Below are positions 1 through 64,000 of a DNA stretch of 64,000 nucleotides, one piece after another (position 1 is the stretch's first letter; the number at the start of each line of letters is the position of its first letter). The stretch lies in the NCBI GenBank assembly GCA_963718895.1, contig CAVRAG010000007.1, forward strand, positions 576,001-640,000, written 5' to 3'. The stretch is from an uncultured Nitrososphaerota archaeon (GTDB lineage Archaea > Thermoproteota > Nitrososphaeria > Nitrososphaerales > Gagatemarchaeaceae). Under the pieces are notes generated by a model. The model ran no database searches. It was not told the origin of the DNA and was given only the letters and a program-made list of their open reading frames with translations. The position numbers and the translations under genes were made by a program.

Positions 1-394
1 CCGGCTTGATGACCGCCGGGTAGCCCAGCGCTTCGAGGGACCTGAGTGCCGCCTCCTCGGTGAACGCGACGAACGTCCTGGGCGTCGGGATGCCTGCGCG
101 GGCGAGCGCGAGGCTGCCGAAGAGTTTGTCGCTGGAGATGTTGGCTGACTGGAAGCTGTTCACGACGCGGTGTCCCAAGGACTCTAGGGTCGCCGTGGCG
201 TGGATGTTCCTGTAGTGGCTGACGCACCTCTCGAGGACCAGGTGGTCGGCGATTCCGCTTTTCCTCCCGGTCGCCTCGAGCGCGAGCTCCCTGGCGTCAA
301 TCAGGTTGACTTGGACGCCCTTCTTCTTGGCCGCGTCCACGATGGCCTTCTCCTCCCAGCGTATCAGGTCGTAGAGGAGGGTGAACGAAGCCAT
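1..394 (-). CDS. lysX: LysX/RimK-family ATP-grasp ligase (aminoadipate-LysW ligase), 3' end outside window
   Basis: Manual translation MASFTLLYDLIRWEEKAI...ERCVSHYR...SDKL...GIPTPRT...GYPAVIKP; directly downstream of lysW; not in ORF track. Confidence 0.88.
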   Translation of the reverse strand, partial: MASFTLLYDLIRWEEKAIVDAAKKKGVQVNLIDARELALEATGRKSGIADHLVLERCVSHYRNIHATATLESLGHRVVNSFQSANISSDKLFGSLALARAGIPTPRTFVAFTEEAALRSLEALGYPAVIKP

Positions 395-396
395 CG

Positions 397-567
397 CTAC
401 TCTCCCCAGTCCTCTTCCTCGAGCTCGGCAGGACGGACGGAGAGCTGCCCGGACTCCTTGTCCTTGACCACTTCGTAGGAGGCTCCGCAGTCCTTGCAGG
501 AGACGACCTCTCCCTGGATTGCGTCCGGCGGAATCGGCAGCGCGGCGTCACACTCTGGACAGTTCAT
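397..567 (-). CDS. lysW: Amino-group carrier protein LysW (copy 1, 56 aa)
   Basis: MNCPECD...SCKDCG...ELEEEDWGE*: two CxxC and C-terminal EDWGE; SD-like GAAGGTGA upstream. Confidence 0.96.
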   Translation of the reverse strand: MNCPECDAALPIPPDAIQGEVVSCKDCGASYEVVKDKESGQLSVRPAELEEEDWGE

Positions 568-606
568 GGGTTCACCTTCAAACTTCGGCCTGTCGACGTT
601 CCACGT

Positions 607-632
607 TATTTAATGGTATTCGTCCGAAAATC
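607..632 (-). promoter_or_regulatory. Putative lysW-lysX promoter (TTAAATA) with adjacent imperfect palindrome, candidate LysM operator
   Basis: Minus strand reads GATTTTCG-GA-CGAATACC-A-TTAAATA upstream of lysW, immediately after lysM. Confidence 0.45.
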
Positions 633-1044
633 AGCGCAGCGTTCGCAGGATTATCGTCGTGTTTGTGTTGAGGACGCCGCTTATCCTGCGAATCTCCTCC
701 ACCGACTTGTTCACCTCTGCGATATCGGAACCGCTGATGATCGCCGCGATGTCGAAGGCACCGGTCGTCTCGTAGATCGTCTCGACGCCCTTGACCGTCC
801 CGATCCTCCTGCTGACCTCGGAGGTCGGGTTGGCGGGGCTGACCGAGACGTAGGTTATGGCGCTCGTCAGCTGGGGCTCGCTGACCTCGATTGTGAACCT
901 CTTGATCGTCCCCCCCTTCACGAGGTTGGAGACCCTTCGTCTGACGGCGGCTTCCGAGAGCCCGACCTTGCCGGCTATCTCGACGAACGAGACCCGCGAG
1001 TCCCTCCGCAGGTGCTCCAGTATCCTCTCGTCGATCTTATCCAG
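631..1044 (-). CDS. lysM: Lrp/AsnC-family regulator LysM (probable CTG start)
   Basis: LDKIDERILEHLRRDSRVSFVEIAGKVGLSEAAVRRRV HTH plus RAM domain (YETTGAFDI); inside lys/arg cluster. Confidence 0.85.
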   Translation of the reverse strand: MDKIDERILEHLRRDSRVSFVEIAGKVGLSEAAVRRRVSNLVKGGTIKRFTIEVSEPQLTSAITYVSVSPANPTSEVSRRIGTVKGVETIYETTGAFDIAAIISGSDIAEVNKSVEEIRRISGVLNTNTTIILRTLR

Positions 1045-2228
1045 GCGCCTTCATCTCCTCGGAGGAGAGGACGCTGTCGAGGACCTCCACAGACCGCCGG
1101 ATCTGGTGCTCTGAGATGACGAGCGGCGGCAGCAGCCTCACGACCGTCCGTCCGGAGTAGGTGAACAGGACGCGTTCCTTGAGCGCGTTCAGGAGGATGT
1201 TCTGGATGTCGACCCTCATCTCGAGGGCGAGCATCAGCCCCAGGCCCCTCGCCTCCCTCGCCATCTTGTGCTTTGCGACCAGCGCGTTCAGCTGTTCGAG
1301 GAAGAGCGTCCCCCGGGAGACCGCCTGTCCAGGCAGGTCGTTCTTGATGATGTAGTCCAGTGTGGCCGTGCCCGCGGCGCAGGAGAGGGGGTTCCCTCCA
1401 AAGGTCGAGGTCTGCTCACCCTTCTTCAGAGAGTGAAGGACTTCCTTCCTCGCAATGGTCGCTCCGATCGGCACCCCACCCGCGAGCCCCTTTGCTGAGA
1501 CTAGGACGTCGGGCACGACTCCCCAGTTCTCGACGGCCCAGAGCTTTCCGGTGCGTCCCAGCCCCGTCTGGACCTCGTCGGCGATCATGAGGATACCTCG
1601 TCTGTCGCAGAGCTCCCTGACACTCTTCAGGTAGTCCGGGGGCGGGAGTATGATTCCGCCTTCCCCCTGGATTGGCTCCAGCATCACCCCCGCCGTGTCG
1701 GAGTCAATCGCAGCCCTCTAGCTCGGCGAGGTTCCCGAACTCGACGTGCTTGAAGGAGGGGAGGAGCGGCTCGAAGGGGTCCTTGTACTTCTTGCTCCAA
1801 GTGGCCGAGAGCGCGCCCGCTGTCTTCCCGTGGAAGGCCCCCTTCATCGCTATCAGTCCCTTCTTTCCTGTGAACTTCTTGGCGAGCTTGATCGCGACCT
1901 CGTTGGCCTCGGCTCCGCTGTTGGAGAGGAATGCGGCGTCGAGACCCTTCGGGGTGCACGAGGTGAGCTTCTCGAGGAAGGTCGCGCGGACGTCGTTGTA
2001 GAGAGAGCTGTGGCAGGTTATCAGCCTCTCCGCCTGGCTCTTGACCGCCGCCACTACCTCAGGGTTGCAATGGCCGACGATCGCGACGCCGTACCCTCCC
2101 ATGCAGTCGATGTACAGGTTGCCGTGGTCGTCCCAGACCTCCGCCCCCGAGCCCCGCACTATCACGACCGGGAACTTCTGGTAGGTCTGAGGCCCGTGGA
2201 GTTCCTCCGCTTCCATTGTGTTCATCAT
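1037..2228 (-). CDS. lysJ: [LysW]-aminoadipate/glutamate semialdehyde aminotransferase (LysJ/ArgD); 1-nt frameshift near 1715
   Basis: Class III aminotransferase motifs SNSGAEANE, FHGKT, EPIQGEGG, DEVQTGLGRTG, SAKGLAGG; extra G in a G run. Confidence 0.9.
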
Positions 2229-3041
2229 GAGCGGATCACAGTGCAACCTTCGTGAGCCATCGCGGCGGAGAGCGGTGACGGCCCGAAACCCGAGGCGATT
2301 ATCACCTCCCTGACCCCGCCCTCCATCGCCTCGATCCCCGCGAGGACCTTCTTCTGCATCCCGAACCCTATCTTTGGCAGGGAGGACCTCGCCTGCTCGA
2401 CGGTCAGGCTCTCCACCACCTTCCCGTCCAGCTTTAGACCCTTCACGTCGGTGAGGAAGAGGACGGCGTCCGCCCGCGCCCCGACGGCGAGGTACGCCGC
2501 CGCCCTGTCGGAGTCGACGTTGAGGGGCTCTGCCTCGTCGCCCATGGCGACGGGGGAGACCACGGGGATGAATCCCCCGATCCAGGAGCGCGTCGATGAC
2601 TGTCCCGTCGGCTGACTGCATCTTCCCCGTGTAGCCGCCGTCTATCACGACCTTCCTGCTGCGCTCGTCGACTATCAGGAGCTTCTTCTTCCGGGAGGCC
2701 CTGAGGACGCCTCCGTCCAGCCCGGAGAGCGAGACGGCCCTGATCCCGCTTCTGGCGAGCGTCTCCAGGAGCTTCTTGGCTATCATCCCGCACATGACCA
2801 TCGTGTAGATGTCCATCGTCTCCCTGTCGGTGTATCGGCTCTTGATCCCGTCCGGGGAGACCACGAACCGCTGTTCTTTGCCGAGTTTCGTGGCGATCTG
2901 CGTCACGGTGTCGCCCCCTCCGTGCACGAGGATGAGCTGGTTTGAGGAGCTCGTCTCCTTGATGTCGGCCAAGAGCGCGGCGGGGAACTCAGCCCCAACT
3001 ATGTCGCCGCCCAGCTTGATGACGATCCTCAATTCGCTCAC
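2225..3041 (-). CDS. lysZ: [LysW]-aminoadipate/glutamate kinase (LysZ/ArgB); 1-nt frameshift near 2575
   Basis: IVIKLGG, VHGGG, SRYTD, GGYTGK, LNVDSDRAA, LTDV, GMQKK. Confidence 0.9.
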
Positions 3042-4099
3042 ACCGGATGCAGCGGGGCGTCGTAGATTCCCTGCTTCTCGTCCAGGCCCAGCATGATGTT
3101 CATTACCTGGACCGCGTTGCCGGCCGCCCCCTTCAGGAGGTTGTCGATCGCGCCGATGGCCACTATCCTGTGGCCCCGCTCGTCGAGCTCGAATCCGACG
3201 TCGCAGAAGTTGGAGCCTATCACGACCTTCGGGTCCGGGAGCCTGAACGGGCCCTTCCTGTCCTTGACCATCCGGACGAACGGCTTGTCGCCGTACTGCG
3301 CCCTGTAGAGCTTCCAGAGTGTCGAGTTCTGTAGATCTCCTTCGTAGAAGACGTGGCACGTCGAGAGTATCCCCCTCACCATGTTCACCGCGTGGGCCGA
3401 CATCGATACGGTCACCCTGCTCTCGCCCAGCCAGGAGAGCTGCTGCTCTATCTCGCCCGTGTGCCTGTGTCCCGCTGGCTTGTACGGTCGGATGACGCCG
3501 TACCTCTCCGAAAAGTGGGTCGATAGAGAGGGCTTGCCGCCCGCGCCAGAGGAAGCGATCTTGGCGTCTACGACTACGTGGTCCCCGTCCACTCGGAAGT
3601 CCCTCTGCTTGAAGAGTGGGGCCATCGCCAGGATCGAGGTTATCGCCATGCACCCGGGCGAGGCAGCGAGGCTCGTCTTCGAGATCTCGTCCCTGTTGAG
3701 TTCGGGGATCGCGTAGACGAACTTGGCGAGCAGCTCGGGGTTGGGGTGCTTGAATCCGTACCACACCTCGTAGTCGGCCGCGTTCTTGAGTCTGAAGTCG
3801 GCACTGAGGTCGACAATCTTCAGGCCCGATGCAGCTAGCTGCGAGATCAGGGAGAGAGACTGGCCGTGGGGCAACGCCGTCAGCACCACGTCGGCCATTC
3901 CCGTGATCTTCGAGACGTCGTTGTCGATGAACTGCATCTCAGTCATCCCCCTCAGGTTCGGGTGGACCCTGAACAGGTACTCGCCTGCGTTCTTCCTGGA
4001 GGTCGCGAAGGCGAGGTCGACCTTCCCGTGCTTCAGGAGTAGTCTGACGAGCTCGCCCCCGGCGTATCCGGAGGCGCCCACAACTCCAACGCGCACCAT
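3038..4099 (-). CDS. lysY: [LysW]-glutamyl/aminoadipyl-phosphate reductase (LysY/ArgC)
   Basis: GASGYAGGE, DLSADFRL, PGC, SSGAG, IDNLLKGAAGNAVQ. Confidence 0.95.
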   Translation of the reverse strand: MVRVGVVGASGYAGGELVRLLLKHGKVDLAFATSRKNAGEYLFRVHPNLRGMTEMQFIDNDVSKITGMADVVLTALPHGQSLSLISQLAASGLKIVDLSADFRLKNAADYEVWYGFKHPNPELLAKFVYAIPELNRDEISKTSLAASPGCMAITSILAMAPLFKQRDFRVDGDHVVVDAKIASSGAGGKPSLSTHFSERYGVIRPYKPAGHRHTGEIEQQLSWLGESRVTVSMSAHAVNMVRGILSTCHVFYEGDLQNSTLWKLYRAQYGDKPFVRMVKDRKGPFRLPDPKVVIGSNFCDVGFELDERGHRIVAIGAIDNLLKGAAGNAVQVMNIMLGLDEKQGIYDAPLHPV

Positions 4100-4954
4100 C
4101 TATCGCTTCGCGCTCCGGATCACAAAGTCTATCATCTTCTTGGCGATCTTAGTCTTGGAAGCCGCCTGCGCCCCCTTGAACTCGACGGTGTTATTCACCT
4201 CGTGGACCACGTACCCGTTCTTCGACTCCATGACGTCGACGCCGAGTATGCCTCCCCCGACTGCGTGCGCCGCCTTGTGGATGATCTCTGTGAGCTCCTT
4301 GTCGGCCTTGAAGGAGGTGGTGGTCGCGCCCCGAGCTACGTTTGTCCTCCACTCGTTATCCGAGGCGTTCCTGTAGACCGTCGCGATTATCTCTTCCCCG
4401 GCGACTATGGCGCGTATGTCGCGCGGAGGTCGTTCCACGTACTCCTGGAGGTAGTACATGTGCTCTATGGGGTTCGGTATCGACTCCCTCAGCTCGACTA
4501 TGGTGTCGAGGATCTGGGGGTCCCTGGCGATACTGATCATCCTCCCCCAGCTCCCGACGAAAGGCTTCATCACGACCGGATAGCCGACGAGGTTCGCGGT
4601 CTGGTCGACCGACTCGGACGAGAGCGCGACGAAGGTCCTCGGAGTCGGGACCCCTGCCTTGGCCAGCACCATCGAGCTGATCAGTTTGTTCCCGCAGACG
4701 TCCGAGACGTTGGAGTTGTTTATCACGTAGGCGCCGAAGTTCTCCATGATTCTGGTCAGGAAGAGCGACCGGTAGTAGCTTATGCACCGCTGGAGCACGA
4801 CGTCCCCGAACCGGTTCTTTGCGTCCCGGTCGGTCAGCTCGAATGAGAGCAGTCTGCCGTCGACCAGCTCGGTGGTGTGGCCCGACTTCTTGGCTTCATG
4901 CGCCAGCCACTTCTCCTCGCCTCGTATCCTGTCGAAGACTATTGTGATCTTCAA
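4100..4954 (-). CDS. argX: Glutamate-LysW ligase ArgX (LysX paralogue)
   Basis: ATP-grasp KPFVGSWGR, QEY, RDIR, WRTNVARG, EVNNTVEF; follows argH-lysW. Confidence 0.85.
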   Translation of the reverse strand: MKITIVFDRIRGEEKWLAHEAKKSGHTTELVDGRLLSFELTDRDAKNRFGDVVLQRCISYYRSLFLTRIMENFGAYVINNSNVSDVCGNKLISSMVLAKAGVPTPRTFVALSSESVDQTANLVGYPVVMKPFVGSWGRMISIARDPQILDTIVELRESIPNPIEHMYYLQEYVERPPRDIRAIVAGEEIIATVYRNASDNEWRTNVARGATTTSFKADKELTEIIHKAAHAVGGGILGVDVMESKNGYVVHEVNNTVEFKGAQAASKTKIAKKMIDFVIRSAKR

Positions 4955-4955
4955 G

Positions 4956-5129
4956 CTACTCGCCCCAGTCCTCTTCGGCGACCTCGGCAGGCTTTAGCGT
5001 GACCTTGCCGCTCCCGAGCGAGGCGACCTCGTACTCGGCGCTGCACTCCTTGCACTGGACTATCTCGCCGACGATGGCGTCCTCTGGTATGGTTATGTCC
5101 GCGTCGCATTCTTCGCACTTTGCTATCAT
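4956..5129 (-). CDS. lysW: Amino-group carrier protein LysW (copy 2, 57 aa)
   Basis: MIAKCEECD...QCKECS...EVAEEDWGE*; SD GAGGTGA; not in ORF track. Confidence 0.96.
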   Translation of the reverse strand: MIAKCEECDADITIPEDAIVGEIVQCKECSAEYEVASLGSGKVTLKPAEVAEEDWGE

Positions 5130-6613
5130 CTTATCACCTCACCTTCGATCTTGCCTACCTGGGCTCTGAGTCGGCCGTCGGCCTCCTTCAGCGAACTCCG
5201 CGCGCGGGATATCCACGAAAGATTCTGCCTGAGGAAGCGGGAGTCCTTGAGGAGGAGACGTGGCACTGAGTGTGGGTTGGCCCCACCCGCTGTGCGCGTC
5301 AATTCAAGGGTTTTGAGTGCATCGAGCACGTTTCGAAGCTGGTCTTTATCAATCTTTAGCGGCCTCCCGGTCACGCGGGAGGAGATAGGGGACATCTCCT
5401 TCAGCGCAGCCTCCGCGAGGGTCGAGCCGCGCTCCAGGGCGGTCCTGACAAGCTCCCCGACGATCGCGTGGGCTTGGCGGAACGGGACGCCGTGCATCCT
5501 GACGAGGTGGTTTGCGAGCTCTGTCGCGGTCGACATGTCCCCGCTGACCGCGCTACGCAGCCTTTCGGGGTCGAATTTCAACGAAGAGAGCATCTCGGCC
5601 GTGAGCCGGGCCGAGGAGATCGTATCGTCTGTGGCCCTCCAGAGGTGGGGCGTGACCTCCTGCAGGTCCAGGTTGTAGGAGTTCGGCAGAGCCTTTGTGA
5701 TGGCGAAGGAGGCAGTCAGTTCACCCAGGACTGACCCGCACTTGGCCCTGACCGTCTCCGCGACTACTGGATTCTTCTTCTGAGGCATGATGCTGCTGGT
5801 CGCGCTGAACTCGTCGGCGACCTCCGCGAAGCCGAACTCCGAGGTGCTCCAGAGGATAACCTCCTCGGCCATCCGGCTCAGGTTCACCATCGCCATGGCT
5901 GCGACGGAGACGCTCTCAAGCGCGAAATCCCGGGAAGAGACCGCGTCCATGGCGTTCTCCGCCAGTCCCCCGAACCCCAGGAGCGAGGAGACGTATGCTC
6001 TGTCAATCCGGATCGACGTGCCCGCTAGGGCCGCGGCGCCCATGGGCGAGAGGTTCACCCGACCGTACGCCTCCTCGACCCGCTCAACGTCGCGCTGGAC
6101 CGCTTCGAAGTACCCTTGGAGGTGATGAGCGACCGTTACGGGCTGGGCGTGCTGGAGGTGAGTGTATCCCGGCATAAGAAGCCTGCCGTATATGCGGATG
6201 AGGTGGATGAGCGACCCCTGGACTCTGCAGAGGGCGGACAGAAGATCGAGGAGGCGATCCCGCGTCTCCATCCTGAGCGCCGTGGCCACCTGGTCGTTCC
6301 TGCTCTTGCCGAGGTTTAGGTAGCCCGCCTTATCCATCCCTATCGTCTTGATAGCTTCCTGTTCTATCATGTGATGTACATCCTCAGTGGTCTTGTCAAG
6401 TTCGAGATGGGATGGGAGTCCGCTGAGGAACCTCAATGACGCCGAGGCGACCACTGGGCTGACTTCCTTCGACCTGTACAGAGCGAGCATATGAGCCATG
6501 TTTATCGACGCGACGTGCTTCGTGAGGGGGGTGTCGAAGCCTATCGAGGAGATGAAGTCATTCGCTCTCTTGCTCGATCGCCTAACTCGACTTCCTCTCA
6601 GTATGTTTGGCAT
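5126..6613 (-). CDS. argH: Argininosuccinate lyase
   Basis: GKSRNDQVAT, PGYTHLQHAQP, SSIMPQKKNP. Confidence 0.96.
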   Translation of the reverse strand: MPNILRGSRVRRSSKRANDFISSIGFDTPLTKHVASINMAHMLALYRSKEVSPVVASASLRFLSGLPSHLELDKTTEDVHHMIEQEAIKTIGMDKAGYLNLGKSRNDQVATALRMETRDRLLDLLSALCRVQGSLIHLIRIYGRLLMPGYTHLQHAQPVTVAHHLQGYFEAVQRDVERVEEAYGRVNLSPMGAAALAGTSIRIDRAYVSSLLGFGGLAENAMDAVSSRDFALESVSVAAMAMVNLSRMAEEVILWSTSEFGFAEVADEFSATSSIMPQKKNPVVAETVRAKCGSVLGELTASFAITKALPNSYNLDLQEVTPHLWRATDDTISSARLTAEMLSSLKFDPERLRSAVSGDMSTATELANHLVRMHGVPFRQAHAIVGELVRTALERGSTLAEAALKEMSPISSRVTGRPLKIDKDQLRNVLDALKTLELTRTAGGANPHSVPRLLLKDSRFLRQNLSWISRARSSLKEADGRLRAQVGKIEGEVIR

Positions 6614-7817
6614 TTCTTCCTCTTTTGACTCCGGAAGACATCTTCGCGGCAATCCTAGATTGCAGACCCCAGAGCTCGATGAATCCGACAGCGGACGATT
6701 GGTCGAACGTGGACCCCTTCTGGTACGTTGCTTGACGGACCTTGTAGAGCGAGTAGGGTGAGGTCCGGCCTACTACGCGCAGTCCTCCCTTGTAGAGCTT
6801 CAGACGCACGCTCCCGGTGACTCTCCTCTGCGTTGTGTCTACGAAGCTGTCCAGCGCGGAACGAAGGGGGTCCATCCACAGGCCGGAGTAGACCAGCCAG
6901 GACCACTCCCTCTCGACGCCGACCTTGAACGCCAGCTCGTGCCTAGTGAGAACCAACTGCTCGAGGTCCCGGTGCGCCTCTATTATCGATACGGCGGCGG
7001 GCGCCTCGTAGACCTCGCGAGACTTTATCCCTACGAGCCGGTCCTCGATGTGGTCAATGATGCCGACTCCGTGCTTCCCCGCGAATGCGTTCACTTGACG
7101 AATCAGCGATAGACCGTCCTTTTCCACGCCGTTCAGCGAACGCGGTACGCCCTCGGCGAAGCCTATCTCTAGGTAGCCCGGAGTGTCCGGAGCGTCCTTC
7201 GGTAGCGTGACCCATTCGAACGCGCTTGCCGGAGGCTCGGCGTCCGGATCCTCCAGCGGCCCGCTCTCTATCGCCCGCCCCCAGAGGTTCTGGTCAATGC
7301 TGAAGATGGAGTTGGAGGGCTTCACCAATATGTTGTGCTTCTTCGCGTAGACCAGCTCTTGGTCCCTGCTCATGTTCCACTCCCTCACTGGCGCGATGAC
7401 ACGCAGAGATGGGTTGAGAGCCCGCACCGTGACGTCGAGCCTCACCTGGTCGTTGCCCTTCCCGGTGCATCCGTGCGACACGGCCGTGGCGCCCTCCTTC
7501 TCCGCGACCTCGACGAGCTTTGTCGCGATTAGCGGCCGTCCAAGGGCGGTAGCCAGGGGGTACTTCCCCTCGTACATCCCATTGGCACGGACCGAAGGCA
7601 GGACGTAGTTCTTGATGAACTCCTCCTTGACATCGATTTCGTAGTGCTTTACCGCGCCGACCGCCCTGGACCTCGCAGCGATTTCCTTGAAGTCCTCCTT
7701 CTGACCCAAGTCGAGCGTTAGCGTGATGACCTCGGCTCCGTACTTCTCTTGGAGCCAGCTGATGATTACGGAGGTGTCCAGGCCACCCGAGTAGGCGAGC
7801 ACTATCTTTTCTTTCAA
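6582..7817 (-). CDS. argG: Argininosuccinate synthase (probable leaderless TTG start)
   Basis: LAYSGGLDTS, HGCTGKGNDQVR, DRLVGIKSREVYEAP; TATAAAAA 25 nt upstream of TTG. Confidence 0.96.
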   Translation of the reverse strand: MKEKIVLAYSGGLDTSVIISWLQEKYGAEVITLTLDLGQKEDFKEIAARSRAVGAVKHYEIDVKEEFIKNYVLPSVRANGMYEGKYPLATALGRPLIATKLVEVAEKEGATAVSHGCTGKGNDQVRLDVTVRALNPSLRVIAPVREWNMSRDQELVYAKKHNILVKPSNSIFSIDQNLWGRAIESGPLEDPDAEPPASAFEWVTLPKDAPDTPGYLEIGFAEGVPRSLNGVEKDGLSLIRQVNAFAGKHGVGIIDHIEDRLVGIKSREVYEAPAAVSIIEAHRDLEQLVLTRHELAFKVGVEREWSWLVYSGLWMDPLRSALDSFVDTTQRRVTGSVRLKLYKGGLRVVGRTSPYSLYKVRQATYQKGSTFDQSSAVGFIELWGLQSRIAAKMSSGVKRGRNAKHTERKSS

Positions 7818-7890
7818 GCTTTTTTTGACCCTCGGTGAAATGTTTTTATAGATTTTGGCCATAAAGGACCCAAAATAGGGTGCTCTTGTT

Positions 7891-8616
7891 ACGAAATCGG
7901 TCACGCCGGGCGGGATAATCGCGGCTGTTAGAGACGAGATTGACTACGACCTCTCGCTGCAGGACGCTCTGGCAAGGGACTATGCAAACATCAGTGCGGT
8001 CTCCAGGATGATGCAGCCCCGGATTTCGGAGAAGCTGGGAAGAGAAGTGAACATCGAGAGCATCATCACCTCGATGAAACGCCTTCGGGGCGTCTACACG
8101 TTCGCGTCGGAGGAGATCAGGGAGGTGATAGGAGAGAGCGTGGTCAACGTGAGAACGAACGTCTCCAAGATCTCGGTCGAGAAGACGCGGAAGACCCTCG
8201 AGGCCGTGAGCGGCATGCTGGCCAGCCATCAGCACGATTTCCTGCATGTCTCCGAGAGCATCTCGTCGATTACGCTGATCTTCGACCAGAAGCTCCACAA
8301 GCGGATTAGGGACAGGCTCCCCGAATCGGTCATCCTGGAGGAGGGGGACGACTACGCGGCCATCATCGTCCAGAGCCCCATCAAGATCAGGACGACGCCC
8401 GGATGCCTGATCAACTTCTACAACCAGATAGCACGGAGGCACGTCAATATCGAGGACACGGTCAGCTGCCACACCGACACCATCATAGTCGTGAAGATGA
8501 AGGAGGTCGGAAAGGCCTTCACCGCGCTGACAGACCTGATATCGGAGGAGAGGAAGTGGCTCGAGTCGGGCGAGGCGGCGCGCCGCCAAGAGGCGCGAAT
8601 TCGTCAAAGTGTTTAA
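7891..8616 (+). CDS. Helical N-domain plus ACT-like protein, candidate amino-acid-responsive regulator (start uncertain)
   Basis: Frame open from 7879: KSVT...AAVRDEIDYDLSLQDALARDYANISAVSR; C-terminal TPG...NIEDTVSCHTD resembles ACT; divergent from argG, upstream of carA. Confidence 0.7.
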   Translation, partial: TKSVTPGGIIAAVRDEIDYDLSLQDALARDYANISAVSRMMQPRISEKLGREVNIESIITSMKRLRGVYTFASEEIREVIGESVVNVRTNVSKISVEKTRKTLEAVSGMLASHQHDFLHVSESISSITLIFDQKLHKRIRDRLPESVILEEGDDYAAIIVQSPIKIRTTPGCLINFYNQIARRHVNIEDTVSCHTDTIIVVKMKEVGKAFTALTDLISEERKWLESGEAARRQEARIRQSV

Positions 8617-8655
8617 AAACACACCGCCCTGAGCATATCTTCTTTAAGAGACCTA

Positions 8656-9825
8656 ATGGAAAAAACTGAGGGGAGCAACCCGGCCGTCCTTCTTCTGGAG
8701 GATGGTTCGCTCTTCCTCGGAAAGGGCTTTGGTGCGGAGACGACGGCAGTCGCCGAGGTCGTGTTCACGACGGGTATGGTGGGTTATCCCGAATCAATGA
8801 CGGACCCGTCCTATGCTGGCCAGGTTCTGACGTTCACGTTCCCCCTCATAGGGAACTATGGGGTCGCGAGCATGCAGGACCTTGATGTGATGGGGCTGCC
8901 GAGGCAGTTTGAATCGGAGTCCATCAAGGTTAGCGGAATCGTGGTGCAGGAGAACTGCGAGCGCCCGAGCCACTGGGACTCCAGGAGCACGCTGTCGGAC
9001 TGGATGCGCCGCGAAGGCGTGCCTGGCATCAGCGGGGTGGACACGAGGGCGCTGGTCACGAAGCTCAGGGAGAGGGGAGTTATGATGGGCATCCTGGCCA
9101 ACGGGGTGGAACTCTCGTCCAAGAGCGAGCTGCTGAAGCTTCTCAAGCGGTCCACTAAGTACGGTTCTATCGACTTCGTGAGGAGGGTCTCCCCGAAGAA
9201 GGCGAAGGTCTACGGAGACTCCGAGAAGTCCGTGGTGCTACTCGACTGCGGGACGAAGCTCAGCATAATACGCAACCTTCTCACCAGGGGCTACAGCGTC
9301 GTGAGGGCGCCTTTCGACTACTCCTACTCTGACGTCATGAGCCACGATCCGGTCGGGGTCGTCGTTAGCAACGGTCCCGGAGATCCCGTGCTCTGCGGGG
9401 CGACGGTCGCGACGACGGCGAGACTCATCGAGTCCGACGTGCCCACCCTTGGTATCTGTCTCGGGCAGCAGCTCGTCGCCATCTCGCAGGGAGCGACCAC
9501 CTTCAAGCTGAAGTATGGTCACAGAGGGCAGAACAAGCCTATCGTCGACCTGACGTCGGGCAGAGGATTCGTCGCGAGCGAGAACCACGGGTACTCGGTC
9601 GACGGCGCGAGTCTCGGGGGAACCGACCTGAAGCCGTGGTTCGTCAACGCGGACGATAAGAGCATCGAGGGGCTCATCCACTCGAAGAGGTCCTGCATCT
9701 CGGTCCAGTTCCATCCCGAGGCATCACCGGGGCCCTACGACGCCCAGTTCGTCTTCGACAGGTTTGCCTCGCTCATAGAGGGCAGGAAGATGGTAGGTGA
9801 GAAAGTTCGAACCATGAGAACGTGA
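8656..9825 (+). CDS. carA: Carbamoyl-phosphate synthase small subunit
   Basis: EVVFTTGMVGY, TDPSY, SNGPGDP, GICLG, VQFHPEASPGP. Confidence 0.97.
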   Translation: MEKTEGSNPAVLLLEDGSLFLGKGFGAETTAVAEVVFTTGMVGYPESMTDPSYAGQVLTFTFPLIGNYGVASMQDLDVMGLPRQFESESIKVSGIVVQENCERPSHWDSRSTLSDWMRREGVPGISGVDTRALVTKLRERGVMMGILANGVELSSKSELLKLLKRSTKYGSIDFVRRVSPKKAKVYGDSEKSVVLLDCGTKLSIIRNLLTRGYSVVRAPFDYSYSDVMSHDPVGVVVSNGPGDPVLCGATVATTARLIESDVPTLGICLGQQLVAISQGATTFKLKYGHRGQNKPIVDLTSGRGFVASENHGYSVDGASLGGTDLKPWFVNADDKSIEGLIHSKRSCISVQFHPEASPGPYDAQFVFDRFASLIEGRKMVGEKVRTMRT

Positions 9826-12800
9826 AGAAAGCGATAGTCCTGGGAAGCGGGGCAATAAAGATCGGAGAAGCCGGCGAGAGCCGCTAAAGCGGCCGCCAAT
9901 TCGACTACTCCGGAAGTCAGTGCCTCAAGGCCCTGCGGGAAGAAGGCGTCAGTTCCCTTCTGGTCAACCCGAACATCGCTACCATCCAGACCGACTCGAG
10001 GATGGCCGACAAGATCTACTTCCTCCCTGTGAACCCGGACTTCGTCTCGGCGGTGATCGAGAAGGAGCGGCCCGACGCTATCATGCTCGGGTTCGGAGGT
10101 CAGACCGCCCTGAACTGCGGGGTGGGCCTGGCGAGGAGGGGGACGCTCGAGAAGTATGGTCTGAAGGTCCTCGGTACTCCGATCATCGGAATCGAGATAA
10201 CCGAAGACAGGGAGCTATTCAAGGAGGCAATGCAGGACGTCGGAATCTCCGTCCCCAGAAGCAAGCCGGCGTACTCTCTCGAGGACGCTCGGCGGATAGT
10301 CAAGGAGATAGGATACCCCGTCATCCTTAGGGTCGCGTACACCCTGGGAGGAAGAGGCGGTGGCGTCGCGCGGAACGACAGGGAGCTCTCGGAGATCGTC
10401 CAGAGGGGGCTCAACCTCAGCATCGCGCACCAGGTCCTGATCGAGGAGTACATCGGGCACTGGAAGCAGATCGAGTACGAGGTAATGCGTGACAGGAAGG
10501 AGAACAGCATGGTCGTCTGCAACATGGAGAACGTCCTGAGCATGAGGGTCCACACCGGCGACAACATCGTGGTCGCGCCCTCGCAGACGATAACCAACAG
10601 GGAGTACCACATGCTTCGCTCCCTCTCGCTCAAGGCCGCGGCGAGGTGCGGCATCCTGGGCGAGTGCAACATGCAGTTCGCTCTCGAGCCCGGCTCGGAG
10701 CGGTACAACGCGATCGAGATCAACGCCCGGCTCTCGAGGTCCTCGGCGCTCGCGTCAAAGGCCACAGGTTATCCCATTGCGTACATAGCAGCGAAGCTCT
10801 GTCTCGGATACTCACTGGAGGAGCTGAAGAACAAGGTCACCGGAGTGACCACCGCGCTCTTCGAGCCCTCGCTCGACTACGTCGTCGTGAAGATGCCGCG
10901 GTGGGACACCAAGAAGTTCGAGGGAGCCTCGAGGAACATCGGGACGGCGATGAAGTCCATCGGGGAGGTGATGGCGATAGGGAGGAACTTCGAGGAGGCC
11001 CTCCAGAAGGCCGCCAGGATGCTCAACATCAGGTACGACGGCGCCATAAGGAGGTTCGTGGAGACGGACGACCTCGCGGTCCTCAGGGAGAGGCTGAAGA
11101 ATCCCACCGACCAGATAATCTTCGACGTCGTGGAGGCGCTGATGGTGGGCCTCCCCGAAGACGAGGTGAGCAGGCTCAGCGTGATCGACCCCTGGTTCGT
11201 GAGCAAGCTCAAGAACATCGTCGAGATGTACGGTCGCATCACCAAGAGCGGGAAGGAGGGGATTGAGAGGGACCCGACGCTCGTCCGGGAGGCGAAGACC
11301 CTCGGCTTCTCCGACAAACAGATAGCCGCCGCCGTCGGGATGGACGAGGACCACGCGAGGTCGCTGAGGGAGAGGATGGAGATTAGGCCCTGCACGAAGG
11401 TGATAGACACGCTCGCCGCAGAGTGGCCGGCCCGCACCAACTACCTATACATGACGTTCAACGGGACCGAGGACGAGGCCAAGCCGACCAGCGCCAGGAA
11501 GGTCGTGGTCCTGGGGGCAGGCCCCTACAGGATCGGGAGCTCCGTCGAGTTCGACTGGGGTACCATGAACATGGCGTGGGCGCTGAAGGCCAACGGGGTC
11601 GAGGAGGTCGTGGTCGTCAACTGCAACCCCGAGACCGTCTCGACCGACTTCGACATGAGCGACAGGCTCTACTTCGAGGAACTGACCGTCGAGAGGCTGC
11701 TCACGATATACGCCAGGGAGAAGCCGATGGGCCTCGTCCTCTGCGTCGGGGGGCAGATACCGAACGACCTGGCCCTGGAGCTCGACCAGAACGGGGTCAG
11801 CATCCTGGGGACTACCGCGGAGTCCATCGAGCGGGCGGAGGACAGGGAGAGATTCAGCTTCCTGCTCGACAAGCTCGAGATCCCCCAGCCCAAGTGGGGG
11901 AGCTTCAGGTCGACCAAGCAGGCCAGAGACTTCTGCGACGAGGTCGGATACCCCGTGATAGTCCGGCCCTCGCACGTCCTGAGCGGGTCGGCAATGAGGG
12001 TGATCTGGGACAGCAGCGAGCTCGACACGTTCCTCGCGAAGGCCGTCGAGGTCAACCCCAACTATCCGGTCACGATAAGCAAGTTCATCGAGGATGCCAA
12101 GGAGGTCGAGGTGGACGGGATCTCGGACGGGGAGACGACCGTAATAGGCGCCATAATGGAACACGTGGAGAAGGCAGGGGTCCATTCCGGGGACGCCATA
12201 ATGACTATCCCGACCATAACCGTGAGCCCGGTCGCCAAGCAGAAGATGCGTGACTACAGCCGCTCCATCGCTCGAGAGCTCGGGGCGAAGGGGCCGTTCA
12301 ACATCCAGTACCTCGTCATAGGGGACGACGTGCAGGTCATCGAGTGCAACCTGAGGGCCTCCCGCTCGATGCCCTTCGTCTCGAAGGCCACCGGGATGAA
12401 CCTGATCGAGCTCGTCGCCCCGGTCCTCCTTGGAGGCAAGCTCACAGGCATTCAGGACGCGCCGGAGCCGAAGGGGTTCGCCGTGAAGGCGCCCCAGTTC
12501 TCTTTCATGCAGATGGAGGGTGCCGAGCCTACGGTCGGTGTCGAGATGCGGTCGACGGGCGAGGTCGCGTGCTTCGGTGACACTCTGCCCGAGGCCATGA
12601 GCAGGGCCTTGATCGCGTCGGGCCTCAGGATACCACAGAAGGGGGAGATCGGTATCGTGCTCGCGGACGAGAAGTCGGACATGAAGAGGATGAGGTCGCT
12701 CGTGGCGGGGTTCAGGGCGGCGGGCATAGACCTCGTGGCGACTCAGTCGCTCGCCAACGCCCTCGGACAGAGCCTCGCCAGGGCATCGACTACCGACGAG

Positions 12801-12992
12801 ATGGCAGAGATGCTGACGAGCGGCAAGGCGTCGTTCGTCATCTCGCTGAGCACAAATCTCAACAGGATGAGGAAGGACCTGTTCAAGGTCAGGAGGAAGG
12901 CCGTCGAGCTCCAGGTCCCGTTCCTGACGACGCTGGAGGAGGGCGAGGCGATCCTCATGTGCGTACGGTCCCCCCTGAAGAGCCTCATCTAG
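9822..12992 (+). CDS. carB: Carbamoyl-phosphate synthase large subunit, interrupted by a 21-nt candidate intron (1049 aa if spliced)
   Basis: GTG overlapping carA stop; VLGSGAIKIGEAGE|FDYSGSQ...VNPNIATIQTD; two ATP-grasp halves and MGS domain; ORF track starts only at 10002 because of TAA at 9885. Confidence 0.95.
9879..9899 (+). other. Candidate BHB/BHL-type mRNA intron in carB
   Basis: GGCG AG^A GCCGC TAAA GCGGC CGCC AA^T: 4-bp central helix, 3-nt bulges, 5-bp inner stem; removal restores GGC GAG TTC GAC (GEFD). Confidence 0.85.
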
Positions 12993-14254
12993 GACGGACG
13001 TGCGATAGGAAGTCCTTCTTCGGGACGAGCGTCTCAGTCCCGTCCTCGAGGTCCTTGAGCAGGAAGTTCCCCGAGTCGAGTTCCTTCCGTCCGACGAGGA
13101 GCACCCACCTGAAGCCAGTGGAGCTTGCGTCCTCCATCTGCTTCCTCAGGCTCTTGCCGCGGGGACCAACCTCGCTCCTCATTCCCTCTGCCCTAAGTCT
13201 GGCCAGGGCCTCGAGCGCGGTCTCCATCAGCGCAGGCTCAGTGTAGGCCACGTACACAGACACCGTCGGCCTGGCCTGCGGGGCCAGCGAGAGGGCTATC
13301 CTCTCGACACCCCCGGCCGCGCCGGTGGCCGAGAGCTCAGGTCTTCCGAAGAGCTTCGGCAGGACGTCGTAGCGCCCTCCTCCGCACAGGGACCCGAGGT
13401 CCGGGCGTGCCCCGTCCTTGACCTCGAACACTATCGCTGTGTAGTAGTCCAGGCCTCGGACGATGCTCAGGTTGTACTGGACGTTCGAGACTCCCCTCTG
13501 CCTGAGCGCGTCCCTGAGCTCGCCGAGACCCGTCGCGGACTCCAGTCCAGCCTCTTCCAGCCTGGTGAGGACCTTGATCGGGATGGCCCACGGTCCTCCC
13601 GAACTCGAGGAGGTCTTTCATCTCTCCCCGCCCGACCCCTTTGGCCTCGTACTCCCTGACGAGCTCCTCCTCGGTCTTCTTTCCGACCTTGTCGAGGGCC
13701 CTCATCATCTCGCTGGCCTTCTCCTCCGAGGTCACCTTGAGCGTCTTCCTGATGTACTCTTCGACGACCCTCCGGTCGCCCACGTGGAGGATGACCTCGC
13801 TCAGGCCCAACCTCTTGAAGAGGTTGTAGGAGAGGTCCATCACCTCGGCGTCGGAGTCTATCCTGGGATCTCCGAATATCTCGACGTCCCACTGGTAGAA
13901 CCAGCGGTATCTTGCGTGCTGCGGCTCGTCGTACCTCCAGACCCCGCCGTAGGAGGCGAGCTTGATCGGGGGCCTGAGCTCCTTCTTCCCAGCCACATAC
14001 CGGGTCATCCCGACTGTCAGGTCGAACCTGAGCCCGATGTCCCTCTCGCCCTTGTCCTTGAAGTGGTAGATCTGCTCATCGACCTGGGACCCGCTCTTGG
14101 CCCTCAGGACAGAGAGCGTCTCGAGGGGGGCCGGCTCCATCGACCTGAAGTTGTAGGCCCTGACGAGCTCGTCGAAGGCCGTCCTTATCCGGGTGTGGAG
14201 ATCGTACTCGTCCGGATCGATGTCCCGGATGCCCCGCGGCAGGGAGAGGTCCAT
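12985..14254 (-). CDS. hisS: Histidyl-tRNA synthetase; 1-nt frameshift near 13575
   Basis: LPRGIRD, LRFDLT, WRYDEPQHARYRWFYQ, IVRGLDYY, GGGRYD, anticodon domain. Confidence 0.95.
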
Positions 14255-14258
14255 GTCG

Positions 14259-15215
14259 TCACTTGCCCTTCAGGGCCGAGAGCTCCGCCAGCATCGCGGT
14301 GAGCTGTATCTCCGGGTTCGCGCCCAGGACCAGCCGGTAGTCGTACTCGGCGAGAATCTTGATCGCCTCGGCCATGTGCGGTGTCCCCGCGGTGATGGTC
14401 TCGTTGGAGTAGCGAAGGAAGTCCGACTCCGGGATCCCGTAGACCTTCGTGAGCTCGATGAGCTTCTGGCGTGCCCCGACGAAGTCGCCGTCGAGGGCGA
14501 GGCTTACTATCTCAGCGGCCCTCCCGCGCACGAGTGCCCCCGTCACCGCGTCCACCCTCTCCATGGTCACTTCCCCGTCCGTCGCTGCGGCCTGGAGGAG
14601 GTTGATCGCCTGCCTCAGGTCGCCGTTGGTTGCCTCGTAGACTGACTCCAGGACCTTCTCGGTCGTCTTCAGCTTCTCGTTCTTGGCTATCTTCTTCAGG
14701 TAGCCCACGACCTCGTCCGAGCCGACCCGCTGGAACCTGAAGATCGCGCACCTGCTCTGAATCGGTTCGATGATGTTGGATGAGTAGTTGCAGACGAGGA
14801 TGAACCTGGTGAACCTCGAGCTCTCCTCCATTATGCGCCTCAGCGCTGTCTGCGCATCCCGCGTCATCTCGTCCGCTTCGTCGAGTATCACCAACCGGAA
14901 CGGGACTCCCTCCCTCCGGTCGGAGTAGCTCGCGAAGACCTTCACGCGCTCCCTCACGGTGTTGATCCCCCTCTCGTCGCTGGCGTTGAGCGAGAGCGTG
15001 TAGTCGGACTTTAGTTCCCCGAGTATCTTCTCGGCCACTATCTGAGCCACCGTAGTCTTGCCGGTGCCCGGAGGACCTGCGAAGAGGAGGTGGGGCATCT
15101 GCTGCTGCTTCTCCAGGAGAGGCCTCAGCCTCTCCTTCACCTCTGTCTGGTTGATGACGTCGTCTAGGTTGTGGGGCCTGTACTTCTCGACCCACATCAG
15201 GTCCTCTATCGGCAT
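14259..15215 (-). CDS. rfcS: Replication factor C small subunit
   Basis: WVEKYRP, GPPGTGKT, LNASDERG, ILDEAD, IQSRC. Confidence 0.96.
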   Translation of the reverse strand: MPIEDLMWVEKYRPHNLDDVINQTEVKERLRPLLEKQQQMPHLLFAGPPGTGKTTVAQIVAEKILGELKSDYTLSLNASDERGINTVRERVKVFASYSDRREGVPFRLVILDEADEMTRDAQTALRRIMEESSRFTRFILVCNYSSNIIEPIQSRCAIFRFQRVGSDEVVGYLKKIAKNEKLKTTEKVLESVYEATNGDLRQAINLLQAAATDGEVTMERVDAVTGALVRGRAAEIVSLALDGDFVGARQKLIELTKVYGIPESDFLRYSNETITAGTPHMAEAIKILAEYDYRLVLGANPEIQLTAMLAELSALKGK

Positions 15216-15293
15216 GCGGACAAACACCCCGCCCGGAGCATTATATCACCACGCCCCAAGTCCGGATATAATAATGTCAGCCTCGGGCCGACC

Positions 15294-16016
15294 CTAGGCG
15301 CGCTGGAGTCCGAGGTAGAGCCGCCCGAGCTCCTTGTGGTCGAGGAGCTCCCTGCAGGTTCCGCTGAAGACCGTCTTGCCGCTGACCAACAGAAACGCAG
15401 CGTCCCCCATCTCCAGGGCTCGCTTTGCGTTCTGCTCCACCAAGACGGTCGTGAGGTTCATGTCCCTCGTGATTGACGAGATGGTGTCCAGGACCTGGGT
15501 GGCAACCTTCGGCGCCAGGTTGGCGGTCGGCTCGTCGAAGAGCACGACCGTTGGCTTGCGCATCAGCGCCATCGCCATCGCGACCATCTGCCTCTCGCCG
15601 CCGCTCAGATTCGCCGACTTGGTCGCGAGATACTTTGAGAGCTGCGGGAAGAGGTCCATTGCCACCTTGGCTCTTTGAGGGTAGTCCCGCTCGTGGACAG
15701 TGTATCCAGCGAGACGAAGGTTCTCCCTGACCGTAAGATTGGTGAAGACGTTCTCGGTCTGCGGCAGGTAGGCCACACCGGACCTGGCGACCTCTGTCGG
15801 GGACTTGTGCGTGATGACCAGATCGTCGACCGCAATGGCGCCCCTGAAGACGGTGGCTATGCCCGAGATAGACTTCAGGAGAGTGCTCTTTCCGGATCCG
15901 TTTGGGCCCACGACGACCGTAATCTTCCCAGGAACGGCCTGCAAGGAGACACCGTCGAGTATCTGCAGGTTCCCGTAGCCTGCGGCCACGTCGGTGACTT
16001 TCAGCAAGCTAGGCAC
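15294..16016 (-). CDS. livF: Branched-chain amino acid ABC ATPase (LivF-like)
   Basis: GPNGSGKST, LSGGERQM, DEPT, LVEQNA. Confidence 0.88.
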   Translation of the reverse strand: MPSLLKVTDVAAGYGNLQILDGVSLQAVPGKITVVVGPNGSGKSTLLKSISGIATVFRGAIAVDDLVITHKSPTEVARSGVAYLPQTENVFTNLTVRENLRLAGYTVHERDYPQRAKVAMDLFPQLSKYLATKSANLSGGERQMVAMAMALMRKPTVVLFDEPTANLAPKVATQVLDTISSITRDMNLTTVLVEQNAKRALEMGDAAFLLVSGKTVFSGTCRELLDHKELGRLYLGLQRA

Positions 16017-16776
16017 CCAGGTAGGCTTCTATCACGTGCGGGTCGCTGATTACCTTGTCTGGCGGACCGGTAGAGATGATTTTCCCGTAGGCCATCGCGA
16101 TCACGTGATCGACGTAGCCTAGCGCAATGTCGAGCCTGTGCTCGATTATCAGGAAGGTCACGCCGAACTCGGCGCTCAGCTTCTCAATCGTGCCAAAGAT
16201 CTCGTGGGCGAGGGTTGGGTTAACGCCGGATATGGGCTCGTCGAGCAGGAGTAGATCTGCGCCGCTCATCAGGGCCCTCCCGATCTCGAGGAGCTTCATC
16301 TGGCCGCCACTAAGCTTGCTCGCCTGCTTGTCCCAGATGTTGGCGAGACCGAGAAACTCGAGCAGCTTCGCGGCACGCTCGGTGGACCTCTCCTCCGGTT
16401 TCTCCCAGAGCGTGTGTATCGGCGCCCTCAAGAACCCCTCTCCCGGGTTCTTCTTCTCGGCCACGAGCATGTTCTCCAGAACGTTCAGCCGGGTGAAGAG
16501 AGCCGGGACCTGGAAGGTCCTCGCTATCCCAGCGCGAAATATCCTATGCGGTGCCCAGCCCGTTATCCGCTGCGACCTGTAGAACACGTCCCCGCTGTCG
16601 GGCTTGTAGAAGCCGGAAATCACGTTGACGAGGGTGGTCTTGCCAGAACCGTTCGGGCCGATGAGAATTGTGATCTTGTTGGCTTCAAGGTCGAGCGAAA
16701 TCCCATCGATGGCCTGAAGCTTGCCGAAGGATTTCTGAAGTTGCTTTACCTGCAAAATATTCGCAGGAGCGGACAT
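16009..16776 (-). CDS. livG: Branched-chain amino acid ABC ATPase (LivG-like)
   Basis: GPNGSGKTT, ARTFQ, LSGGQ, VIEAYLG. Confidence 0.88.
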   Translation of the reverse strand: MSAPANILQVKQLQKSFGKLQAIDGISLDLEANKITILIGPNGSGKTTLVNVISGFYKPDSGDVFYRSQRITGWAPHRIFRAGIARTFQVPALFTRLNVLENMLVAEKKNPGEGFLRAPIHTLWEKPEERSTERAAKLLEFLGLANIWDKQASKLSGGQMKLLEIGRALMSGADLLLLDEPISGVNPTLAHEIFGTIEKLSAEFGVTFLIIEHRLDIALGYVDHVIAMAYGKIISTGPPDKVISDPHVIEAYLGA

Positions 16777-16807
16777 ATCGCAAAAAGATTGAGGAAACCA
16801 GGACCCT

Positions 16808-18192
16808 TTAAGGGTATCCTGGTTGCCAGGTTACTGTGTCCGATCCCGAGGAATAGGTACCCGCTAGGACCCACTGCGTGGTGGTTCCCTTGGTTTGCAC
16901 TTCGTAGATGTCGTAGCCGACCGGGGCTTCGTCTCCTGATGCCTGGAGGGAGGTCCACCCTGATGCACCGAAGTAGTGGTCGGCGATGTTCGCGAAGACC
17001 TTCTGGATCGCCTGCCCGTTGTTCTGGCCAGCCGCCAGAACTGAGAGCGCGATCACCCACGCCGCGTCGTATGCATTGATTGCGTATGAGACGGGTGATT
17101 CGTGTGCGGTGGCGTTGAACTCTTGGGTGAAGGCGTTGGTCGCTGCCGTCGCTGCCGGAGATTCGCCGATGGTGCTCACCAGCTTCACCTGGGCGGCGAT
17201 TGGCGCGGCCGCGCTTGTGGAGTTGGAGAAGTCGGTGTTCTGTGACTCACCGTCCGACCCGTACCAGGTAGCAGACAGCAGGCCCGGGAAGCAGGCTCTT
17301 CGCCTGAACGAGCATGTTGCCGACCTCCTGGAAGCCGATCGCGACGATGGCTACGCTGCTTGCGCCGTACTTGCCCACCGCAGACTGATACTCGCTCTGC
17401 ATGGTGGTCAAGGTAGGTGTGAAGTCAGTAGCGATGGTGCTGTACTGGACCTCTGCTTCCGCGTGCCCGCCAAGTGCAGCGAACCTGACGATCGTTGCGT
17501 TCGCCAGGCCGGTGCCGTACACGCTCTGCTGGTTGACGACGACTATGTCCTTGATGTTCTGGCTCACGAGTGCGCGGGCGATTGCGAAGCTCTGTGCGGC
17601 GTCGTTGGGCACGAACCTGAAGAGGTAGTCGTTGGGGATGGCGAGGCTGATCGCCGTCGAAGACGGGCTAATCAGCACGATGTGGTCGGTGTCAGCAGTA
17701 CTGAAGGACGTTGCTTGCTTCGGAGCTGGATAGAGGCCCGACCACGGCCTGTACCCCGTCCGAGGACAGGGTCTGGAGGTCGGTGAGGGCGGTCGCAGGG
17801 CTGCTGCCGGTGTCCTCATAGATTGCCGCGAACTTCAGGTTCGTGTAACCGGTGTTCTGCAGGTAGGTGTTGACGTCGTTCACGGCCAAGCCCACCGCTA
17901 TCTTGATCGGGAGACCGATTCCGGAGAGCGGGCCCGAGAGGTCCGTTAGGACCCCTATGTTGACAGTTCCGGAGAGGGCCGAACCTCCGCTTCCCGTGAC
18001 CGTGTTCGTCACGGTGTTGGTTACGGTCGCTCCCGCCCCGACTGTGGTGGTCGAGTAGGAGGTGGTTGTGAACGTGCTGGTGGTACCTGATGGGGTGATT
18101 GCGTAGGTGACTCCTGCGCCTACGATTAGTCCTACAACGAGGAGTGCGATTGCTATTCCTGTAGATACAGCTTTCCGTCTATTGGTTTTCGT
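16808..18192 (-). CDS. LivJ/K-type ABC substrate-binding protein with N-terminal anchor and Thr-rich linker; frameshifts near 17700 and 17295; start uncertain
   Basis: RRKAVSTGIAIALLVVG anchor; IGVLTDLSG, VVGP, ISPSSTA, LFRFVPND, AYDAAW spread over three frames. Confidence 0.82.
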
Positions 18193-18239
18193 GAGCTTTC
18201 GACAAGACTCGCAAACTATTTAAATCTTGGCTCTAAATT

Positions 18240-19193
18240 ATGCATGTTAGGTGCAACCGGATTCCTGCTCTGCCTCCATTTGCTATCAGCGCAGTAGTCT
18301 ACGGCTCCATATTTGCGCTGATGAGCGTAAGCCTGACCCTGACGTACATCACAACAAAAGTTCCGAACTTCGCGCAGGGCGCGCTGGTCACCGCCGGGCT
18401 CTACACGGGCTTCGCGCTCTTGCGGGTCAACAAAATCAACCCCTACGATTCGCTCCCCCTCTCGTTCCTGGTCGGAGGGGCCATCGCAGTCGGAATATAC
18501 CTGCTCGTTCTCAACCCGTTGGCGAAGCGGGGCGCTTCTGTCATCTCACTGATGATCGCCACGCTCGCGGTCGACATCGTATTCATAGGGATCTTCGGGA
18601 TCTATTCAGACTATCTCTTCGAGGTGAAGGAAGTCTATGACGCGAAGCTCTTCTACGCCCTGACATCGGTGGACTTCAGCCTCCGGGGCGTCGACGGGGT
18701 GGTCTTCGTCGCCCCCATTGCGCTCGCGGTGATCACTGTTGGACTATACCTGATGCTCACGAGGACGCGGTTCGGGCTCGCCATGAGGGCGACCGTCGAA
18801 AATCCCGACCTCGCCAGAGTCGTCGGTATCAACACGCGGACGGTCTACCTCGTGTCATGGTTCCTTGCCGGAGGACTTGCGGGCATATCGGGTGTCTTCT
18901 ACTCCCTCTGGCAAGGCGGTGAGCCAGACATAGGGTCCATCCTGCTCATTTCGATGTTCGCGGGGAGCATCCTCGGAGGGCTGAAGAGCATCTACGGAGC
19001 GGTCGTGGGAGGTCTTATCGTGGGCGGAAGCGAGATCGTCGTGACGACTCTTGGCTCCCAGTACATAGGATCATGGGTCACGTCATACGAGCCGGGAATA
19101 CCCCTCCTCATCATGGTCGGCACTCTCCTCATAATCCCCGGAGGGATTACCTCCTTGGATTGGAAGAGGCTCATCTCTTGGAGGAGAAAGTAG
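18240..19193 (+). CDS. livH: Branched-chain amino acid ABC permease (LivH-like)
   Basis: Multi-TM; TTKVPNFAQG, TRFGLAMRA, LARVVGIN. Confidence 0.86.
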   Translation: MHVRCNRIPALPPFAISAVVYGSIFALMSVSLTLTYITTKVPNFAQGALVTAGLYTGFALLRVNKINPYDSLPLSFLVGGAIAVGIYLLVLNPLAKRGASVISLMIATLAVDIVFIGIFGIYSDYLFEVKEVYDAKLFYALTSVDFSLRGVDGVVFVAPIALAVITVGLYLMLTRTRFGLAMRATVENPDLARVVGINTRTVYLVSWFLAGGLAGISGVFYSLWQGGEPDIGSILLISMFAGSILGGLKSIYGAVVGGLIVGGSEIVVTTLGSQYIGSWVTSYEPGIPLLIMVGTLLIIPGGITSLDWKRLISWRRK

Positions 19194-19208
19194 CTGCTCC
19201 CGCCCCTT

Positions 19209-20306
19209 ATGTTGCTCGGGGTAACGAACTGGCCCAACTTCCTAACCTCTCTGCTCGCCTTCTTCTCGCTCTACCTGATAATCACCATTAGCCTGAACCT
19301 CGAGATGGGCTACGCCGGTATTCCAAACTTCGGGAAGGTGCTGTACTTCATGGGAGGGGCGGCATTCTCAGGTACCTTCGCGATACGTGCGGCTGCGTGG
19401 CTCCTGAACGTGAAGGGCGACCCTGTCGGGTTCGACAATTTCCTCATTGCGGGCAAGCTGACCACCCTGCTCCAGACCAACATTCCGGCCTCTGCCCTCC
19501 TCATAGCGATGACGGTGGCGATAGGAGCACTGGTCGGCGGTGTACTCGGCTATATCTCCATCTTTCCTGCGATAAGGCTCCGCGAGGACTATCTCGCAAT
19601 GCTCCTGCTGGGGGCTGCCGCCTTCTTCCAGATCTTTCTGGCCAACTACACGCCATTGATAGACGGGCCATTCGGCATCGGGATACCGAATTTCTTCGCC
19701 TGGGCGGGACAGTACAGTGCGCTCGCTGCGACGTTGCTGATCGCCGCGGTTGCGCTGGCCGTCTACATCTACGCCGAGAGGATGGTGCGCTCGCCTCTTG
19801 GCAGGACTCTCAGAGCGATGCGGGACAACGAAGCCGCGTCGGAGGCGCTGGGGAAGGATACTGTAGTGATCAGAAGGAACGTCCTCATCATCGCCTCGGT
19901 CATCACCGGGATAGCCGGCGCGCTCTACACGATCTACACAGGCGACACAAACCCCGCCATCTACGACAGGGTCACCTGGACGTTCTGGCCGTGGCTCATG
20001 GTCATACTCGGCGGCGTCGCAAGCAACTCAGGGACGGCGCTCGGGACATTTGTGTTCGTCTTCCTTCTTCAGTACATCAACACGACCAAGTATCTGCTGC
20101 AGAACGTGATTCCTTTCGATGTGACCTGGCTCGAGTATCTCCTGTTCGGTTCGCTGCTGATAGTGATACTGATGGTGAGGCCCCAAGGGATACTCAAAGA
20201 GAGGCCCAGCGCGACCCTGAAGCCCTCGGTGATCTCTGGCATAATAGAGCGGCTCGAAGGTAAGCCGACTCCCAAGCCGCCCGAGGAGAGCCCGGCCGGG
20301 GGCTAG
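19209..20306 (+). CDS. livM: Branched-chain amino acid ABC permease (LivM-like)
   Basis: GYAGIPNFG, RLREDYLA, SPLGRTLRAMRDNE, RPQGI. Confidence 0.86.
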   Translation: MLLGVTNWPNFLTSLLAFFSLYLIITISLNLEMGYAGIPNFGKVLYFMGGAAFSGTFAIRAAAWLLNVKGDPVGFDNFLIAGKLTTLLQTNIPASALLIAMTVAIGALVGGVLGYISIFPAIRLREDYLAMLLLGAAAFFQIFLANYTPLIDGPFGIGIPNFFAWAGQYSALAATLLIAAVALAVYIYAERMVRSPLGRTLRAMRDNEAASEALGKDTVVIRRNVLIIASVITGIAGALYTIYTGDTNPAIYDRVTWTFWPWLMVILGGVASNSGTALGTFVFVFLLQYINTTKYLLQNVIPFDVTWLEYLLFGSLLIVILMVRPQGILKERPSATLKPSVISGIIERLEGKPTPKPPEESPAGG

Positions 20307-20367
20307 GCGTTGCCTGTGGGCCGCATAAATAGGCAGCCGGACCGATAACGGGGCCCACGGGCCAACC

Positions 20368-21348
20368 TTGAGAATCCTCACACTCACAGACGAGCAGGTG
20401 CTTTCCCTGGCAGATATCCGCGGAGCGGTCGACGAGCTGGAGAAGGTCTTCCTGCTCGTGCCCGGTGGCGGCGTCGAATCACCGATCCGGACGAGGTTCA
20501 GGATGACAGATGTGAGAAATGTGCTCCTAATGCCGTCCCTGATCAGGGAGAAGCGGGACACCCTAAGCCTCAAGCTGGTCAGCGTCTATCCGGACCTCGG
20601 CGGTGGCCTGCCCTCGACGCGGGCGGTGGTGCTGCTGGTGGACGGCAAGAACGGTGAACTCAAGTGCGTGATGGGAGGGACGAGCCTGACAGGCCTCAGG
20701 ACGGGGGCGGTCTCAGGTCTCTCCTGCAGGTACCTCGCGAGGAAGGACTCCGAGAGCCTTGCGATGCTCGGCGCAGGCGGGCAGGGGTTCTACCAGATCA
20801 GCGGGGTCGCGTCCCAGCTCGGCATCCGGAGAGTATCGGTCTTCGACATCGACAGGGGAAGGCAGAAGAGGCTGATCGAGAGGTGCCGGAACGAGCTGCA
20901 TCTCGAGACCGAAGCCAGCGAGACAGTCAGGGCCGCGACGAGCGGGGCGGACGTCATCGTCACAGCGACGACGGCCAAGGTTCCATTCCTTGATGCGGAC
21001 GACGTTCGCCCAGGGACTCACGTCGTAGCCATAGGGGCGTACACTCCGGAGTCGAGGGAGCTGGCTACGGGCCTCGTCTCGAGAGCCTCGCTCTACGTCG
21101 ACTCGGTCGATGCCGCGATGGAGGAGGCGGGGGACGTCTTGATACCTATGAGGGAGGGGGCGATCACGCAGGCTAGCATAAGGGGGGACCTTGCGGGGCT
21201 CGTCTCCGGCAGGGTGAAGGGGAGGTCGAGCGACTCCGAGATCACGGTATTCAAGGCGGTCGGGCTGGCCTTCGAGGACAACGCAGTCGGGTGGATGGTC
21301 TTCTCGCGGGCGATAAAGTCGGGAACTGGCGGATGGATCGAGATCTAG
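20368..21348 (+). CDS. Ornithine cyclodeaminase/mu-crystallin family (archaeal alanine dehydrogenase-like)
   Basis: KLVSV, LTGLRTGA, GAGGQ, FKAVGLAFED. Confidence 0.88.
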   Translation: MRILTLTDEQVLSLADIRGAVDELEKVFLLVPGGGVESPIRTRFRMTDVRNVLLMPSLIREKRDTLSLKLVSVYPDLGGGLPSTRAVVLLVDGKNGELKCVMGGTSLTGLRTGAVSGLSCRYLARKDSESLAMLGAGGQGFYQISGVASQLGIRRVSVFDIDRGRQKRLIERCRNELHLETEASETVRAATSGADVIVTATTAKVPFLDADDVRPGTHVVAIGAYTPESRELATGLVSRASLYVDSVDAAMEEAGDVLIPMREGAITQASIRGDLAGLVSGRVKGRSSDSEITVFKAVGLAFEDNAVGWMVFSRAIKSGTGGWIEI

Positions 21349-21517
21349 GTTGCCCGAATCACGGATCCGCTGAAGCCCCCCCCGCCCACCCATTCGCTCT
21401 GTCCGTGAGAGAGGAGCGACCCTTCGACCGGACGCCGGGGCGCGACGCCGGAATAGACTTAATTAATCCCGTGGAACGTTTAACCAGTCCCCTCCTAGGA
21501 GATTGAGTGGATCGTAG

Positions 21518-22075
21518 TTGGAGACAGCGGGAAAGGTCATCACCGAGCTCTTCATGCAGCGTGAGCGAGAGTTCCTGCTCTCTCCGGTCAGGGTACTGGC
21601 CAAGTCCTCGTTCGATGCGATGGACGTGGGTGACGTGGAGATTCCAAAGATGAAGTTGGGAGAAGCGGCCGAGATCCCCAGGTGGGTCGCCGAGGAGCTG
21701 GCCGAGCTGAGCATCGCGGAGATCCAGGAGGAACCTTTCGAGGGAGAGATCTTCAAGGCCCTGACGCGGGAGAAGATGCTCGGCTCTCCCCAGCTCTCGC
21801 CCCTCCACGCAAACTTCTACCTTAGGATGCGGAGAAGGCTCGCGACGATAAAGGCCGGGTCCGAGACCGGGAGGTACAGGAGGGAGGACTACGAGAAGCT
21901 GAAGGGCACCTGCTACGATCTCATCGGGCGAAGGCTAAGCAAGCTGCTCTCGATGAGCTCATCCTCGAGCCTGCAGACCATCGGGGACAAGATCACCCCG
22001 GAGGAGAGGGTCTTCTTCACAAAGTCCCGGTCCTTCTCAGACGAGTGGAAGGGCGCCCTTCTGGGGGAATCCTAG
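21518..22075 (+). CDS. GINS complex subunit (Gins23-like)
   Basis: EIPRWVAEEL B-domain, LHANFY; immediately upstream of mcm. Confidence 0.82.
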   Translation: METAGKVITELFMQREREFLLSPVRVLAKSSFDAMDVGDVEIPKMKLGEAAEIPRWVAEELAELSIAEIQEEPFEGEIFKALTREKMLGSPQLSPLHANFYLRMRRRLATIKAGSETGRYRREDYEKLKGTCYDLIGRRLSKLLSMSSSSSLQTIGDKITPEERVFFTKSRSFSDEWKGALLGES

Positions 22076-25000
22076 TTGGCCGTAATCACCCGCAAGCTCT
22101 CGGAGCTCTTTGAGGAGTTCCTCAGGACGTGGCAGGACAAGAGCGGGTCCTACAAGTACAGGGAGAGGATCGCCCAGCTAGCGGCTACCGGAGACAAGTC
22201 GGTCGTGGTCGACTACGAGGACATCATCCAGTTCAACACTGACCTTGGGGAGAGGCTGCTGTCGCAGCCCGACGAATCGCTCAAGGAGTTCAAGATGGCG
22301 GCGTTCGAGGTCCTCAGCACCGAGAACTCCTCGTACGCCGGTCAGGTGAAGAACGCGCTCACGGTCAGGATAAGGGGTATAACCGACAAGGTCTCCCTGC
22401 GCAAGGTGAACACCTCCCACCTCGACAAGATGATCGCGGTCGCAGGGATGGTCGTCAGGTCCTCCGAGCTCAGGCCTCTGCTGACGGACGGGGCCTTCGT
22501 CTGTCCCAACGGGCACGTCACGAAGGTGATTCAGGAGGGCGTCGTCATCAAGAGGCCGCTGAAGTGCGAGGGGTGCGAGGAGGTGAGGAACCTGGAGCTC
22601 GACGAGAAGAGGAGCACCTTCATCGACAGCCAGATCCTGAGGGTCCAGGAGCTCCCCGAGGAGCTGCCTCCGGGCCAGCTGCCGCGGTTCTTCGACGTGG
22701 ACGTCGTGGGAGACATCGTAAACACCGCGAGGCCGGGCGACAGGATCGTCCTCAGCGGGGTCGTCAGGGCGGAGATCGACATCACACCGGGGCAGGCCAG
22801 GACGAGGGTCTTCCACTCGAAGATCGACAGCAACCTGATAGAGGTCGCGGGCAAGGACCCGGGCCAGATACAGATCACGAAGGAGGACGAGTTCCTGATC
22901 AGGTCCGTCGCCGCGAACCCGGACGCCTACCAGAAGCTCATCAAGTCGGTCGCGCCGGCAATCCTCGGCCATGAGGCGGTTAAGGAGGCGATCCTCCTGC
23001 TCCTCGTAGGCGGCCCGCAGACAATACTCCCGGACGGGACGAAGCTGAGGGGGGACATCAACGTCTTCGTGGTCGGGGACCCGGGCGTCGCCAAGTCGGA
23101 GATGCTGAAGTTCGCAGCCCAGGTCGCCCCGAGAGGCATGTTCGCCTCGGGGAAGGGATCAACAGCCGCGGGGCTCTCGGCCGCAGTCATCCGGGAGAAG
23201 AACACGTTCATGCTGGAAGCAGGGGTGGTGGTTTTAGCTGATCAGGGGATAGCGTGTGTGACGGAGGATATGGAATTCTACACGGGACAGGAGCTCCTGT
23301 CTGCGGGAGAGCTATGGAAGCGTTGCGGAGGCAAGACATATCTCACAAAGTCCGGGCGTGAAGGCAAGGGGGGATACATCCCCGTGACCGCCTATGATAG
23401 CGCGAACCGGATTGACACGCCTTCGCTGGCCTTCTCAATGCTCCGGAAGAGACACCGCGGCCAGATCGTCAAGCTGACCCTCGCCTCTGGCCTCACTCTC
23501 GAGGTCACACCAGAGCACCTTCTGAGAAGGACCACGGCGTACAAGAACAAGTGGGTGCAAGCCGAATCGGTCAGGCCTGGGGACGAACTAAGGGCGCCCG
23601 TCAAGCTCTTCAGACCGGCGGCGACCCTGAACATATCTGCTGCAGAGAGCTACTCGATAGGGTGTGTCTACGGAGACGGCTGGTTGTCGAGAAATGCGAT
23701 AACCATCTCGCAGTCCAAAGTCGATGGAGACGTTATTCAGGCTGTGCAGCGAAACCTTCCCGACACATTTGCCTTTTATGACAAGGGCGAGAGACCCAGG
23801 GAAATCGGACGATACAAACTGATAGAGAGGTCAGTCCAACTGTACACTGCAAACCGCGATTTCGTCAGGCGTACGCATCTGCTCCTTCGTAGCCCATCCA
23901 CCGACAACACCCTGATGCTCGACGACTCGGCACTGTGGGCCTTTCTCGCCGGCGTCTTCGACACCGATGGAGATTTCAACAAGTCAAAGGGTAAGATTAC
24001 AGCCGCCAGAATCTACCCGACCAAATCCGAGCACGAACTAGCCGTCCTTCTCTACTGCCTGAGGCGACTGGGAGTATACGGGAGAATACATGGGATGCGC
24101 GATTCCATCCCTGTCATTCAGATTTCAGGTGGCGACATCACAAGGTTTATCGCCGGAATCAAGAGTTTCAGCGTCAAGGTGGCAAGGGAGGGGCCAGACT
24201 CGCTCCTGCTCGACCACAAGGGAATCAGGAGCCTTCGGAGGGGAGCCGAAAAAGTCGTGCACATCGAAAGAGAATCATATGACGGCTACGTCTACGACCT
24301 CAGTGTCGGCCGCTACCACAACTATGAATCCAGTCTGGTTTACATTCACAACTGCATAGACGAGTTCGATAAAATGAAGGAAGACGACCGCAGCGCCCTG
24401 CACGAGCAGATGGAACAGCAATCCTATCATCCCTCAACCGAAATTCTGCTGGCGGACGGAAGGAAAGTCAAGATCGGAGAGTTCGTCGAGGGCGCGTTCA
24501 GGGCGACCGGTGCAAGGACGGTCCAGGGCAGGGATTGTGAGGTCGCCGTTCTCGGGCGACCCGCCGACGTCTACTCAGCAGACCTGAACAACGGGAAGAT
24601 CTCAAGAGTGTCTATCGGCCGGGTCAGTCGCCATCGAGCTCCCTCCTCCTTCGTTAGGATAAGCTACTCCAACGGGAGGTCGGTTCTGGTGACCCCCGAG
24701 CACCCAGTCTTCGTCTACCGCGGAGACGGTCTAGCTACTTCGAGGGCGGATGCGCTGGAAGTCGGAGACTTCGCTCCAGCGCCTAGGCTCATTCCGAACT
24801 CTTCGGTCCCCGTGGTGCTTTCGAATCACGTAGGAACCAGGCTAAGCAAGGAGATAACGCAGCCTGCGACGCTCTCGCTCAAGACGGCTAGGATCCTCGG
24901 GTACCTGATTACCGAGGGGAATTTCTACGAAGGCTCCTCGGTCGAGGTTGACTTCACCAATCTGGACCCAAGGCTAATCGACGAGATGCGCGGCCTGATG

Positions 25001-26792
25001 CGCGACGAGTTCCAGATTTCTCCGACCCTCAGAAGATCAGAGGGCAGGGATCCGGGCCTCCGGTACGTCTCGAAGACCCTCCACGCTTGGCTCCGGTTGA
25101 ACTTCCCCGAGATGGTCCAGAAGGCCCGGCAGAAGAGGGCCCCGGCGAAGATCCTCGGAGCTTCGGTCGAGCACATCAACGCGTTCCTTGGCTCGGCTTT
25201 CCTCGGAGATGGTAGTGTCGAGTCTGAGGCCGTCTGCTATCGCACCGCCTCGGCTGGGCTGGCGGAAGACTACCAGGACCTCCTCCTAAAGCTCAGGGTG
25301 GCTTCGAGGATAAACTTCGATAGTTTCAACGACTCCTTCAAAGTCTACATTACGGGGGATTCGCTCGAGAGGTTCTTCACGATCATCGTGCACCCTCTCG
25401 ACCCGAGATTCACCACAATCAGGAAACTAGTCGAGAGGAGCAAGAGGAACAACAGGAAGCACGACGTGTTACCCACTGGCGTTGCAAGACTCTACATCTC
25501 TCTCCTCAAGCGGTTCGGCCTGAGATACAGCGGCGGGTTCCAGAGGCATCTCTCACTTGGGCACGGGATTACCGTCTCCGTGATGAGCAAGAACCTTGAA
25601 TCGATTGAAGAGCAGCGCGAGAACGTTCTTCGCGCGCTCGACGACAGCGCCTGTACCCTCCGCGAATTCCGCACCCGATCAGGATGGTCTCAGCAGCGGA
25701 TTGCAGACCTTGCAGGCATTCCACGTGGCGTCATCGACTATGCGGAGAGAGGCGGCTATCCTGAAGAGGAAAGGAGGAAGATTGTGGAGAATGCTCGAAT
25801 AGCACTCCGGCGCGAGTTTGCATCTGATGAGGCGATCTCCTACCTCAAGAACCTCATGGGACTGAGATTCCTCAGGGTCACAGGTGCCGAGCGCGTCGAC
25901 AACACAGGGCCTGACAAGGTCAATTGGGTATACGACGTCACCGTCGAGCCAAGCCACAACTTCGTCTCGGCAGCAACAATTCTCCACAACACGATAACGA
26001 TTGCCAAGGGGGGAATCTACGCGACGCTCAACGCCCGGACCTCCATCCTTGCGGCTGCCAACCCGATATTCGGCAAGTACGACCCGTACAAGAACCTGAC
26101 CGATAACATCACGCTCCCCATCCCCCTCCTAACTAGGTTCGATCTGATATTCGTGGTCAAGGACACCCCGACGCCCGCTCAGGACGAGAAGCTCGCCACC
26201 CACATCCTTGACGTGCACAGGAAGAGGGGGTACACGGACCCGCCTCCCGTCCAGTTCGACCTGCTGAAGAAGTACCTCACCTACGCCAAGAAAATCTCCC
26301 CGACCCTCACCATGGAGGCCCAGAACCGCCTGAAGGAGTACTACCTCCAGCTCAGGAGGTCCGTGGCCGAGGGGCAGATAGGGGCGACCCCGAGGACGCT
26401 CGAGTCGCTGATCCGGCTCGCCAGCGCCAAGGCCAGGCTCATGCTCAGGGACATCGTCCTCGAGGAGGACGCGCTCGACGGCCATCTCGCTCATGAACAG
26501 GATGGTCGAGGACGTCCTCACAGACACGGAGACCAAGACCAAGGCGGACTTCGGCATACTCCTCGGGCAGCCCGCCGGCGAGAGGGGGAAGCTCTCGACC
26601 TCGATGGAGATCTTCAGGACCATGGAAGGTCAGGACAAAAAGCCCGTCGAGCTCAAGCTCTTCAGGGACGAGCTCGTCAAGAGCGGAAGGTTCAAGGGAG
26701 ACGACGAGATCGACAAGATGATCCAGAAGCTCATCAAGGAGGGGATAATCTGGGAGAACAAGCCCGGGTTCTACAGGCGCGTCCAGGCCTAG
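22076..26792 (+). CDS. mcm: MCM replicative helicase with two inteins; 1-nt frameshift near 26475
   Basis: Zn finger, QELPE, GDPGVAKS, CIDEFDKM, NARTSILAAANP, RFDL, TPRTLES. Confidence 0.97.
23255..24352 (+). mobile_element. Intein 1 in MCM (366 aa) with LAGLIDADG endonuclease
   Basis: ADQGIA|CVTED...TPEH...IGCVYGDG...FLAGVFDTDG...VYDLSV...IHN|CIDE. Confidence 0.95.
24422..25990 (+). mobile_element. Intein 2 in MCM (523 aa, Ser1) with LAGLIDADG endonuclease and HTH
   Basis: MEQQ|SYHP...VTPEHP...LGYLITEG...FLGSAFLGDG...VYDVTV...LHN|TITIAKGG. Confidence 0.95.
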
Positions 26793-26806
26793 AGTAGGCG
26801 AGCCCC

Positions 26807-28945
26807 ATGAAGTTCGAAGAACTGGCCCTCCCCAGCGAGTTCTCGGTCTTTCTAGCCGAAGAGGGGTTCGTCGAGCTCTATCCGCCCCAGGAGGCCGCGG
26901 TCAAGGCTGGACTGCTGGAGGGGAAGAGCCTCGTCATATCCTCTCCGACCGCGAGCGGGAAGACGCTCATCGCGATGATGGCCGCCTACAAGAAGCTCAA
27001 GGAGGGGAGGAAGGTGGTCTACCTCAGTCCTCTGCGAGCCCTGGCCTCGGAGAAGTACGCCGAATTCAGGAAGCTCGAGCGGTTCGGGATTCGCTGCGCC
27101 ATAGCGACGGGAGACTTCGACGGGAGCGGCGAGGTCCTCGGGAAGTTCGACTTCCTCATCCTCACGAACGAGAAGTTCGACTCGATACTCCGGCACGGAG
27201 TGAGCTGGCTCCGCTCCGTCGGGCTCTTCATCTCCGACGAGGTCCACCTCGCGGGCAGCGGGGACCGGGGCCCGACCCTCGAGATGATCCTGACCAAGGT
27301 AATCCACCTCGGCCTGGACGCGCAGCTCATCTCGCTCTCCGCCACGATAAGCAACGCCGACGAGATCGCCGCGTGGCTCAGGTCGGACCTGGTCGCCGTC
27401 GACTGGAGGCCGGTGCCGCTGAGAGAGGGCGTCTACGACTACGGGAGGATCGTCTTCCATCCAGAGGGCGAGGTCGCGCTGTTGAGGTCGAACCAAGGGG
27501 CGCCAGTAGATGTGGCCATCGACTCGGTCAAGGGCGGAGGCCAATCCCTAATCTTCGCCGGGACGAGGCGGCGCGCGGTCAGCCTAGCCACAAAGGGGTC
27601 TGAGCTGACGCTGAGGTTTCTCAGCGAGGCGGAGAAGAGCCTCTGCCGAGAGGCCGCTTCAAGGATCCGCGAGAGCGGGGAGGAGACCGGGCTAAGCAGG
27701 CTGCTCGCGGAGATAGTCGAGAGGGGCTCTGCCTTCCATCATGCGGGCCTGTCCTACGAACACAGGAAGATAATCGAGGATTACTACCGCATGAGGGCCA
27801 TAAAGATTCTCTCGAGCACGCCCACGCTGGCGGCAGGGGTCAATCTACCCGCGAGGAGGGTGGTCGTCGCGGACCTGAGCAGGTACGACGGCGAGACCGG
27901 CATGAACGCCATGATCTCGGTCCTGGACTACAGGCAGATGGCGGGTCGGGCAGGGAGGCCGCAGTATGACGACCACGGCGAGACCGTCATCGTCCCTCCG
28001 TCCACCTACGTCCCGGAGGACGTCCTCAAGCACTTCACGGAGACCGAGCCGGAGCCGATCGAGTCGAGGCTGGGAGGCGAGAGGGGGATGCGGGTCCACC
28101 TGCTCGCGGCGATAGCCAGCAGCTTCGGGTCGTCGAGGGTGGACATCGAGGCGCTCTTCTCCAAGACCCTGCTCGCAGCCCAGATCGGGAGCGAGAGGGT
28201 GAGCAGGCACATCGACACCGCGCTCGGGTACCTCCTGAGCGAGCAGCTCGTCGTCGAGAAGGGAGGCCTCTTCCAGGCCACTGGCTTCGGGAAGAGGGTC
28301 TCGACGCTCTACATCGACCCGATGACAGGGGTCCTCTTCAAGAAGAACATGGCCGCCGTGGGGAGGTCGGAGGACCACACCCTGGCTCTCCTACATCTGG
28401 TCACGAGGAGCCCGGACTTTGAGCCGAAGTTCCCCCTCCGCGAGAAGCAGTACGACCAGGCCTACGAGTTCCTCGACTCCCATCGCGGGGCATTCGTGAC
28501 CGGAGGCGAGCCAGGATCGAGGCTCGACCTAGACGACCTCCTCCAGGAGATGCGGACGATAATGGTCATCGACTCCTGGATTCAAGAGTGGAGGGACGAC
28601 GCGATACTCGAGAAGCTCGGAGTCGAGCCGGGAGACCTTCACAGGGCGGTCGAGAACGCGGACTGGCTCCTGTACTGCCTGTCGGAACTGGCCCGCCTCT
28701 ACAGCAAGTTCGAGCTCATCAAGGAGGCGGAATTCCTACGCAGGAGGGTCCAGAGCGGGATAAGGGCCGAGCTCGTCGAGCTCACGAGGCTCGACGGGAT
28801 CGGGAGGGCGCGGGCCCGCTCTCTCTACTCCGCCGGCTTCACGACACTGAAGTCCATCCGGGATGCGAGCGAGGAGAAGCTCGCCAGGGTCGAGAAGATC
28901 GGACCGACGGTGGCCAGGAAGATAAAGGAACAGGCCGTGAGATGA
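26807..28945 (+). CDS. hel308: Hel308/Hjm SF2 DNA helicase
   Basis: PTASGKT, DEVH, RPVPL, FHHAGL, TPTLAAGVNLPA, QMAGRAGRP, C-terminal HhH. Confidence 0.95.
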   Translation: MKFEELALPSEFSVFLAEEGFVELYPPQEAAVKAGLLEGKSLVISSPTASGKTLIAMMAAYKKLKEGRKVVYLSPLRALASEKYAEFRKLERFGIRCAIATGDFDGSGEVLGKFDFLILTNEKFDSILRHGVSWLRSVGLFISDEVHLAGSGDRGPTLEMILTKVIHLGLDAQLISLSATISNADEIAAWLRSDLVAVDWRPVPLREGVYDYGRIVFHPEGEVALLRSNQGAPVDVAIDSVKGGGQSLIFAGTRRRAVSLATKGSELTLRFLSEAEKSLCREAASRIRESGEETGLSRLLAEIVERGSAFHHAGLSYEHRKIIEDYYRMRAIKILSSTPTLAAGVNLPARRVVVADLSRYDGETGMNAMISVLDYRQMAGRAGRPQYDDHGETVIVPPSTYVPEDVLKHFTETEPEPIESRLGGERGMRVHLLAAIASSFGSSRVDIEALFSKTLLAAQIGSERVSRHIDTALGYLLSEQLVVEKGGLFQATGFGKRVSTLYIDPMTGVLFKKNMAAVGRSEDHTLALLHLVTRSPDFEPKFPLREKQYDQAYEFLDSHRGAFVTGGEPGSRLDLDDLLQEMRTIMVIDSWIQEWRDDAILEKLGVEPGDLHRAVENADWLLYCLSELARLYSKFELIKEAEFLRRRVQSGIRAELVELTRLDGIGRARARSLYSAGFTTLKSIRDASEEKLARVEKIGPTVARKIKEQAVR

Positions 28946-30153
28946 GGACCAACGGGTTCGCGCTCTTCAGGGGACCCGGCGCAGGGGCGAGGGCCGAGCG
29001 CGCCGCGGCCCGGGTCGACAGGTACAACAGAGCCATCGTGACGAGTCCGGACCACACCTTCGGGACGACCGACGCACGCGGAAGGGAGGTGGAGGCCTGC
29101 TTTGTGGCGTACTCCCTCGAGGAGGGGGAAGGCCTCCCGCTCGTTCATGGCTTCGCCGAGAACCCGGGGGCCCTCTGGCGGGGAGAAGCGGTGGGCGAGT
29201 TCGCCTACGTGACAGAGGAGGAGGGGCGCGTCCTCGCAGGCAGGGACTCGATGGGAACGAGGGCGCTCTACTCCGACGCGGGCTTCACCTGCGTGGCGAG
29301 CGACCATCGCTTCTTCCCCCTGACACCGGTCCTGTTCCCTCGCGGCGCCAGGATAGACGTTGGTTCGGGGGAACAGGCCCTGCCGCCCCGCGCCCTGCAG
29401 GCACCGGCTGTACAAGAGATGGAGGAGGCCGTGAAGACCCTCTGCGGCCTGCTGGAGCGGTCGGTCGCACGCAGAGTGAAGGGCTGGAGGAAGGTCGCCG
29501 TCTCCTTCTCGGGAGGGCTGGACAGCTCTCTCATCGCTCTGCTCGCCGCGAAGAGCGCCGAGGTCGTCCTCTGCAGCGCATACACAGAGAGGTCGAGCGA
29601 CCAGGTGTACACCGTCAAGGCGGCCGAGAGGCTCGGGCTGGAGCACCTCGGAACCGTGATCGGGCCAGACGACGCGGCGCGGGAGGTCCGTGCAATGGAT
29701 CTCCCCTTTGAGCCGGGACCGATGGACAAGGCTCTCTGGTGCCTCTATTCCACCACCAGCCGGATGGGGGCCGAGAACGGGGCCCCTGTCATCCTTCTCG
29801 GGCAGCTGGCCGACGAACTCTTCGGCGGCTACATGAAGTACGCCCTGCGGGCCCGTGAGAGCGAGGCGTCCGCGGTTCGGATGATGGAAAGTGACGTCGC
29901 CGCGTCGGCAGAGAGAGCGTTCGTCAGGGACGAGCTGGCGTGCGCCAGGTTCGCCGAAGTCAGGCTCCCCTTCGCCGACCAGGACGTCGCGGACTTCGCT
30001 CTGGCGGCCCCTCTCTCCTACAAAATCAAAGGGACGGAGAGGAAGGCTGTGCTCAGGGCGGCCGCGTCGATGCTCGGACTCCCTGAGGAGCTCGTCAGGG
30101 CTCCGAAGAAGGCGGCCCAGTACAGCACCGGCCTCACCAAGCTCTTCAGCTGA
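28942..30153 (+). CDS. Asparagine synthase-like PP-loop protein
   Basis: RDSMGTRALY, SFSGGLDSS, GQLADELFGGY, PKKAAQYSTG. Confidence 0.8.
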   Translation: MRTNGFALFRGPGAGARAERAAARVDRYNRAIVTSPDHTFGTTDARGREVEACFVAYSLEEGEGLPLVHGFAENPGALWRGEAVGEFAYVTEEEGRVLAGRDSMGTRALYSDAGFTCVASDHRFFPLTPVLFPRGARIDVGSGEQALPPRALQAPAVQEMEEAVKTLCGLLERSVARRVKGWRKVAVSFSGGLDSSLIALLAAKSAEVVLCSAYTERSSDQVYTVKAAERLGLEHLGTVIGPDDAAREVRAMDLPFEPGPMDKALWCLYSTTSRMGAENGAPVILLGQLADELFGGYMKYALRARESEASAVRMMESDVAASAERAFVRDELACARFAEVRLPFADQDVADFALAAPLSYKIKGTERKAVLRAAASMLGLPEELVRAPKKAAQYSTGLTKLFS

Positions 30154-30203
30154 GGCGGTCGCAAGAGTTTTACTCGGGAACGACCGACTGTCGCCAGCTG
30201 CCC

Positions 30204-30746
30204 TTGGACCCTGGATCTTCCGGGACGTACATCCCCTCCGACGACACCACGCTACTGATTCGGGCCCTTTCAGCGATCAGGGGTGCGAAGTTCCTCGAGA
30301 TAGGCTTCGGGAGCGGCGCCGTGCTCCAGACCCTGCCTCCCAGGTTCTCCATGGTGGTCGGGACGGATGTCACCACCCTGGACCAGGCCCGGGCCGCCAG
30401 GGGCTCGGCCGAGGTCGTTCTGGCCGACAGGGCGAGCTGCTTCAGGGACGGGACCTTCGATGTGGTGGCGTTCAATCCTCCCTACCTGCCCTCCGGACCT
30501 GTCTGGGACCCGACGGTGGACGGTGGACGGGGAGGGGTGGAGGTCCCGATTCGGTTCCTCGACGACGCGCTCAGGGTCGTGACGGCCGAAGGCAAAATCC
30601 TCGTCCTCCTCTCCGACCACGGAGACCTTGAGGGGTTCGTCTCCCACTGCCACGGCATGGGCCTCTCGGTCCGCGAAGCAGAGAGAACAAGGCTGTTCTA
30701 CGAGTCGCTGGTCGTCTACGAGATCAGGAGAAGAGTGGAGGGCTAG
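30204..30746 (+). CDS. HemK2/N6AMT1-type methyltransferase
   Basis: YIPSDDT, LEIGFGSG, FNPPYLP, GGRGG. Confidence 0.88.
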   Translation: MDPGSSGTYIPSDDTTLLIRALSAIRGAKFLEIGFGSGAVLQTLPPRFSMVVGTDVTTLDQARAARGSAEVVLADRASCFRDGTFDVVAFNPPYLPSGPVWDPTVDGGRGGVEVPIRFLDDALRVVTAEGKILVLLSDHGDLEGFVSHCHGMGLSVREAERTRLFYESLVVYEIRRRVEG

Positions 30747-31792
30747 CCGAGACCCATCACATTGACAGGCGCGCCCGTGTTCGCATCGAGGATCAAGACG
30801 ATGTCCTGTCCCTTGTGGGTGTACTTGGCGAACCAGATCGGTGCGTGCAGAAGCTCTGCGTCCCCAATATCCAGGTCTGTGTTCAGCTGTTGAATCATGT
30901 GGTACTGGGAGTGAGCCTTCTCAGACTGCACCTGAGAGACGAAGGTCCTCGCCTGGTTCTTGGCGTCGTCCTCTCCGATGTCGCCGTTGAGGACGGGTAT
31001 CCCCTTGGGGACCTTGGTCAGGTCGAACAGCGTCCTCTCGGCGAGGTTGAACGAGTAGTTCCTAGGCTGGTATTCGCTGAGGGCCTTTAGGGCGACGACA
31101 GGGAATTCATAGTTGTTGTCAAGCTCTGCGGTCTTACGGTCGCCACCTCCGCCGCCCATCATGCCGAACCCGCCAAACATCATCCCCAGGCGGCCCGCGC
31201 CGCCCAATCCAAGGTTGAACACCAACCCGGACCACAGGGACGGTGCCAAGGGGAACGACCTCCGGAAACCGCCGGTCATGACTGCGAAGAGTGCCGCGGT
31301 CGTCGCGACGTTGGCTGCCTCCATCCCCATGCTTGTGGCCACAATCGAGGTCCGGGCCGAGACCGGGACGATCCAGTAAGGGACGAGGGAGAGGTTCATG
31401 TCGACCAGGGTCGAGCTCTCCTGCAGGTGCCGGTGCATCAGCCCCTGGTCCATGAGCTGATGTATTCGCGCGGTCATCTGGTCCTTGTCTGTGTACTTCG
31501 CGGGGAGCATGGTCTGCTTTTGAATGCTCGACCATCCGTCGTTGCCGAGGGTAATCCCGCTACCGCAGTATTCGCACGTTATGACCATCTCACCGAACTT
31601 CGGGGAGATCGGGGCTCCGCAGTTTGGGCACTTCATCGAAGTAGCACCCATGGGCGCGATAACGGGGGCCTTGGGAGCAGCCTGAGCCTGCGTCTGGCCT
31701 GCCGACCCGGCGGGGTTGACGGTCGCGCCGCACTTGATGCAGTACACCGCGTCATCGGGGAGTTGGGTCCCGCACCTAGGACAGTATACCAT
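30743..31792 (-). CDS. Zinc-ribbon protein with hydrophobic Gly-rich insert (YdjG-like)
   Basis: CPRCG..CIKCG, CPNCG..CEYCG, VPYW, LLHAPIW. Confidence 0.7.
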   Translation of the reverse strand: MVYCPRCGTQLPDDAVYCIKCGATVNPAGSAGQTQAQAAPKAPVIAPMGATSMKCPNCGAPISPKFGEMVITCEYCGSGITLGNDGWSSIQKQTMLPAKYTDKDQMTARIHQLMDQGLMHRHLQESSTLVDMNLSLVPYWIVPVSARTSIVATSMGMEAANVATTAALFAVMTGGFRRSFPLAPSLWSGLVFNLGLGGAGRLGMMFGGFGMMGGGGGDRKTAELDNNYEFPVVALKALSEYQPRNYSFNLAERTLFDLTKVPKGIPVLNGDIGEDDAKNQARTFVSQVQSEKAHSQYHMIQQLNTDLDIGDAELLHAPIWFAKYTHKGQDIVLILDANTGAPVNVMGLG

Positions 31793-31807
31793 CTCTCAGC
31801 AACGACC

Positions 31808-33001
31808 CTACATGGGTTTTCCGCACTGCGGGCAGAACTTGGGGCTGCCGGAGACGCTGGCACCGCAACTCGGACAGGTCTTCGTCTGCGCAGGCGCGGC
31901 GGCCTGCGCTGGTTGTGCCACCGCCGCACCGCAGTTCGGACAGAACTTGGCGCCGGCCTGCAGTGGCGAGCCGCACTGCGCGCACGTCTGCGCTTTCGCC
32001 TGCGCGGGTTGCTGCAGCGAGGCTCCGCAGTTAGGACAGAAGGTGCTGGACGCCGCTATCAGAGATCCGCAGTTGGGACAGGACCTGTTGGGTTGCATCC
32101 CTCCCGCCATGCCCTGCGCCATCTGGCCGCCGAAAGCGTAGCCCATCCCGGCGCCGGCTCCTATGCCGACACCGAGGCCCGCTCCGACTCCAGCGGTCCC
32201 GCTCTGGTTCTGGGCCGCATCGACCATGGCCTGCCCCGCCTGGTACTGCATGTAGTTGACACCCAGGACCTGGATCTGGGACCTGGTGTCGATGGCCTTC
32301 TGCACCTCATCGGGGAGGCTGATGGTGAGGCCGGAAATCTTGTTGATCTCCACGCCGTACTGCCCGAAGTTGTCCGGTGCCAGCGCCAGCACCGCCTGTT
32401 CGATCGTTGTGAGGTTCGCGGCAAGGTCCGTGACCTTCAGCCCCTGGGCCTTCATCTTGCCCATAGCGTTGTAGACTAGGATGACCATCTGTTCCTTAAG
32501 GCGCGACTCGACATCGTCGGAGGTCTCCGCTGCGAACGTTCCCACGAACTGATTGATGAAATTCTCAGGGGAGGATACCTTCCATCTGTACTCACCGAAG
32601 ACCCTTAGGTTGACGAGCCCGAAGGTGGGGTCGGTGAACTGGTAGGGCTGTGTGCTCCCGAACTTCCCGTCCAGATACCTCTTCTGGAGGTAGTAGACCT
32701 CGGCCTGCTGTTGGACGCCCGTGAAGAACTTTAGGAGGTTCCCCACGATGGGAGCGTTGAAGTCGGTGAGGGCGTACCTGTTCGGCTGGTCGAAGTAGGT
32801 GAGGACCTTCCCGTCCCTGTAGAAGACGGCTATCTCGTCCTCCCTCACCACGATGTTGTCGTTGAGCCTGATGTTGCGGGGGACCTTCCACATGACATTG
32901 TTCTGCTTGTTCTGATCCTCCCAGTTGATCGTTATCGAGCCGAGCACGCTGCCGCCTGTGGGCGGGATATCGGTCGACTTCTTAGAGAATAAGCCTGTCA
33001 T
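31808..33001 (-). CDS. SPFH/Band-7 protein with three C-terminal zinc ribbons (YdjI-like)
   Basis: IVVREDEIAVFYRDGK, LRVFG, AGVGAGLGVG, three CxxCG-x9-CxxCG. Confidence 0.85.
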   Translation of the reverse strand: MTGLFSKKSTDIPPTGGSVLGSITINWEDQNKQNNVMWKVPRNIRLNDNIVVREDEIAVFYRDGKVLTYFDQPNRYALTDFNAPIVGNLLKFFTGVQQQAEVYYLQKRYLDGKFGSTQPYQFTDPTFGLVNLRVFGEYRWKVSSPENFINQFVGTFAAETSDDVESRLKEQMVILVYNAMGKMKAQGLKVTDLAANLTTIEQAVLALAPDNFGQYGVEINKISGLTISLPDEVQKAIDTRSQIQVLGVNYMQYQAGQAMVDAAQNQSGTAGVGAGLGVGIGAGAGMGYAFGGQMAQGMAGGMQPNRSCPNCGSLIAASSTFCPNCGASLQQPAQAKAQTCAQCGSPLQAGAKFCPNCGAAVAQPAQAAAPAQTKTCPSCGASVSGSPKFCPQCGKPM

Positions 33002-33564
33002 GCTTTCACTTCACCGCTGGGCTGGACGGCTATATTCTCTATGGTCTCCATTCGGACCGACCACTTCTGCTTGAAGTCGACGATGCCACTGCTCACGCGG
33101 GACAGGGCCGACTGGACGGAACTGGGGGCGGTCGTGTCGTAGGCCAGACTGGACGGCGACGTGAGGGATTGAAGCTGGAAGGCAGAGTTCGTGAAGCCGT
33201 AGTCGTACTCGTAGAGCTTGTTCAGCTTGTCCTGGTTGATCGATATCGTGGCGACCCAACCCGAGTATCCCTGCTGGGCGTGCCTGACCTCGCCGCTCAG
33301 CTGCTGGACCTGAGAGATGAGCGACCCCACCGAAGTGAGGTTCGTGTAATCGCCGGCAGTAGCCATCTGCTTGCGGAGAACCTCCAGGTTGCCCTTCGTC
33401 TGGTCGAGCTTGTCGGCGACCTGGTTGCGGAGGAGGTCGTCTGAGACCCGTAGGTCCTCGAGGGTCCTGTAGCCCCTGAGACCCGGGACGAGCAGCTCAA
33501 GCTTCTTCTGAAAACCTCTGTTTTCATCGACCTGCTGTCGGATATCTGGATTGTCTTGTGACAC
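32998..33564 (-). CDS. Alpha-helical hypothetical protein, first gene of SPFH operon
   Basis: 188-aa ORF overlapping next start; TATA-like element upstream. Confidence 0.75.
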   Translation of the reverse strand: MSQDNPDIRQQVDENRGFQKKLELLVPGLRGYRTLEDLRVSDDLLRNQVADKLDQTKGNLEVLRKQMATAGDYTNLTSVGSLISQVQQLSGEVRHAQQGYSGWVATISINQDKLNKLYEYDYGFTNSAFQLQSLTSPSSLAYDTTAPSSVQSALSRVSSGIVDFKQKWSVRMETIENIAVQPSGEVKA

Positions 33565-33666
33565 GTTTTTTCAACTACCCTAGATGGGAATTAATCCGTT
33601 ATTCTCATATAAATACTGTTTGAAGCAGGAACACATGAGGACGGTCCGGATTGGCAAGGAAGACCC

Positions 33667-34779
33667 CTAGGCAAGTTTCCTGATGGATGCAGCCGAGCCG
33701 TCACCTTTGAGCCAGGCCTTGGCCTCGGCCTGGGCGATGTCGTCGTTCATCGGCGCGGGTGGGTGCTTCATGAGCCATGCACTCGGGGCTAGAAGGGGCC
33801 CGCCTATCTTCCGATCCAGCGCGACCTTGCAGTATCTGATAGCATCGACCACAACTCCTGCGGAGTTAGCCTTGTCGTCGACTTCGAGTCGGACCTCCAT
33901 GTTGAAGGGGACGCCCGGGAACATCTTACCCTCGACCCTGATGAACGCGAGCTTGGTGTTCCCGAGGAATGGTATGAAGTCGCTCGGGCCGACGTATATC
34001 TTGTCGTCGGGCAGGCGTTCCGAGAGCACGTCCTGTACGGCCTCGGTCTTCGATATCTTCTTTGATTCCAGCCTAGACGCCTCTTTCATGTTGAGAAAGT
34101 CTGTGTTGCCTCCTACGTTGATCTGGTAGGTCTTTGTTATCTCCACCCCTCTGTCGGAGCAGAGCTGAGCCAGCGTCCGGTGGACGATTGTGGCACCTAC
34201 GACGCCCTTGACGTCGTCGCCGACTATCGGAAGGTTCCTTTCCACAAACCTGTCCGACCATTCTCTGCGGGAGGCGATAAAGACGGGCATGCAGTTCACC
34301 ATTCCGACCCCCGCTTCGAGGGCTATGTCCGCCCAGAACTCCGTGGCCTTCTGGCTGCCCACAGGCAGATAGTTCACCAGTATCTCGGTCTTGGTCCTCT
34401 TCAGCTGATCGAGGATCGGGCCGCGCAGCTTCGAGGCGGGCCTGCCGCCCTTCAAGGGTTTGATCTTGTTATCGACGAAGATTCCGACACCATCGAGCAC
34501 CGGCGACTCCATGACCACCGCGTCACTGCCCGGGACCGCACCGACCCAGTCCACCACGTTAGGAGCCTGGAAGATCGCCTTGGAGAGGGGCTTGCCAATC
34601 TTGTTTGCCCCCACGTCGAAGGCACTTACGAACTCGATATCCTCGATTCCGTACTTCCCGATCTTGTCGTTACCGTACATCTGTGCTTCCTTGTTTCCAG
34701 ACTTGCGCAGATAGACGCCCTGGATAATTCCCGAGGCGCAGTTTCCAATGCCTATGACACCGACCTTTACACCGGACAT
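33667..34779 (-). CDS. ino1: Myo-inositol-1-phosphate synthase
   Basis: GIGNCAS, NYLPVGS, GDDVK, QINVGGNTDFLN, SKKISKT, NSAGVVVD. Confidence 0.94.
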   Translation of the reverse strand: MSGVKVGVIGIGNCASGIIQGVYLRKSGNKEAQMYGNDKIGKYGIEDIEFVSAFDVGANKIGKPLSKAIFQAPNVVDWVGAVPGSDAVVMESPVLDGVGIFVDNKIKPLKGGRPASKLRGPILDQLKRTKTEILVNYLPVGSQKATEFWADIALEAGVGMVNCMPVFIASRREWSDRFVERNLPIVGDDVKGVVGATIVHRTLAQLCSDRGVEITKTYQINVGGNTDFLNMKEASRLESKKISKTEAVQDVLSERLPDDKIYVGPSDFIPFLGNTKLAFIRVEGKMFPGVPFNMEVRLEVDDKANSAGVVVDAIRYCKVALDRKIGGPLLAPSAWLMKHPPAPMNDDIAQAEAKAWLKGDGSAASIRKLA

Positions 34780-34864
34780 ATTTTATAGTCGTAAAATAGA
34801 CCGGGATAAAGGTTTCTCTTGACTAAGGGCGAGCCGCACATGAATGCGAGGGACGATTCTTAGG

Positions 34865-35278
34865 ATGGGCTTCGTGGAGAGGCTCAAGGACAAGGTTCAG
34901 AAGGAGAACCTCTGGTTCTTCCTCCTTCTCCTGCTATCGAGCGAGTCTCGGTACGGCTACGAGCTTAGAGGCCTGGTGAAGGAGGAGTTCGGGTTCTGGA
35001 GCGGGACTGTGACCGCCTATCGTGTCCTGTACAGCTTGGAAGCCGCGGGCTTGGTGAAGAGCCGTACGGTCGAGAGACGGAGGTACTACGAAATCACCGA
35101 CAGCGGCAGGAAGGAGCTGGAGGATGCGAGGCTCTTTCTCAAGGGCCTGATCGAGCTAGGCCGCTTTCCCGTCTGCATGAGCTCCTCGATGTCCAGCCTC
35201 TCGATCCCCTCCGGGCCGACCAGTTCCGTGACGCTCTGGCTCCTCCTTACTATCACCTTGCCCTTTCTCAGGACGTAG
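34865..35278 (+). CDS. PadR-family regulator (3' end uncertain)
   Basis: RYGYEL, YRVLYSLEAAGLV, RRYYEITDSGR. Confidence 0.85.
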   Translation: MGFVERLKDKVQKENLWFFLLLLLSSESRYGYELRGLVKEEFGFWSGTVTAYRVLYSLEAAGLVKSRTVERRRYYEITDSGRKELEDARLFLKGLIELGRFPVCMSSSMSSLSIPSGPTSSVTLWLLLTITLPFLRT

Positions 35279-36450
35279 AGAGGCGGACCGAGCCGCGCCA
35301 GGGCCTGAATCTCAGACTTCGCCTCCAGGACCACCATGTTGGCGGGCCTCCCCGCTTCCAGGCCGTACCGGCGGTCCATCCGGAGTGCCTTCGCAGGGTT
35401 CGTCGTTATCAGGTCAAAGGAATTCGCCAGCTCGCGATAGCCTGTGAGCTGGCCGACGTGGACCGCCATGAACAGGGCCTGCATCATGTCGCCCTTCCCG
35501 AGCGGGTACCAAGGGTCCATGACGCAGTCGTGCCCCAGAGAGACGTTCACGCCCCAATTGAGCAGCTCCTTGACCCTGGCCATCCCCCTCCTCTTGGGGT
35601 ACGAGTCGAACCTCCCCTGGATGGTTATGTTGATCAGTGGGTTGACGATGACCGTCACTCCGGCCCTACGCAGGATCCGATAGAGCTTTGCGGCGTAGGC
35701 GTCATTGTAGGACCCCATGGCAGTCGCGTGCCCCGCCGTGACCCGGCCCTCGTAGCGCCTCTTGATAGCCTGGGCAGCTACCACCTCGAGGAATCTCGAC
35801 TGGTCGTCGTCGGTCTCGTCGACGTGTCCGTCGACGTCCTTTCCGTACTTCTGAGCTAGGTCGAACGCGAAGTCAATGGACTTTACTCCATCCTCCCTGG
35901 TGAACTCGTGGTGAGGTATCATCCCCACGTTGTCAGCTCCGAGCTCGACGGACTTCTCTAGGAGCTCCTGGTTCCGAGGGTCGGTCATTATCCCGTCCTG
36001 TGGGAAGGCCGTCACCTGGATGTCCATGAGCCCCTTGAACTCGTCCTTTACGCCGAGCAGGGCCTTCAGCGGTTTCTGCCTCGGCTCCGTGGTGTCCGCA
36101 TTGGTTCTCAGAACCTGTGTGCCGTTGGCGAGCATCAGTTTCAGCATCTTCCGCGCCCTTCCGCGTATCTCATCCTCGCTGACCTTCCTCTTCTTGTCGG
36201 CCCAGATCTCTATGCCCTCAAGGAGGGTTCCGGACTCATTGAATCTTGGGTCTCCGTATGCAAGGGCTGAGTCGAGATGGAAGTGCATGTCCATGAAAGG
36301 CGGGACGACGAGGTTCCCGTGAGCGTCAACCTCCTCCTCCCCCTTCTGGGCAACGCTCTTTGAGATCTCTCTGATGACCCCTCCGTCGACCGCCAGGTCG
36401 AAGATCCCGTCTCTTCTCCGGAGCCTGGCGTTGCGCACGACTAGCTGCAT
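35086..36450 (-). CDS. codA: Cytosine deaminase (CodA-type amidohydrolase)
   Basis: HFHLDS, NESGTLLEGI, AFPQDG, HVDETDD, DPWYPLG. Confidence 0.88.
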   Translation of the reverse strand: MQLVVRNARLRRRDGIFDLAVDGGVIREISKSVAQKGEEEVDAHGNLVVPPFMDMHFHLDSALAYGDPRFNESGTLLEGIEIWADKKRKVSEDEIRGRARKMLKLMLANGTQVLRTNADTTEPRQKPLKALLGVKDEFKGLMDIQVTAFPQDGIMTDPRNQELLEKSVELGADNVGMIPHHEFTREDGVKSIDFAFDLAQKYGKDVDGHVDETDDDQSRFLEVVAAQAIKRRYEGRVTAGHATAMGSYNDAYAAKLYRILRRAGVTVIVNPLINITIQGRFDSYPKRRGMARVKELLNWGVNVSLGHDCVMDPWYPLGKGDMMQALFMAVHVGQLTGYRELANSFDLITTNPAKALRMDRRYGLEAGRPANMVVLEAKSEIQALARLGPPLYVLRKGKVIVRRSQSVTELVGPEGIERLDIEELMQTGKRPSSIRPLRKSLASSSSFLPLSVIS

Positions 36451-36536
36451 CGAGGCGCGGCCGAAGATTTCCTATTTAAGACCGATTGGCTGGTCGGTCT
36501 TCCCGCACGGCCTCCGCCCCACCGGGACTGCCCCAT

Positions 36537-37874
36537 CTAACTTACGTTCGACCAGACCTGCTCGGCGGCCTGCTGGGCCGCGTCGACTGCTTTGTCTTCG
36601 TCCACCGTCTTCATGGCTCCGTCTTCCACGACAACTCTCCCATCGATTATCACGGTCCTCACGTCCCCGCCATTGGCGTAGTAGACAGCGTTCTGGAGCG
36701 GGTTGCGCAGAGGAGCCATGTGAGCGTTGTGGCTGTCCACTATCGTGATGTCCGCCTTCTTCCCAGGAGTGATCGAACCAATGCTCTGGGCCATCCCGAG
36801 CGCCCTCGCGCTGCCCATCGTCGCCATGTTGAAGACCGTGCTCGCGTTCATCGTCCTCTCTCCGTGGGACAGGATCCTGTTTATCGCGATCGCCTGGCGC
36901 ATGTTCTCCCATATGTCCATCGAGAGCCAGTCCACGCCCAGTCCCACGGGGATTCCCTTGGCGAGCATCATCCCCAGATTCGGGTATGCGCCCACTTTTC
37001 CGTAGATGACCGGACAGTGGCCGATAGCGGTCCCCCTCTGGCGGATGATCTCGAGGTCCTCCTCGTTCGCGAGGAGGAGATGCGCAGCGAGGACGTCCTT
37101 GTCGAAGAATCCCAGGCCGTCCAGGAACCCGACCGAGGTCTTTCCGTAGGCGTGGCGGACGTAAGCAGCCTCTCTGTCAGACTGGGCGACGTGGATGTGC
37201 ATGCCGACCCCCAATCGCGCGGCTTCCGTTTTTGCGGCCTTCAGCAGCTCGGGGCTGCAGGTGTCGGTCGCGTGCGTTCCTATCCTGCAAGTTATCTTGC
37301 CCTCGGACTTGCCGTGCCAGTCCTCAATCAGCTTGACGTTCGTCTTTAGCTTCTGATAGCCCTGGTCCTCGTCGCGGCTGTAGTCGTCGTGCTCGAGGTT
37401 CCTCAGGTTGACGTCGAACACCTTGTGGGCGATGACTCCTCTCAGGCCGACCTCGGAGACGCCGCGCGCCATTGCGTCGGCGTAGTGGTAGATGTCGTTT
37501 ATGCAGGTTATCCCGTATCTCGCGCACTCGATAGCACCGAGGACGTCTATTCGGTAGGCGATCTCGTCGGTGAGGTAGTCCTCGAGCGGCAGGGCGAAGC
37601 CGTAGAAGTGATTGTCTATGTCCTCGGTGAGCCCTCTGAGGAAGTCGCCGGTGATGTGGGTGTGCGCGCTGACGAGCCCCGGCATGACGATAGAACGCGA
37701 GCCGTCGATCACGACGTCGCTCTGCGGGTAGCTCTTCAGGACGTCGTCGCTCTTCCCGACGGCGACGATCCTTCCTTCAGCGACGACGACGGTCCCGTCC
37801 GAGATGAACGAGTCCGGCCGGGGGTCGGACGGCATCAAGGTCGCGTGTTTGACGACTATCGTCGGACGGCTCAT
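36537..37874 (-). CDS. Metal-dependent amidohydrolase (MTA/SAH or guanine deaminase-like)
   Basis: PGLVSAHTH, HIHVAQ, GLGVD, GSITPGKKAD. Confidence 0.86.
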   Translation of the reverse strand: MSRPTIVVKHATLMPSDPRPDSFISDGTVVVAEGRIVAVGKSDDVLKSYPQSDVVIDGSRSIVMPGLVSAHTHITGDFLRGLTEDIDNHFYGFALPLEDYLTDEIAYRIDVLGAIECARYGITCINDIYHYADAMARGVSEVGLRGVIAHKVFDVNLRNLEHDDYSRDEDQGYQKLKTNVKLIEDWHGKSEGKITCRIGTHATDTCSPELLKAAKTEAARLGVGMHIHVAQSDREAAYVRHAYGKTSVGFLDGLGFFDKDVLAAHLLLANEEDLEIIRQRGTAIGHCPVIYGKVGAYPNLGMMLAKGIPVGLGVDWLSMDIWENMRQAIAINRILSHGERTMNASTVFNMATMGSARALGMAQSIGSITPGKKADITIVDSHNAHMAPLRNPLQNAVYYANGGDVRTVIIDGRVVVEDGAMKTVDEDKAVDAAQQAAEQVWSNVS

Positions 37875-37883
37875 CGGTCCTTC

Positions 37884-39434
37884 CTACTCCGGCGGCAGTT
37901 CCTTGAAGGTCATCGAGATGTCAATGCCACGCTTGAGGTGGTACCACCTCGACGCGAAGAAGATCAGTATTCCCACCGTAACCGCGCCGACGTTGTACCC
38001 GTAGGCGAGAGAGTTGCCTCCCCATACTCCTGGGTATGCAAGGAAGAGGTAGTCGAAAATCAGGAAGACCACCGTCGTCAACGCCCCCGCGGCGGCCATT
38101 ATCGCCTTGGAGCTCCCCTTTTCGTGCCGACGGGCGTAGAATATCGCCGCCAGACCCACCGTGGCGAAGTACAGCATCGTCAGAGCCGCAGTGCCATAGA
38201 GCGCGACGAGCGACCCGTAGTAGGCTATGACGGCGGCCACGAGGCCGACTCCGATCCCGAGCTCAATCATGTAGGCCGTCACCGGCGACCCCCATCTCGT
38301 ATTGAGAGAGGCGATCCTGGTCGGGAGGTACCTGTCGAAGGCCTGGGCGAAGAGGTATCGGGACATCACTATGACGAGGTAGGCCAGAATCTGGACGTTC
38401 CAGAGGATCCAGCCGAGGCCTAGGAGGAACCTGATCACCGAGTTGCCTGACACCCCCATCGCGAGCGTCCAGAAGTTGAACGAGTAGTTGTAGACCAGGG
38501 TGGAGTTGCTCAGGGCGCTGTTGATGAACGCTATCCCGCCGGCGTAGTACATTGCAGCGAAGGCCCCGGTCACCAGCAGGAAGACCGCGACCGCTCCTAT
38601 AGGGACGTTCCACTTCTTCGTGCGTCCTCCACCCTTCAGCTCTGAGGATACCGCCGGACCGGCGCTCAGGTAAGGGTAGATGAAGAGGGCGAAGAACGGG
38701 AGGACGAGGAAGGTGTTCCCAAAGTTGAAGTCCCCTCCCGTGTACCCGCTCGCGACCGACGAATAGGTGAGGCCTGACCCCTGGGCGTTTAGCGAGTTCA
38801 TGTAGCTCACCACACCGGTCTGCCCGCCCACTACGAGCGAGAGAATCCCGGCCACCACGGAGATGACTCCGATTACCGTCAGGACAGAGACAAGCTTGAA
38901 TCCCGCGCTCGGCTTGAAGATGTTGATCAGGATCAGGGCCAGGATCATGGCTGTCGCGACCACGAATTGGGCCACCGGGGCAGAGCCGGCCGTGGTCGAA
39001 GGAAGCGAGAGCTGGAGGAAGCTGCTGTTCCCGAGGATGACCCCCACCGAGCCCAGGGCGAACACCGCGGAGAGCGCGGTCAGCGAAAAGTATGGCATGT
39101 TCCCCATCGTCCAGCCGGCGAACGTCATCACGCTTCCGACGGCGCCGTTCACGTTCCTTGAGACCCAGACATAGTCTCCGCCCGTGCGCGCGAGGCGGGT
39201 TGACAGCATCGAGTAGACGACAATCTGCGGTATCGAGAGCGCGAACGCGATAATGGAGGCATAGACCATGTTCACGCCGCTGACCGAAGGGAGCAAGATC
39301 AGAGTAAAGCCGACCGTGCCGAGCGCGACCCCGGCAGACATGTTGCTGATGTTGAGGGCGATAGCATCCAGGAGACTTGCGTTCTTTACGAGGCCCGTGC
39401 TCTCCCTCACGTAGACGGGAACCTTGGACCCCAA
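37884..39434 (-). CDS. APC-family amino acid permease
   Basis: YVRESTGLVK, RTGGDYVWVSR, about 12 TM segments, FKELPPE end. Confidence 0.86.
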   Translation of the reverse strand: MGSKVPVYVRESTGLVKNASLLDAIALNISNMSAGVALGTVGFTLILLPSVSGVNMVYASIIAFALSIPQIVVYSMLSTRLARTGGDYVWVSRNVNGAVGSVMTFAGWTMGNMPYFSLTALSAVFALGSVGVILGNSSFLQLSLPSTTAGSAPVAQFVVATAMILALILINIFKPSAGFKLVSVLTVIGVISVVAGILSLVVGGQTGVVSYMNSLNAQGSGLTYSSVASGYTGGDFNFGNTFLVLPFFALFIYPYLSAGPAVSSELKGGGRTKKWNVPIGAVAVFLLVTGAFAAMYYAGGIAFINSALSNSTLVYNYSFNFWTLAMGVSGNSVIRFLLGLGWILWNVQILAYLVIVMSRYLFAQAFDRYLPTRIASLNTRWGSPVTAYMIELGIGVGLVAAVIAYYGSLVALYGTAALTMLYFATVGLAAIFYARRHEKGSSKAIMAAAGALTTVVFLIFDYLFLAYPGVWGGNSLAYGYNVGAVTVGILIFFASRWYHLKRGIDISMTFKELPPE

Positions 39435-39576
39435 ACCGGAACACGAAATTTTCTCGAAGCTTATTTAACTGTTAGCATTACGTTTGTTATCACAGAAGAC
39501 TGGAAGCCGCTTTCGGTCCGCCTCCTCATCGAACTGGGACGCACGATTTTATAGACCGACGCGGCGCGGCGCCCGG

Positions 39577-40521
39577 TTGACCCGAATCTTCTTTATCACC
39601 GATGTCCACGGTTCGGACAGGTGCTTCCGCAAGTTCCTCAACGCCGCGAAGGCGTACAAGGTCGACACGCTCATTCTTGGAGGGGACGTGACAGGCAAGG
39701 TGCTCGTCCCCATCGTAGAACAGGGGAACGGGAAGTATGCGCTGACACTGTTCGGAGAGTCTGTCACGGTCGGGAAGTCTGACCTTGGGGAAACCCAGAA
39801 GAAGATCAGGGACGCCGGAGAGTACTACTACATGACCGACCCCAAGGGAATCGAAGAGATGGATGCGTCGGACGGGAAGAGGGAGAGGGTCTTCACGGAC
39901 TGCATGATGGAGACGCTGAAATCCTGGCTCGCCCTCGCCGAGGAACGGTTGGGCGGCACCAACATCAAGTGCTACATCTCCCCCGGGAACGACGACAAGC
40001 CGGAGATAGACGAGCTCCTCGTCGATTCGGGCCACATTGTCAACCCGGAGAACAGAGTGGTGCAGCTCGAAGGAGGTTACGAGATGATAACGCTGGGCTA
40101 TGCCAACCCGACGCCGTGGAAGAGTCCTCGCGAGGTGACCGAGGAGAAACTGGGGGAGATGGTCGAGCGGCTGGCCTCGGGGCTCTCCGGACCTGAGAAT
40201 TCGATCTTCAACCTCCACGTGCCACCCTTCGGGACTGAGCTTGACAAGGCGCCTGCCGTCGACTCGGAGTTCAGGTACGTCAAGGACGGCCTGAGGGTCA
40301 AGATGATCCACGCGGGGAGCACCGCGGTGAGGGCCTCAATCGAAAGGCACCAGCCCCTCGTCGGGCTGCACGGCCACATCCACGAGTCGAAGGGGTTCGT
40401 GAGGATTGGGAGGACCCTCTGCCTCAACCCCGGGAGCGAGTATGGGGACGGGATTCTACGCGGCGCCATCGTGAGCTTGGAGGGGAACAAGGTCAAGGAG
40501 TTCCTCCTGACGAGCGGCTGA
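39577..40521 (+). CDS. Calcineurin-like metallophosphoesterase
   Basis: TDVHGS, GGD, PGNDD, LHGHIHE, NPGS. Confidence 0.88.
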   Translation: MTRIFFITDVHGSDRCFRKFLNAAKAYKVDTLILGGDVTGKVLVPIVEQGNGKYALTLFGESVTVGKSDLGETQKKIRDAGEYYYMTDPKGIEEMDASDGKRERVFTDCMMETLKSWLALAEERLGGTNIKCYISPGNDDKPEIDELLVDSGHIVNPENRVVQLEGGYEMITLGYANPTPWKSPREVTEEKLGEMVERLASGLSGPENSIFNLHVPPFGTELDKAPAVDSEFRYVKDGLRVKMIHAGSTAVRASIERHQPLVGLHGHIHESKGFVRIGRTLCLNPGSEYGDGILRGAIVSLEGNKVKEFLLTSG

Positions 40522-40632
40522 CCCTTGTGACCCGATGGGACGTCGCGACAGTCCCGGCGCGAGGGTGACTGGGGATTTTCGCGCCCTTCCACCCCTTATA
40601 TAGCGACGGAATTCACGCGACGAACGCGAGCC

Positions 40633-41281
40633 ATGACCGGGCCGAGAGTGACAGTGGTACGGCATCCGATGGTTCTTGAGCAGCTCACCCTCGCCAGGGA
40701 CAAGCGGACGAACCAGATCGCTTTTCGCAAGGCAATCTTCAGATTAGGTAGACTGATGGCCCACGAGTTTCTCCGGACGCTCGAGACCCAGGAGTTTCCC
40801 GTCGAGACGCCTTTCGGGAAGACGACCGGCTACAAGGTGAAGGGGAACGACAAGATTGAGATCATATTGATACTCGCGCGCGTCGATCCCGTTCGTCGAC
40901 GGGATGTACAAGGAGCTGCCGATGGCGCGGACCGGGATCATCAGCGCCTGGAGGGGGAACGCGCCAACGTTTCCCATCGAGGTCAACTACTCCAAGATTC
41001 CCGACATACATCCAGATGACATCGTGATCATCGCAGACCCAATGCTCGCGACAGGCCATACGCTGCTTAAAGTCGCGAAGAAGACCATGGAGAGGGGGAA
41101 GCCGAGACGGCTCGTGTTCTTCTCCGTCATATCGACGAAGAAGGGCATTGACTATGTGGGAAAGGAGTTCCCGGAGGCCGAGTTCTATACCTGCGCGATC
41201 GACCCGAAGGTCGACGAGCGCGGCTACATCGTGCCCGGCCTAGGTGACGCGGGGGACCGAGCGTTCGGGTCACCGCACTGA
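40633..41281 (+). CDS. upp: Uracil phosphoribosyltransferase; 1-nt frameshift near 40876
   Basis: VETP, ILRA, DPMLATG, GYIVPGLGDAGDR. Confidence 0.92.
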
Positions 41282-41528
41282 GCCCCCAGAAAGCGCGCGG
41301 AAGGTTCGAAAGGTGAACTCGTCACCTTCCAAATCTTATCATCGCTCACCCAGAGGTGCGCCCCGTCGAGCGACAAGAGACAGCTGAAGAGAACCCGGAA
41401 AAGCATCAGAGTTAAATAAGCAGACCCCAGATTCCTACTCTACAGGCAAGCCTCGGTTCGACGATTCGGGAGCGTATCTACGCTTCTGATTCTTTGACAA
41501 GGATTATCCTGTAGAAGCAAAAACAAAA

Positions 41529-42770
41529 TTGAGTAATTTCGAAGATATGGAAGCTCGACCCGCCCTGTAATAGGGGAGTCGAGGGAATGGGGTTCAAGAA
41601 GCCGACGCCCATCCAGGAGAGGGCCATCGGTCCGCTGATGAAAGGCAGGGACGTCATAGGGCAGGCAAAGACGGGCTCCGGAAAGACCGTGGCATTCTCG
41701 TTGCCGCTCTTGCAATCCATCGATGTGAGAGACCGCCAGAGTCCAGGCCCTGGTCCTGGCTCCGACGCGGGAGCTCGCGGTCCAGATTACGCAGGAGATG
41801 AGGAAGGTCGGCACACATACCGGTGTCAGGGTCGTGACCATCTACGGGGGCCAGTCGATAGGCGCCCAGCGGGACGAGCTGAGGCGAGGAGCCCAAGTCG
41901 TCGTCGGCACCACCGGCCGGGTCATCGACCACATAAGCGAAGGTGGCTAGACTTGGGCTCGGTCAGGTTCGTGGTCCTTGACGAGGCGGACACGATGCTC
42001 GACATGGGTTTCATCGACGACGTCGACTTCATCCTCGGCTGCATCCAGGGGAAGAAGCAGGTGTGCATCTTCTCTGCCACCATGCCGCAGAAGATAACGG
42101 AGCTCTCCAGGAAGTACATGAACGAACCCCGAGAAGATCCTCGATGGACTCGGACGAGCCCTCAGTCGAGACGCTCGACCAGTACTACGCCGTGCTCAAG
42201 CACGACGAGAAGCTCGGGTTCCTCACGGACCTGCTCCAGAAGGAGCGCCCTGCAAGCGCGATCATCTTCCGCAGGACCAAGCACGGGGCCGACAAGCTCG
42301 CGATGGACCTCCACAGGAAGGGGTACGAGGTCGTGCCACTGCACGGGAACCTCTCGCAGAACGACAGAGACCACTACATGAACGCATTCAGGGACGGCCG
42401 CGCAGACGTCCTCGTCGCCACGGACATCGCGAGCAGGGGCATAGACGTGTCTCAAGTGGCCTGCGTGGTGAACTACGACGTACCCGTCGACCCGCTGATC
42501 TACTTCCACAGGGTGGGAAGGACGGCCAGGGCCGGGAGGCAGGGGAAGGCATACTCCTTCGTCTCGAAGGAGGAGTCGGGTGATTTCGGCCGGATCCTAA
42601 GGATGACCAAGGCACCGATAGTGCCCATGAGGCCAGAGGACAAGCTGCACACGTTCAGTCCAAACCAGCCCAGCGGGCCCAGCGGGCACAGCGGCGGAGG
42701 TCGGAGGACCAACAACTACCGCCAACGCAGAGAAAGGACGAACAACCAGCCGCGCTGGACCCACCGCTGA
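41529..42770 (+). CDS. DEAD-box RNA helicase with several frameshifts (errors or pseudogene)
   Basis: PTPIQ, AKTGSGKT, APTRELA, LDEADTML, SAT, ATDIASRGID, HRVGRTARAG in different frames. Confidence 0.85.
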
Positions 42771-43156
42771 GGACAGCGGCAGATGGCAACGTCTATGCCC
42801 TGAACGCTACTACCGGCGCGAGGGTGTGGGTATTCATGACTGGTTACGCGGTCGTTTCTTCACCGACCGTCGTTAACGGCGTGGTCTACTTTGGGTCGAA
42901 CAACGGCAACGGCTACGCTTTGGACGCCAATACCGGGGCGAAGGACTGGAGTTACCTGACCAGCAAGGCCGTCGCGGCAATCCCCGCGGTCGTCGGGGGA
43001 GCGAGCCTGGTAATGTGCGTGATTGGCGCCTTCTCTAGCACCTTCCCTGTGCCTCCAACGGGAGGGAGAGACATCTTCAACCACAGCAGGCTCCTGTGGA
43101 TCGTATTCTTCGTCGCCACTCTGGCCGTCTTCGGCGCCTGGCTTCTTCTAATGTGA
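42771..43156 (+). pseudogene. Fragment of a PQQ-like beta-propeller protein
   Basis: DGNVYALNATTG..W and SSPTVVNGVVYFGS..YALDANTG..W repeats with no N-terminus. Confidence 0.6.
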
Positions 43157-43298
43157 TGAACCAGTCAGGGTTCGGAAGACTTGTAGTCTCTGAACGCGCC
43201 GGCAATACGGGAGCCTGGTCGTGTTGCCCATCCGAATCGAGGCGGATCTTCAGCAAGGGCAACCCATCACCTTTCTCAAGCTTACCGCATAAAAGAAT

Positions 43299-43415
43299 TG
43301 GCGGGCCCGGCCGGATTTGAACCAGCGACCCCCGGCTTACTTCACGGAGGGTACCGAAGGCATGCACGAACCTGAGTCAGTTCTCGATGCCCTATCCATA
43401 CTAGGCGACGGGCCC
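43299..43415 (-). tRNA. tRNA-Arg(UCG), CCA encoded, two introns (29/30: 43362-43384; 37/38: 43338-43353)
   Basis: GGGCCCG acceptor stem, GGTTCAAATCC T-arm; both introns form BHB motifs; removal gives TCGGC-CTTCGGA-GCCGG anticodon arm. Confidence 0.93.
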
Positions 43416-43440
43416 GAAGACGCACCCAAGACGGGGGCTA

Positions 43441-44487
43441 TTAACCAATTACTGACAGCAGGTTCTCCTCGACGGGGCTTCCAATCAGACCGCGGTCTGT
43501 TATGATACCCGTGACAAGCTCAGGAGGGGTCTTGTCGAACGCCGGGTTCACCACCGGCACGCCCTTCGGGGCAATCCTCCTCCCCTTGACCCGAACGACC
43601 TCGTCGTAGGACCTCTCCTCGATCACTATCTGGTCGTGGGTCCGCTCCATGTCAAAGGTCGATCTGGGCGCTGCGGCGTAAAACGGGACCCGGTGCCTGC
43701 TGGCGAGGACGGCGACCTGGTACGTTCCTATCTTGTTGAAGACGTAGCCGTCCCTCGTGATCCTGTCCGCGCCGACGATCACCTTGTCCACCCTGCCGCT
43801 GCCCATCATGAACCCCACCGCCGTGTCCGAGATCAGCGTGCAGTGGAAGCCGTCGCGCACCAGTTCGAACGCCGTCAGCCGGGACCCCTGGAGCGCAGGT
43901 CTGGTCTCGTTGACGATGACCTTCACGCACCTTCCCGCCTCTCTGGCGGCCCTGATGACGCCCAGAGCCGTGCCGTACCCGACGGTGGCGAGCGCCCCAG
44001 CGTTGCACTGCGTCATCACGACGTCGCCGTCCTCGAGGAGACCGGCCCCGAACGTCCCCAGCCTCCTGTTGGCCTCGACGTCCTCCTCCGCCATCCTCTT
44101 CGCCTCCTCGACCGTCGCCTCCCGGATGGCCCCGACACTTCGCTCGGCCTCCCTCGCCGTCGCGACTACCCTGTCGATCCCCCAGAACAGGTTCACGGCG
44201 GTGGGGCGGGTCCTCCTGAGACCGTCGGCCGCCTTCTCGATCTCCTTGAGGAGCTGTTCTCGGCTCCCGGCGGTGGAATGGGTCGCCGCGAGGGCCACCC
44301 CCATCGCCGCTGCCACGCCTATCGCCGGGGCTCCCCTGATGACCATGCGCCTTATGGCATCGGCGACGCCCTCCCACGAGTCGAAGCTCTTGTAGACCAG
44401 ACGCTGAGGCAGCGCCGTCTGGTCAATCATCTTTACGGTGCCCTCCTCCCACATCACCGTCCGGAGGGAGAAGAAGTTCTCTCTCAA
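43441..44487 (-). CDS. mtnA: Methylthioribose-1-phosphate isomerase (eIF2B-like family)
   Basis: IRGAPAIG, RPTAVNL, TQCNAGALAT, ETRP, NKIGTY, NPAFD. Confidence 0.9.
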   Translation of the reverse strand: MRENFFSLRTVMWEEGTVKMIDQTALPQRLVYKSFDSWEGVADAIRRMVIRGAPAIGVAAAMGVALAATHSTAGSREQLLKEIEKAADGLRRTRPTAVNLFWGIDRVVATAREAERSVGAIREATVEEAKRMAEEDVEANRRLGTFGAGLLEDGDVVMTQCNAGALATVGYGTALGVIRAAREAGRCVKVIVNETRPALQGSRLTAFELVRDGFHCTLISDTAVGFMMGSGRVDKVIVGADRITRDGYVFNKIGTYQVAVLASRHRVPFYAAAPRSTFDMERTHDQIVIEERSYDEVVRVKGRRIAPKGVPVVNPAFDKTPPELVTGIITDRGLIGSPVEENLLSVIG

Positions 44488-44575
44488 TTCGTCGATGTGA
44501 GTCCCTGCTGCGTCTAATAGACTTTCCAGCGTCTGAAACGCTTATTATCGCACCGGAGGCGCGACCTGATGAAAA

Positions 44576-45121
44576 TTGGAGAGCCAGGAAAAGGCACCAG
44601 AGGCCTTGGACGCGCTGCTCAGGGGCGAGAAGGTCGTCGTCGAGGACAGCGGCAGGTTCGGCGAGCTTGAGCAGGTCGGCTACGGCGAGAGGGAAGGAAA
44701 GAGGCTGGTTCTCAAGGACTACGAAGCTCTCTATTTACTATTCAGCGGCAGGCTGAACCTGAAGGACGACCGAGGCAGACGGGTCACGTTCAACCAACTG
44801 GCTGAGGTCAGCCAGGCGCGGGCGGGAGACGCCTGGACCAAGTTCATGATCTACAGAGACCTGAGGTCGAGGGGGTACATAGTGAAGGATGGGTTCGGGT
44901 TCGGGACCGACTTGAGAGTCTACGAGAGAGGCGATTTTCCCGAGAAGGCCGCGAAGTTCGTCGTCTTCGCGCTCGATGAGGGCACCGAGAGGGAGGTCGA
45001 GGAGCTGAGCGATTCGGTACGCCAGATAGTGAAGATGGGCAAGGAGGCGATAGTCGCGGTCATAGAGAGGAGGGGAGAGGTCATCTACTACAAGGTCGGA
45101 AGGGCGAACTTCCACAAGTAG
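44576..45121 (+). CDS. endA: tRNA splicing endonuclease subunit (probably structural beta subunit)
   Basis: EALYL, YRDLRSRGYIVKDGFGFGTDLRVYERG, GEVIYY; catalytic His position appears replaced by Ala. Confidence 0.86.
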   Translation: MESQEKAPEALDALLRGEKVVVEDSGRFGELEQVGYGEREGKRLVLKDYEALYLLFSGRLNLKDDRGRRVTFNQLAEVSQARAGDAWTKFMIYRDLRSRGYIVKDGFGFGTDLRVYERGDFPEKAAKFVVFALDEGTEREVEELSDSVRQIVKMGKEAIVAVIERRGEVIYYKVGRANFHK

Positions 45122-45129
45122 TGTGACAC

Positions 45130-45975
45130 TTGAGCCTCCGGGCCTTCGTCTCTATCCTGAGGCCGATCAACTGCGCGATGATTGGCTTCGCTGTGATAGT
45201 CGGCGCGTTCGTGTCAAAGCCCCCGACCGTCGATGTGGCTGACCTCCTCCTCGGCTTCTTCACGGGCTTCGCGATCTGCGGCTACTCCATGGTGATCAAC
45301 GACTACTACGACATCGAGGTCGACAGGGTCAACCAGCCCGACCGGCCCCTGCCGAGCGGCGCGGTCTCGCCGCGCGGGGCCATCTTCCTCGCGTTGGCAA
45401 TGCTCGCCGTCGGGGTGGCGGCTTCAGTCGTCCTGCTGAGCGGGGCGGCGCTCGCCGTCGCTCTGCTCTACGCGTTCCTGTCGTGGCTCTACAATTACAG
45501 GGCGAAGAGCTACGGGCTCTCGGGCAACCTCATCGTGGCTTCTTCGCTCGCGATCCCCTTCATCTACGGCGGCCTGGTGGCCGGCGGGAGCGTAACGAGC
45601 TCACTCCTCCTCTTCATGGCGGGGACGGCCTTCCTCTCTGGGGTCGGGAGGGAAGTGGTCAAGGCGATGGCCGACACCGTCGGGGACGAGAAGAGGGGCA
45701 TAAGGTCGTTCGCGAGGGTCCACGGGATGAGGCAGGCCTCGGCCGCGGGGGCTGCGTTCTTCCTGGCCTCAGTCGTCTCGAGCCTCATCCCGCTGCTCGT
45801 GCTCTCGGTCAGCCTCTTCTACAAGTTCGGGGTGGCCGTTCCGGACGTCGTCTTCGTCTACTTGGCCTACGCGATCCTGAGCAAGCCTGGCGCAGAGCAG
45901 GCGCTGAAGGTCAAGAAGCAGGCGCTCTTGGGGATGCTAATAGGCCTCATCGTCTTCATAGGAGGAGCATTCTAG
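45130..45975 (+). CDS. UbiA-family prenyltransferase, likely DGGGP synthase
   Basis: RPIN, NDYYDIEVDRVNQPDRPLPSG, REVVKAMADTVGD. Confidence 0.86.
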   Translation: MSLRAFVSILRPINCAMIGFAVIVGAFVSKPPTVDVADLLLGFFTGFAICGYSMVINDYYDIEVDRVNQPDRPLPSGAVSPRGAIFLALAMLAVGVAASVVLLSGAALAVALLYAFLSWLYNYRAKSYGLSGNLIVASSLAIPFIYGGLVAGGSVTSSLLLFMAGTAFLSGVGREVVKAMADTVGDEKRGIRSFARVHGMRQASAAGAAFFLASVVSSLIPLLVLSVSLFYKFGVAVPDVVFVYLAYAILSKPGAEQALKVKKQALLGMLIGLIVFIGGAF

Positions 45976-45976
45976 A

Positions 45977-47153
45977 GTGTGGGTCGAGAAGTACAGGCCT
46001 AGGAGAATGTCGGAGATGGTCGGAAACGAGGAGGCCAGGATGGCGGTCGGTCTCTGGCTGAAGGAGTGGAAGCCGGGGAAGAAGGCGATGCTGCTCGTTG
46101 GCCCACCCGGGACCGGCAAGACGACGATGGTCACACTCCTGGCGAAGGAGTCAGGGATGAACATGGTCGACCTCAACGCGAGCGACGTGAGGACCAAGGA
46201 GAAGCTCGAGAAGAAGATAGGAGAGGCGATACAGACCCTGGGCCTCTTCGGGGAGAGGTCGCTCATCTTCCTGGACGAGGTCGACGGGCTGCTCGGGAGG
46301 TCCGACTACGGGGGAGTCGAGTTCATCAAGGACGCTGTCAAGGCGACACAGAACCCCATCATTATGGCCGCGAACGACCAGGACGCCGACGAGATAAGGA
46401 AGCTAGGCTCCTCCTGCATCACTGTCCGGTTCAAGCCCCCGCCTCCCAGAGAAGTGGAGATGTATCTCAGGAGGATAGCAGAAGGCGAGGGAGCAACTGT
46501 ATCCACCGATGCATTCCAGAGCTATGTGACGCGCTCCGGGGGTGACCTGAGGACCGCGGTCAACCTCATGCAGAGCAAGGGGGAGTCGGACTCCGCCGCC
46601 TTCAAGGACGTCTCGCAGTCCGTGAGCCAGGGCCTGAACGCGTTCTTCGAGGCGCATGACGCCGCCTCCGCGCTGGCCGGCCTCAGGGCCGTCTCGCTCC
46701 CGCCCGTGGAGAAGGTGAGGGAGATCCACACCTGTGTCGTGAAGGCGAGGCTCTCGCCGGGCAAGCTGGCCTCGGCGCTGGAGGTCATCTCCAGGGCAGA
46801 CATGATAATGGGTGAGATAGGCGCCACCCGAGAGTGGAGGCTTCTGCGCTACCTCGACTCGATGCTCTCGCAGGAGCTCTTCCCGATTTTGAAGGGTGAG
46901 AACGTGAGATACGTCTCCGAGGACTCTCCCATTCCCCGTACTGCTGAGGATATGGAACGACTCGAAGAAGATAAGGGAGCTCTCGGCGAGGTACGCGAGC
47001 CGCGCCTCGACGAGCGGCGCCAGCGCGCGGACGCAGGACCTCCCCTTCATCTTTATGCTGTGTGCATCCAAGGACTTCAGAACCCGGCTCGAGAGGATCC
47101 TCGACCTCGACGAGACCTATGACAAGTTCCTTGTCAAGGAGGCGGGACGCTGA
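45977..47153 (+). CDS. rfcL: Replication factor C large subunit; 1-nt frameshift near 46925
   Basis: WVEKYRP, GPPGTGKT, LNASDVR, DEVDG, GDLR, WRLLRY. Confidence 0.9.
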
Positions 47154-47497
47154 AGATCCTCATCGGAGGCTGGTTCACCCTCCCCAGGCTCGGGAGGGAG
47201 GATTTCTCGCTCCTGATGAGGCAGGGTGTGAGGTACGACAAGGCGATGGGATTCAAGATGGACGCCGAGACAGACCTGGAGTCAGCGGTCAGGACCATCA
47301 GGTCTGCCGTCGGGGAGGATGTCGAGCTGACCGTGCGGTGCTTTGTGTGTGGAAGGGAATCCTGCGAGGGGTGCGCTTACGCGAAGGTCTGCGACAGGAG
47401 GAAGGTCTCCTCGATGTGCCTCTGCGCGGAGCACGGCCCGGAGACGGGGGTCTATCGATCTGTACGTGAAGGCCCTCACTGAGACAACCGTCAGTTG
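47150..47497 (+). CDS. Cys-rich hypothetical protein (probable CTG start; end uncertain)
   Basis: LKILIGGWFTLPRLGR...CFVC..CEGC..C..CLCAEH; AGGAGG upstream of CTG overlapping rfcL stop. Confidence 0.6.
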
Positions 47498-47790
47498 AAG
47501 GTCATCTCGGCGGACTGGGCGGAGGCGAGCGACCTCCAGTCGGCCAGGAACTGCTGCAGCAGGGACGCCTGAGGGCTCGAGTGGTTGACCCTGAATATCC
47601 GTATCCTGTTGAACCTCTTCTCAGTGACGAGCCCCGCCTTGACCAGGAACGCCAGGTGGAGCTCGACCGACGAATGGGATATCCCCGACCTCCGGGTTAT
47701 CTCGGAGATGTTCAGTTCGTTGCTCGCCATCATGACAGACATCACCTTCACGCGTCCGTAGGAGGAGAAGACGTCTTCAACCTCTAACAT
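47491..47790 (-). CDS. ArsR-like winged HTH protein
   Basis: ELNISEITRRSGISHSSVELHLAFLVKAGLVTEK; coupled to cdc6. Confidence 0.8.
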   Translation of the reverse strand: MLEVEDVFSSYGRVKVMSVMMASNELNISEITRRSGISHSSVELHLAFLVKAGLVTEKRFNRIRIFRVNHSSPQASLLQQFLADWRSLASAQSAEMTFN

Positions 47791-48949
47791 CGGCGACCAT
47801 GCCTCTCAGTTCGTCTATGAGCTGCTCTGCCGAGACGAGCGAGAGTCCAATCATGGTGGTCCTTCCCCGCACGCCCTTTCCGGATATCTGGGTCTCTATA
47901 ATCCCCTTGCGTGACAGCTCGTTGATGTCGCTCCAGACCTGCGTGTGGTGGTTCGCGGCTACGCCCATGCTCTCGCAGAGCGCGTCGTAGCTCTTCTCCG
48001 CCTCGCCTATCGTGATGTAGGCCGAGTCGCTCTTCTTGAGGAGGTTGGAGATGGAAATCAGGATCAGTCTCTGGTGTCTGCCGAGGTAGGCCAGCTCCTC
48101 CTTCTTGAACTGCGGAGGCAGCGAGGCCTTTGCGCGTCGCACGTGCTCGGGCGTGATCCTTGGAGAGCCGGCGAGGTCGGCCATCCTCCCGGCCCTGTAA
48201 ATCAGGTCGAGTGCGTACCGCGCGTCCCCGTAGGTGCTGGCTATCTCTGCGGCCAGCTCGAGCGAGTCATCCTCAACGCAGCCGTCGTTGAACGCATCCT
48301 GGCTCCTGGAGGCCAGGATGTCATAGAGCTGCTGCGACGAGTAGGGGTCGAGCGATATCGAGTTCCACTGGAGGGAACTGAGGGTGCTGAGGTCCGCAGC
48401 CTTCAGGTAGTCCAGCGTCTTCGATATCAGGAGCGATGAGAAGACCTGCGCGCCCTGCGAAATCTCGCGGAGCCTGGTTATGGTGTAGAGCGAAGAAGAG
48501 TCGGAGGTGACGAGCGAGTCGACCTCGTCGAAGGCCACGATAAGGTGTATCTTGTCGCCGGCCAGCGCCTCAAAGAACGATTGGAGCAGCTCTTCGAACC
48601 CGAACCCCCTTGACGGGTAGCCGTGCCCGAGGAAGTGCATGCACTTTGTCAGGACGGCCTGCAACGACCGATCAATCCTGCAGTTTACGTGAAAGAACTT
48701 CACGCGGTTGCCGTAGAGCAGGGCGTTCTTCTCGAGCGTTGCGCCCACCTTCTTGGCGAGCATGGTCTTGCCCGATCCGACGGGGCCGGAGAGCATGACG
48801 TTCTGGCTCATCTGCCCGGAGCGCTCGACGACGCCCTGAAAGTACATCTCCAGGGCCTTCATCTGGTCGTCCCTGTGCGGCGTGGACAGCGGGACGAACT
48901 CTGGAACGAGCACACTCTCATTCCGGAGGACGGACTGATGTTGGCTCAT
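47777..48949 (-). CDS. cdc6: Orc1/Cdc6 replication initiator
   Basis: PHRD, GPVGSGKT, VNC, DEVD, GDARYALD, GVRGRT winged helix. Confidence 0.93.
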   Translation of the reverse strand: MSQHQSVLRNESVLVPEFVPLSTPHRDDQMKALEMYFQGVVERSGQMSQNVMLSGPVGSGKTMLAKKVGATLEKNALLYGNRVKFFHVNCRIDRSLQAVLTKCMHFLGHGYPSRGFGFEELLQSFFEALAGDKIHLIVAFDEVDSLVTSDSSSLYTITRLREISQGAQVFSSLLISKTLDYLKAADLSTLSSLQWNSISLDPYSSQQLYDILASRSQDAFNDGCVEDDSLELAAEIASTYGDARYALDLIYRAGRMADLAGSPRITPEHVRRAKASLPPQFKKEELAYLGRHQRLILISISNLLKKSDSAYITIGEAEKSYDALCESMGVAANHHTQVWSDINELSRKGIIETQISGKGVRGRTTMIGLSLVSAEQLIDELRGMVADVRG

Positions 48950-49079
48950 TCCAAATGAGAATTAGGTCGATTTTCCATATATAACCATGATACTCCTGCA
49001 GGATCGGAGCGTCATGGGTGGGTAGACTGAAACTGTTCCAACGCTCTCTTAAATAATCAAGGGGCGGCGAAGCCGAAAG

Positions 49080-49670
49080 ATGGGCTACTTTCCGAGGGGG
49101 CAGAACCTGTCCTCGTCCATCACCTTTATCCTGCTCATCACGAATGTCGCCGTCTTCATCGTCACGCTCGCAGGGGGCGAGGAGGTCGTTCTCCTGCTGG
49201 CGCAGACCGGCGAGCTGTTCTACGCAGGGTTCTACTGGCAGCCCTTTACGGCGATGTTCGTCCACTTCGACATCCTCCACATCCTCTTCAACATGTTCGC
49301 GCTCGTCTACTTCGGGACGGTGGTCGAAGGCAGCTATTCGAGATCCCAGTACCTCGCGGTGTACTTCGGTGCCGGGCTCCTCGGTAACGCGGCGTCTCTC
49401 TTCCTCATCCCTTCGAATGACCCGACTGGCGGCGCGTCAGGGGCGATATTCGGGCTCGTGGGGGCGTACGTGGCCATGGAGAGGAAGGGGCCGGGGTTGG
49501 TGATTGCCGTCCTCTATGCGACGCTGATCTTCGTAGACAGCTCGGGACCCGGGGTGAACATCTTCGCGCACCTATTCGGGGTCCTGACCGGTTTCGGGCT
49601 CGGGCTAATCTTCGTCGCTCAGGAACCGAGGGCACGAGCTCTAGGGCCTTCCTCCCTCTACAGTCTATAA
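49080..49670 (+). CDS. Rhomboid intramembrane protease
   Basis: HILFNM, GASGAIFG, AHLFG. Confidence 0.92.
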   Translation: MGYFPRGQNLSSSITFILLITNVAVFIVTLAGGEEVVLLLAQTGELFYAGFYWQPFTAMFVHFDILHILFNMFALVYFGTVVEGSYSRSQYLAVYFGAGLLGNAASLFLIPSNDPTGGASGAIFGLVGAYVAMERKGPGLVIAVLYATLIFVDSSGPGVNIFAHLFGVLTGFGLGLIFVAQEPRARALGPSSLYSL

Positions 49671-49693
49671 AGGGCCGCGACGGTCCGGAGAGC

Positions 49694-50723
49694 ATGAAGG
49701 CTGTCCGGTTCCATGAGTACGGCGGTCCAGAGGTCTTGAAGTACGAGGACGCGCCCGATCCCGTGCGCGGGCCAGAGCAGGTGCTGGTGAGGGTGAAGGC
49801 CTGTGCCCTCAACCGCCTTGACGTCTGGCAGAGGATCGGGCCTCCGAGGGTCAAGGTCATCCTTCCACACATCTCAGGCTCTGACATCTCGGGAGTGGTG
49901 GAGGAGGTGCCGCACGACGAGAAGGAGCTCCAGAGGGGCGCCGAAGTCATAGTCAACCCCGGTGTAGGCTGCGGCAGATGCGAGAAGTGCTTGTCTGGAA
50001 AGGACAACCAGTGCAGATACTACGGAATCATCGGGAGCGAGTTCGATGGAGGCTACGCGGAGCTTGTCTCGGTGCCTGAGGAGGAACGTGGTCCCGAAGC
50101 CGGAGCGGATGGACTTCGTCCAGGCGGCCTCCGTCCCCTTGGTCTTTCTAACGGCCTACCACATGCTCGTCAGGAAGGCCGCGGTCGAGCCCGGAGAGAC
50201 CGTGCTCGTCCTCGGGGCTGGGTCGGGGGTCGGGATCGCTGCGATTCAGATCGCCAAGGCGTGCGGAGCGAACGTGGTGGCTACAGCGGGCTCGGACGCG
50301 AAGCTGCGGAGGGCGGTCGAACTGGGCGCCGACGCCGTCGTGAACCACAACTCCCAGGACATCGTCCAGGAGACGAGGAGGTACACAGGGGGGAGAGGGG
50401 TGGACGTGGTCGTCGAGCACGTCGGAAAGGCCACCTGGGACAGGAGCATAAAATCGGTGGCAAAGGGCGGTCGGGTAGTCACCTGCGGCGCCACAACAGG
50501 CTACGACGCCGAGACAGACCTCCGCTACATCTACAGCAAGGAAATCTCGATCTATGGCAGCTTCATGGGTGGGGCCGGGGAACTTCTCAGCGTTCTAGAG
50601 CTCTTCAAGCAGCGGAGGATGAGACCCGTCGTCGACAGGGAGTTTCCTCTGAGCGGCGCGGCGGACGCGCAGACCAGGATGGAGAAGGGGGAGCACTTCG
50701 GCAAGATAGTCTTGACGGTCTAG
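49694..50723 (+). CDS. Zinc-binding MDR dehydrogenase/quinone reductase; frameshift near 50080
   Basis: GGPEVL, CGRCEKC, GAGSGVG, HFGKIVL. Confidence 0.88.
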
Positions 50724-51148
50724 GTCTCGACGATTTCGTAGCTGTAGTCGATCTTCGCGCGGGCGTTCACCGTCGCGGCGACGCTGCAGTACTTCTCCAT
50801 GCTGCCCCTCACAGCCTCGTCGACGTACTTCTTCTCGAGGCCCCTGCCCGCCAGGACATACTTCACCGAGATTGAGGTGAATGGCTTGGGGTGGCCATAT
50901 TCAGGCCTGACACCGCTTATCGTGACCCTAATCGAGGTAACATCCTGTTTCCTCTTGCCGAGCACAGCGACGATGTCCATCCCGGAGCAGGCCCCGAGAG
51001 AGGCCAGCAGGGCGTTCATCGGGGTCATTCCCTTCGGGACGCCCTTCTCGGGCGCGTCGAAGACCAAGGAATGGCCTGACTCGTCACTTCCGAGGAAGGT
51101 GTAGCCCTCAAGCCAATCCACGACTACCTCCGGCGCTGGCTTATCCAA
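50720..51148 (-). CDS. OsmC/YhfA-family protein
   Basis: LLASLGACSGMD, SMEKYCSV. Confidence 0.88.
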   Translation of the reverse strand: MDKPAPEVVVDWLEGYTFLGSDESGHSLVFDAPEKGVPKGMTPMNALLASLGACSGMDIVAVLGKRKQDVTSIRVTISGVRPEYGHPKPFTSISVKYVLAGRGLEKKYVDEAVRGSMEKYCSVAATVNARAKIDYSYEIVET

Positions 51149-51693
51149 TTCTCAGCTCAACCGGACCGGTCTTTCCAGATATCGTGCCCTTCTCAAGGTA
51201 GCTCCTCCGTCCCCAGCCGATGTCCACTGAACCGACTATCTTGTGCGAGCCCCTCCCGAGGCTGGAGGCTGGAATCTCGAAGAGCTTGACGACGTCCAGG
51301 AACTTCGACTTCGCGTCCTCGACGCTCTCTGGGATGATGGGAGCGCTCCCGTCTTCGTGGATGATCGCAGTCCAAATCCGGTATGGAAGGTCCGGGTCGC
51401 GGCTCCAGTAGAACTTTGCCCTCCTGACTTCCTTCCCCGTGGTGGCCAGCCTTGCCGCTTCCCTTGCGCAGCGACGCCTCCATCTTCATCCGCACCATCT
51501 TGTCGTTGTCCTCCCACGCGACCGTCCAGACGTCCGGGATGAACGACTCCCTCAGACCCCCGATTACCCTGAACCCAAGGTTGATCCTGATTGCCTCGTC
51601 GAGCTTGTACTCTCTTGATTCTGGGATCAGGCTCAGGTCGGCGAGCATGGTCTTGCCCCAAGAGTATTCGCTTCGCCTGTTCATCAGGGACAT
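51141..51693 (-). CDS. Hypothetical protein; frameshift near 51440
   Basis: Two joined frames ending at TAA overlapping the OsmC start. Confidence 0.55.
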
Positions 51694-51807
51694 GATTTCG
51701 GCGTCTCGAAGAAATCAGGGTTATAAATCTGAGACGCCTACCTCCGGTAACCGCCCCGTCATCGCGCAAACGCCTATAAGCCGTTTGAGCACGCTCGCTG
51801 TCTTCTC

Positions 51808-52602
51808 ATGGGTGCAGGACCAAATCCACCGGACCCCTCGTTTTCAGGACCAGAGGGTGAAAGGGGTCCCAAGCCCAAGGAGCCGCTAAAGGGACGGGCT
51901 GGCGAGAGGTACCAGGAGAAGCACCATCACATCCGCGGGAGGGACCTGATCTCCTCCTCCGCGCTGGGCCTTGCAGACGGGCTCGTGACGAACCTCGCGT
52001 TCCTGGCCGGCCTCGGCGGGGCGGCGGAGAGCCTGAGCCTTATCAGGTTCGCGGGCCTCGCGGCCGTGGTGGCGGGGTCGGTCTCGATGTTCTTCGGGGG
52101 GGTCCTCGGGGCCCGTTCGGAGCTGGACCTTTTCCACGCCGACTCGAAGCGAGAGGCCTTCGAGATCGAGAACGAACGAGACGAGGAGGTGCAGGAGCTC
52201 AAGAACCTGTACATGGACAAGGGGCTAACCGAAAGCGAGGCCGATATGGTCGTCGCCAGGGTCTCGGAGAACAAGGAGAGGTTCCTTGAGGACATGCTGG
52301 CCAACGAACTTCACATCCACAGGTCTCACCTCGAGAAGCCGTACAAGGTCGGACTCGTAATCGGGCTCTCCTTCCTCCTCGGTGCACTCGTCCCCCTCAT
52401 TCCCTACTACCTAACGACGCAGAACGCAATCTCGGTGACCGCTTCGGTGATTTTCTCTCTCTCCTTCCTCTTCGTCGCAGGCGCCTGGAAGGGGCGGATC
52501 GTGGGCAGGGAGATCTGGAGGAGCGGACTCGAGACGCTGCTTGTGGGTGCGGCAGCCGCTGTGATCCTGTTTGTAATCGGCACGTCGTCCACGTTCCTCT
52601 GA
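51808..52602 (+). CDS. VIT1/CCC1-family iron/manganese transporter
   Basis: LGLADGLV, AGSVSM, E-rich cytosolic domain, SFLLGALVPLIPY. Confidence 0.88.
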   Translation: MGAGPNPPDPSFSGPEGERGPKPKEPLKGRAGERYQEKHHHIRGRDLISSSALGLADGLVTNLAFLAGLGGAAESLSLIRFAGLAAVVAGSVSMFFGGVLGARSELDLFHADSKREAFEIENERDEEVQELKNLYMDKGLTESEADMVVARVSENKERFLEDMLANELHIHRSHLEKPYKVGLVIGLSFLLGALVPLIPYYLTTQNAISVTASVIFSLSFLFVAGAWKGRIVGREIWRSGLETLLVGAAAAVILFVIGTSSTFL

Positions 52603-52654
52603 GGGACCACCCCCGAGCCTTGGACCATCGCCCTCCGTCTCGGCCCACGGCGGC

Positions 52655-53789
52655 TCAGAGGCAGACCGTCTCGATCATGCGTCTGTAGACAGACCCCGCT
52701 CTCTTGATCTGCCGGACCGGAGCGTATTCATCGACCGTGTGGGCCTGTCTGACGCTGCCGGGACCCAGGACGATCGTTGGCGTCCCGAGCTCGGAGTAGA
52801 CGGGCGCCTCGGTGCCGTAGGGCGCGACCCCTGATCCCGCGGCGGTCAGCGACTCGGTCAACCTCACGACCTCGGCAGCCCGGGGGACGGAGAGCGCGGG
52901 CGTCTCGTAGAGGACCTCCACCCTCGCCTTGAATTCTTTGTCCTTTCTGTGGAGTTCCCCGATGACGGAGTTCAGCTCATGGAGGACTTCCCTGGTCCCG
53001 ACCGCCGGTATCAGCCTCGAATCGATGGTGAGCTCACAGGAACCGGGAGTTACGTTGCTCTTCGTCCCTCCGTTTATGACGGTGGGGGTCAGAATGGTGT
53101 GCCCGAGGTCTGGGTCTCTGGCTGACGCAAGCCTCGCTCGGACGGTTCTGAGGGACTCTCAGGAAGAGCGCGCACTTCTCGATGGAGTTTATTCCAAGCG
53201 ACGGGTCTCCGGCGTGGGCGCTGTGGCCATCGAAGATGACCCGGCACGTCAGACCCCCCCTGTGCGCTCTCACGACCTTCATCTCGGTCGGCTCCCCGAC
53301 GACGCCGCAGCGGGCCCTGACCTGTCTCAGGCTCCCGTCGTGGACGAGGGCCTCGAGCCCGTCGAACCCGACCTCCTCTCCGGCCGTCGCGACGAAATTG
53401 AGGGAGCGCTTCAGCCGTCTCCCCTTCGTGGAAGCGATAGCGGCGAGCATAGCGGCGAGACCGGACTTCATGTCTGCTGACCCTCTCCCGTAGAGCCTCC
53501 CGTTGCTGACTCTCGCCTCGAAGGGCGGGGACGACCAGGCTCCCGGGTCTTCGACCGGCACCACGTCCATGTGACCGGCAAGAAGGAGGCCCGGAGGACT
53601 CTCGCCGAACGTAGCCATGAGGTTGGAACGGCCCTCGGCGAACCTCCGAAGCTCGACCTCGGCACCCTCGATGTGAAGGTCATGGAGGAAGTCTCCGATG
53701 AATCGCGCGCACTCCTCTTCGTTTCCAGGGGGGGCCCCCGTATTGAAGGATATCAGCGAAGACGCGAGCTCCAGAAGCTCCATGCTCAT
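52655..53789 (-). CDS. M20-family ArgE/DapE-like deacylase; frameshift near 53158
   Basis: GHMDVVP, YGRGSADMK, GEE, GEPT, GTEA, GPGSVRQAHTVDE. Confidence 0.86.
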
Positions 53790-53859
53790 CGAGATGGGGC
53801 CATCCTAAATGAAGTTCGCGGAAGCAAGCTTATTGCACAGGTCCGGCGCCGGGACCCGG

Positions 53860-54640
53860 ATGGAGCGCGCCGTCCGCCTGAAAGGGGTAGTCTTGGAGTA
53901 TTCGGGGACGACGGCTCTCCGAGGCATCGACTGGGTCGTCGGGGGAGGCGAGAGCTGGGCCGTGATAGGTCCGAACGGTGCGGGGAAGACGAGCCTGATG
54001 AGCATAATCGACGGCTATCAGTGGCCGTCAAAGGGCGAGGTCGAGATCCTCGGGAACAGGTTCGGGGAGACCGACCTAAGAGACCTCCGCGCCCGTATCG
54101 GCATGGTCAGCGCTTACCTCGAGGGCTGGATACCCGGGAGACGAGAAGGTCCTAGACCTGGTCATGAGCGGGAAGTACGGCTCGACTAGGATATGGAGGA
54201 AGGCGGAGCCGGCGGAGGCCCGAAGGGCCGCCTCTCTCTTGGAGGGCCTCGGGTGCGGCGCTCACGTCGGGAAGATGGTCAAGGAGCTCTCCCAGGGTGA
54301 GAGACAGAAGGTGATGATCGCGAGGGCTCTGATGGCGAACGCCGGCCTGCTCCTCCTTGACGAGCCCTGCGAGGGCCTGGACCTGGGGGCGCGCGAGCAG
54401 TTCCTCGACGGCCTCTCGAGGCTCGCAAGGCGGGGCCGCACGGCCATGGTCTATGTGACCCACCGCACCGACGAGATTCCCTCGGGCTTCACCCACGCGC
54501 TCCTCCTCAAGGCTGGGAGGGTCCTCGCGTCTGGGCCCATCGAGGACACCCTGACGGGGAGGAACCTCAGCCTCTGCTTCGACGTGAAAGTGAAGGTCGA
54601 TACCGTGAACGGCAGGTACTACACCATAGTCTCCGGCTAG
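53860..54640 (+). CDS. ABC ATPase (ModF/YlmA-like); frameshift near 54140
   Basis: GPNGAGKT, LSQGE, LDEPCEGLD, VTH. Confidence 0.85.
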
Positions 54641-54698
54641 GCGAGAGAAGACCAATGCCCTTTTATCGCAAGCGGCCCTCGTCGAGTGCGAACTAGCT

Positions 54699-55427
54699 TT
54701 GTGGGAGAGAATTGAGGTCGATGGGAAGCCGGCGCTGAAGGACCCCGTCCTAATCGTGTCACTCTCCACGAATCTCTCCGAGTACAAGCCCATGTACTCA
54801 CAGGCAAGGGAACTCGGGAACTTCATGCTGAAGGAGATGGAGTTCACGAAGATCGCGACCATCTACTCCTCCGCCTTTCCTCCGGTCGCCGTGATAGCCG
54901 ACGATGGGACGGTCCGGTTGAGCTCGGCCGAGTTTTACAGCCACAGCGCCGGGCGCGACATCGTGCTTCTCGCTGGTGACTCCTCGCCCCACGACAACCA
55001 GTACGAGTTCGCCGAGGCGGTGCTGCGGTACGCGCTGGGCCTCGGCGTGAAGGAGATGATATCGATTGGGACCCGGTGGACCGAGCAGGCTGCGCCTCCC
55101 TCGTCAATCCCCAAGCTTACCGGGTTCGCGAGCGACGGGGCCGGCGTCGAGGTTCTCAGAGGCCACGGAATCGAGATGGTCAAGGACGAGCCGGCGCCGT
55201 TCTTCTCCTCGCTCATAGTGGGCATGGCCGAGAAGTTCGGCATGAGAGGCTACAAGATATCCGTCGACCACGGAGAGCCGATCCCGCACCCCCTCTCGGT
55301 TATCCAGCTGGCAGGTGTGCTCGAGAAGATGCTCGGTATACACCTGCGCACCGCAGAACTCGAGGCCAAGGCGCAAGAGATGGCGAGGGAGGTCCAGTCC
55401 GTCAGCACCCCTGGAGACGCCGCGTGA
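54699..55427 (+). CDS. PAC2-family proteasome assembly chaperone-like protein
   Basis: LKDPVL, IATIYSSAFPP, LLAGD, pattern typical of PAC2. Confidence 0.65.
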   Translation: MWERIEVDGKPALKDPVLIVSLSTNLSEYKPMYSQARELGNFMLKEMEFTKIATIYSSAFPPVAVIADDGTVRLSSAEFYSHSAGRDIVLLAGDSSPHDNQYEFAEAVLRYALGLGVKEMISIGTRWTEQAAPPSSIPKLTGFASDGAGVEVLRGHGIEMVKDEPAPFFSSLIVGMAEKFGMRGYKISVDHGEPIPHPLSVIQLAGVLEKMLGIHLRTAELEAKAQEMAREVQSVSTPGDAA

Positions 55428-55482
55428 GCGATCCGGTGTCTACGGCTAAACTCATAAATAGAGCGGAGGGGATGAAAATATC

Positions 55483-55821
55483 ATGTCCTCTGAAGAGGTA
55501 GATATGAAGGAGATTCAGCGCGAGCTCTCCAAGGTGATCGACCCCGAGATTGGCGTGCCGATCATGGAGATGAACCTGATCGACAAGCTGGACGTCAAGG
55601 ACGGAAGCGTAGACATCCAGTATCACGCCACCACCCCATACTGCCCACCCATATTCGCCCTGAAGATCTCGCAGGACATGAAGTCCAATGTCGAGCACGT
55701 CAAGGGCGTCAAGAGCGTGCGCGTCACTGTGAGCGGCCACTACCTCTCCGACGCGGTCAACAGGCAGGTCAACAAGACCGCGGCGCCTGCAGCGGCGGCC
55801 GCCCAACCCCCAAGCCCATAG
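55483..55821 (+). CDS. DUF59/SufT-type Fe-S assembly protein
   Basis: VIDPEIGVPI, TTPYCP. Confidence 0.85.
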   Translation: MSSEEVDMKEIQRELSKVIDPEIGVPIMEMNLIDKLDVKDGSVDIQYHATTPYCPPIFALKISQDMKSNVEHVKGVKSVRVTVSGHYLSDAVNRQVNKTAAPAAAAAQPPSP

Positions 55822-55842
55822 CCACGACGCCGGTGGGTCGCC

Positions 55843-56160
55843 ATGGGCGGGGAACCTGACCTCAGCCGCCTCGAGGATGCGGTCCAGAGGGCCGGCGAGT
55901 CCCTCGCCGCCGCTGGTGCGAGCAAGTCGGCGAAGCAGGAGACGCTCAGGGGCATCTTCAGGATGAATCACGAGATTGGAAGAATCGCAAGGGAGTTCCC
56001 TTCGATCACACCGGCCCTGAGGGAGATGCAGCTCGATGTCAACTTCGTGACCATCAGGGTCAAGAGGGACGAACCAGAAGAAGCGAGAGCGGGGTTTGAG
56101 AGAGTAGTATCCCAGCTCAAGAAGGTCAGGGACATCCGGGCAGCTATCCCACAGGACTAG
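55843..56160 (+). CDS. Helical hypothetical protein
   Basis: 105-aa ORF in operon context. Confidence 0.6.
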   Translation: MGGEPDLSRLEDAVQRAGESLAAAGASKSAKQETLRGIFRMNHEIGRIAREFPSITPALREMQLDVNFVTIRVKRDEPEEARAGFERVVSQLKKVRDIRAAIPQD

Positions 56161-56208
56161 AGGTCGGGTTCAGAAGGGATTAATAGCGAGAGGGAGGATT
56201 ATTCCGCG

Positions 56209-56642
56209 TTGACCAAGGGCGCCGACAGCGACTTCACGAGGGTCAAGGTCGCAGAGGTGGGGTTCACCGACGAGAGCGGAGCGGAGGGCCTCGTCCTGCT
56301 CAAGTCCGACGCAGGCAGAGCTTTCGCCATGCGCGCCTTCTCCGGGGAGAGCGCTATGCACATGCAGAGGTTCAGCCGAGGCGACCGATCCTCGATTCCC
56401 TCGGTCTTCAACATGATCGAGGAACTTGCGGACAACGAGGGCCTGCACCTCAGCGGCGTCGAGGTCTACCCGGCCGGCGATGTGCTCCGGGCCGACATGC
56501 AGTTCCTTGGAAAAGGCAAAGACCGGCTTCTCGGAGGGTACGGGCCTCCGACGCAATCGCACTCGCGCTTCTCTACGAGGCGCCCATAATGCTGCACAGA
56601 TCGCTCCTCGAGTCTGAAAGGGAAGAAGGTTCCCAGGCCTGA
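56209..56642 (+). CDS. Bifunctional nuclease (DUF151)-like protein; frameshift near 56542
   Basis: LVLLK...RASDAIALALLYEAPI after frame correction. Confidence 0.7.
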
Positions 56643-56769
56643 ACGAACGCCTCAAAAAGAGATAAATCGCCAAAGACGGGGCGACGTGCAGCCTTGGTCA
56701 CGCTAACCCGAGAACGCGGTCTTCAGCTGCGGGGCGGAGTGGCTGAGTTGGGAGGAGTGAGGAGTCAGG

Positions 56770-57775
56770 ATGGTCCTCTCCCTGGGCAAGCTCCCGCCCG
56801 AGGTGCTGAACAGGTACCTGCTCGGGATGACCGGCGCGCCTTCGTCGGACCTCGTGGTGCCCCCCTCGATAGGCGTCGACTTCGGCGTGATAAGGCAGGG
56901 GAGGAACTACCTTATCGTTTCGTCCGACCCCGTGACAGGAGTCAAGGAGAGGGTCGGGTGGTACGCGGTGAACGTCAGCGCCAACGACGTCGCGACGAGC
57001 GGGAACAGACCGACGTTCATCCAGTCGATCATCCTCCTCCCCGAGGACGCCACCGTCGGGATGGTCGCGAGGATCTCCAGAGAGATGCACCGGACCGCCT
57101 CCGAGCTCGGCATCACCATCGTGGGCGGACACACAGAGCTGACCCCCGGGCTCAAGCGGCCGATAGTGGTCACGACCGCCTTCGCGGTAGCCGGGTCGTT
57201 CGTCACGGCGGCGGACGCGAGGAACGGGGACACGATCATGCTCACCAAGACCGCGGCGGTGGAGGGGACAGCCATCTGCGCCTCCGACTCATCCAGGTTC
57301 GGAGAAGAGGTCGACCCTGCGATGATAAGGAGCGGCGAGGGGCTTCTACAGGAAGCTGAGCGTGGTGGACGAGGCGACCGCGGCCTTCGCCGCGGGCGGG
57401 GTGCACGCAATGCACGACTGCACCGAGGGGGGCGTGCTCGGGGCCGTCTACGAGATGTCTTATGCCTCGAGTCTCGGGTTCGAACTGGATGAGCGGAGCA
57501 TCCCTCTCGCAAAGGAGACGGCGTACGTCTGCTCGAAGCTCGGCCTCGACCCGCTGCGGCTCATCAGCTCGGGGACGCTCCTCCTCGCGGTGAAGGCAGG
57601 TGCCGAGGAGAAGGTCGCAAGGGCGGTCCGGGCCGTCGGGGTCGACCGCGACGGCCGTGGGGAGGTTCGCCAAGGGCGAAAGGGTGCTCGTGAGAAAGGA
57701 CGGGAGACGGGAGACCGTCCTGGAGCCGCCCGACCGACGAGCTCTGGAAGCTCGTCGACGCGAAAGGGCATCTGA
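56770..57775 (+). CDS. AIR synthase-related (HypE/ThiL superfamily) protein; frameshifts
   Basis: GKLP, SDPVT, NDVATSG, VGGHTE, MHDCTEGG, LISSG. Confidence 0.85.
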
Positions 57776-57782
57776 AGGAGGT

Positions 57783-58004
57783 TCAGCCGTGATACCGCAG
57801 GAAGAACGTGAGGGCTATCAGGACAGCCAGAGCGCCCACCATGAGGAGGAGCGTCAGCCTCCTGTAGTTCTTCATCTTCCTCTGGGCCTCCTCGTCCATG
57901 TCCCTGCACGTGTCGGAGCAGTAGTCCTTTGCGGGCGCTATCGAGATCCCGCACACGGGACAGTGTTTGTGGGCAGGGACGCTCCCGCTGGCCTTCAGGG
58001 ACAA
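57783..58004 (-). CDS. Small zinc-ribbon membrane protein (DUF2116-like)
   Basis: HKHCPVCG...YCSDTC plus C-terminal TM helix. Confidence 0.78.
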   Translation of the reverse strand: MSLKASGSVPAHKHCPVCGISIAPAKDYCSDTCRDMDEEAQRKMKNYRRLTLLLMVGALAVLIALTFFLRYHG

Positions 58005-58047
58005 CGCGCGGGACCGCCGGGCCAGCCGGTTAATAGTCTTGCAGGCG

Positions 58048-58477
58048 TCAGTAGGGTGGAGCCTGCAGCCTCGCGATGGTCGTCGAGACGCGGTTGATGT
58101 ACTCCTCGAGGCTGGGCCAGGATCGTCCGCGACGTGATGACGCCGAGGACCTTGTCGTCCTGAATCACCAGCACCCTCCTCACCCCGCGCTCAGTCATCG
58201 TCTTGGCGACGGACTCGAGGCCGTCGCTCCCCTTGACCGTGATCAGCCCGGGCGTCATGATGTCCGCGATGGTCACCTCGCCAGGGTCCTTGCCCTCGGC
58301 GACTATCTTGGACAGGTAGTCCCACTCGGTCACGATCCCCTCCGCGGAGACCCCGTCGGAGACGATGACGAAACCCTGGTGCTTCTCCTTCATCATCTTG
58401 GCGGCCTCGAGCGCGTTGGTCTGTCTGGGAAGGGAGAGGAATACCGGCTCGGCGACGTCCTTGGCGAAGAGGACCAT
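58048..58477 (-). CDS. CBS-domain pair protein; frameshift near 58115
   Basis: GIVTEWD, DIMT, LGVIT. Confidence 0.85.
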
Positions 58478-58489
58478 CCCTAGGCAGAA

Positions 58490-59924
58490 TCAGTGGCGGT
58501 ATAGATAATGGTTTCCTTGGCGTCGGGGACCGGTCTGGGACGCCGGGATCGCGGCTATCAGGCTGATGGCCCCGAAGATGAGGAACGCCTTGTGCATGGC
58601 ATCGATGAAGACCCCTATGCTCAGGCTTCCAGCTGGAGGAGGAAGCCCCGCGAAGATCGCCTGGAGGGAGGTCAGAGGGACCGAAGCGCTGAAAATCGCG
58701 AAGACGAGCCCAAGGCTGACGAGGGAACCGACGCTGAAGAGCGTGGAGGAGACCCCCGAGGCCACTCCCCGCCTTGCGGGAGGGACGGCGTTCATGATGG
58801 CGGCGACGTTCGGGGCGAAGAACATGCCCCCGCCGGCCCCTGCGAGGACCATCGGGAGGGTCAGGGTGAGGTACGGGACCCCAAAAGGAAGCGTCGAGAA
58901 CCAGAGGAGCGCTATCCCGGAGAGGACCAGCCCGGTGGGCGCGAAGAGCCTCGGACCGAACCTGTCCGAGAGCGCGCCGCTCAGAGGACCCACTATCACG
59001 AAGGCGACCGAGAACGGCAGGAGGAGGAGGCCCGCCTTGAAGGCGTCGTAGAGCAGGGCTCCCTGGAAGTAGAAGATCAGAATCAGGAATATCGAACTGC
59101 GCGATATCGACGTCAGGAGGTTGGCGAGCGCGCCAGCCGAGAACGCGCGAATCCTGAACAGGCGGACGTCCATCATGGGGTTCTGTACCCGCGTCTCGAC
59201 GAACGCGAAGACCGAGATCATCGCGCCCCCCACCGCCATCAGGAGGTAGTCCGTCGTCGCCCACCCCTGTATCGCCCCCAGCGTCAGCCCCACGAGGAAG
59301 CTGGTGAGCCCCACCCCGAACAGGACGTTCCCGAGCGGGTCGAGCTTCTCGCCCTTGAGGCGAGGGTTGAGGTCCTTGAGCTTGACGTAGGCCCAGACGG
59401 TGGCGAACGCGCCCGGAGCGAGGTTGATCCAGAATATCGACCTCCATCCGAGGAAGGTCGTGAGGACGCCGCCCGCCACCAGGCCCAGTATGGACCCGGA
59501 GACCCCGGCGACCTGGTTGATCCCCAGCGCCCTACCCCTCTCCGTCGCCGGGAAGACGTCGGTCAGTATCGCTGCGTTGTTGGCCCAGATCAGAGCCGCG
59601 CCCAGACCTTGGACCAGGCGCATGAGCACCAGCAGGAGACCGTCCGGCGCGACGCTGCAGAGCCCCGAACCTATCGTGAAGATAGCGAACCCCAGGTTGT
59701 AGAGCCTCACCCGGCCGAAGACGTCTCCCAGCCTCCCTATCGTCAGGAGCACGGTCGCCGTGACAAGCGTGTATCCCATTATGATCCAGATCCCGTAGAA
59801 CGTCGGCGTACCCGGGGAGCTGCCTGAGGATGGTAGGGAGCGAGATTAGAACGATGTTGGCGTCGAGCTGGGACATGAACGCGCCGATGGTGGTGTTAGT
59901 GAGAACGACGTACCTGTATTGCAA
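58490..59924 (-). CDS. MFS drug-efflux-type transporter (DHA2-like); frameshift near 59812
   Basis: FMSQLDANIV, GRLGDVFGR, ERGRALG, WRSIFWIN. Confidence 0.88.
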
Positions 59925-60037
59925 TCACTCGCCTTCTTCTCCCCGCTCTCAAGCCCGAATTCGAACCGGTATTTTACCGATTGGCCCGCTCTGGCCAGAG
60001 CGGGCGCCGGACCGTCGCCAGGAGGCCATCGGTCGCA

Positions 60038-61383
60038 CTAGCCGGGATGGACAGCCGCCCAGATCTTCTCCGCAATGGAGAGGACCAGCCCGTCCTGGCC
60101 GTGCCTCGCAACCACCTGGAGAGCGGTCGGCATCGACTGTCCCGCCTTGTTGATGGGTATGCTGAGGGCGGGGAGGCCGGTCATGTTGAAGAACTCGGTG
60201 TTCCGCAGAAGGAGGAACCGGATGCGCCCCGTCTCGCTTCCGAGGACCTCGTCGATCCTCGGGGCTGCAATCAGGCAGGTCGGCATGATCAGCGCGTCAA
60301 TCCCTTCGAGTAGTCTGGGCACCTCGCGGAGCGACTCAGCCCTGAGGCCCGTGGATCGCATGTACTCTATCATCCCGGTCCTTAGGCCACCGTCCATGAG
60401 TTTCAGGACATCCTGGTGCATTCTCCGCCTCAGCTTTGGGGTGCGGAGGATCGCCTCATAGAACCAGGAGGACTCCCTGACCGTTATGACGGCGCGGGCC
60501 CTGGAGTAGCGGGCATAGTTCCCTTCGGCCTTGGAGTCCTTCACGTCGAACCTTCCGTCGCCCCTGAGCCTCTCGACGACGCCTTCGAAGCTCTTGGATA
60601 CGGTCTCGTCCATATCCTCGGTGAAATACCTCGTCGGTACTCCCAGGCGTGGACGCGACTTTCTGCGGCATCGCCACCCCGGTGAGGGCCTGGAACGCGT
60701 ACGACATGTCGGGTACCGTCTTGGTCAGGAGCCCCAGGTGGTCGAGGGAAGGGCTCAAGGGGAAGACGCCGTCGGTGCTGAGGAGGCCCTGTGACGGCTT
60801 GAAGCCGCACACGCCGCAGAGCGCGGCGGGAATCCGCACCGAGCCACCGGTGTCGCTCCCGATGCTCAGGATAGGCCCCTTCGAGAGCGCGACCGAGACC
60901 GCTGAGCCACCGCTCGACCCGCCTGAGACTCGGGAGGGGTCGGAGGCGTTGTGGATCGGCCCGCCATATCCGCTGGTCCCCGTAACCCCGAGGGCGAGTT
61001 CGTGGAGGTTGGTTTTGCCGAGCGGGACACATCCGGCACCGAGCAGGCTGTCGACGATCTCAGCGTTTGCCGGGGGAAGGAAATCACCGAAAGACGGCCG
61101 ACCCATCGGTCGTCGGAAACCCGGCCAGGAAGACGTTGTCTTTGATCGTAACAGGGACGCCCTGGAGGGACGGTGTCGGTCCCCTGCGGCCCTTTGCGAG
61201 CCGTCCGTCGAGCTCTCGCGCCCGTGAGAGTGCGAGTCCGTGGTCGCCTGAGAAGACCGTGATGAACGTGTTGAACTTCCGATCGTAGGTCCCGATGTTC
61301 GAGAGTTCCTCTCCGACGCGCTCCTCGCAGGTGAGCTCACCGGCGAGCAGACCGTCCCGATATCGTTCCAGCCCCGACACCAC
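60038..61383 (-). CDS. Amidase-signature family enzyme; frameshifts near 61087 and 60660
   Basis: GVPVTIKD, GKTNLHE, SGGSSGGS, GSDTGGSVRIPAA. Confidence 0.88.
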
Positions 61384-61461
61384 TTGTTTCGTGACAGACG
61401 TCCCGTTTCACTTCGATATTAACTGGGTGGAATGTGGATTATTCATGCAGAGCGAGGAGCC

Positions 61462-62098
61462 CTAGTATCTCCCTTGAAAGCTGCTCTGCGCTGGCATGGT
61501 CGGTGCCCAGGACCAGACGGGGTTTACCACGAAGGGGATGTTGTTGGCGGGTTGCGACGTTACCGAGAGACTCAGGACGACGTAGAAGCCCGATGGAATT
61601 CCGGGAAAGTCAGCGGGACTGATCGAACCTCTAACCTGACTTGCGGGGGCACTTATGCCCCACGCTCCGACGTAGGTCTCGTTCAGCGACTTCCAGACGG
61701 TGCTGTTGTTGATCCAGCCCAGGTTCACGTGGCCGCCGGAGAAGGTCATTGTGAGGTTGTTAGGGGAGAGGACGAAGCTGCTCACGGAGAAGTCGTGCTG
61801 CTGGAGCGTATCGGTGCCGTTGCCCAGGATCGTGAGGTTCATCGTCCCGGCGCCGGAGACAGCGGTTAGCGTCACGTTGTACGTTGCGGCGACATACGTC
61901 TGCAGATCCCCCGGGGCTCAACGACCCAGCGCTACTCACGAACAGTGTGCCCGCCAGGGAAGCCGTTCCTGTCGGGGCGCCGTTGAGATAGATTGACCCA
62001 GCCACCAGGGCCACTCCCACAATCACTCCGATGACCAGGATGATGAGAAAGGTCCTCCCGGTTATCCTCCTCTCAGGCTTGCTCTGCGCCAGAGTCAA
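61462..62098 (-). CDS. Membrane-anchored hypothetical protein; frameshift near 61900
   Basis: N-terminal TM then Ser/Thr/Asn-rich beta region with N-x-S/T sequons. Confidence 0.6.
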
Positions 62099-62306
62099 AT
62101 TCCCGCAGGGCTACCCCGGATACACTATTTCAGGAGTTCCACGGGGGGCGGGCCTCGGTAGGTGGTGGTTGGCGGGCGTCCTGCAGATTTGCGCTTTTGT
62201 TCACTAATCATGACATGGGCCCTTTTGCAGGTTTGGAGTGAACGTGTGGGCGATGTCAGCACCGAAAACCTCCACGATACAAGGCCAGGCCCAGCCCGCA
62301 CCAGGC

Positions 62307-62537
62307 ATGTCGAAGCTCAAGAAGGTCGAGTGGTATGCGGGCCAGCTCATCGCCGACGCCGCGGCCAAGGAGAAGTCGGGCAGCATCGAAGAGGCAATAG
62401 TGCTCTATCTCAACGCGGCTGACGTCCTGCTCCTCCTCGCCAAGGGACAGGACAACTACACCGTATGGAAGGGGTACTCAGACAGGGCGATACAGTGCCA
62501 GCAAAGGTCCCGCGTTCTCATGGCCTCGAGAAAGTAG
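62307..62537 (+). CDS. Stand-alone MIT-like three-helix protein
   Basis: A..LIADAAAKEKSG..EEAIVLYLNAADVL...YSDRA pattern resembles the Vps4/CdvC MIT domain. Confidence 0.6.
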   Translation: MSKLKKVEWYAGQLIADAAAKEKSGSIEEAIVLYLNAADVLLLLAKGQDNYTVWKGYSDRAIQCQQRSRVLMASRK

Positions 62538-62544
62538 CTTATCC

Positions 62545-62730
62545 CTAGCCCGCAGGCGCGCGGTCGTCTCTGCCGACTAGGTGCCGCTCGAAGAGAAACA
62601 TGGCCACCCCGAGAGCGACGATGACCACCGCCAAGACGGTGTTCACCAGTATGGTCGCGAGCCCCAGGACGATCATCAGCACGGTAGCATACCGAGCGAA
62701 GCGGCTGCTCCTTACCCTCGGCTTGCTCAT
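62545..62730 (-). CDS. Small two-TM membrane protein
   Basis: 61-aa ORF with two hydrophobic segments. Confidence 0.55.
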   Translation of the reverse strand: MSKPRVRSSRFARYATVLMIVLGLATILVNTVLAVVIVALGVAMFLFERHLVGRDDRAPAG

Positions 62731-62757
62731 GTCAGATGTGTGGACCTCTGCCCAGCC

Positions 62758-63225
62758 CTAGCGCTCGTACACCCCAACGACGCGGGCCTGCTCGAGGACG
62801 TGTCCATCGATCGAGCCCAGTAGCTTTTCGAGGGTCAGGCCCGGCTTGAGACCGAGAGCCTTGTCGAGGGCGAAGATCCAGAAGTAGTAGTGGTGCGGAC
62901 CGTGCCCGTTCGGCGGGTAAGGACCCGTGTAGCCGATCTTTCCAGTCCCGTTCACTCCACCCGTGAAGGCATCTGGCTTCTGTCCTTCCGCGAGTCTGGT
63001 GGTCTCCACTGGAATCCCATAGAGCACCCAGTGGGTAAAGCCGTGGACGAGTGGCGCATCGGGGTCGTGGCAGACAAGTGCGAACTCTCGGGTCCCCTTT
63101 GGTGCGCCGCTCCACTCCAGGGGCGGTGAGAGGTTCTCCCCATCCCCGGCGTTCCGCTTGGGCATGTGGCCCAGCGCCGAGAACGCCGAGCTCTTGAGCT
63201 TCAAGTCTCCGAGTTTCAGCGACAT
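62758..63225 (-). CDS. YbhB/YbcL (PEBP) family protein
   Basis: SPPLEW, DPDAP, HW, GPYPP, HHY. Confidence 0.92.
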   Translation of the reverse strand: MSLKLGDLKLKSSAFSALGHMPKRNAGDGENLSPPLEWSGAPKGTREFALVCHDPDAPLVHGFTHWVLYGIPVETTRLAEGQKPDAFTGGVNGTGKIGYTGPYPPNGHGPHHYYFWIFALDKALGLKPGLTLEKLLGSIDGHVLEQARVVGVYER

Positions 63226-63312
63226 GGTTCTCTGGTTTCTTTCAGACCGCGGCTCGGGTAATTAAGATTGCGAATACGCGCGTGCCCGAAGAGGCGGGGC
63301 ACCCCATATCTC

Positions 63313-63723
63313 TCACACGTTGTCGGAGACAACGCTCTCCGGAACGACCTCCACGGAAAGGTGTTCCCTCTTCACTATCTCGGCGGCCATCCTCTTACCC
63401 TCCTTCGAGCCCATGTACAGAACGGCAAGCCTCTCGGTATCCAACCTTACGTTCCTGGCGACGGCGACCGTCGCTCGCCCCTTCACTGCTACCCACGAGT
63501 ATCCGTCATCGAAGAGGAGCGTGACCCTCCCGTCCCTCTCTATGTTCCGTATCTTCACGGCGGTCGCCGGCATGGTGAAAATGAAGAGCCCTGCCTGGTA
63601 CATCGACCAGGTCGGGGTCACGTGAGGAGAACCGTCGGCGTTGATGGACGCGAACTTGCAGAAGAGGGGCCTGCTCACGAACCTGAGCTCCCGCAGCGTC
63701 ATTCGCCGGTGCATGCCTGTCAA
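63313..63723 (-). CDS. PPOX-class (pyridoxamine oxidase-like, possibly F420-dependent) protein
   Basis: INADGSPHVTPTW, KIRNIERDGRV. Confidence 0.82.
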   Translation of the reverse strand: MTGMHRRMTLRELRFVSRPLFCKFASINADGSPHVTPTWSMYQAGLFIFTMPATAVKIRNIERDGRVTLLFDDGYSWVAVKGRATVAVARNVRLDTERLAVLYMGSKEGKRMAAEIVKREHLSVEVVPESVVSDNV

Positions 63724-63860
63724 CTGCGGCGCGCGTCGGTCTCCGGGAGAAAAGGCTTCTAGGGGTGGGGCTCACGGCCGATGAAGGGGGAGGCGACTCG
63801 CTTCCGTTGATACGGCTTCATCCCTGGCTCGGCCGGAGGTGTCGCTTAGACGTCCTAGGA

Positions 63861-64000
63861 TCAGGCCGCCCTGCGGACCCACGCTCGAGCGTCGTCGCGC
63901 CTGGTCTGAAGGTAGCAGAGAGCCAGCACCAGCAGGACCAGGGCTGGCTGTCCGATCGTGAAGGACCATCCTTCGAACGTTGAGAAGATTGCGTGTGCGT
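63861..64000 (-). CDS. C-terminal end of a membrane protein (partial)
   Basis: ...HAIFSTFEGWSFTIGQPALVLLVLALCYLQTRR...AA*. Confidence 0.5.
   Translation of the reverse strand, partial: AHAIFSTFEGWSFTIGQPALVLLVLALCYLQTRRDDARAWVRRAA

Follow-up and report, generated by a model that had tools for sequence, protein, structure and literature searches.

A candidate bulge-helix-bulge type intron in the carB coding sequence of Nitrososphaeria

Introduction

How can a core metabolic enzyme be made from a gene whose reading frame stops after a few codons? This question is raised by carB in the 64,000-nucleotide stretch of DNA analysed here (the window), whose source is a Nitrososphaerota archaeon that does not oxidize ammonia and shares 97% amino-acid identity with Ca. 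Gagatemarchaeum stordalenia. The carB product is the large subunit of carbamoyl-phosphate synthase, which serves arginine and pyrimidine synthesis. In the window, its conserved N-terminal motif IGEAGE|FDYSGSQ is interrupted by 21 nucleotides. The original prediction, made from the letters of the window, was that these nucleotides form an intron of the bulge-helix-bulge or bulge-helix-loop (BHB/BHL) type.

Such introns are substrates of the splicing endonuclease EndA. In each bulge, its cut follows the second nucleotide and lies two bases 3’ of the adjoining strand of a central helix (H). The canonical form (hBHBh’) was defined here as two 3-nt bulges on opposite strands with a 4-bp helix between them and, next to each bulge, a closing outer helix of 2 bp or more. 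The relaxed form (HBh’, or bulge-helix-loop) was defined by a 4-bp H, a single 3-nt bulge that an intronic helix h’ closes, and a second cut located within a loop, two bases downstream of H. This geometry is consistent with the accessible text of PMC5829648 and PMC7714728.

Protein-coding precedents are few. An intron in the cbf5 pre-mRNA of Crenarchaeota was reportedly described by Watanabe in 2002, and Yoshinari is said to have found in 2006 that it takes relaxed motif forms and is cleaved by a hetero-oligomeric splicing endonuclease. The archaeal mRNA introns named in the accessible parts of PMC2738675 (2009) and PMC7714728 (2020), and in the mRNA-intron references of PMC12397907 (2025), are only that of cbf5 and, in the 2020 paper, one 5’-UTR case. 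A literature search returned no report of a carB intron among accessible texts (subscription-journal papers and supplements lay outside its scope); the relevant papers concern cbf5, tRNA or rRNA. The original prediction had named cbf5 as the well-known protein-gene intron and knew of none in carB.

Results

The carB reading frame is broken within its N-terminal motif

The GTG start codon of carB at 9822 overlaps the carA stop codon (TGA, 9823-9825) as GTGA. Translation of the unspliced sequence gives VKKAIVLGSGAIKIGEAGE-SR*SGRQ-FDYSGSQCLK, in which the stop lies two codons past the Glu codon (AGC CGC TAA) and not directly after it. Exon 1 aligns with residues 1-19 of the intact homologue P0006, and BLASTP against this protein leaves a clean 7-residue gap precisely at SRXSGRQ. 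Downstream, a 996-amino-acid ORF from ATG 10002 covers TIGR01369 positions 59-1051 of 1052. Exon 2 and its counterpart in relative L001 share 97% amino-acid identity over 374 residues and 85.7% nucleotide identity, a comparison which indicates that carB is under purifying selection. The 21-nt break with its in-frame TAA had been predicted and was confirmed by sequence and translation. It had also been foreseen that gene callers would start at ATG 10002 and lose 53 residues, and the figure of 53 residues proved correct: ATG 10002 is the first start of the 996-residue ORF, which has no counterpart of TIGR01369 positions 1-58.

Table 1. Features of the carAB locus, the predicted intron and the EndA gene, in window coordinates
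Feature	Position	Strand	Basis or remark
carA (carbamoyl-phosphate synthase small subunit)	8656..9825	+	Pfam CPSase_sm_chain + GATase; TIGR01368 418 bits
carB exon 1	9822..9878	+	GTG + 18 codons, last GGC GAG (…IGEAGE)
carB exon 2 (FDYSGSQ… to stop)	9900..12992	+	open frame
Predicted intron, 21 nt	9879..9899	+	in-frame TAA 9885-9887; same-site inserts in relatives
Distal exon-exon helix h, 5’ strand UCGGAG	9862..9867	+	MFE fold and RNAalifold consensus; 97.9% of cells paired
Distal exon-exon helix h, 3’ strand CUCCGG	9908..9913	+	MFE fold and RNAalifold consensus
Central 4-bp helix H, 5’ strand GGCG	9873..9876	+	exonic: Gly codon + first base of Glu
Central helix H, 3’ strand CGCC	9894..9897	+	intronic
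5’ three-nucleotide bulge AGA	9877..9879	+	unpaired in MFE; predicted cut 9878/9879
Intronic hairpin h’ GCCGC / UAAA loop / GCGGC	9880..9893	+	strands 9880-84, 9889-93
3’ unpaired AAU	9898..9900	+	in larger internal loop; predicted cut 9899/9900
EndA, tRNA-intron (splicing) endonuclease, catalytic-type subunit, 181 aa	44576..45121	+	Pfam tRNA_int_endo_N + tRNA_int_endo (PF02778 + PF01974)

Most relatives examined carry an insert at the same junction

The window was compared with the best 80 of 456 relatives, with one genome per species, and the site was readable in the window and in 77 of the 80 loci. An insert was present exactly at the E|F junction in 66 of these 78 site-covering sequences and absent from 12, a count that, like all counts over the 66, is of phylogenetically non-independent sequences. 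The record of locus L056 begins inside such an insert. The identical 21-mer is also found in L001, L003 and L004, and same-site variants occur in 65 other assemblies from different projects.

The inserts are 20-52 nt long and comprise 50 distinct sequences. Readthrough or recoding, in which an insert would be in frame and translated, does not fit these lengths, as 27 of the 66 are not multiples of three. An in-frame stop codon is present in 60 of the 66, and the remaining six shift the frame so that a stop follows 15-18 codons on. Each of the 39 inserts whose length is 3n, 27 of them distinct, carries an in-frame stop; in shuffled sequences, 7.9 of 27 did so on average and 15 at most.

Intron-bearing sequences come from Gagatemarchaeaceae-like non-ammonia-oxidizers, Nitrososphaeraceae, Nitrosotenuis and Nitrosomirales-like lineages, and relatives lacking the insert show precisely the junction that was predicted. 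P0006, which lacks it, forms a sister pair with L008, the bearer of a 23-nt intron; L028 and L031 also lack it and group inside intron-bearing Nitrososphaera; and at least five changes of presence and absence are needed on a tree of 79 rows. By these sequence comparisons, the predicted carB intron is old and has been precisely lost several times.

The inserts fold into a relaxed EndA-type motif

The minimum free energy (MFE) fold of 9855-9920 has an energy of -22 kcal/mol and a modest z of -1.96, with 7 of 200 shuffles folding equally well. It holds every element that had been proposed, namely the helices GGCG/CGCC, GCCGC/GCGGC with its TAAA loop and TCGGAG/CTCCGG, and the unpaired AGA and AAT. 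H and h’ close the 5’ bulge. The motif differs from the canonical form at the 3’ AAU, which has no helix next to it: neither C9872/U9901 nor C9871/C9902 forms a pair, and the exon-exon helix is 5 nt away on the 5’ side and 7 nt away on the 3’ side. The relaxed form, on the other hand, was found in all 66 inserts (window plus best 80 of 456 relatives).

Taken by itself, this geometry (a helix of 4 bp, a bulge of 3 nt and a hairpin of at least 5 bp) is as common in shuffles (29.8 sites) as in the window (31 sites), so it was not used as evidence. At the level of sequence, what goes beyond chance is the exact placement within a universally conserved motif together with the recurrence in 65 other assemblies.

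Several searches were made for related elements. The window holds no second copy of the 21-mer at up to 3 mismatches. A repeat or mobile element was rejected, the 21-mer being single-copy in the window and covariance model R1 giving no further copy; over 864 kb (window plus loci), this model returned only two chance-level matches (E 0.6-1). Rfam gave no match at gathering score in the window, and no tRNA gene was detected by ARAGORN in either the window or 60 loci. A generic screen for other mRNA introns, defined as HBh’ geometry whose removal joins open frames, was not discriminating: at the thresholds used, it gave 1353 other matches and found the carB site only 47 times in the 66 carriers. 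The upp gene contains an HBh’-like site at 40796-40820, but what breaks this gene is a single-base frameshift near 40870, and the site was set aside as unrelated.

The intronic stem covaries and the flanking codons are constrained

An alignment-free reading anchored at the splice sites found H, the 5’ bulge, h’, H and A-N^T, in that order, in 66 of 66 sequences. The h’ stem has 2-11 contiguous pairs in many different sequences, with two pairs only in L070 (which has a long mismatched stem) and at least three in the other 65. The 3’ strand of H is CGC[C/T] with all four pairs formed in 49 of the 66, and CGCA with three of four pairs and a G.A mismatch in the other 17. The 5’ bulge is A-R-A in 64 sequences and A-A-T in two. 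The last two intron bases are AA (45), AG (13) or AT (8), and the next base is T in all 66.

Same-site inserts with covarying stems in relatives had been called for as a check of the original prediction, and both were found. Across all 66 sequences (58 distinct), 96.2% of cells were paired and 93 were double-change cells, against 28 +/- 9.6 in shuffles, none of 500 of which reached 93; the 28 ungapped 21-nt cases gave 95.4% paired and 46 double-change cells against 16.6. Controls in which the pairing was slid were 21-62% paired. Compensatory changes on both sides were seen in four of the five pairs of h’. In H and the outer helix h, conservation and one-sided changes were found, and no double-sided compensatory changes among the 66, because both helices are coding. 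The RNAalifold consensus recovered h’, three of the four pairs of H and the outer helix; it favours a 3-bp H, with the first G pairing with the Phe wobble base. When the 58 distinct sequences were folded individually, at least three of four H pairs were present in 55, h’ in 56, an open 5’ bulge in 55 and the outer helix in 56.

Among the 66 intron-bearing sequences, pairwise differences in exon 1 were 0.087, 0.002 and 0.446 at the three codon positions, and the peptide [LIV]xLGSGA[IL]KIGEAGE is kept. This pattern indicates that exon 1 is translated and under protein-level selection. Codon choice also differs with the presence of the insert. All 66 intron-bearing sequences encode Gly18 by GGC or GGT, compared to GGA in five, GGG in four and GGC in three of the 12 intron-less ones; Gly15 is GGA in 63 of 66 versus 0 of 12; and Tyr is TAC in 66 of 66 versus 7 of 12. 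All five scored pairs of the outer helix are formed in 64 of 66 intron-bearing and 0 of 12 intron-less sequences. These codon comparisons indicate that, only in sequences carrying the insert, synonymous positions of the exons are held to bases that maintain H and h.

Proposed excision by EndA and its alternatives

Cuts placed by the EndA rule (register 0) restore GEFDY in 66 of 66 sequences. Shifting the register by -1 or -2 does so in 58 and by +1 in two, and all other shifts in none. The G-E-F-D joint that the original prediction had derived from this rule is given by the sole register that works throughout, and intron-less homologues share it; every testable sequence-level prediction of a BHB/BHL-type intron held. 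We consider it highly probable that 9879-9899 is an archaeal bulge-helix-bulge type intron of the relaxed HBh’ (bulge-helix-loop) form, located in the carB coding sequence and excised by EndA.

The EndA ORF of the window scores 69.1 bits against TIGR00324 endA (cutoff 59.6), and its best solved relative is 1a79 (E = 3e-24). Broad-specificity EndA is of the (alpha-beta)2 or epsilon2 type with a specific loop (L1/CSL). Residues 12-115 of the window protein align without gaps to the alpha4 enzyme of M. jannaschii, so that no insertion resembling the Crenarchaea-specific loop (L1/CSL) is evident. Among the 65 window ORFs scanned, there was no EndA beta subunit and no family match to RtcB ligase. 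According to the accessible text of PMC5829648, an (alpha-beta)2 EndA that cleaves relaxed HBh’/BHL motifs is found in Thaumarchaeota and the L1 loop is conserved in TACK; the available part of PMC8450103 gives 107 noncanonical tRNA introns in the Thaumarchaeota genomes analysed. From this literature, we assume that the carrier has an EndA of broad specificity.

The enzyme assignment may be questioned, since the 3’ site is in a loop and not in a canonical bulge, the window EndA, compared with the strict alpha4 enzyme, shows no inserted specific loop, and H is imperfect in 17 of 66 sequences. There is a slim chance that the insert is removed from the RNA by another endonuclease/ligase pair, or by a processing activity that recognises the hairpin. 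However, a 4-bp helix with symmetric cuts two bases 3’ and a 5’ bulge closed by h’ is the signature of an EndA substrate, and the EndA register alone works in all 66. Thaumarchaeota also process many noncanonical tRNA introns, as stated in the available part of PMC8450103.

Slightly less probable again is translational bypassing, in which the ribosome would take off at the Glu codon, skip the hairpin gap and land before TTC. As in phage T4 gene 60, where identical take-off and landing codons flank the gap, the coding sequence contains a short untranslated gap with a stable hairpin and a stop codon soon after a conserved codon. Bypassing requires matched take-off and landing codons, yet none of the 66 inserts ends in GAR; the final triplets are TAA, CAA, AAA, CAG, TAT, AAG, TAG, CAT and AAT. 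Moreover, the stop in the window is not immediate, and hopping does not explain why a 4-bp helix between exon and intron is conserved or why the 3-nt bulge and the two-base 3’ offset are fixed.

Gene callers give long ORFs from internal starts in all carriers, as would be seen if the insert were never removed and a truncated CarB were made from an internal start such as ATG 10002, the upstream 19 codons being a leader or small ORF with another role. This is very doubtful. Such a product would lack TIGR01369 positions 1-58 and the glycine-rich GSGAIKIGEAGEFDYSG, which is present in every full-length homologue among the matches listed. Exon 1 holds the exact CarB N-terminal peptide with third-position-only variation, the stretch from the insert to the internal Met is also conserved as protein, and the internal starts vary between gene calls (L46, V43, M39, M61, ...).

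Finally, single-base frameshifts like those the original prediction noted elsewhere in the window, seen in argD (near 1700), upp and hisS (intact in L001), mean that the assembly is error-prone or the genome carries pseudogenes, but the chance that the carB insert is a pseudogene lesion, insertion scar or assembly artefact peculiar to the window is negligible given the shared 21-mer and the same-site variants from different projects, the covarying stem, the otherwise intact carB under purifying selection, and a site common to 66 of 78 sequences with coding-type exon 1 variation in place of relaxed selection and a lineage-specific disruption.

Discussion

A proposed splicing pathway for carB mRNA

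Under excision by EndA, helix H of the carAB transcript would consist of four base pairs between GGCG in the exon and CGCC in the intron. Hairpin h’, within the intron, would close the 3-nt 5’ bulge, the 3’ site would lie two bases past H in the loop, and the distal exon-exon helix UCGGAG/CUCCGG would clamp the whole motif. EndA would then cut two bases 3’ of each H strand, at AG^A and AA^U, and an RNA ligase, presumably RtcB, would join GGC GAG to TTC GAC. The spliced product would be IGEAGEFDYSGSQ, a CarB of 1049 residues with the predicted junction peptide IGEAGEFDYSGSQCLK, and translation of unspliced mRNA would end at the intron TAA after 21 codons. We infer that EndA cleavage, ligation and obligatory splicing underlie CarB function. 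Because a hairpin insert is found at the same spot in most relatives examined, splicing of carB mRNA is probably obligatory, and the carriers, which are soil and ammonia-oxidizing archaea, probably must splice it for arginine and pyrimidine synthesis.

Comparison with known introns

The nearest precedent is the cbf5 intron. It lies in the gene of an RNA-modification protein of Crenarchaeota, whereas the putative carB intron lies in that of a central metabolic enzyme of Nitrososphaeria/Thaumarchaeota, only 57 nt from the start codon, and keeps an in-frame stop in every 3n-length version. In Yokobori 2009 (PMC2738675), the cbf5 intron of Crenarchaeota has a patchy distribution with gains and losses, and the table lists 0 cbf5 introns for Cenarchaeum and Nitrosopumilus.

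In form, the carB motif resembles the noncanonical HBh’/BHL tRNA introns of Thaumarchaeota and Crenarchaeota. It shares with them the central helix, the closure of one bulge by a helix within the intron, the position of the other site in a loop and the presumed enzyme. Unlike these, its host RNA is an mRNA, and helices H and h must therefore be built from codons. In Haloferax volcanii, HVO_1309 has a BHB intron in its 5’ UTR, which is an mRNA-borne EndA substrate (PMC7714728). That intron, however, is in an untranslated region of a euryarchaeon, whereas the carB insert breaks the reading frame, so splicing would decide whether CarB protein is made at all.

A further analogy is HAC1/XBP1, in which a small mRNA intron is removed without a spliceosome by the structure-specific endonuclease IRE1, acting on a twin stem-loop motif, and a tRNA-type ligase, under stress regulation. 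The predicted carB event would also be non-spliceosomal and alter the frame or product; it differs in that EndA is the proposed nuclease. By this analogy, the intron could be more than a relic that is tolerated: it could make the production of carbamoyl-phosphate synthase conditional on splicing and so be the archaeal equivalent of the HAC1/XBP1 system, although we regard this as rather unlikely. The level of full-length CarB would then be set by how far EndA and the ligase outpace translation of the unspliced message. The start codon lying 57 nt upstream is translationally coupled to carA; the exon-exon clamp and the stop in 39 of 39 3n-length inserts belong to the same setting. If a gate does operate, arginine and pyrimidine synthesis would be tied to tRNA-processing capacity across most Nitrososphaeria, ammonia oxidizers included.

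Implications for Nitrososphaeria

The N-terminus is missing in 33 of the best 120 database matches, and carB is annotated 40-60 residues short in carrier genomes. Automated annotation may mark it as truncated or as a pseudogene and so distort reconstructions of arginine and pyrimidine metabolism. Same-site breaks, covarying hairpins and non-3n lengths may together serve as a signature for further archaeal mRNA introns.

If the carB insert is an EndA-excised intron, it would represent a second protein-coding intron family in Archaea, and mRNA splicing by the tRNA machinery would be no one-gene curiosity. This family would sit in a core metabolic gene and be conserved across several Nitrososphaeria families, including globally important ammonia oxidizers. 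With several precise losses visible, it may offer a system for the origin, persistence and loss of such introns.

The carB insert and its predicted fold

Translated from its GTG start, the carB frame reads VKKAIVLGSGAIKIGEAGE, then SR*SGRQ, and then FDYSGSQCLK…. With the TAA read as X, the product aligned by BLASTP at 85% identity with P0006, an intact related CarB protein of 1050 aa, leaving a single clean 7-residue gap exactly at SRXSGRQ; the split motif of the original prediction, with 21 extra nucleotides and an in-frame TAA, is thus borne out. The insert sequence is single-copy within the window. The downstream ORF matches TIGR01369 (carbamoyl-phosphate synthase large subunit) over profile positions 59-1051 of 1052, and since the match begins only at position 59, a conventional gene call drops the CarB N-terminus, as had been anticipated.

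Features of the window discussed in the text
Feature	Position	Strand	Remarks
argD-type aminotransferase	~1700	-	apparent single-base frameshift
LysX/ArgX-type ATP-grasp ligase	4103-4954	-	
Argininosuccinate lyase	5129-6652	-	
Argininosuccinate synthase	6585-7904	-	
carA	8656-9825	+	stop overlapped by carB start (GTGA)
carB start	9822	+	GTG
carB insert	9879-9899		21 nt; in-frame TAA 9885-9887
carB downstream ORF	10002-12992	+	from ATG; 996 aa
hisS	13340-13431	-	apparent single-base frameshift
MCM helicase ORF	22076-26797	+	1573 aa; contains intein sequences
upp	~40870	+	apparent single-base frameshift
EndA, catalytic-type subunit	44576-45121	+	tRNA-intron endonuclease; 181 aa
M20 peptidase	52658-53789	-	in two pieces
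ABC ATPase	53809-54637	+	in two pieces

Arginine-pathway genes adjoin carAB on the opposite strand (4103-7904), with amino-acid kinase and aminotransferase genes further along from the LysX/ArgX-type ligase. In the MCM ORF, Pfam matches to Intein_splicing (two stretches) and LAGLIDADG_3 fall between the P-loop domain and the lid domain of MCM.

The minimum free energy fold of 9855-9920 (-22 kcal/mol, z = -1.96; 7/200 shuffles as good) contains every element proposed from the sequence: a GGCG/CGCC central helix (H), an unpaired AGA, a GCCGC/GCGGC hairpin (h') closing a UAAA loop, an unpaired stretch following CGCC, and a distal exon-exon helix CGGAG/CUCCG. The bare geometry, defined as a helix of 4 bp, a bulge of 3 nt and a hairpin of 5 bp or more, is found at 31 sites on both strands of the window, compared to a mean of 29.8 in the block-shuffled window. 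By itself, this geometry does not exceed chance, and the weight rests on comparison with relatives, from which the carB insert is predicted to be a real, deeply conserved intron of the bulge-helix-bulge type (relaxed form, HBh').

Same-site inserts in relatives

The nearest CarB proteins belong to metagenome-assembled genomes of Nitrososphaerota (Thaumarchaeota), and 33 of the 120 best matches lack the N-terminus, starting at various internal codons. GTDB species genomes were scanned with the residues encoded by 9900-11021, and the best 80 of 456 relatives were taken. The closest of these 80, Ca. Gagatemarchaeum stordalenia (97% amino-acid identity), is colinear with the window along 13 kb, with 85.7% of nucleotides identical. 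The junction was readable in the window and 77 of the 80 loci (the sequence of L011 and L015 starts only downstream of the junction, and that of L056 within an insert), and among these 78 sequences 66 carried an insert exactly at the Glu/Phe codon boundary and 12 had none. The 66 carriers hold 50 distinct insert sequences, with lengths of 21 nt (n = 32), 20 nt (n = 7), 22 nt (n = 6), 26 nt (n = 5), 24 nt (n = 4), 23, 25 and 31 nt (n = 2 each), and 29, 30, 33, 38, 48 and 52 nt (n = 1 each). In isolate CTOTU28945, carB with an identical 26-nt insert lies on two contigs (L055:1318-1387 and L069:955-1024), which points to gene duplication or to contig redundancy.

RNA architecture and covariation

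Each sequence was read outward from both junctions, alignment-free, and one plan was found in 66/66: exonic GG[C/T]G, A-R^[A/T], stem, loop, complementary stem, CGC[C/T/A], and A-N^T. The stem varies strongly by lineage (GCCGC/GCGGC, GCUGC/GCAGC, GUCUC/GAGAC, GUUAG/CUAAC, GCCAG/CUGGC, GUCG/CGAC, and longer ones), and same-site inserts with covarying stems, the check originally proposed, were found in relatives. In the ungapped 21-nt cases (n = 28), 95.4% of cells were paired and 46 were double-change cells, compared to a shuffle expectation of 16.6 (reached by 0/500 shuffles). A model-fitted alignment of all 66 (58 distinct), which is biased towards structure but with which the ungapped alignment and alignment-free reading concur, gave 96.2% paired and 93 double-change cells (shuffles 28 +/- 9.6; 0/500 reach); sliding the partner strand in this alignment left 21-62% paired. 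Of the five h' pairs, four changed on both sides. In H and the distal helix, variation was one-sided only (G-C/G-U), as expected because these positions are coding, and 17/66 carriers had a G.A mismatch in H. The RNAalifold consensus recovered h', the distal helix and three of the H pairs, and gave the first G of H an alternative partner. When the 58 distinct sequences were folded singly, at least 3/4 pairs of H formed in 55, h' in 56 and the distal helix in 56, and the 5' bulge was open in 55.

Translational hopping across the insert is very unlikely as an alternative to splicing: the landing codon is absent (0/66 inserts end in GAR), and hopping leaves the exon-intron helix unexplained.

Exon constraint and predicted splice register

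Over the 45 nt preceding the insert, pairs of sequences differed at rates of 0.087/0.002/0.446 for first, second and third codon positions, and the peptide …LGSGA[IL]KIGEAGE is preserved among carriers, a pattern that marks exon 1 as coding sequence. This constraint conflicts with a truncated CarB made from an internal start, which would also miss a segment found in every full-length homologue; we consider such a product highly improbable.

The codons building H and the distal helix are fixed in carriers only, in keeping with exons shaped by the structure. Intron-bearing and intron-less sequences, respectively, had GGC or GGT at Gly18 in 66/66 and 3/12, GGA at Gly15 in 63/66 and 0/12, TAC for Tyr in 66/66 and 7/12, and a distal helix 5/5 paired in 64/66 and 0/12; these counts are phylogenetically non-independent, yet the intron-less rows occupy at least four separate places in the tree.

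When the insert was excised at shifts of -4 to +4 in the 66 carriers, only sites two bases 3' of each H strand restored G-E-F-D-Y in 66/66; -1 and -2 restored 58/66, +1 restored 2/66, and the rest 0. The archaeal tRNA-splicing endonuclease, EndA, makes its cuts two bases past the 3' end of either strand of the central helix. The unique working register matches this rule, which was not presupposed, and the rejoining of G-E-F-D that had been claimed for cuts of this kind holds.

An artefact or a pseudogene might be considered, as other window genes (argD, upp and hisS) do show apparent single-base frameshifts, in line with the single-base indels that the original prediction noted elsewhere in the window. 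However, same-site inserts in 65 other assemblies and the covariation contradict this reading of the carB insert, which is scarcely credible. The hisS gene is an intact 422-aa ORF in L001, a related carB locus, and the split genes of the window suggest error-prone long-read assembly or real pseudogenes.

Candidate splicing enzyme

The best solved relative of the window's EndA is the M. jannaschii alpha4 enzyme (strict specificity). Over residues 12-115 the two align without a gap, so no Crenarchaea-specific-loop insertion is seen; in the P. aerophilum enzyme this loop spans D34-A46 (PMC2724299), and the L1 loop is described as conserved across TACK archaea (PMC5829648). Neither an EndA beta subunit nor the RNA ligase RtcB was found among the 65 window ORFs scanned. 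According to the latter paper, (alpha-beta)2 EndA, which occurs in Thaumarchaeota, cleaves relaxed HBh' and bulge-helix-loop motifs, and an HBh' intron is removed even by a loop-less (alpha-beta)2 enzyme, though inefficiently (PMC5829648). Another paper counts 107 noncanonical tRNA introns in the thaumarchaeal genomes analysed there (PMC8450103). ARAGORN found 0 tRNA genes in the window and 60 loci (~0.7 Mb), which is unexpected for so much archaeal DNA; the program may miss intron-rich or otherwise atypical tRNA genes.

Distribution and history

In a FastTree phylogeny of 79 CarB sequences, the insert was present in 14/15 of a Gagatemarchaeaceae-like clade, 37/39 Nitrososphaeraceae, 10/10 of the Nitrosotenuis group, 3/3 of a Nitrosomirales-containing group and 2/2 of another deep pair. 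It was missing from a clade of five (Nitrosocaldus, HR04, L041, and L043 with L059, a pair labelled Nitrosopumilales), from a separate pair (L060 and L077), from two single rows (L020 and L049), and from the Nezhaarchaeales outgroup. This distribution needs at least five changes. P0006 (insert-free) is sister to L008 (23-nt insert), and carriers surround the insert-free L028 and L031 in the tree; all three look like precise intron losses. The order of gain and loss is left tentative because the tree is of a single gene, built by a fast method and rooted by one outgroup.

P0116, a 1033-aa CarB from a different clade (70% identity), begins MGQSRSEKQAKAGRTSRK, followed by FDYSGSQ. This N-terminus looks like a gene call through a shifted-frame exon 1 and a stop-free insert of non-3n length, so the carB intron may extend to lineages beyond those sampled.

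A non-exhaustive literature search turned up no earlier account of an intron in carB, or of one in any protein-coding gene of Thaumarchaeota. A 2009 paper states that archaeal pre-mRNA splicing was confirmed for no gene other than cbf5 and lists Cenarchaeum and Nitrosopumilus without the cbf5 intron (PMC2738675), a 2020 paper gives the cbf5 intron as the sole reported case apart from the one it describes in a 5' UTR (PMC7714728), and the only mRNA-intron items found in a 2025 paper were three entries on cbf5 in its bibliography (PMC12397907).

Stop codons within the inserts

Read-through of the insert is excluded because insert length is not a multiple of 3 in 27/66. An in-frame stop lies inside the insert in 60/66 carriers, and the remaining six, all of 20 nt, shift the frame to a stop 15-18 codons on; because of these stops and shifts, reading through can yield CarB in none of the 66. 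Every insert of 3n length has an in-frame stop (39/39, or 27/27 distinct), where shuffled inserts average 7.9 and never exceed 15 of 27. As all of them hold a stop, this suggests selection against unspliced translation, which would produce CarB with a peptide in the nucleotide-binding loop, and it may hint at a regulatory use of the intron.

Follow-up and report, generated by a model that had tools for sequence, protein, structure and literature searches.

A probable tRNA-type mini-intron in carB of an uncultured Nitrososphaerota archaeon and its relatives

The carB locus of an uncultured Nitrososphaerota archaeon raises the question of how a complete CarB can be obtained from a gene whose conserved N-terminal motif is interrupted by a stop codon. 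The window analyzed here is a stretch of 64,000 nucleotides, positions 576001-640000 of contig C7 of the genome (G000, 80.5% complete). The locus is surrounded by an arginine cluster with argH- and argG-like open reading frames on the minus strand (named by eye), a gene for an ACT-domain protein (8008-8616, plus strand), carA for the carbamoyl-phosphate synthase small subunit (8656-9825, plus strand; PF00988 and PF00117) and carB itself. The ACT-domain gene lies directly before carA and possibly encodes an amino-acid-sensing regulator of the cluster; a similar gene is also located near carA at locus L255. The carA stop codon TGA (9823-9825) overlaps the carB GTG at 9822. A hisS-like gene on the minus strand (12985-14254) exhibits an apparent single-base frameshift near 13575-13580, as judged by eye, without an intron-like insert. 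Several frameshifts also occur in cbf5 (L223, C7 at about 484800, minus strand), where the HSGTLDP motif is continuous and carries no insert.

Exon 1 of carB (9822-9878, plus strand) ends with IGEAGE and comprises 19 codons from GTG 9822 or 24 from a TCG at 9807. It is followed by 21 additional nucleotides (9879-9899, plus strand), recognized from the sequence, the inserts of relatives and the fold, and by exon 2 (9900-12992, plus strand), which runs from FDYSG to the stop codon and includes ATG 10002, the start chosen by a plain open-reading-frame caller. In IGEAGE/FDYSG, the insert falls between the Glu codon and the Phe codon, and reading on in frame from GTG 9822 gives seven extra codons, with TAA at 9885-9887, before FDYSGSQ is reached. 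When the stop is written as X, the N-terminal sequence can be aligned to a solved CarB structure (1bxr_A, E 1.5e-77), and the sole gap within the first 200 residues is one of seven residues exactly at the insert site. This site lies just after a glutamate which we take to be equivalent to E. coli Glu25, a carbamate tunnel residue.

Decay of the gene or a fault in the assembly would be in keeping with the plain frameshifts found elsewhere in the assembly, in hisS and cbf5. The same 21 nucleotides are, however, present letter for letter in three further genomes of the genus (L002, L004, L006), which excludes an assembly error and bears out the view, put forward in an earlier sequence-only reading of this DNA, of a real structured insert. 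That reading had also suggested looking for another intact carB; a search with exon 2 revealed one carB only in the 80.5% complete genome. Since exon 2 is open over 1031 codons and synonymous positions around the insert are constrained (see below), we regard a dead gene or assembly error as having practically no chance of being correct.

Folding of the region predicts a relaxed bulge-helix-bulge motif (BHL), the elements of which all lie on the plus strand. The outer exon-exon helix is formed by TCGGAG (9862-9867) and CTCCGG (9908-9913), in agreement with pair probabilities and with six pairs in relatives. The central 4-bp helix joins GGCG of exon 1 (9873-9876) to CGCC (9894-9897), and its pairs are conserved or compensated in the 134 distinct inserts described below. 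A 5' bulge AGA of 3 nt (9877-9879), with the cut placed after 9878, leads into an inner stem within the intron (9880-9884/9889-9893), whose loop (9885-9888) holds the TAA. Two unpaired bases (9898-9899) follow the central helix, and the 3' splice site AAT (9898-9900), cut after 9899, is situated in an internal loop; both cut positions are transferred from the RNA of a relative. Pair probabilities of 0.85-0.96 for the central helix, 0.99-1.0 for the inner stem and 0.87-0.97 for five of the six outer pairs were obtained, and the fold was stable across three window sizes. Judged by energy by itself, the fold is unremarkable (z -1.96, with 7 of 200 shuffles equally good), so the case rests on comparison and not on energy. 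Pair 9872-9901 has a probability of 0.0, so that the second 3-nt bulge closed by an exon-exon pair, which defines the strict BHB, is absent; with the 3' site thus in an internal loop, the motif is of the relaxed BHL form. The earlier proposal had left BHB or BHL open: its element positions were all correct (checked for 9862-67, 9873-76, 9877-79, 9879-99, 9885-87, 9894-97, 9898-9900 and 9908-13), and its 5' bulge and helices stand, whereas the 3' side, which it gave as unpaired AAT, is not a strict 3-nt bulge. Removal beginning at 9877, 9878 or 9879 leads to an identical protein in G000; the exact register comes from the RNA of the relative, in which the joint is unambiguous.

The comparison covered relatives at increasing distance. 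A set of 41 genomes yielded 30 carB loci, 28 of them showing the site (G000 included). An insert of 20-24 nt was found in 20/20 such loci of the same genus, again including G000, and in five of eight loci of other families. A pattern scan of named genomes gave at least 120 matches, and 116 of those listed are carB inserts. Among the matches listed, insert-bearing records are titled Nitrosopumilus, Nitrosarchaeum, Nitrosotenuis, Nitrosotalea, Cenarchaeum, Nitrosopelagicus, Nitrososphaera and Nitrosocosmicus, besides others. Together with the exon-2 protein tree described below, these records suggest that the window belongs to Nitrososphaerales. Four of the 120 matches were dropped, three of them being bacterial and not carB (L062, L069, L105) and one (L087) an overlap of the pattern with an intronless carB. 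Five comparable chance matches were removed from a survey of family f12 and the rest of the phylum. The intron occurs in 34 of 61 genomes of f12, and among 150 of 359 matches listed both presence and absence are encountered inside single genera; six genomes of that survey flagged as unpublished were not relied on for any conclusion. In the phylum outside the order, a true insert was detected in two of 336 genomes (L225, L226), with a compensated central helix. Outside the phylum there were three intron matches, in records titled Woesearchaeota, Iainarchaeum and Methanosarcinales. A scan of 350 other genomes in the class of G427, only 11 of which had a carB match, gave no intron match, and the pattern scan of viral contigs gave none either. 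One record titled Heimdallarchaeota (L065) carries a carB insert identical to those of Nitrosopumilaceae; this contig is probably misbinned. Judged by sequence comparison, the insert is not a single case but a widespread, old intron.

While the position of the insert is conserved, its length varies from 17 to 38 nt. A total of 134 distinct inserts were compared. The frame is shifted by 73 of them, the other 61 are in frame and all contain a stop, and none is open. Shuffling gives a mean of 15.0 stop-containing inserts in place of the 61/61 observed, a count which overstates independence because the inserts are kin, 52 of the 61 stops being located at the same codon. Pairs 2-4 of the central helix are kept in 134/134 inserts and pair 1 in 116/134 (G.A in the remaining 18), with compensatory forms in L026, L225 and L226. 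Inner pairs 1-3 are likewise kept in 134/134, with four to five pair types each, and pair 4 in 130/134; the Watson-Crick counts of the stem pairs exceed those of all 2000 column shuffles. Same-site inserts with covarying stems, which the sequence-only reading had proposed to look for at the carB 5' ends of relatives, are hence abundant. An explanation without splicing would be that ribosomes read through the stop, bypass the hairpin by hopping or begin translation at ATG 10002. The G000 insert amounts to seven whole codons, so that read-through of its one stop would keep the frame. Against this, the insert lengths found here in close relatives include 20, 22 and 23 nt, 73 of the 134 inserts are frameshifting, the stop differs by allele (TAA, TAG or TGA) and the insert is absent from the RNA of a relative, while a start at 10002 would lose the first conserved strands. 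We consider translation without splicing extremely improbable.

Direct support for splicing is provided by a relative from another family of the same order (G140, family f15), whose carB (L158) contains a 33-nt insert. Four of 24 listed RNA runs matching L158 were examined. A single skipping joint was observed, 1509->1543, at which 33 bases are absent without register ambiguity (both = 0). It falls exactly two bases past each strand of the central helix, the positions given by the EndA rule of cutting after the second bulge nucleotide, which the sequence-only reading had applied to G000. In run X24 the joint is covered by 774 raw reads with 82 start places, 764 of them in sense-RNA orientation. 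Contigs of X1 show a depth of 1869 for the joined and 155 for the unjoined form, and a contig of X15 is joined as well; X23 has no reads over the junction. In three of four runs, from three studies, the homologous insert was thus removed exactly as predicted. From bin depths, about 86% of the X24 reads are spliced and about 14% unspliced, which is a rough estimate. Many RNA molecules in X24 end at L158:1428, between the Shine-Dalgarno sequence and the likely carB start; this may point to RNA processing there or to an effect of the A-rich stretch on the library.

All RNA data stem from cDNA libraries, and reverse transcription can skip hairpins through template switching. An artefact of this kind at the hairpin, or a cut by a nuclease other than EndA, is nevertheless very unlikely. 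There is no repeat at the joint, the conserved motif is restored, the skipped stretch exceeds the hairpin and obeys the bulge rule on both sides, and the joined form predominates in three studies. From the homologous intron of G140 we infer splicing in G000 itself.

The presumed machinery is encoded in G000, which has two EndA-family proteins (PF01974) and RtcB, all recognized by sequence matches. One EndA gene (L152; 44576-45121, plus strand) probably encodes a structural subunit; the other (L151, contig C8) is of the catalytic type, with crenarchaeal catalytic subunits of two-subunit enzymes as best matches (E 7.6e-41, ungapped over the extra-loop region). The rtcB gene (L153) is located about 6 kb before the window. 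The EndA of G000 is therefore predicted to be able to cut relaxed motifs, and enzymes of the two-subunit type cleave BHL substrates even when these lack a tRNA body, according to the parts of the sources consulted (PMC2724299, PMC4033280).

With these enzymes, splicing would proceed in three steps. The carA-carB transcript folds into the 4-bp exon-intron helix, the 3-nt 5' bulge, the intron hairpin and the outer exon-exon helix, as shown by computed folding and covariation. Two-subunit EndA, the presumed enzyme, would then cut after the second bulge base and two bases past the central helix, at the positions known from the relative's RNA. Finally RtcB, the presumed ligase, would join the exons, restoring Glu-Phe and the frame as in the joined product of the relative. 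Unspliced mRNA would be translated for just 21-26 codons before the stop in the intron loop is reached; CarB, and hence the synthesis of arginine and pyrimidine precursors, would therefore depend on the tRNA-splicing machinery. The need for splicing, already claimed from the sequence, is supported by the conserved site, by 134/134 inserts that block translation, by the compensated stems and by the relative's RNA. Taking folding, cutting and joining together, we are highly confident that the carB mRNA holds an obligatory, ORF-less tRNA-type intron of the relaxed BHB/BHL form. A self-splicing group I or II intron was rejected, since 21 nt compare with a ribozyme core of hundreds of bases and an Rfam scan of 9600-10200 (E up to 1) gave no relevant match, only one chance match on the other strand.

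In a scan of G000 for mRNA introns, carB ranked first of 111 filtered candidates with a score of 0.93, compared to best scores of 0.38 and 0.62 among 113 and 100 candidates in controls with wrong geometry. Other high scorers resemble gene junctions or indels. A relaxed rerun missed carB, and neither run recovered an insert in rnhB; the scan is thus insensitive and says nothing about other genes. The rnhB insert (L222, C8 at about 180550, minus strand) is a stem-loop just after VDEAG.

The exons bear a trace of the intron at synonymous sites. Third-position entropy at codons -6, -5, -2, +2, +3 and +4 amounts to 0.17-0.65 bit where the intron is present but reaches 0.99-1.99 bit where it is absent, in a comparison of 155 intron-bearing rows (including the mis-parsed L172) with 41 intronless alleles; at codons farther from the site the entropy is alike in both. 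Codon -4 is fixed by the search pattern in part of the set, and 44 alleles found otherwise behave alike. L172 was left out of later comparisons, and L052 and L116, with a cut or interrupted exon 1, throughout these comparisons. All six outer-helix pairs are possible in 152/154 intron-bearing, but in only 8/41 intronless alleles. Constraint on entropy and pairing being seen in intron-bearing alleles only, the outer helix is selected only as long as the intron is present.

The start codon of carB deserves separate consideration. A Shine-Dalgarno-like AGGTGA (9795-9800, plus strand), presumably functional, precedes by 6 nt a candidate non-canonical start TCG (9807-9809, plus strand), for which GTG 9822-9824 is the alternative. 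Family relatives (for example L086, L107, L162-L164, L166-L168 and L199) have TCG, ACG or GCG at the position of 9807; a stop codon lies shortly upstream, and ATG, GTG and TTG are all missing in frame ahead of the conserved strand. In G000, carB may start at TCG 9807 behind the Shine-Dalgarno sequence rather than at GTG 9822. That a gene caller starting at ATG 10002 loses N-terminal residues, as had been noted earlier, holds true; the loss of 53 residues given then becomes 53 or 58, since the start may be TCG 9807. C-to-U editing of a TCG start was considered and rejected, as the relative's reads show no such change there. Across L032-L150, L156-L218 and window positions 9795-9824, carB very often starts non-canonically behind a strong Shine-Dalgarno sequence. 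CTG, ATT, ATA, TTT, TCG, ACG and GCG occur at the homologous Met, and several alleles lack ATG, GTG and TTG in frame altogether.

Non-canonical starts, assigned by position at the homologous Met, are found in 75/107 intron-bearing and 10/42 intronless alleles. In seven independent pairs the direction is the same 4.3 times and opposite 0.1 times, which is not significant in a sign test (median p 0.125). Slow initiation might be kinetically coupled to splicing. In a stronger version, splicing would take place in the same way and the intron would be retained as a regulatory gate, the weak start slowing ribosomes and the spliced share setting the CarB level. The start-codon counts, the roughly 14% of unspliced X24 reads and the lack of any insert with an open frame are in line with such a role. 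The non-significant sign test and the positional start assignment speak against it, as do family f1, where the odd start persists in 7/7 intronless alleles, the 18 of 23 Nitrososphaeraceae records that combine the intron with a standard start, and the many losses of the intron. Overall, retention as a gate seems rather unlikely.

How the intron entered carB was addressed with a tree of 149 exon-2 proteins (107 with and 42 without intron), computed by a quick method. On it the intron trait changes state 15 times, at least seven changes being forced by strong branches. Among the branches listed, intronless groups are nested inside intron-bearing clades, so that one old gain followed by repeated precise loss would be the simplest history; horizontal transfer could also be compatible with the tree.

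A hint at the mode of spread comes from outside the phylum, where the three matches share the gene order carA, LAGLIDADG gene (PF14528), carB. Searching metagenomes with the nuclease alone revealed four loci, each with the gene directly before carB and all four with the intron. In total, seven carB loci with an upstream LAGLIDADG gene (L254-L256, L270-L273), possibly related to each other, contain the intron in 7/7 cases. Their free-standing LAGLIDADG genes measure about 410-530 codons from stop to stop. In the class of G427, by comparison, none of 11 intronless carB genes has this gene upstream; nine abut carA and two other genes, as judged by eye. Two of the nuclease loci have a second mini-intron eight codons upstream, 29 nt in L254 (5071-5099) and 34 nt in L271 (approximately 3248-3281), each of which splits a codon and has a long A/U-rich inner stem. 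The window contains no nuclease gene beside carB; there carA abuts carB, as it does in all loci whose upstream sequence was long enough (129 intron-bearing, 44 intronless, nearly all from Nitrososphaerales). In G000 and 40 relatives, the nuclease family was not found save for two weak matches inside long open reading frames.

The association of nuclease and intron suggests spread by collaborative homing. We lean slightly towards an origin in which alleles lacking the intron were cut by a free-standing LAGLIDADG nuclease encoded next to carB and the mini-intron protected its own allele; Nitrososphaerales would later have lost the nuclease, leaving a nearly neutral intron. Somewhat more tentatively, and with chances a little short of even, tRNA-type mini-introns of archaeal protein genes could be regarded as one partner in a bipartite selfish element, the one that confers immunity. 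A free-standing LAGLIDADG nuclease encoded between carA and carB would cut the conserved 5' end of intronless carB, introns of 17-38 nt would block cutting while host EndA erases them from the mRNA, and second introns would arise at neighbouring codons. This extended proposal includes loss of the nuclease and a pairing of the intron, in several Nitrososphaerales lineages, with a very weak start that would give splicing time before translation.

Through the carB intron, a gene of central metabolism from one of the most abundant groups of archaea joins the spliced archaeal mRNAs, and arginine and pyrimidine synthesis is tied to tRNA-splicing enzymes. With RNA support in a relative that has transcriptomes, archaeal mRNA splicing can be studied without hyperthermophiles. 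The findings imply that carB looks truncated or broken in the automatic annotation of many ammonia-oxidizer genomes. Intron presence and absence inside genera provide a natural series for studying loss. How introns of this kind get into protein genes and spread there is a question to which the link with the nuclease gives an answer open to testing. A literature search that covered sources other than subscription journals and supplements found no publication on an intron in carB.

The closest known case is the intron in the cbf5 pre-mRNA, which Watanabe 2002 and Yoshinari 2006 are said to treat. According to the part of Yokobori 2009 (PMC2738675) that was available, it occurs in Desulfurococcales and Sulfolobales and shares with the carB intron a short, ORF-less sequence in a conserved coding motif, an unconventional BHB, cuts between bulge bases 2 and 3, a two-subunit EndA, a variable interior and lineage-specific losses. 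In contrast to cbf5, an RNA-modifying enzyme, carB encodes a core metabolic one. Its intron also differs in distribution (Nitrososphaerales, two further families within the phylum, and records that bear the titles Woesearchaeota, Iainarchaeum and Methanosarcinales), in many more losses, in the link to a free-standing nuclease and in the second intron eight codons upstream at two loci.

Haloferax volcanii HVO_1309 mRNA contains a BHB intron in its 5' UTR (Schwarz 2020, PMC7714728; review PMC10485636, both in the portions consulted). Both mRNAs are substrates of the splicing endonuclease, presumably so for carB, and the spliced form is the major one, as seen for carB in G140. The HVO_1309 intron, however, is situated outside the frame, its cutting enzyme being a homodimer, whereas that of carB interrupts the frame and is of the relaxed BHL form. 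In the passages available, PMC7714728 and the 2023 review PMC10485636 mention no spliced archaeal mRNAs besides cbf5 and HVO_1309, and those of PMC12397907 and PMC6125680 add no further ones. The carB intron is an addition to this known but very small class of archaeal BHL mRNA introns.

Non-canonical tRNA introns of the BHL type, which are substrates of two-subunit and epsilon2 EndA, show the same geometry and size range in the parts seen of PMC4033280, PMC2724299 and PMC12397907, and the same enzymes are expected to act on carB; the outer helix is provided by codons fixed at synonymous sites in carB and by the tRNA body there. In collaborative homing, as far as described in the portion consulted of PMC3984707, a free-standing endonuclease and a group I intron lacking an ORF share the same target, for example in cyanophage psbA. 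Similarly, at seven carB loci a free-standing nuclease gene adjoins a conserved gene that is interrupted nearby by an ORF-less intron. Unlike the psbA case, the carB intron is a protein-spliced BHL of 17-38 nt on a cellular chromosome, with a putative nuclease target and, in the window, an intron that stands without the nuclease.
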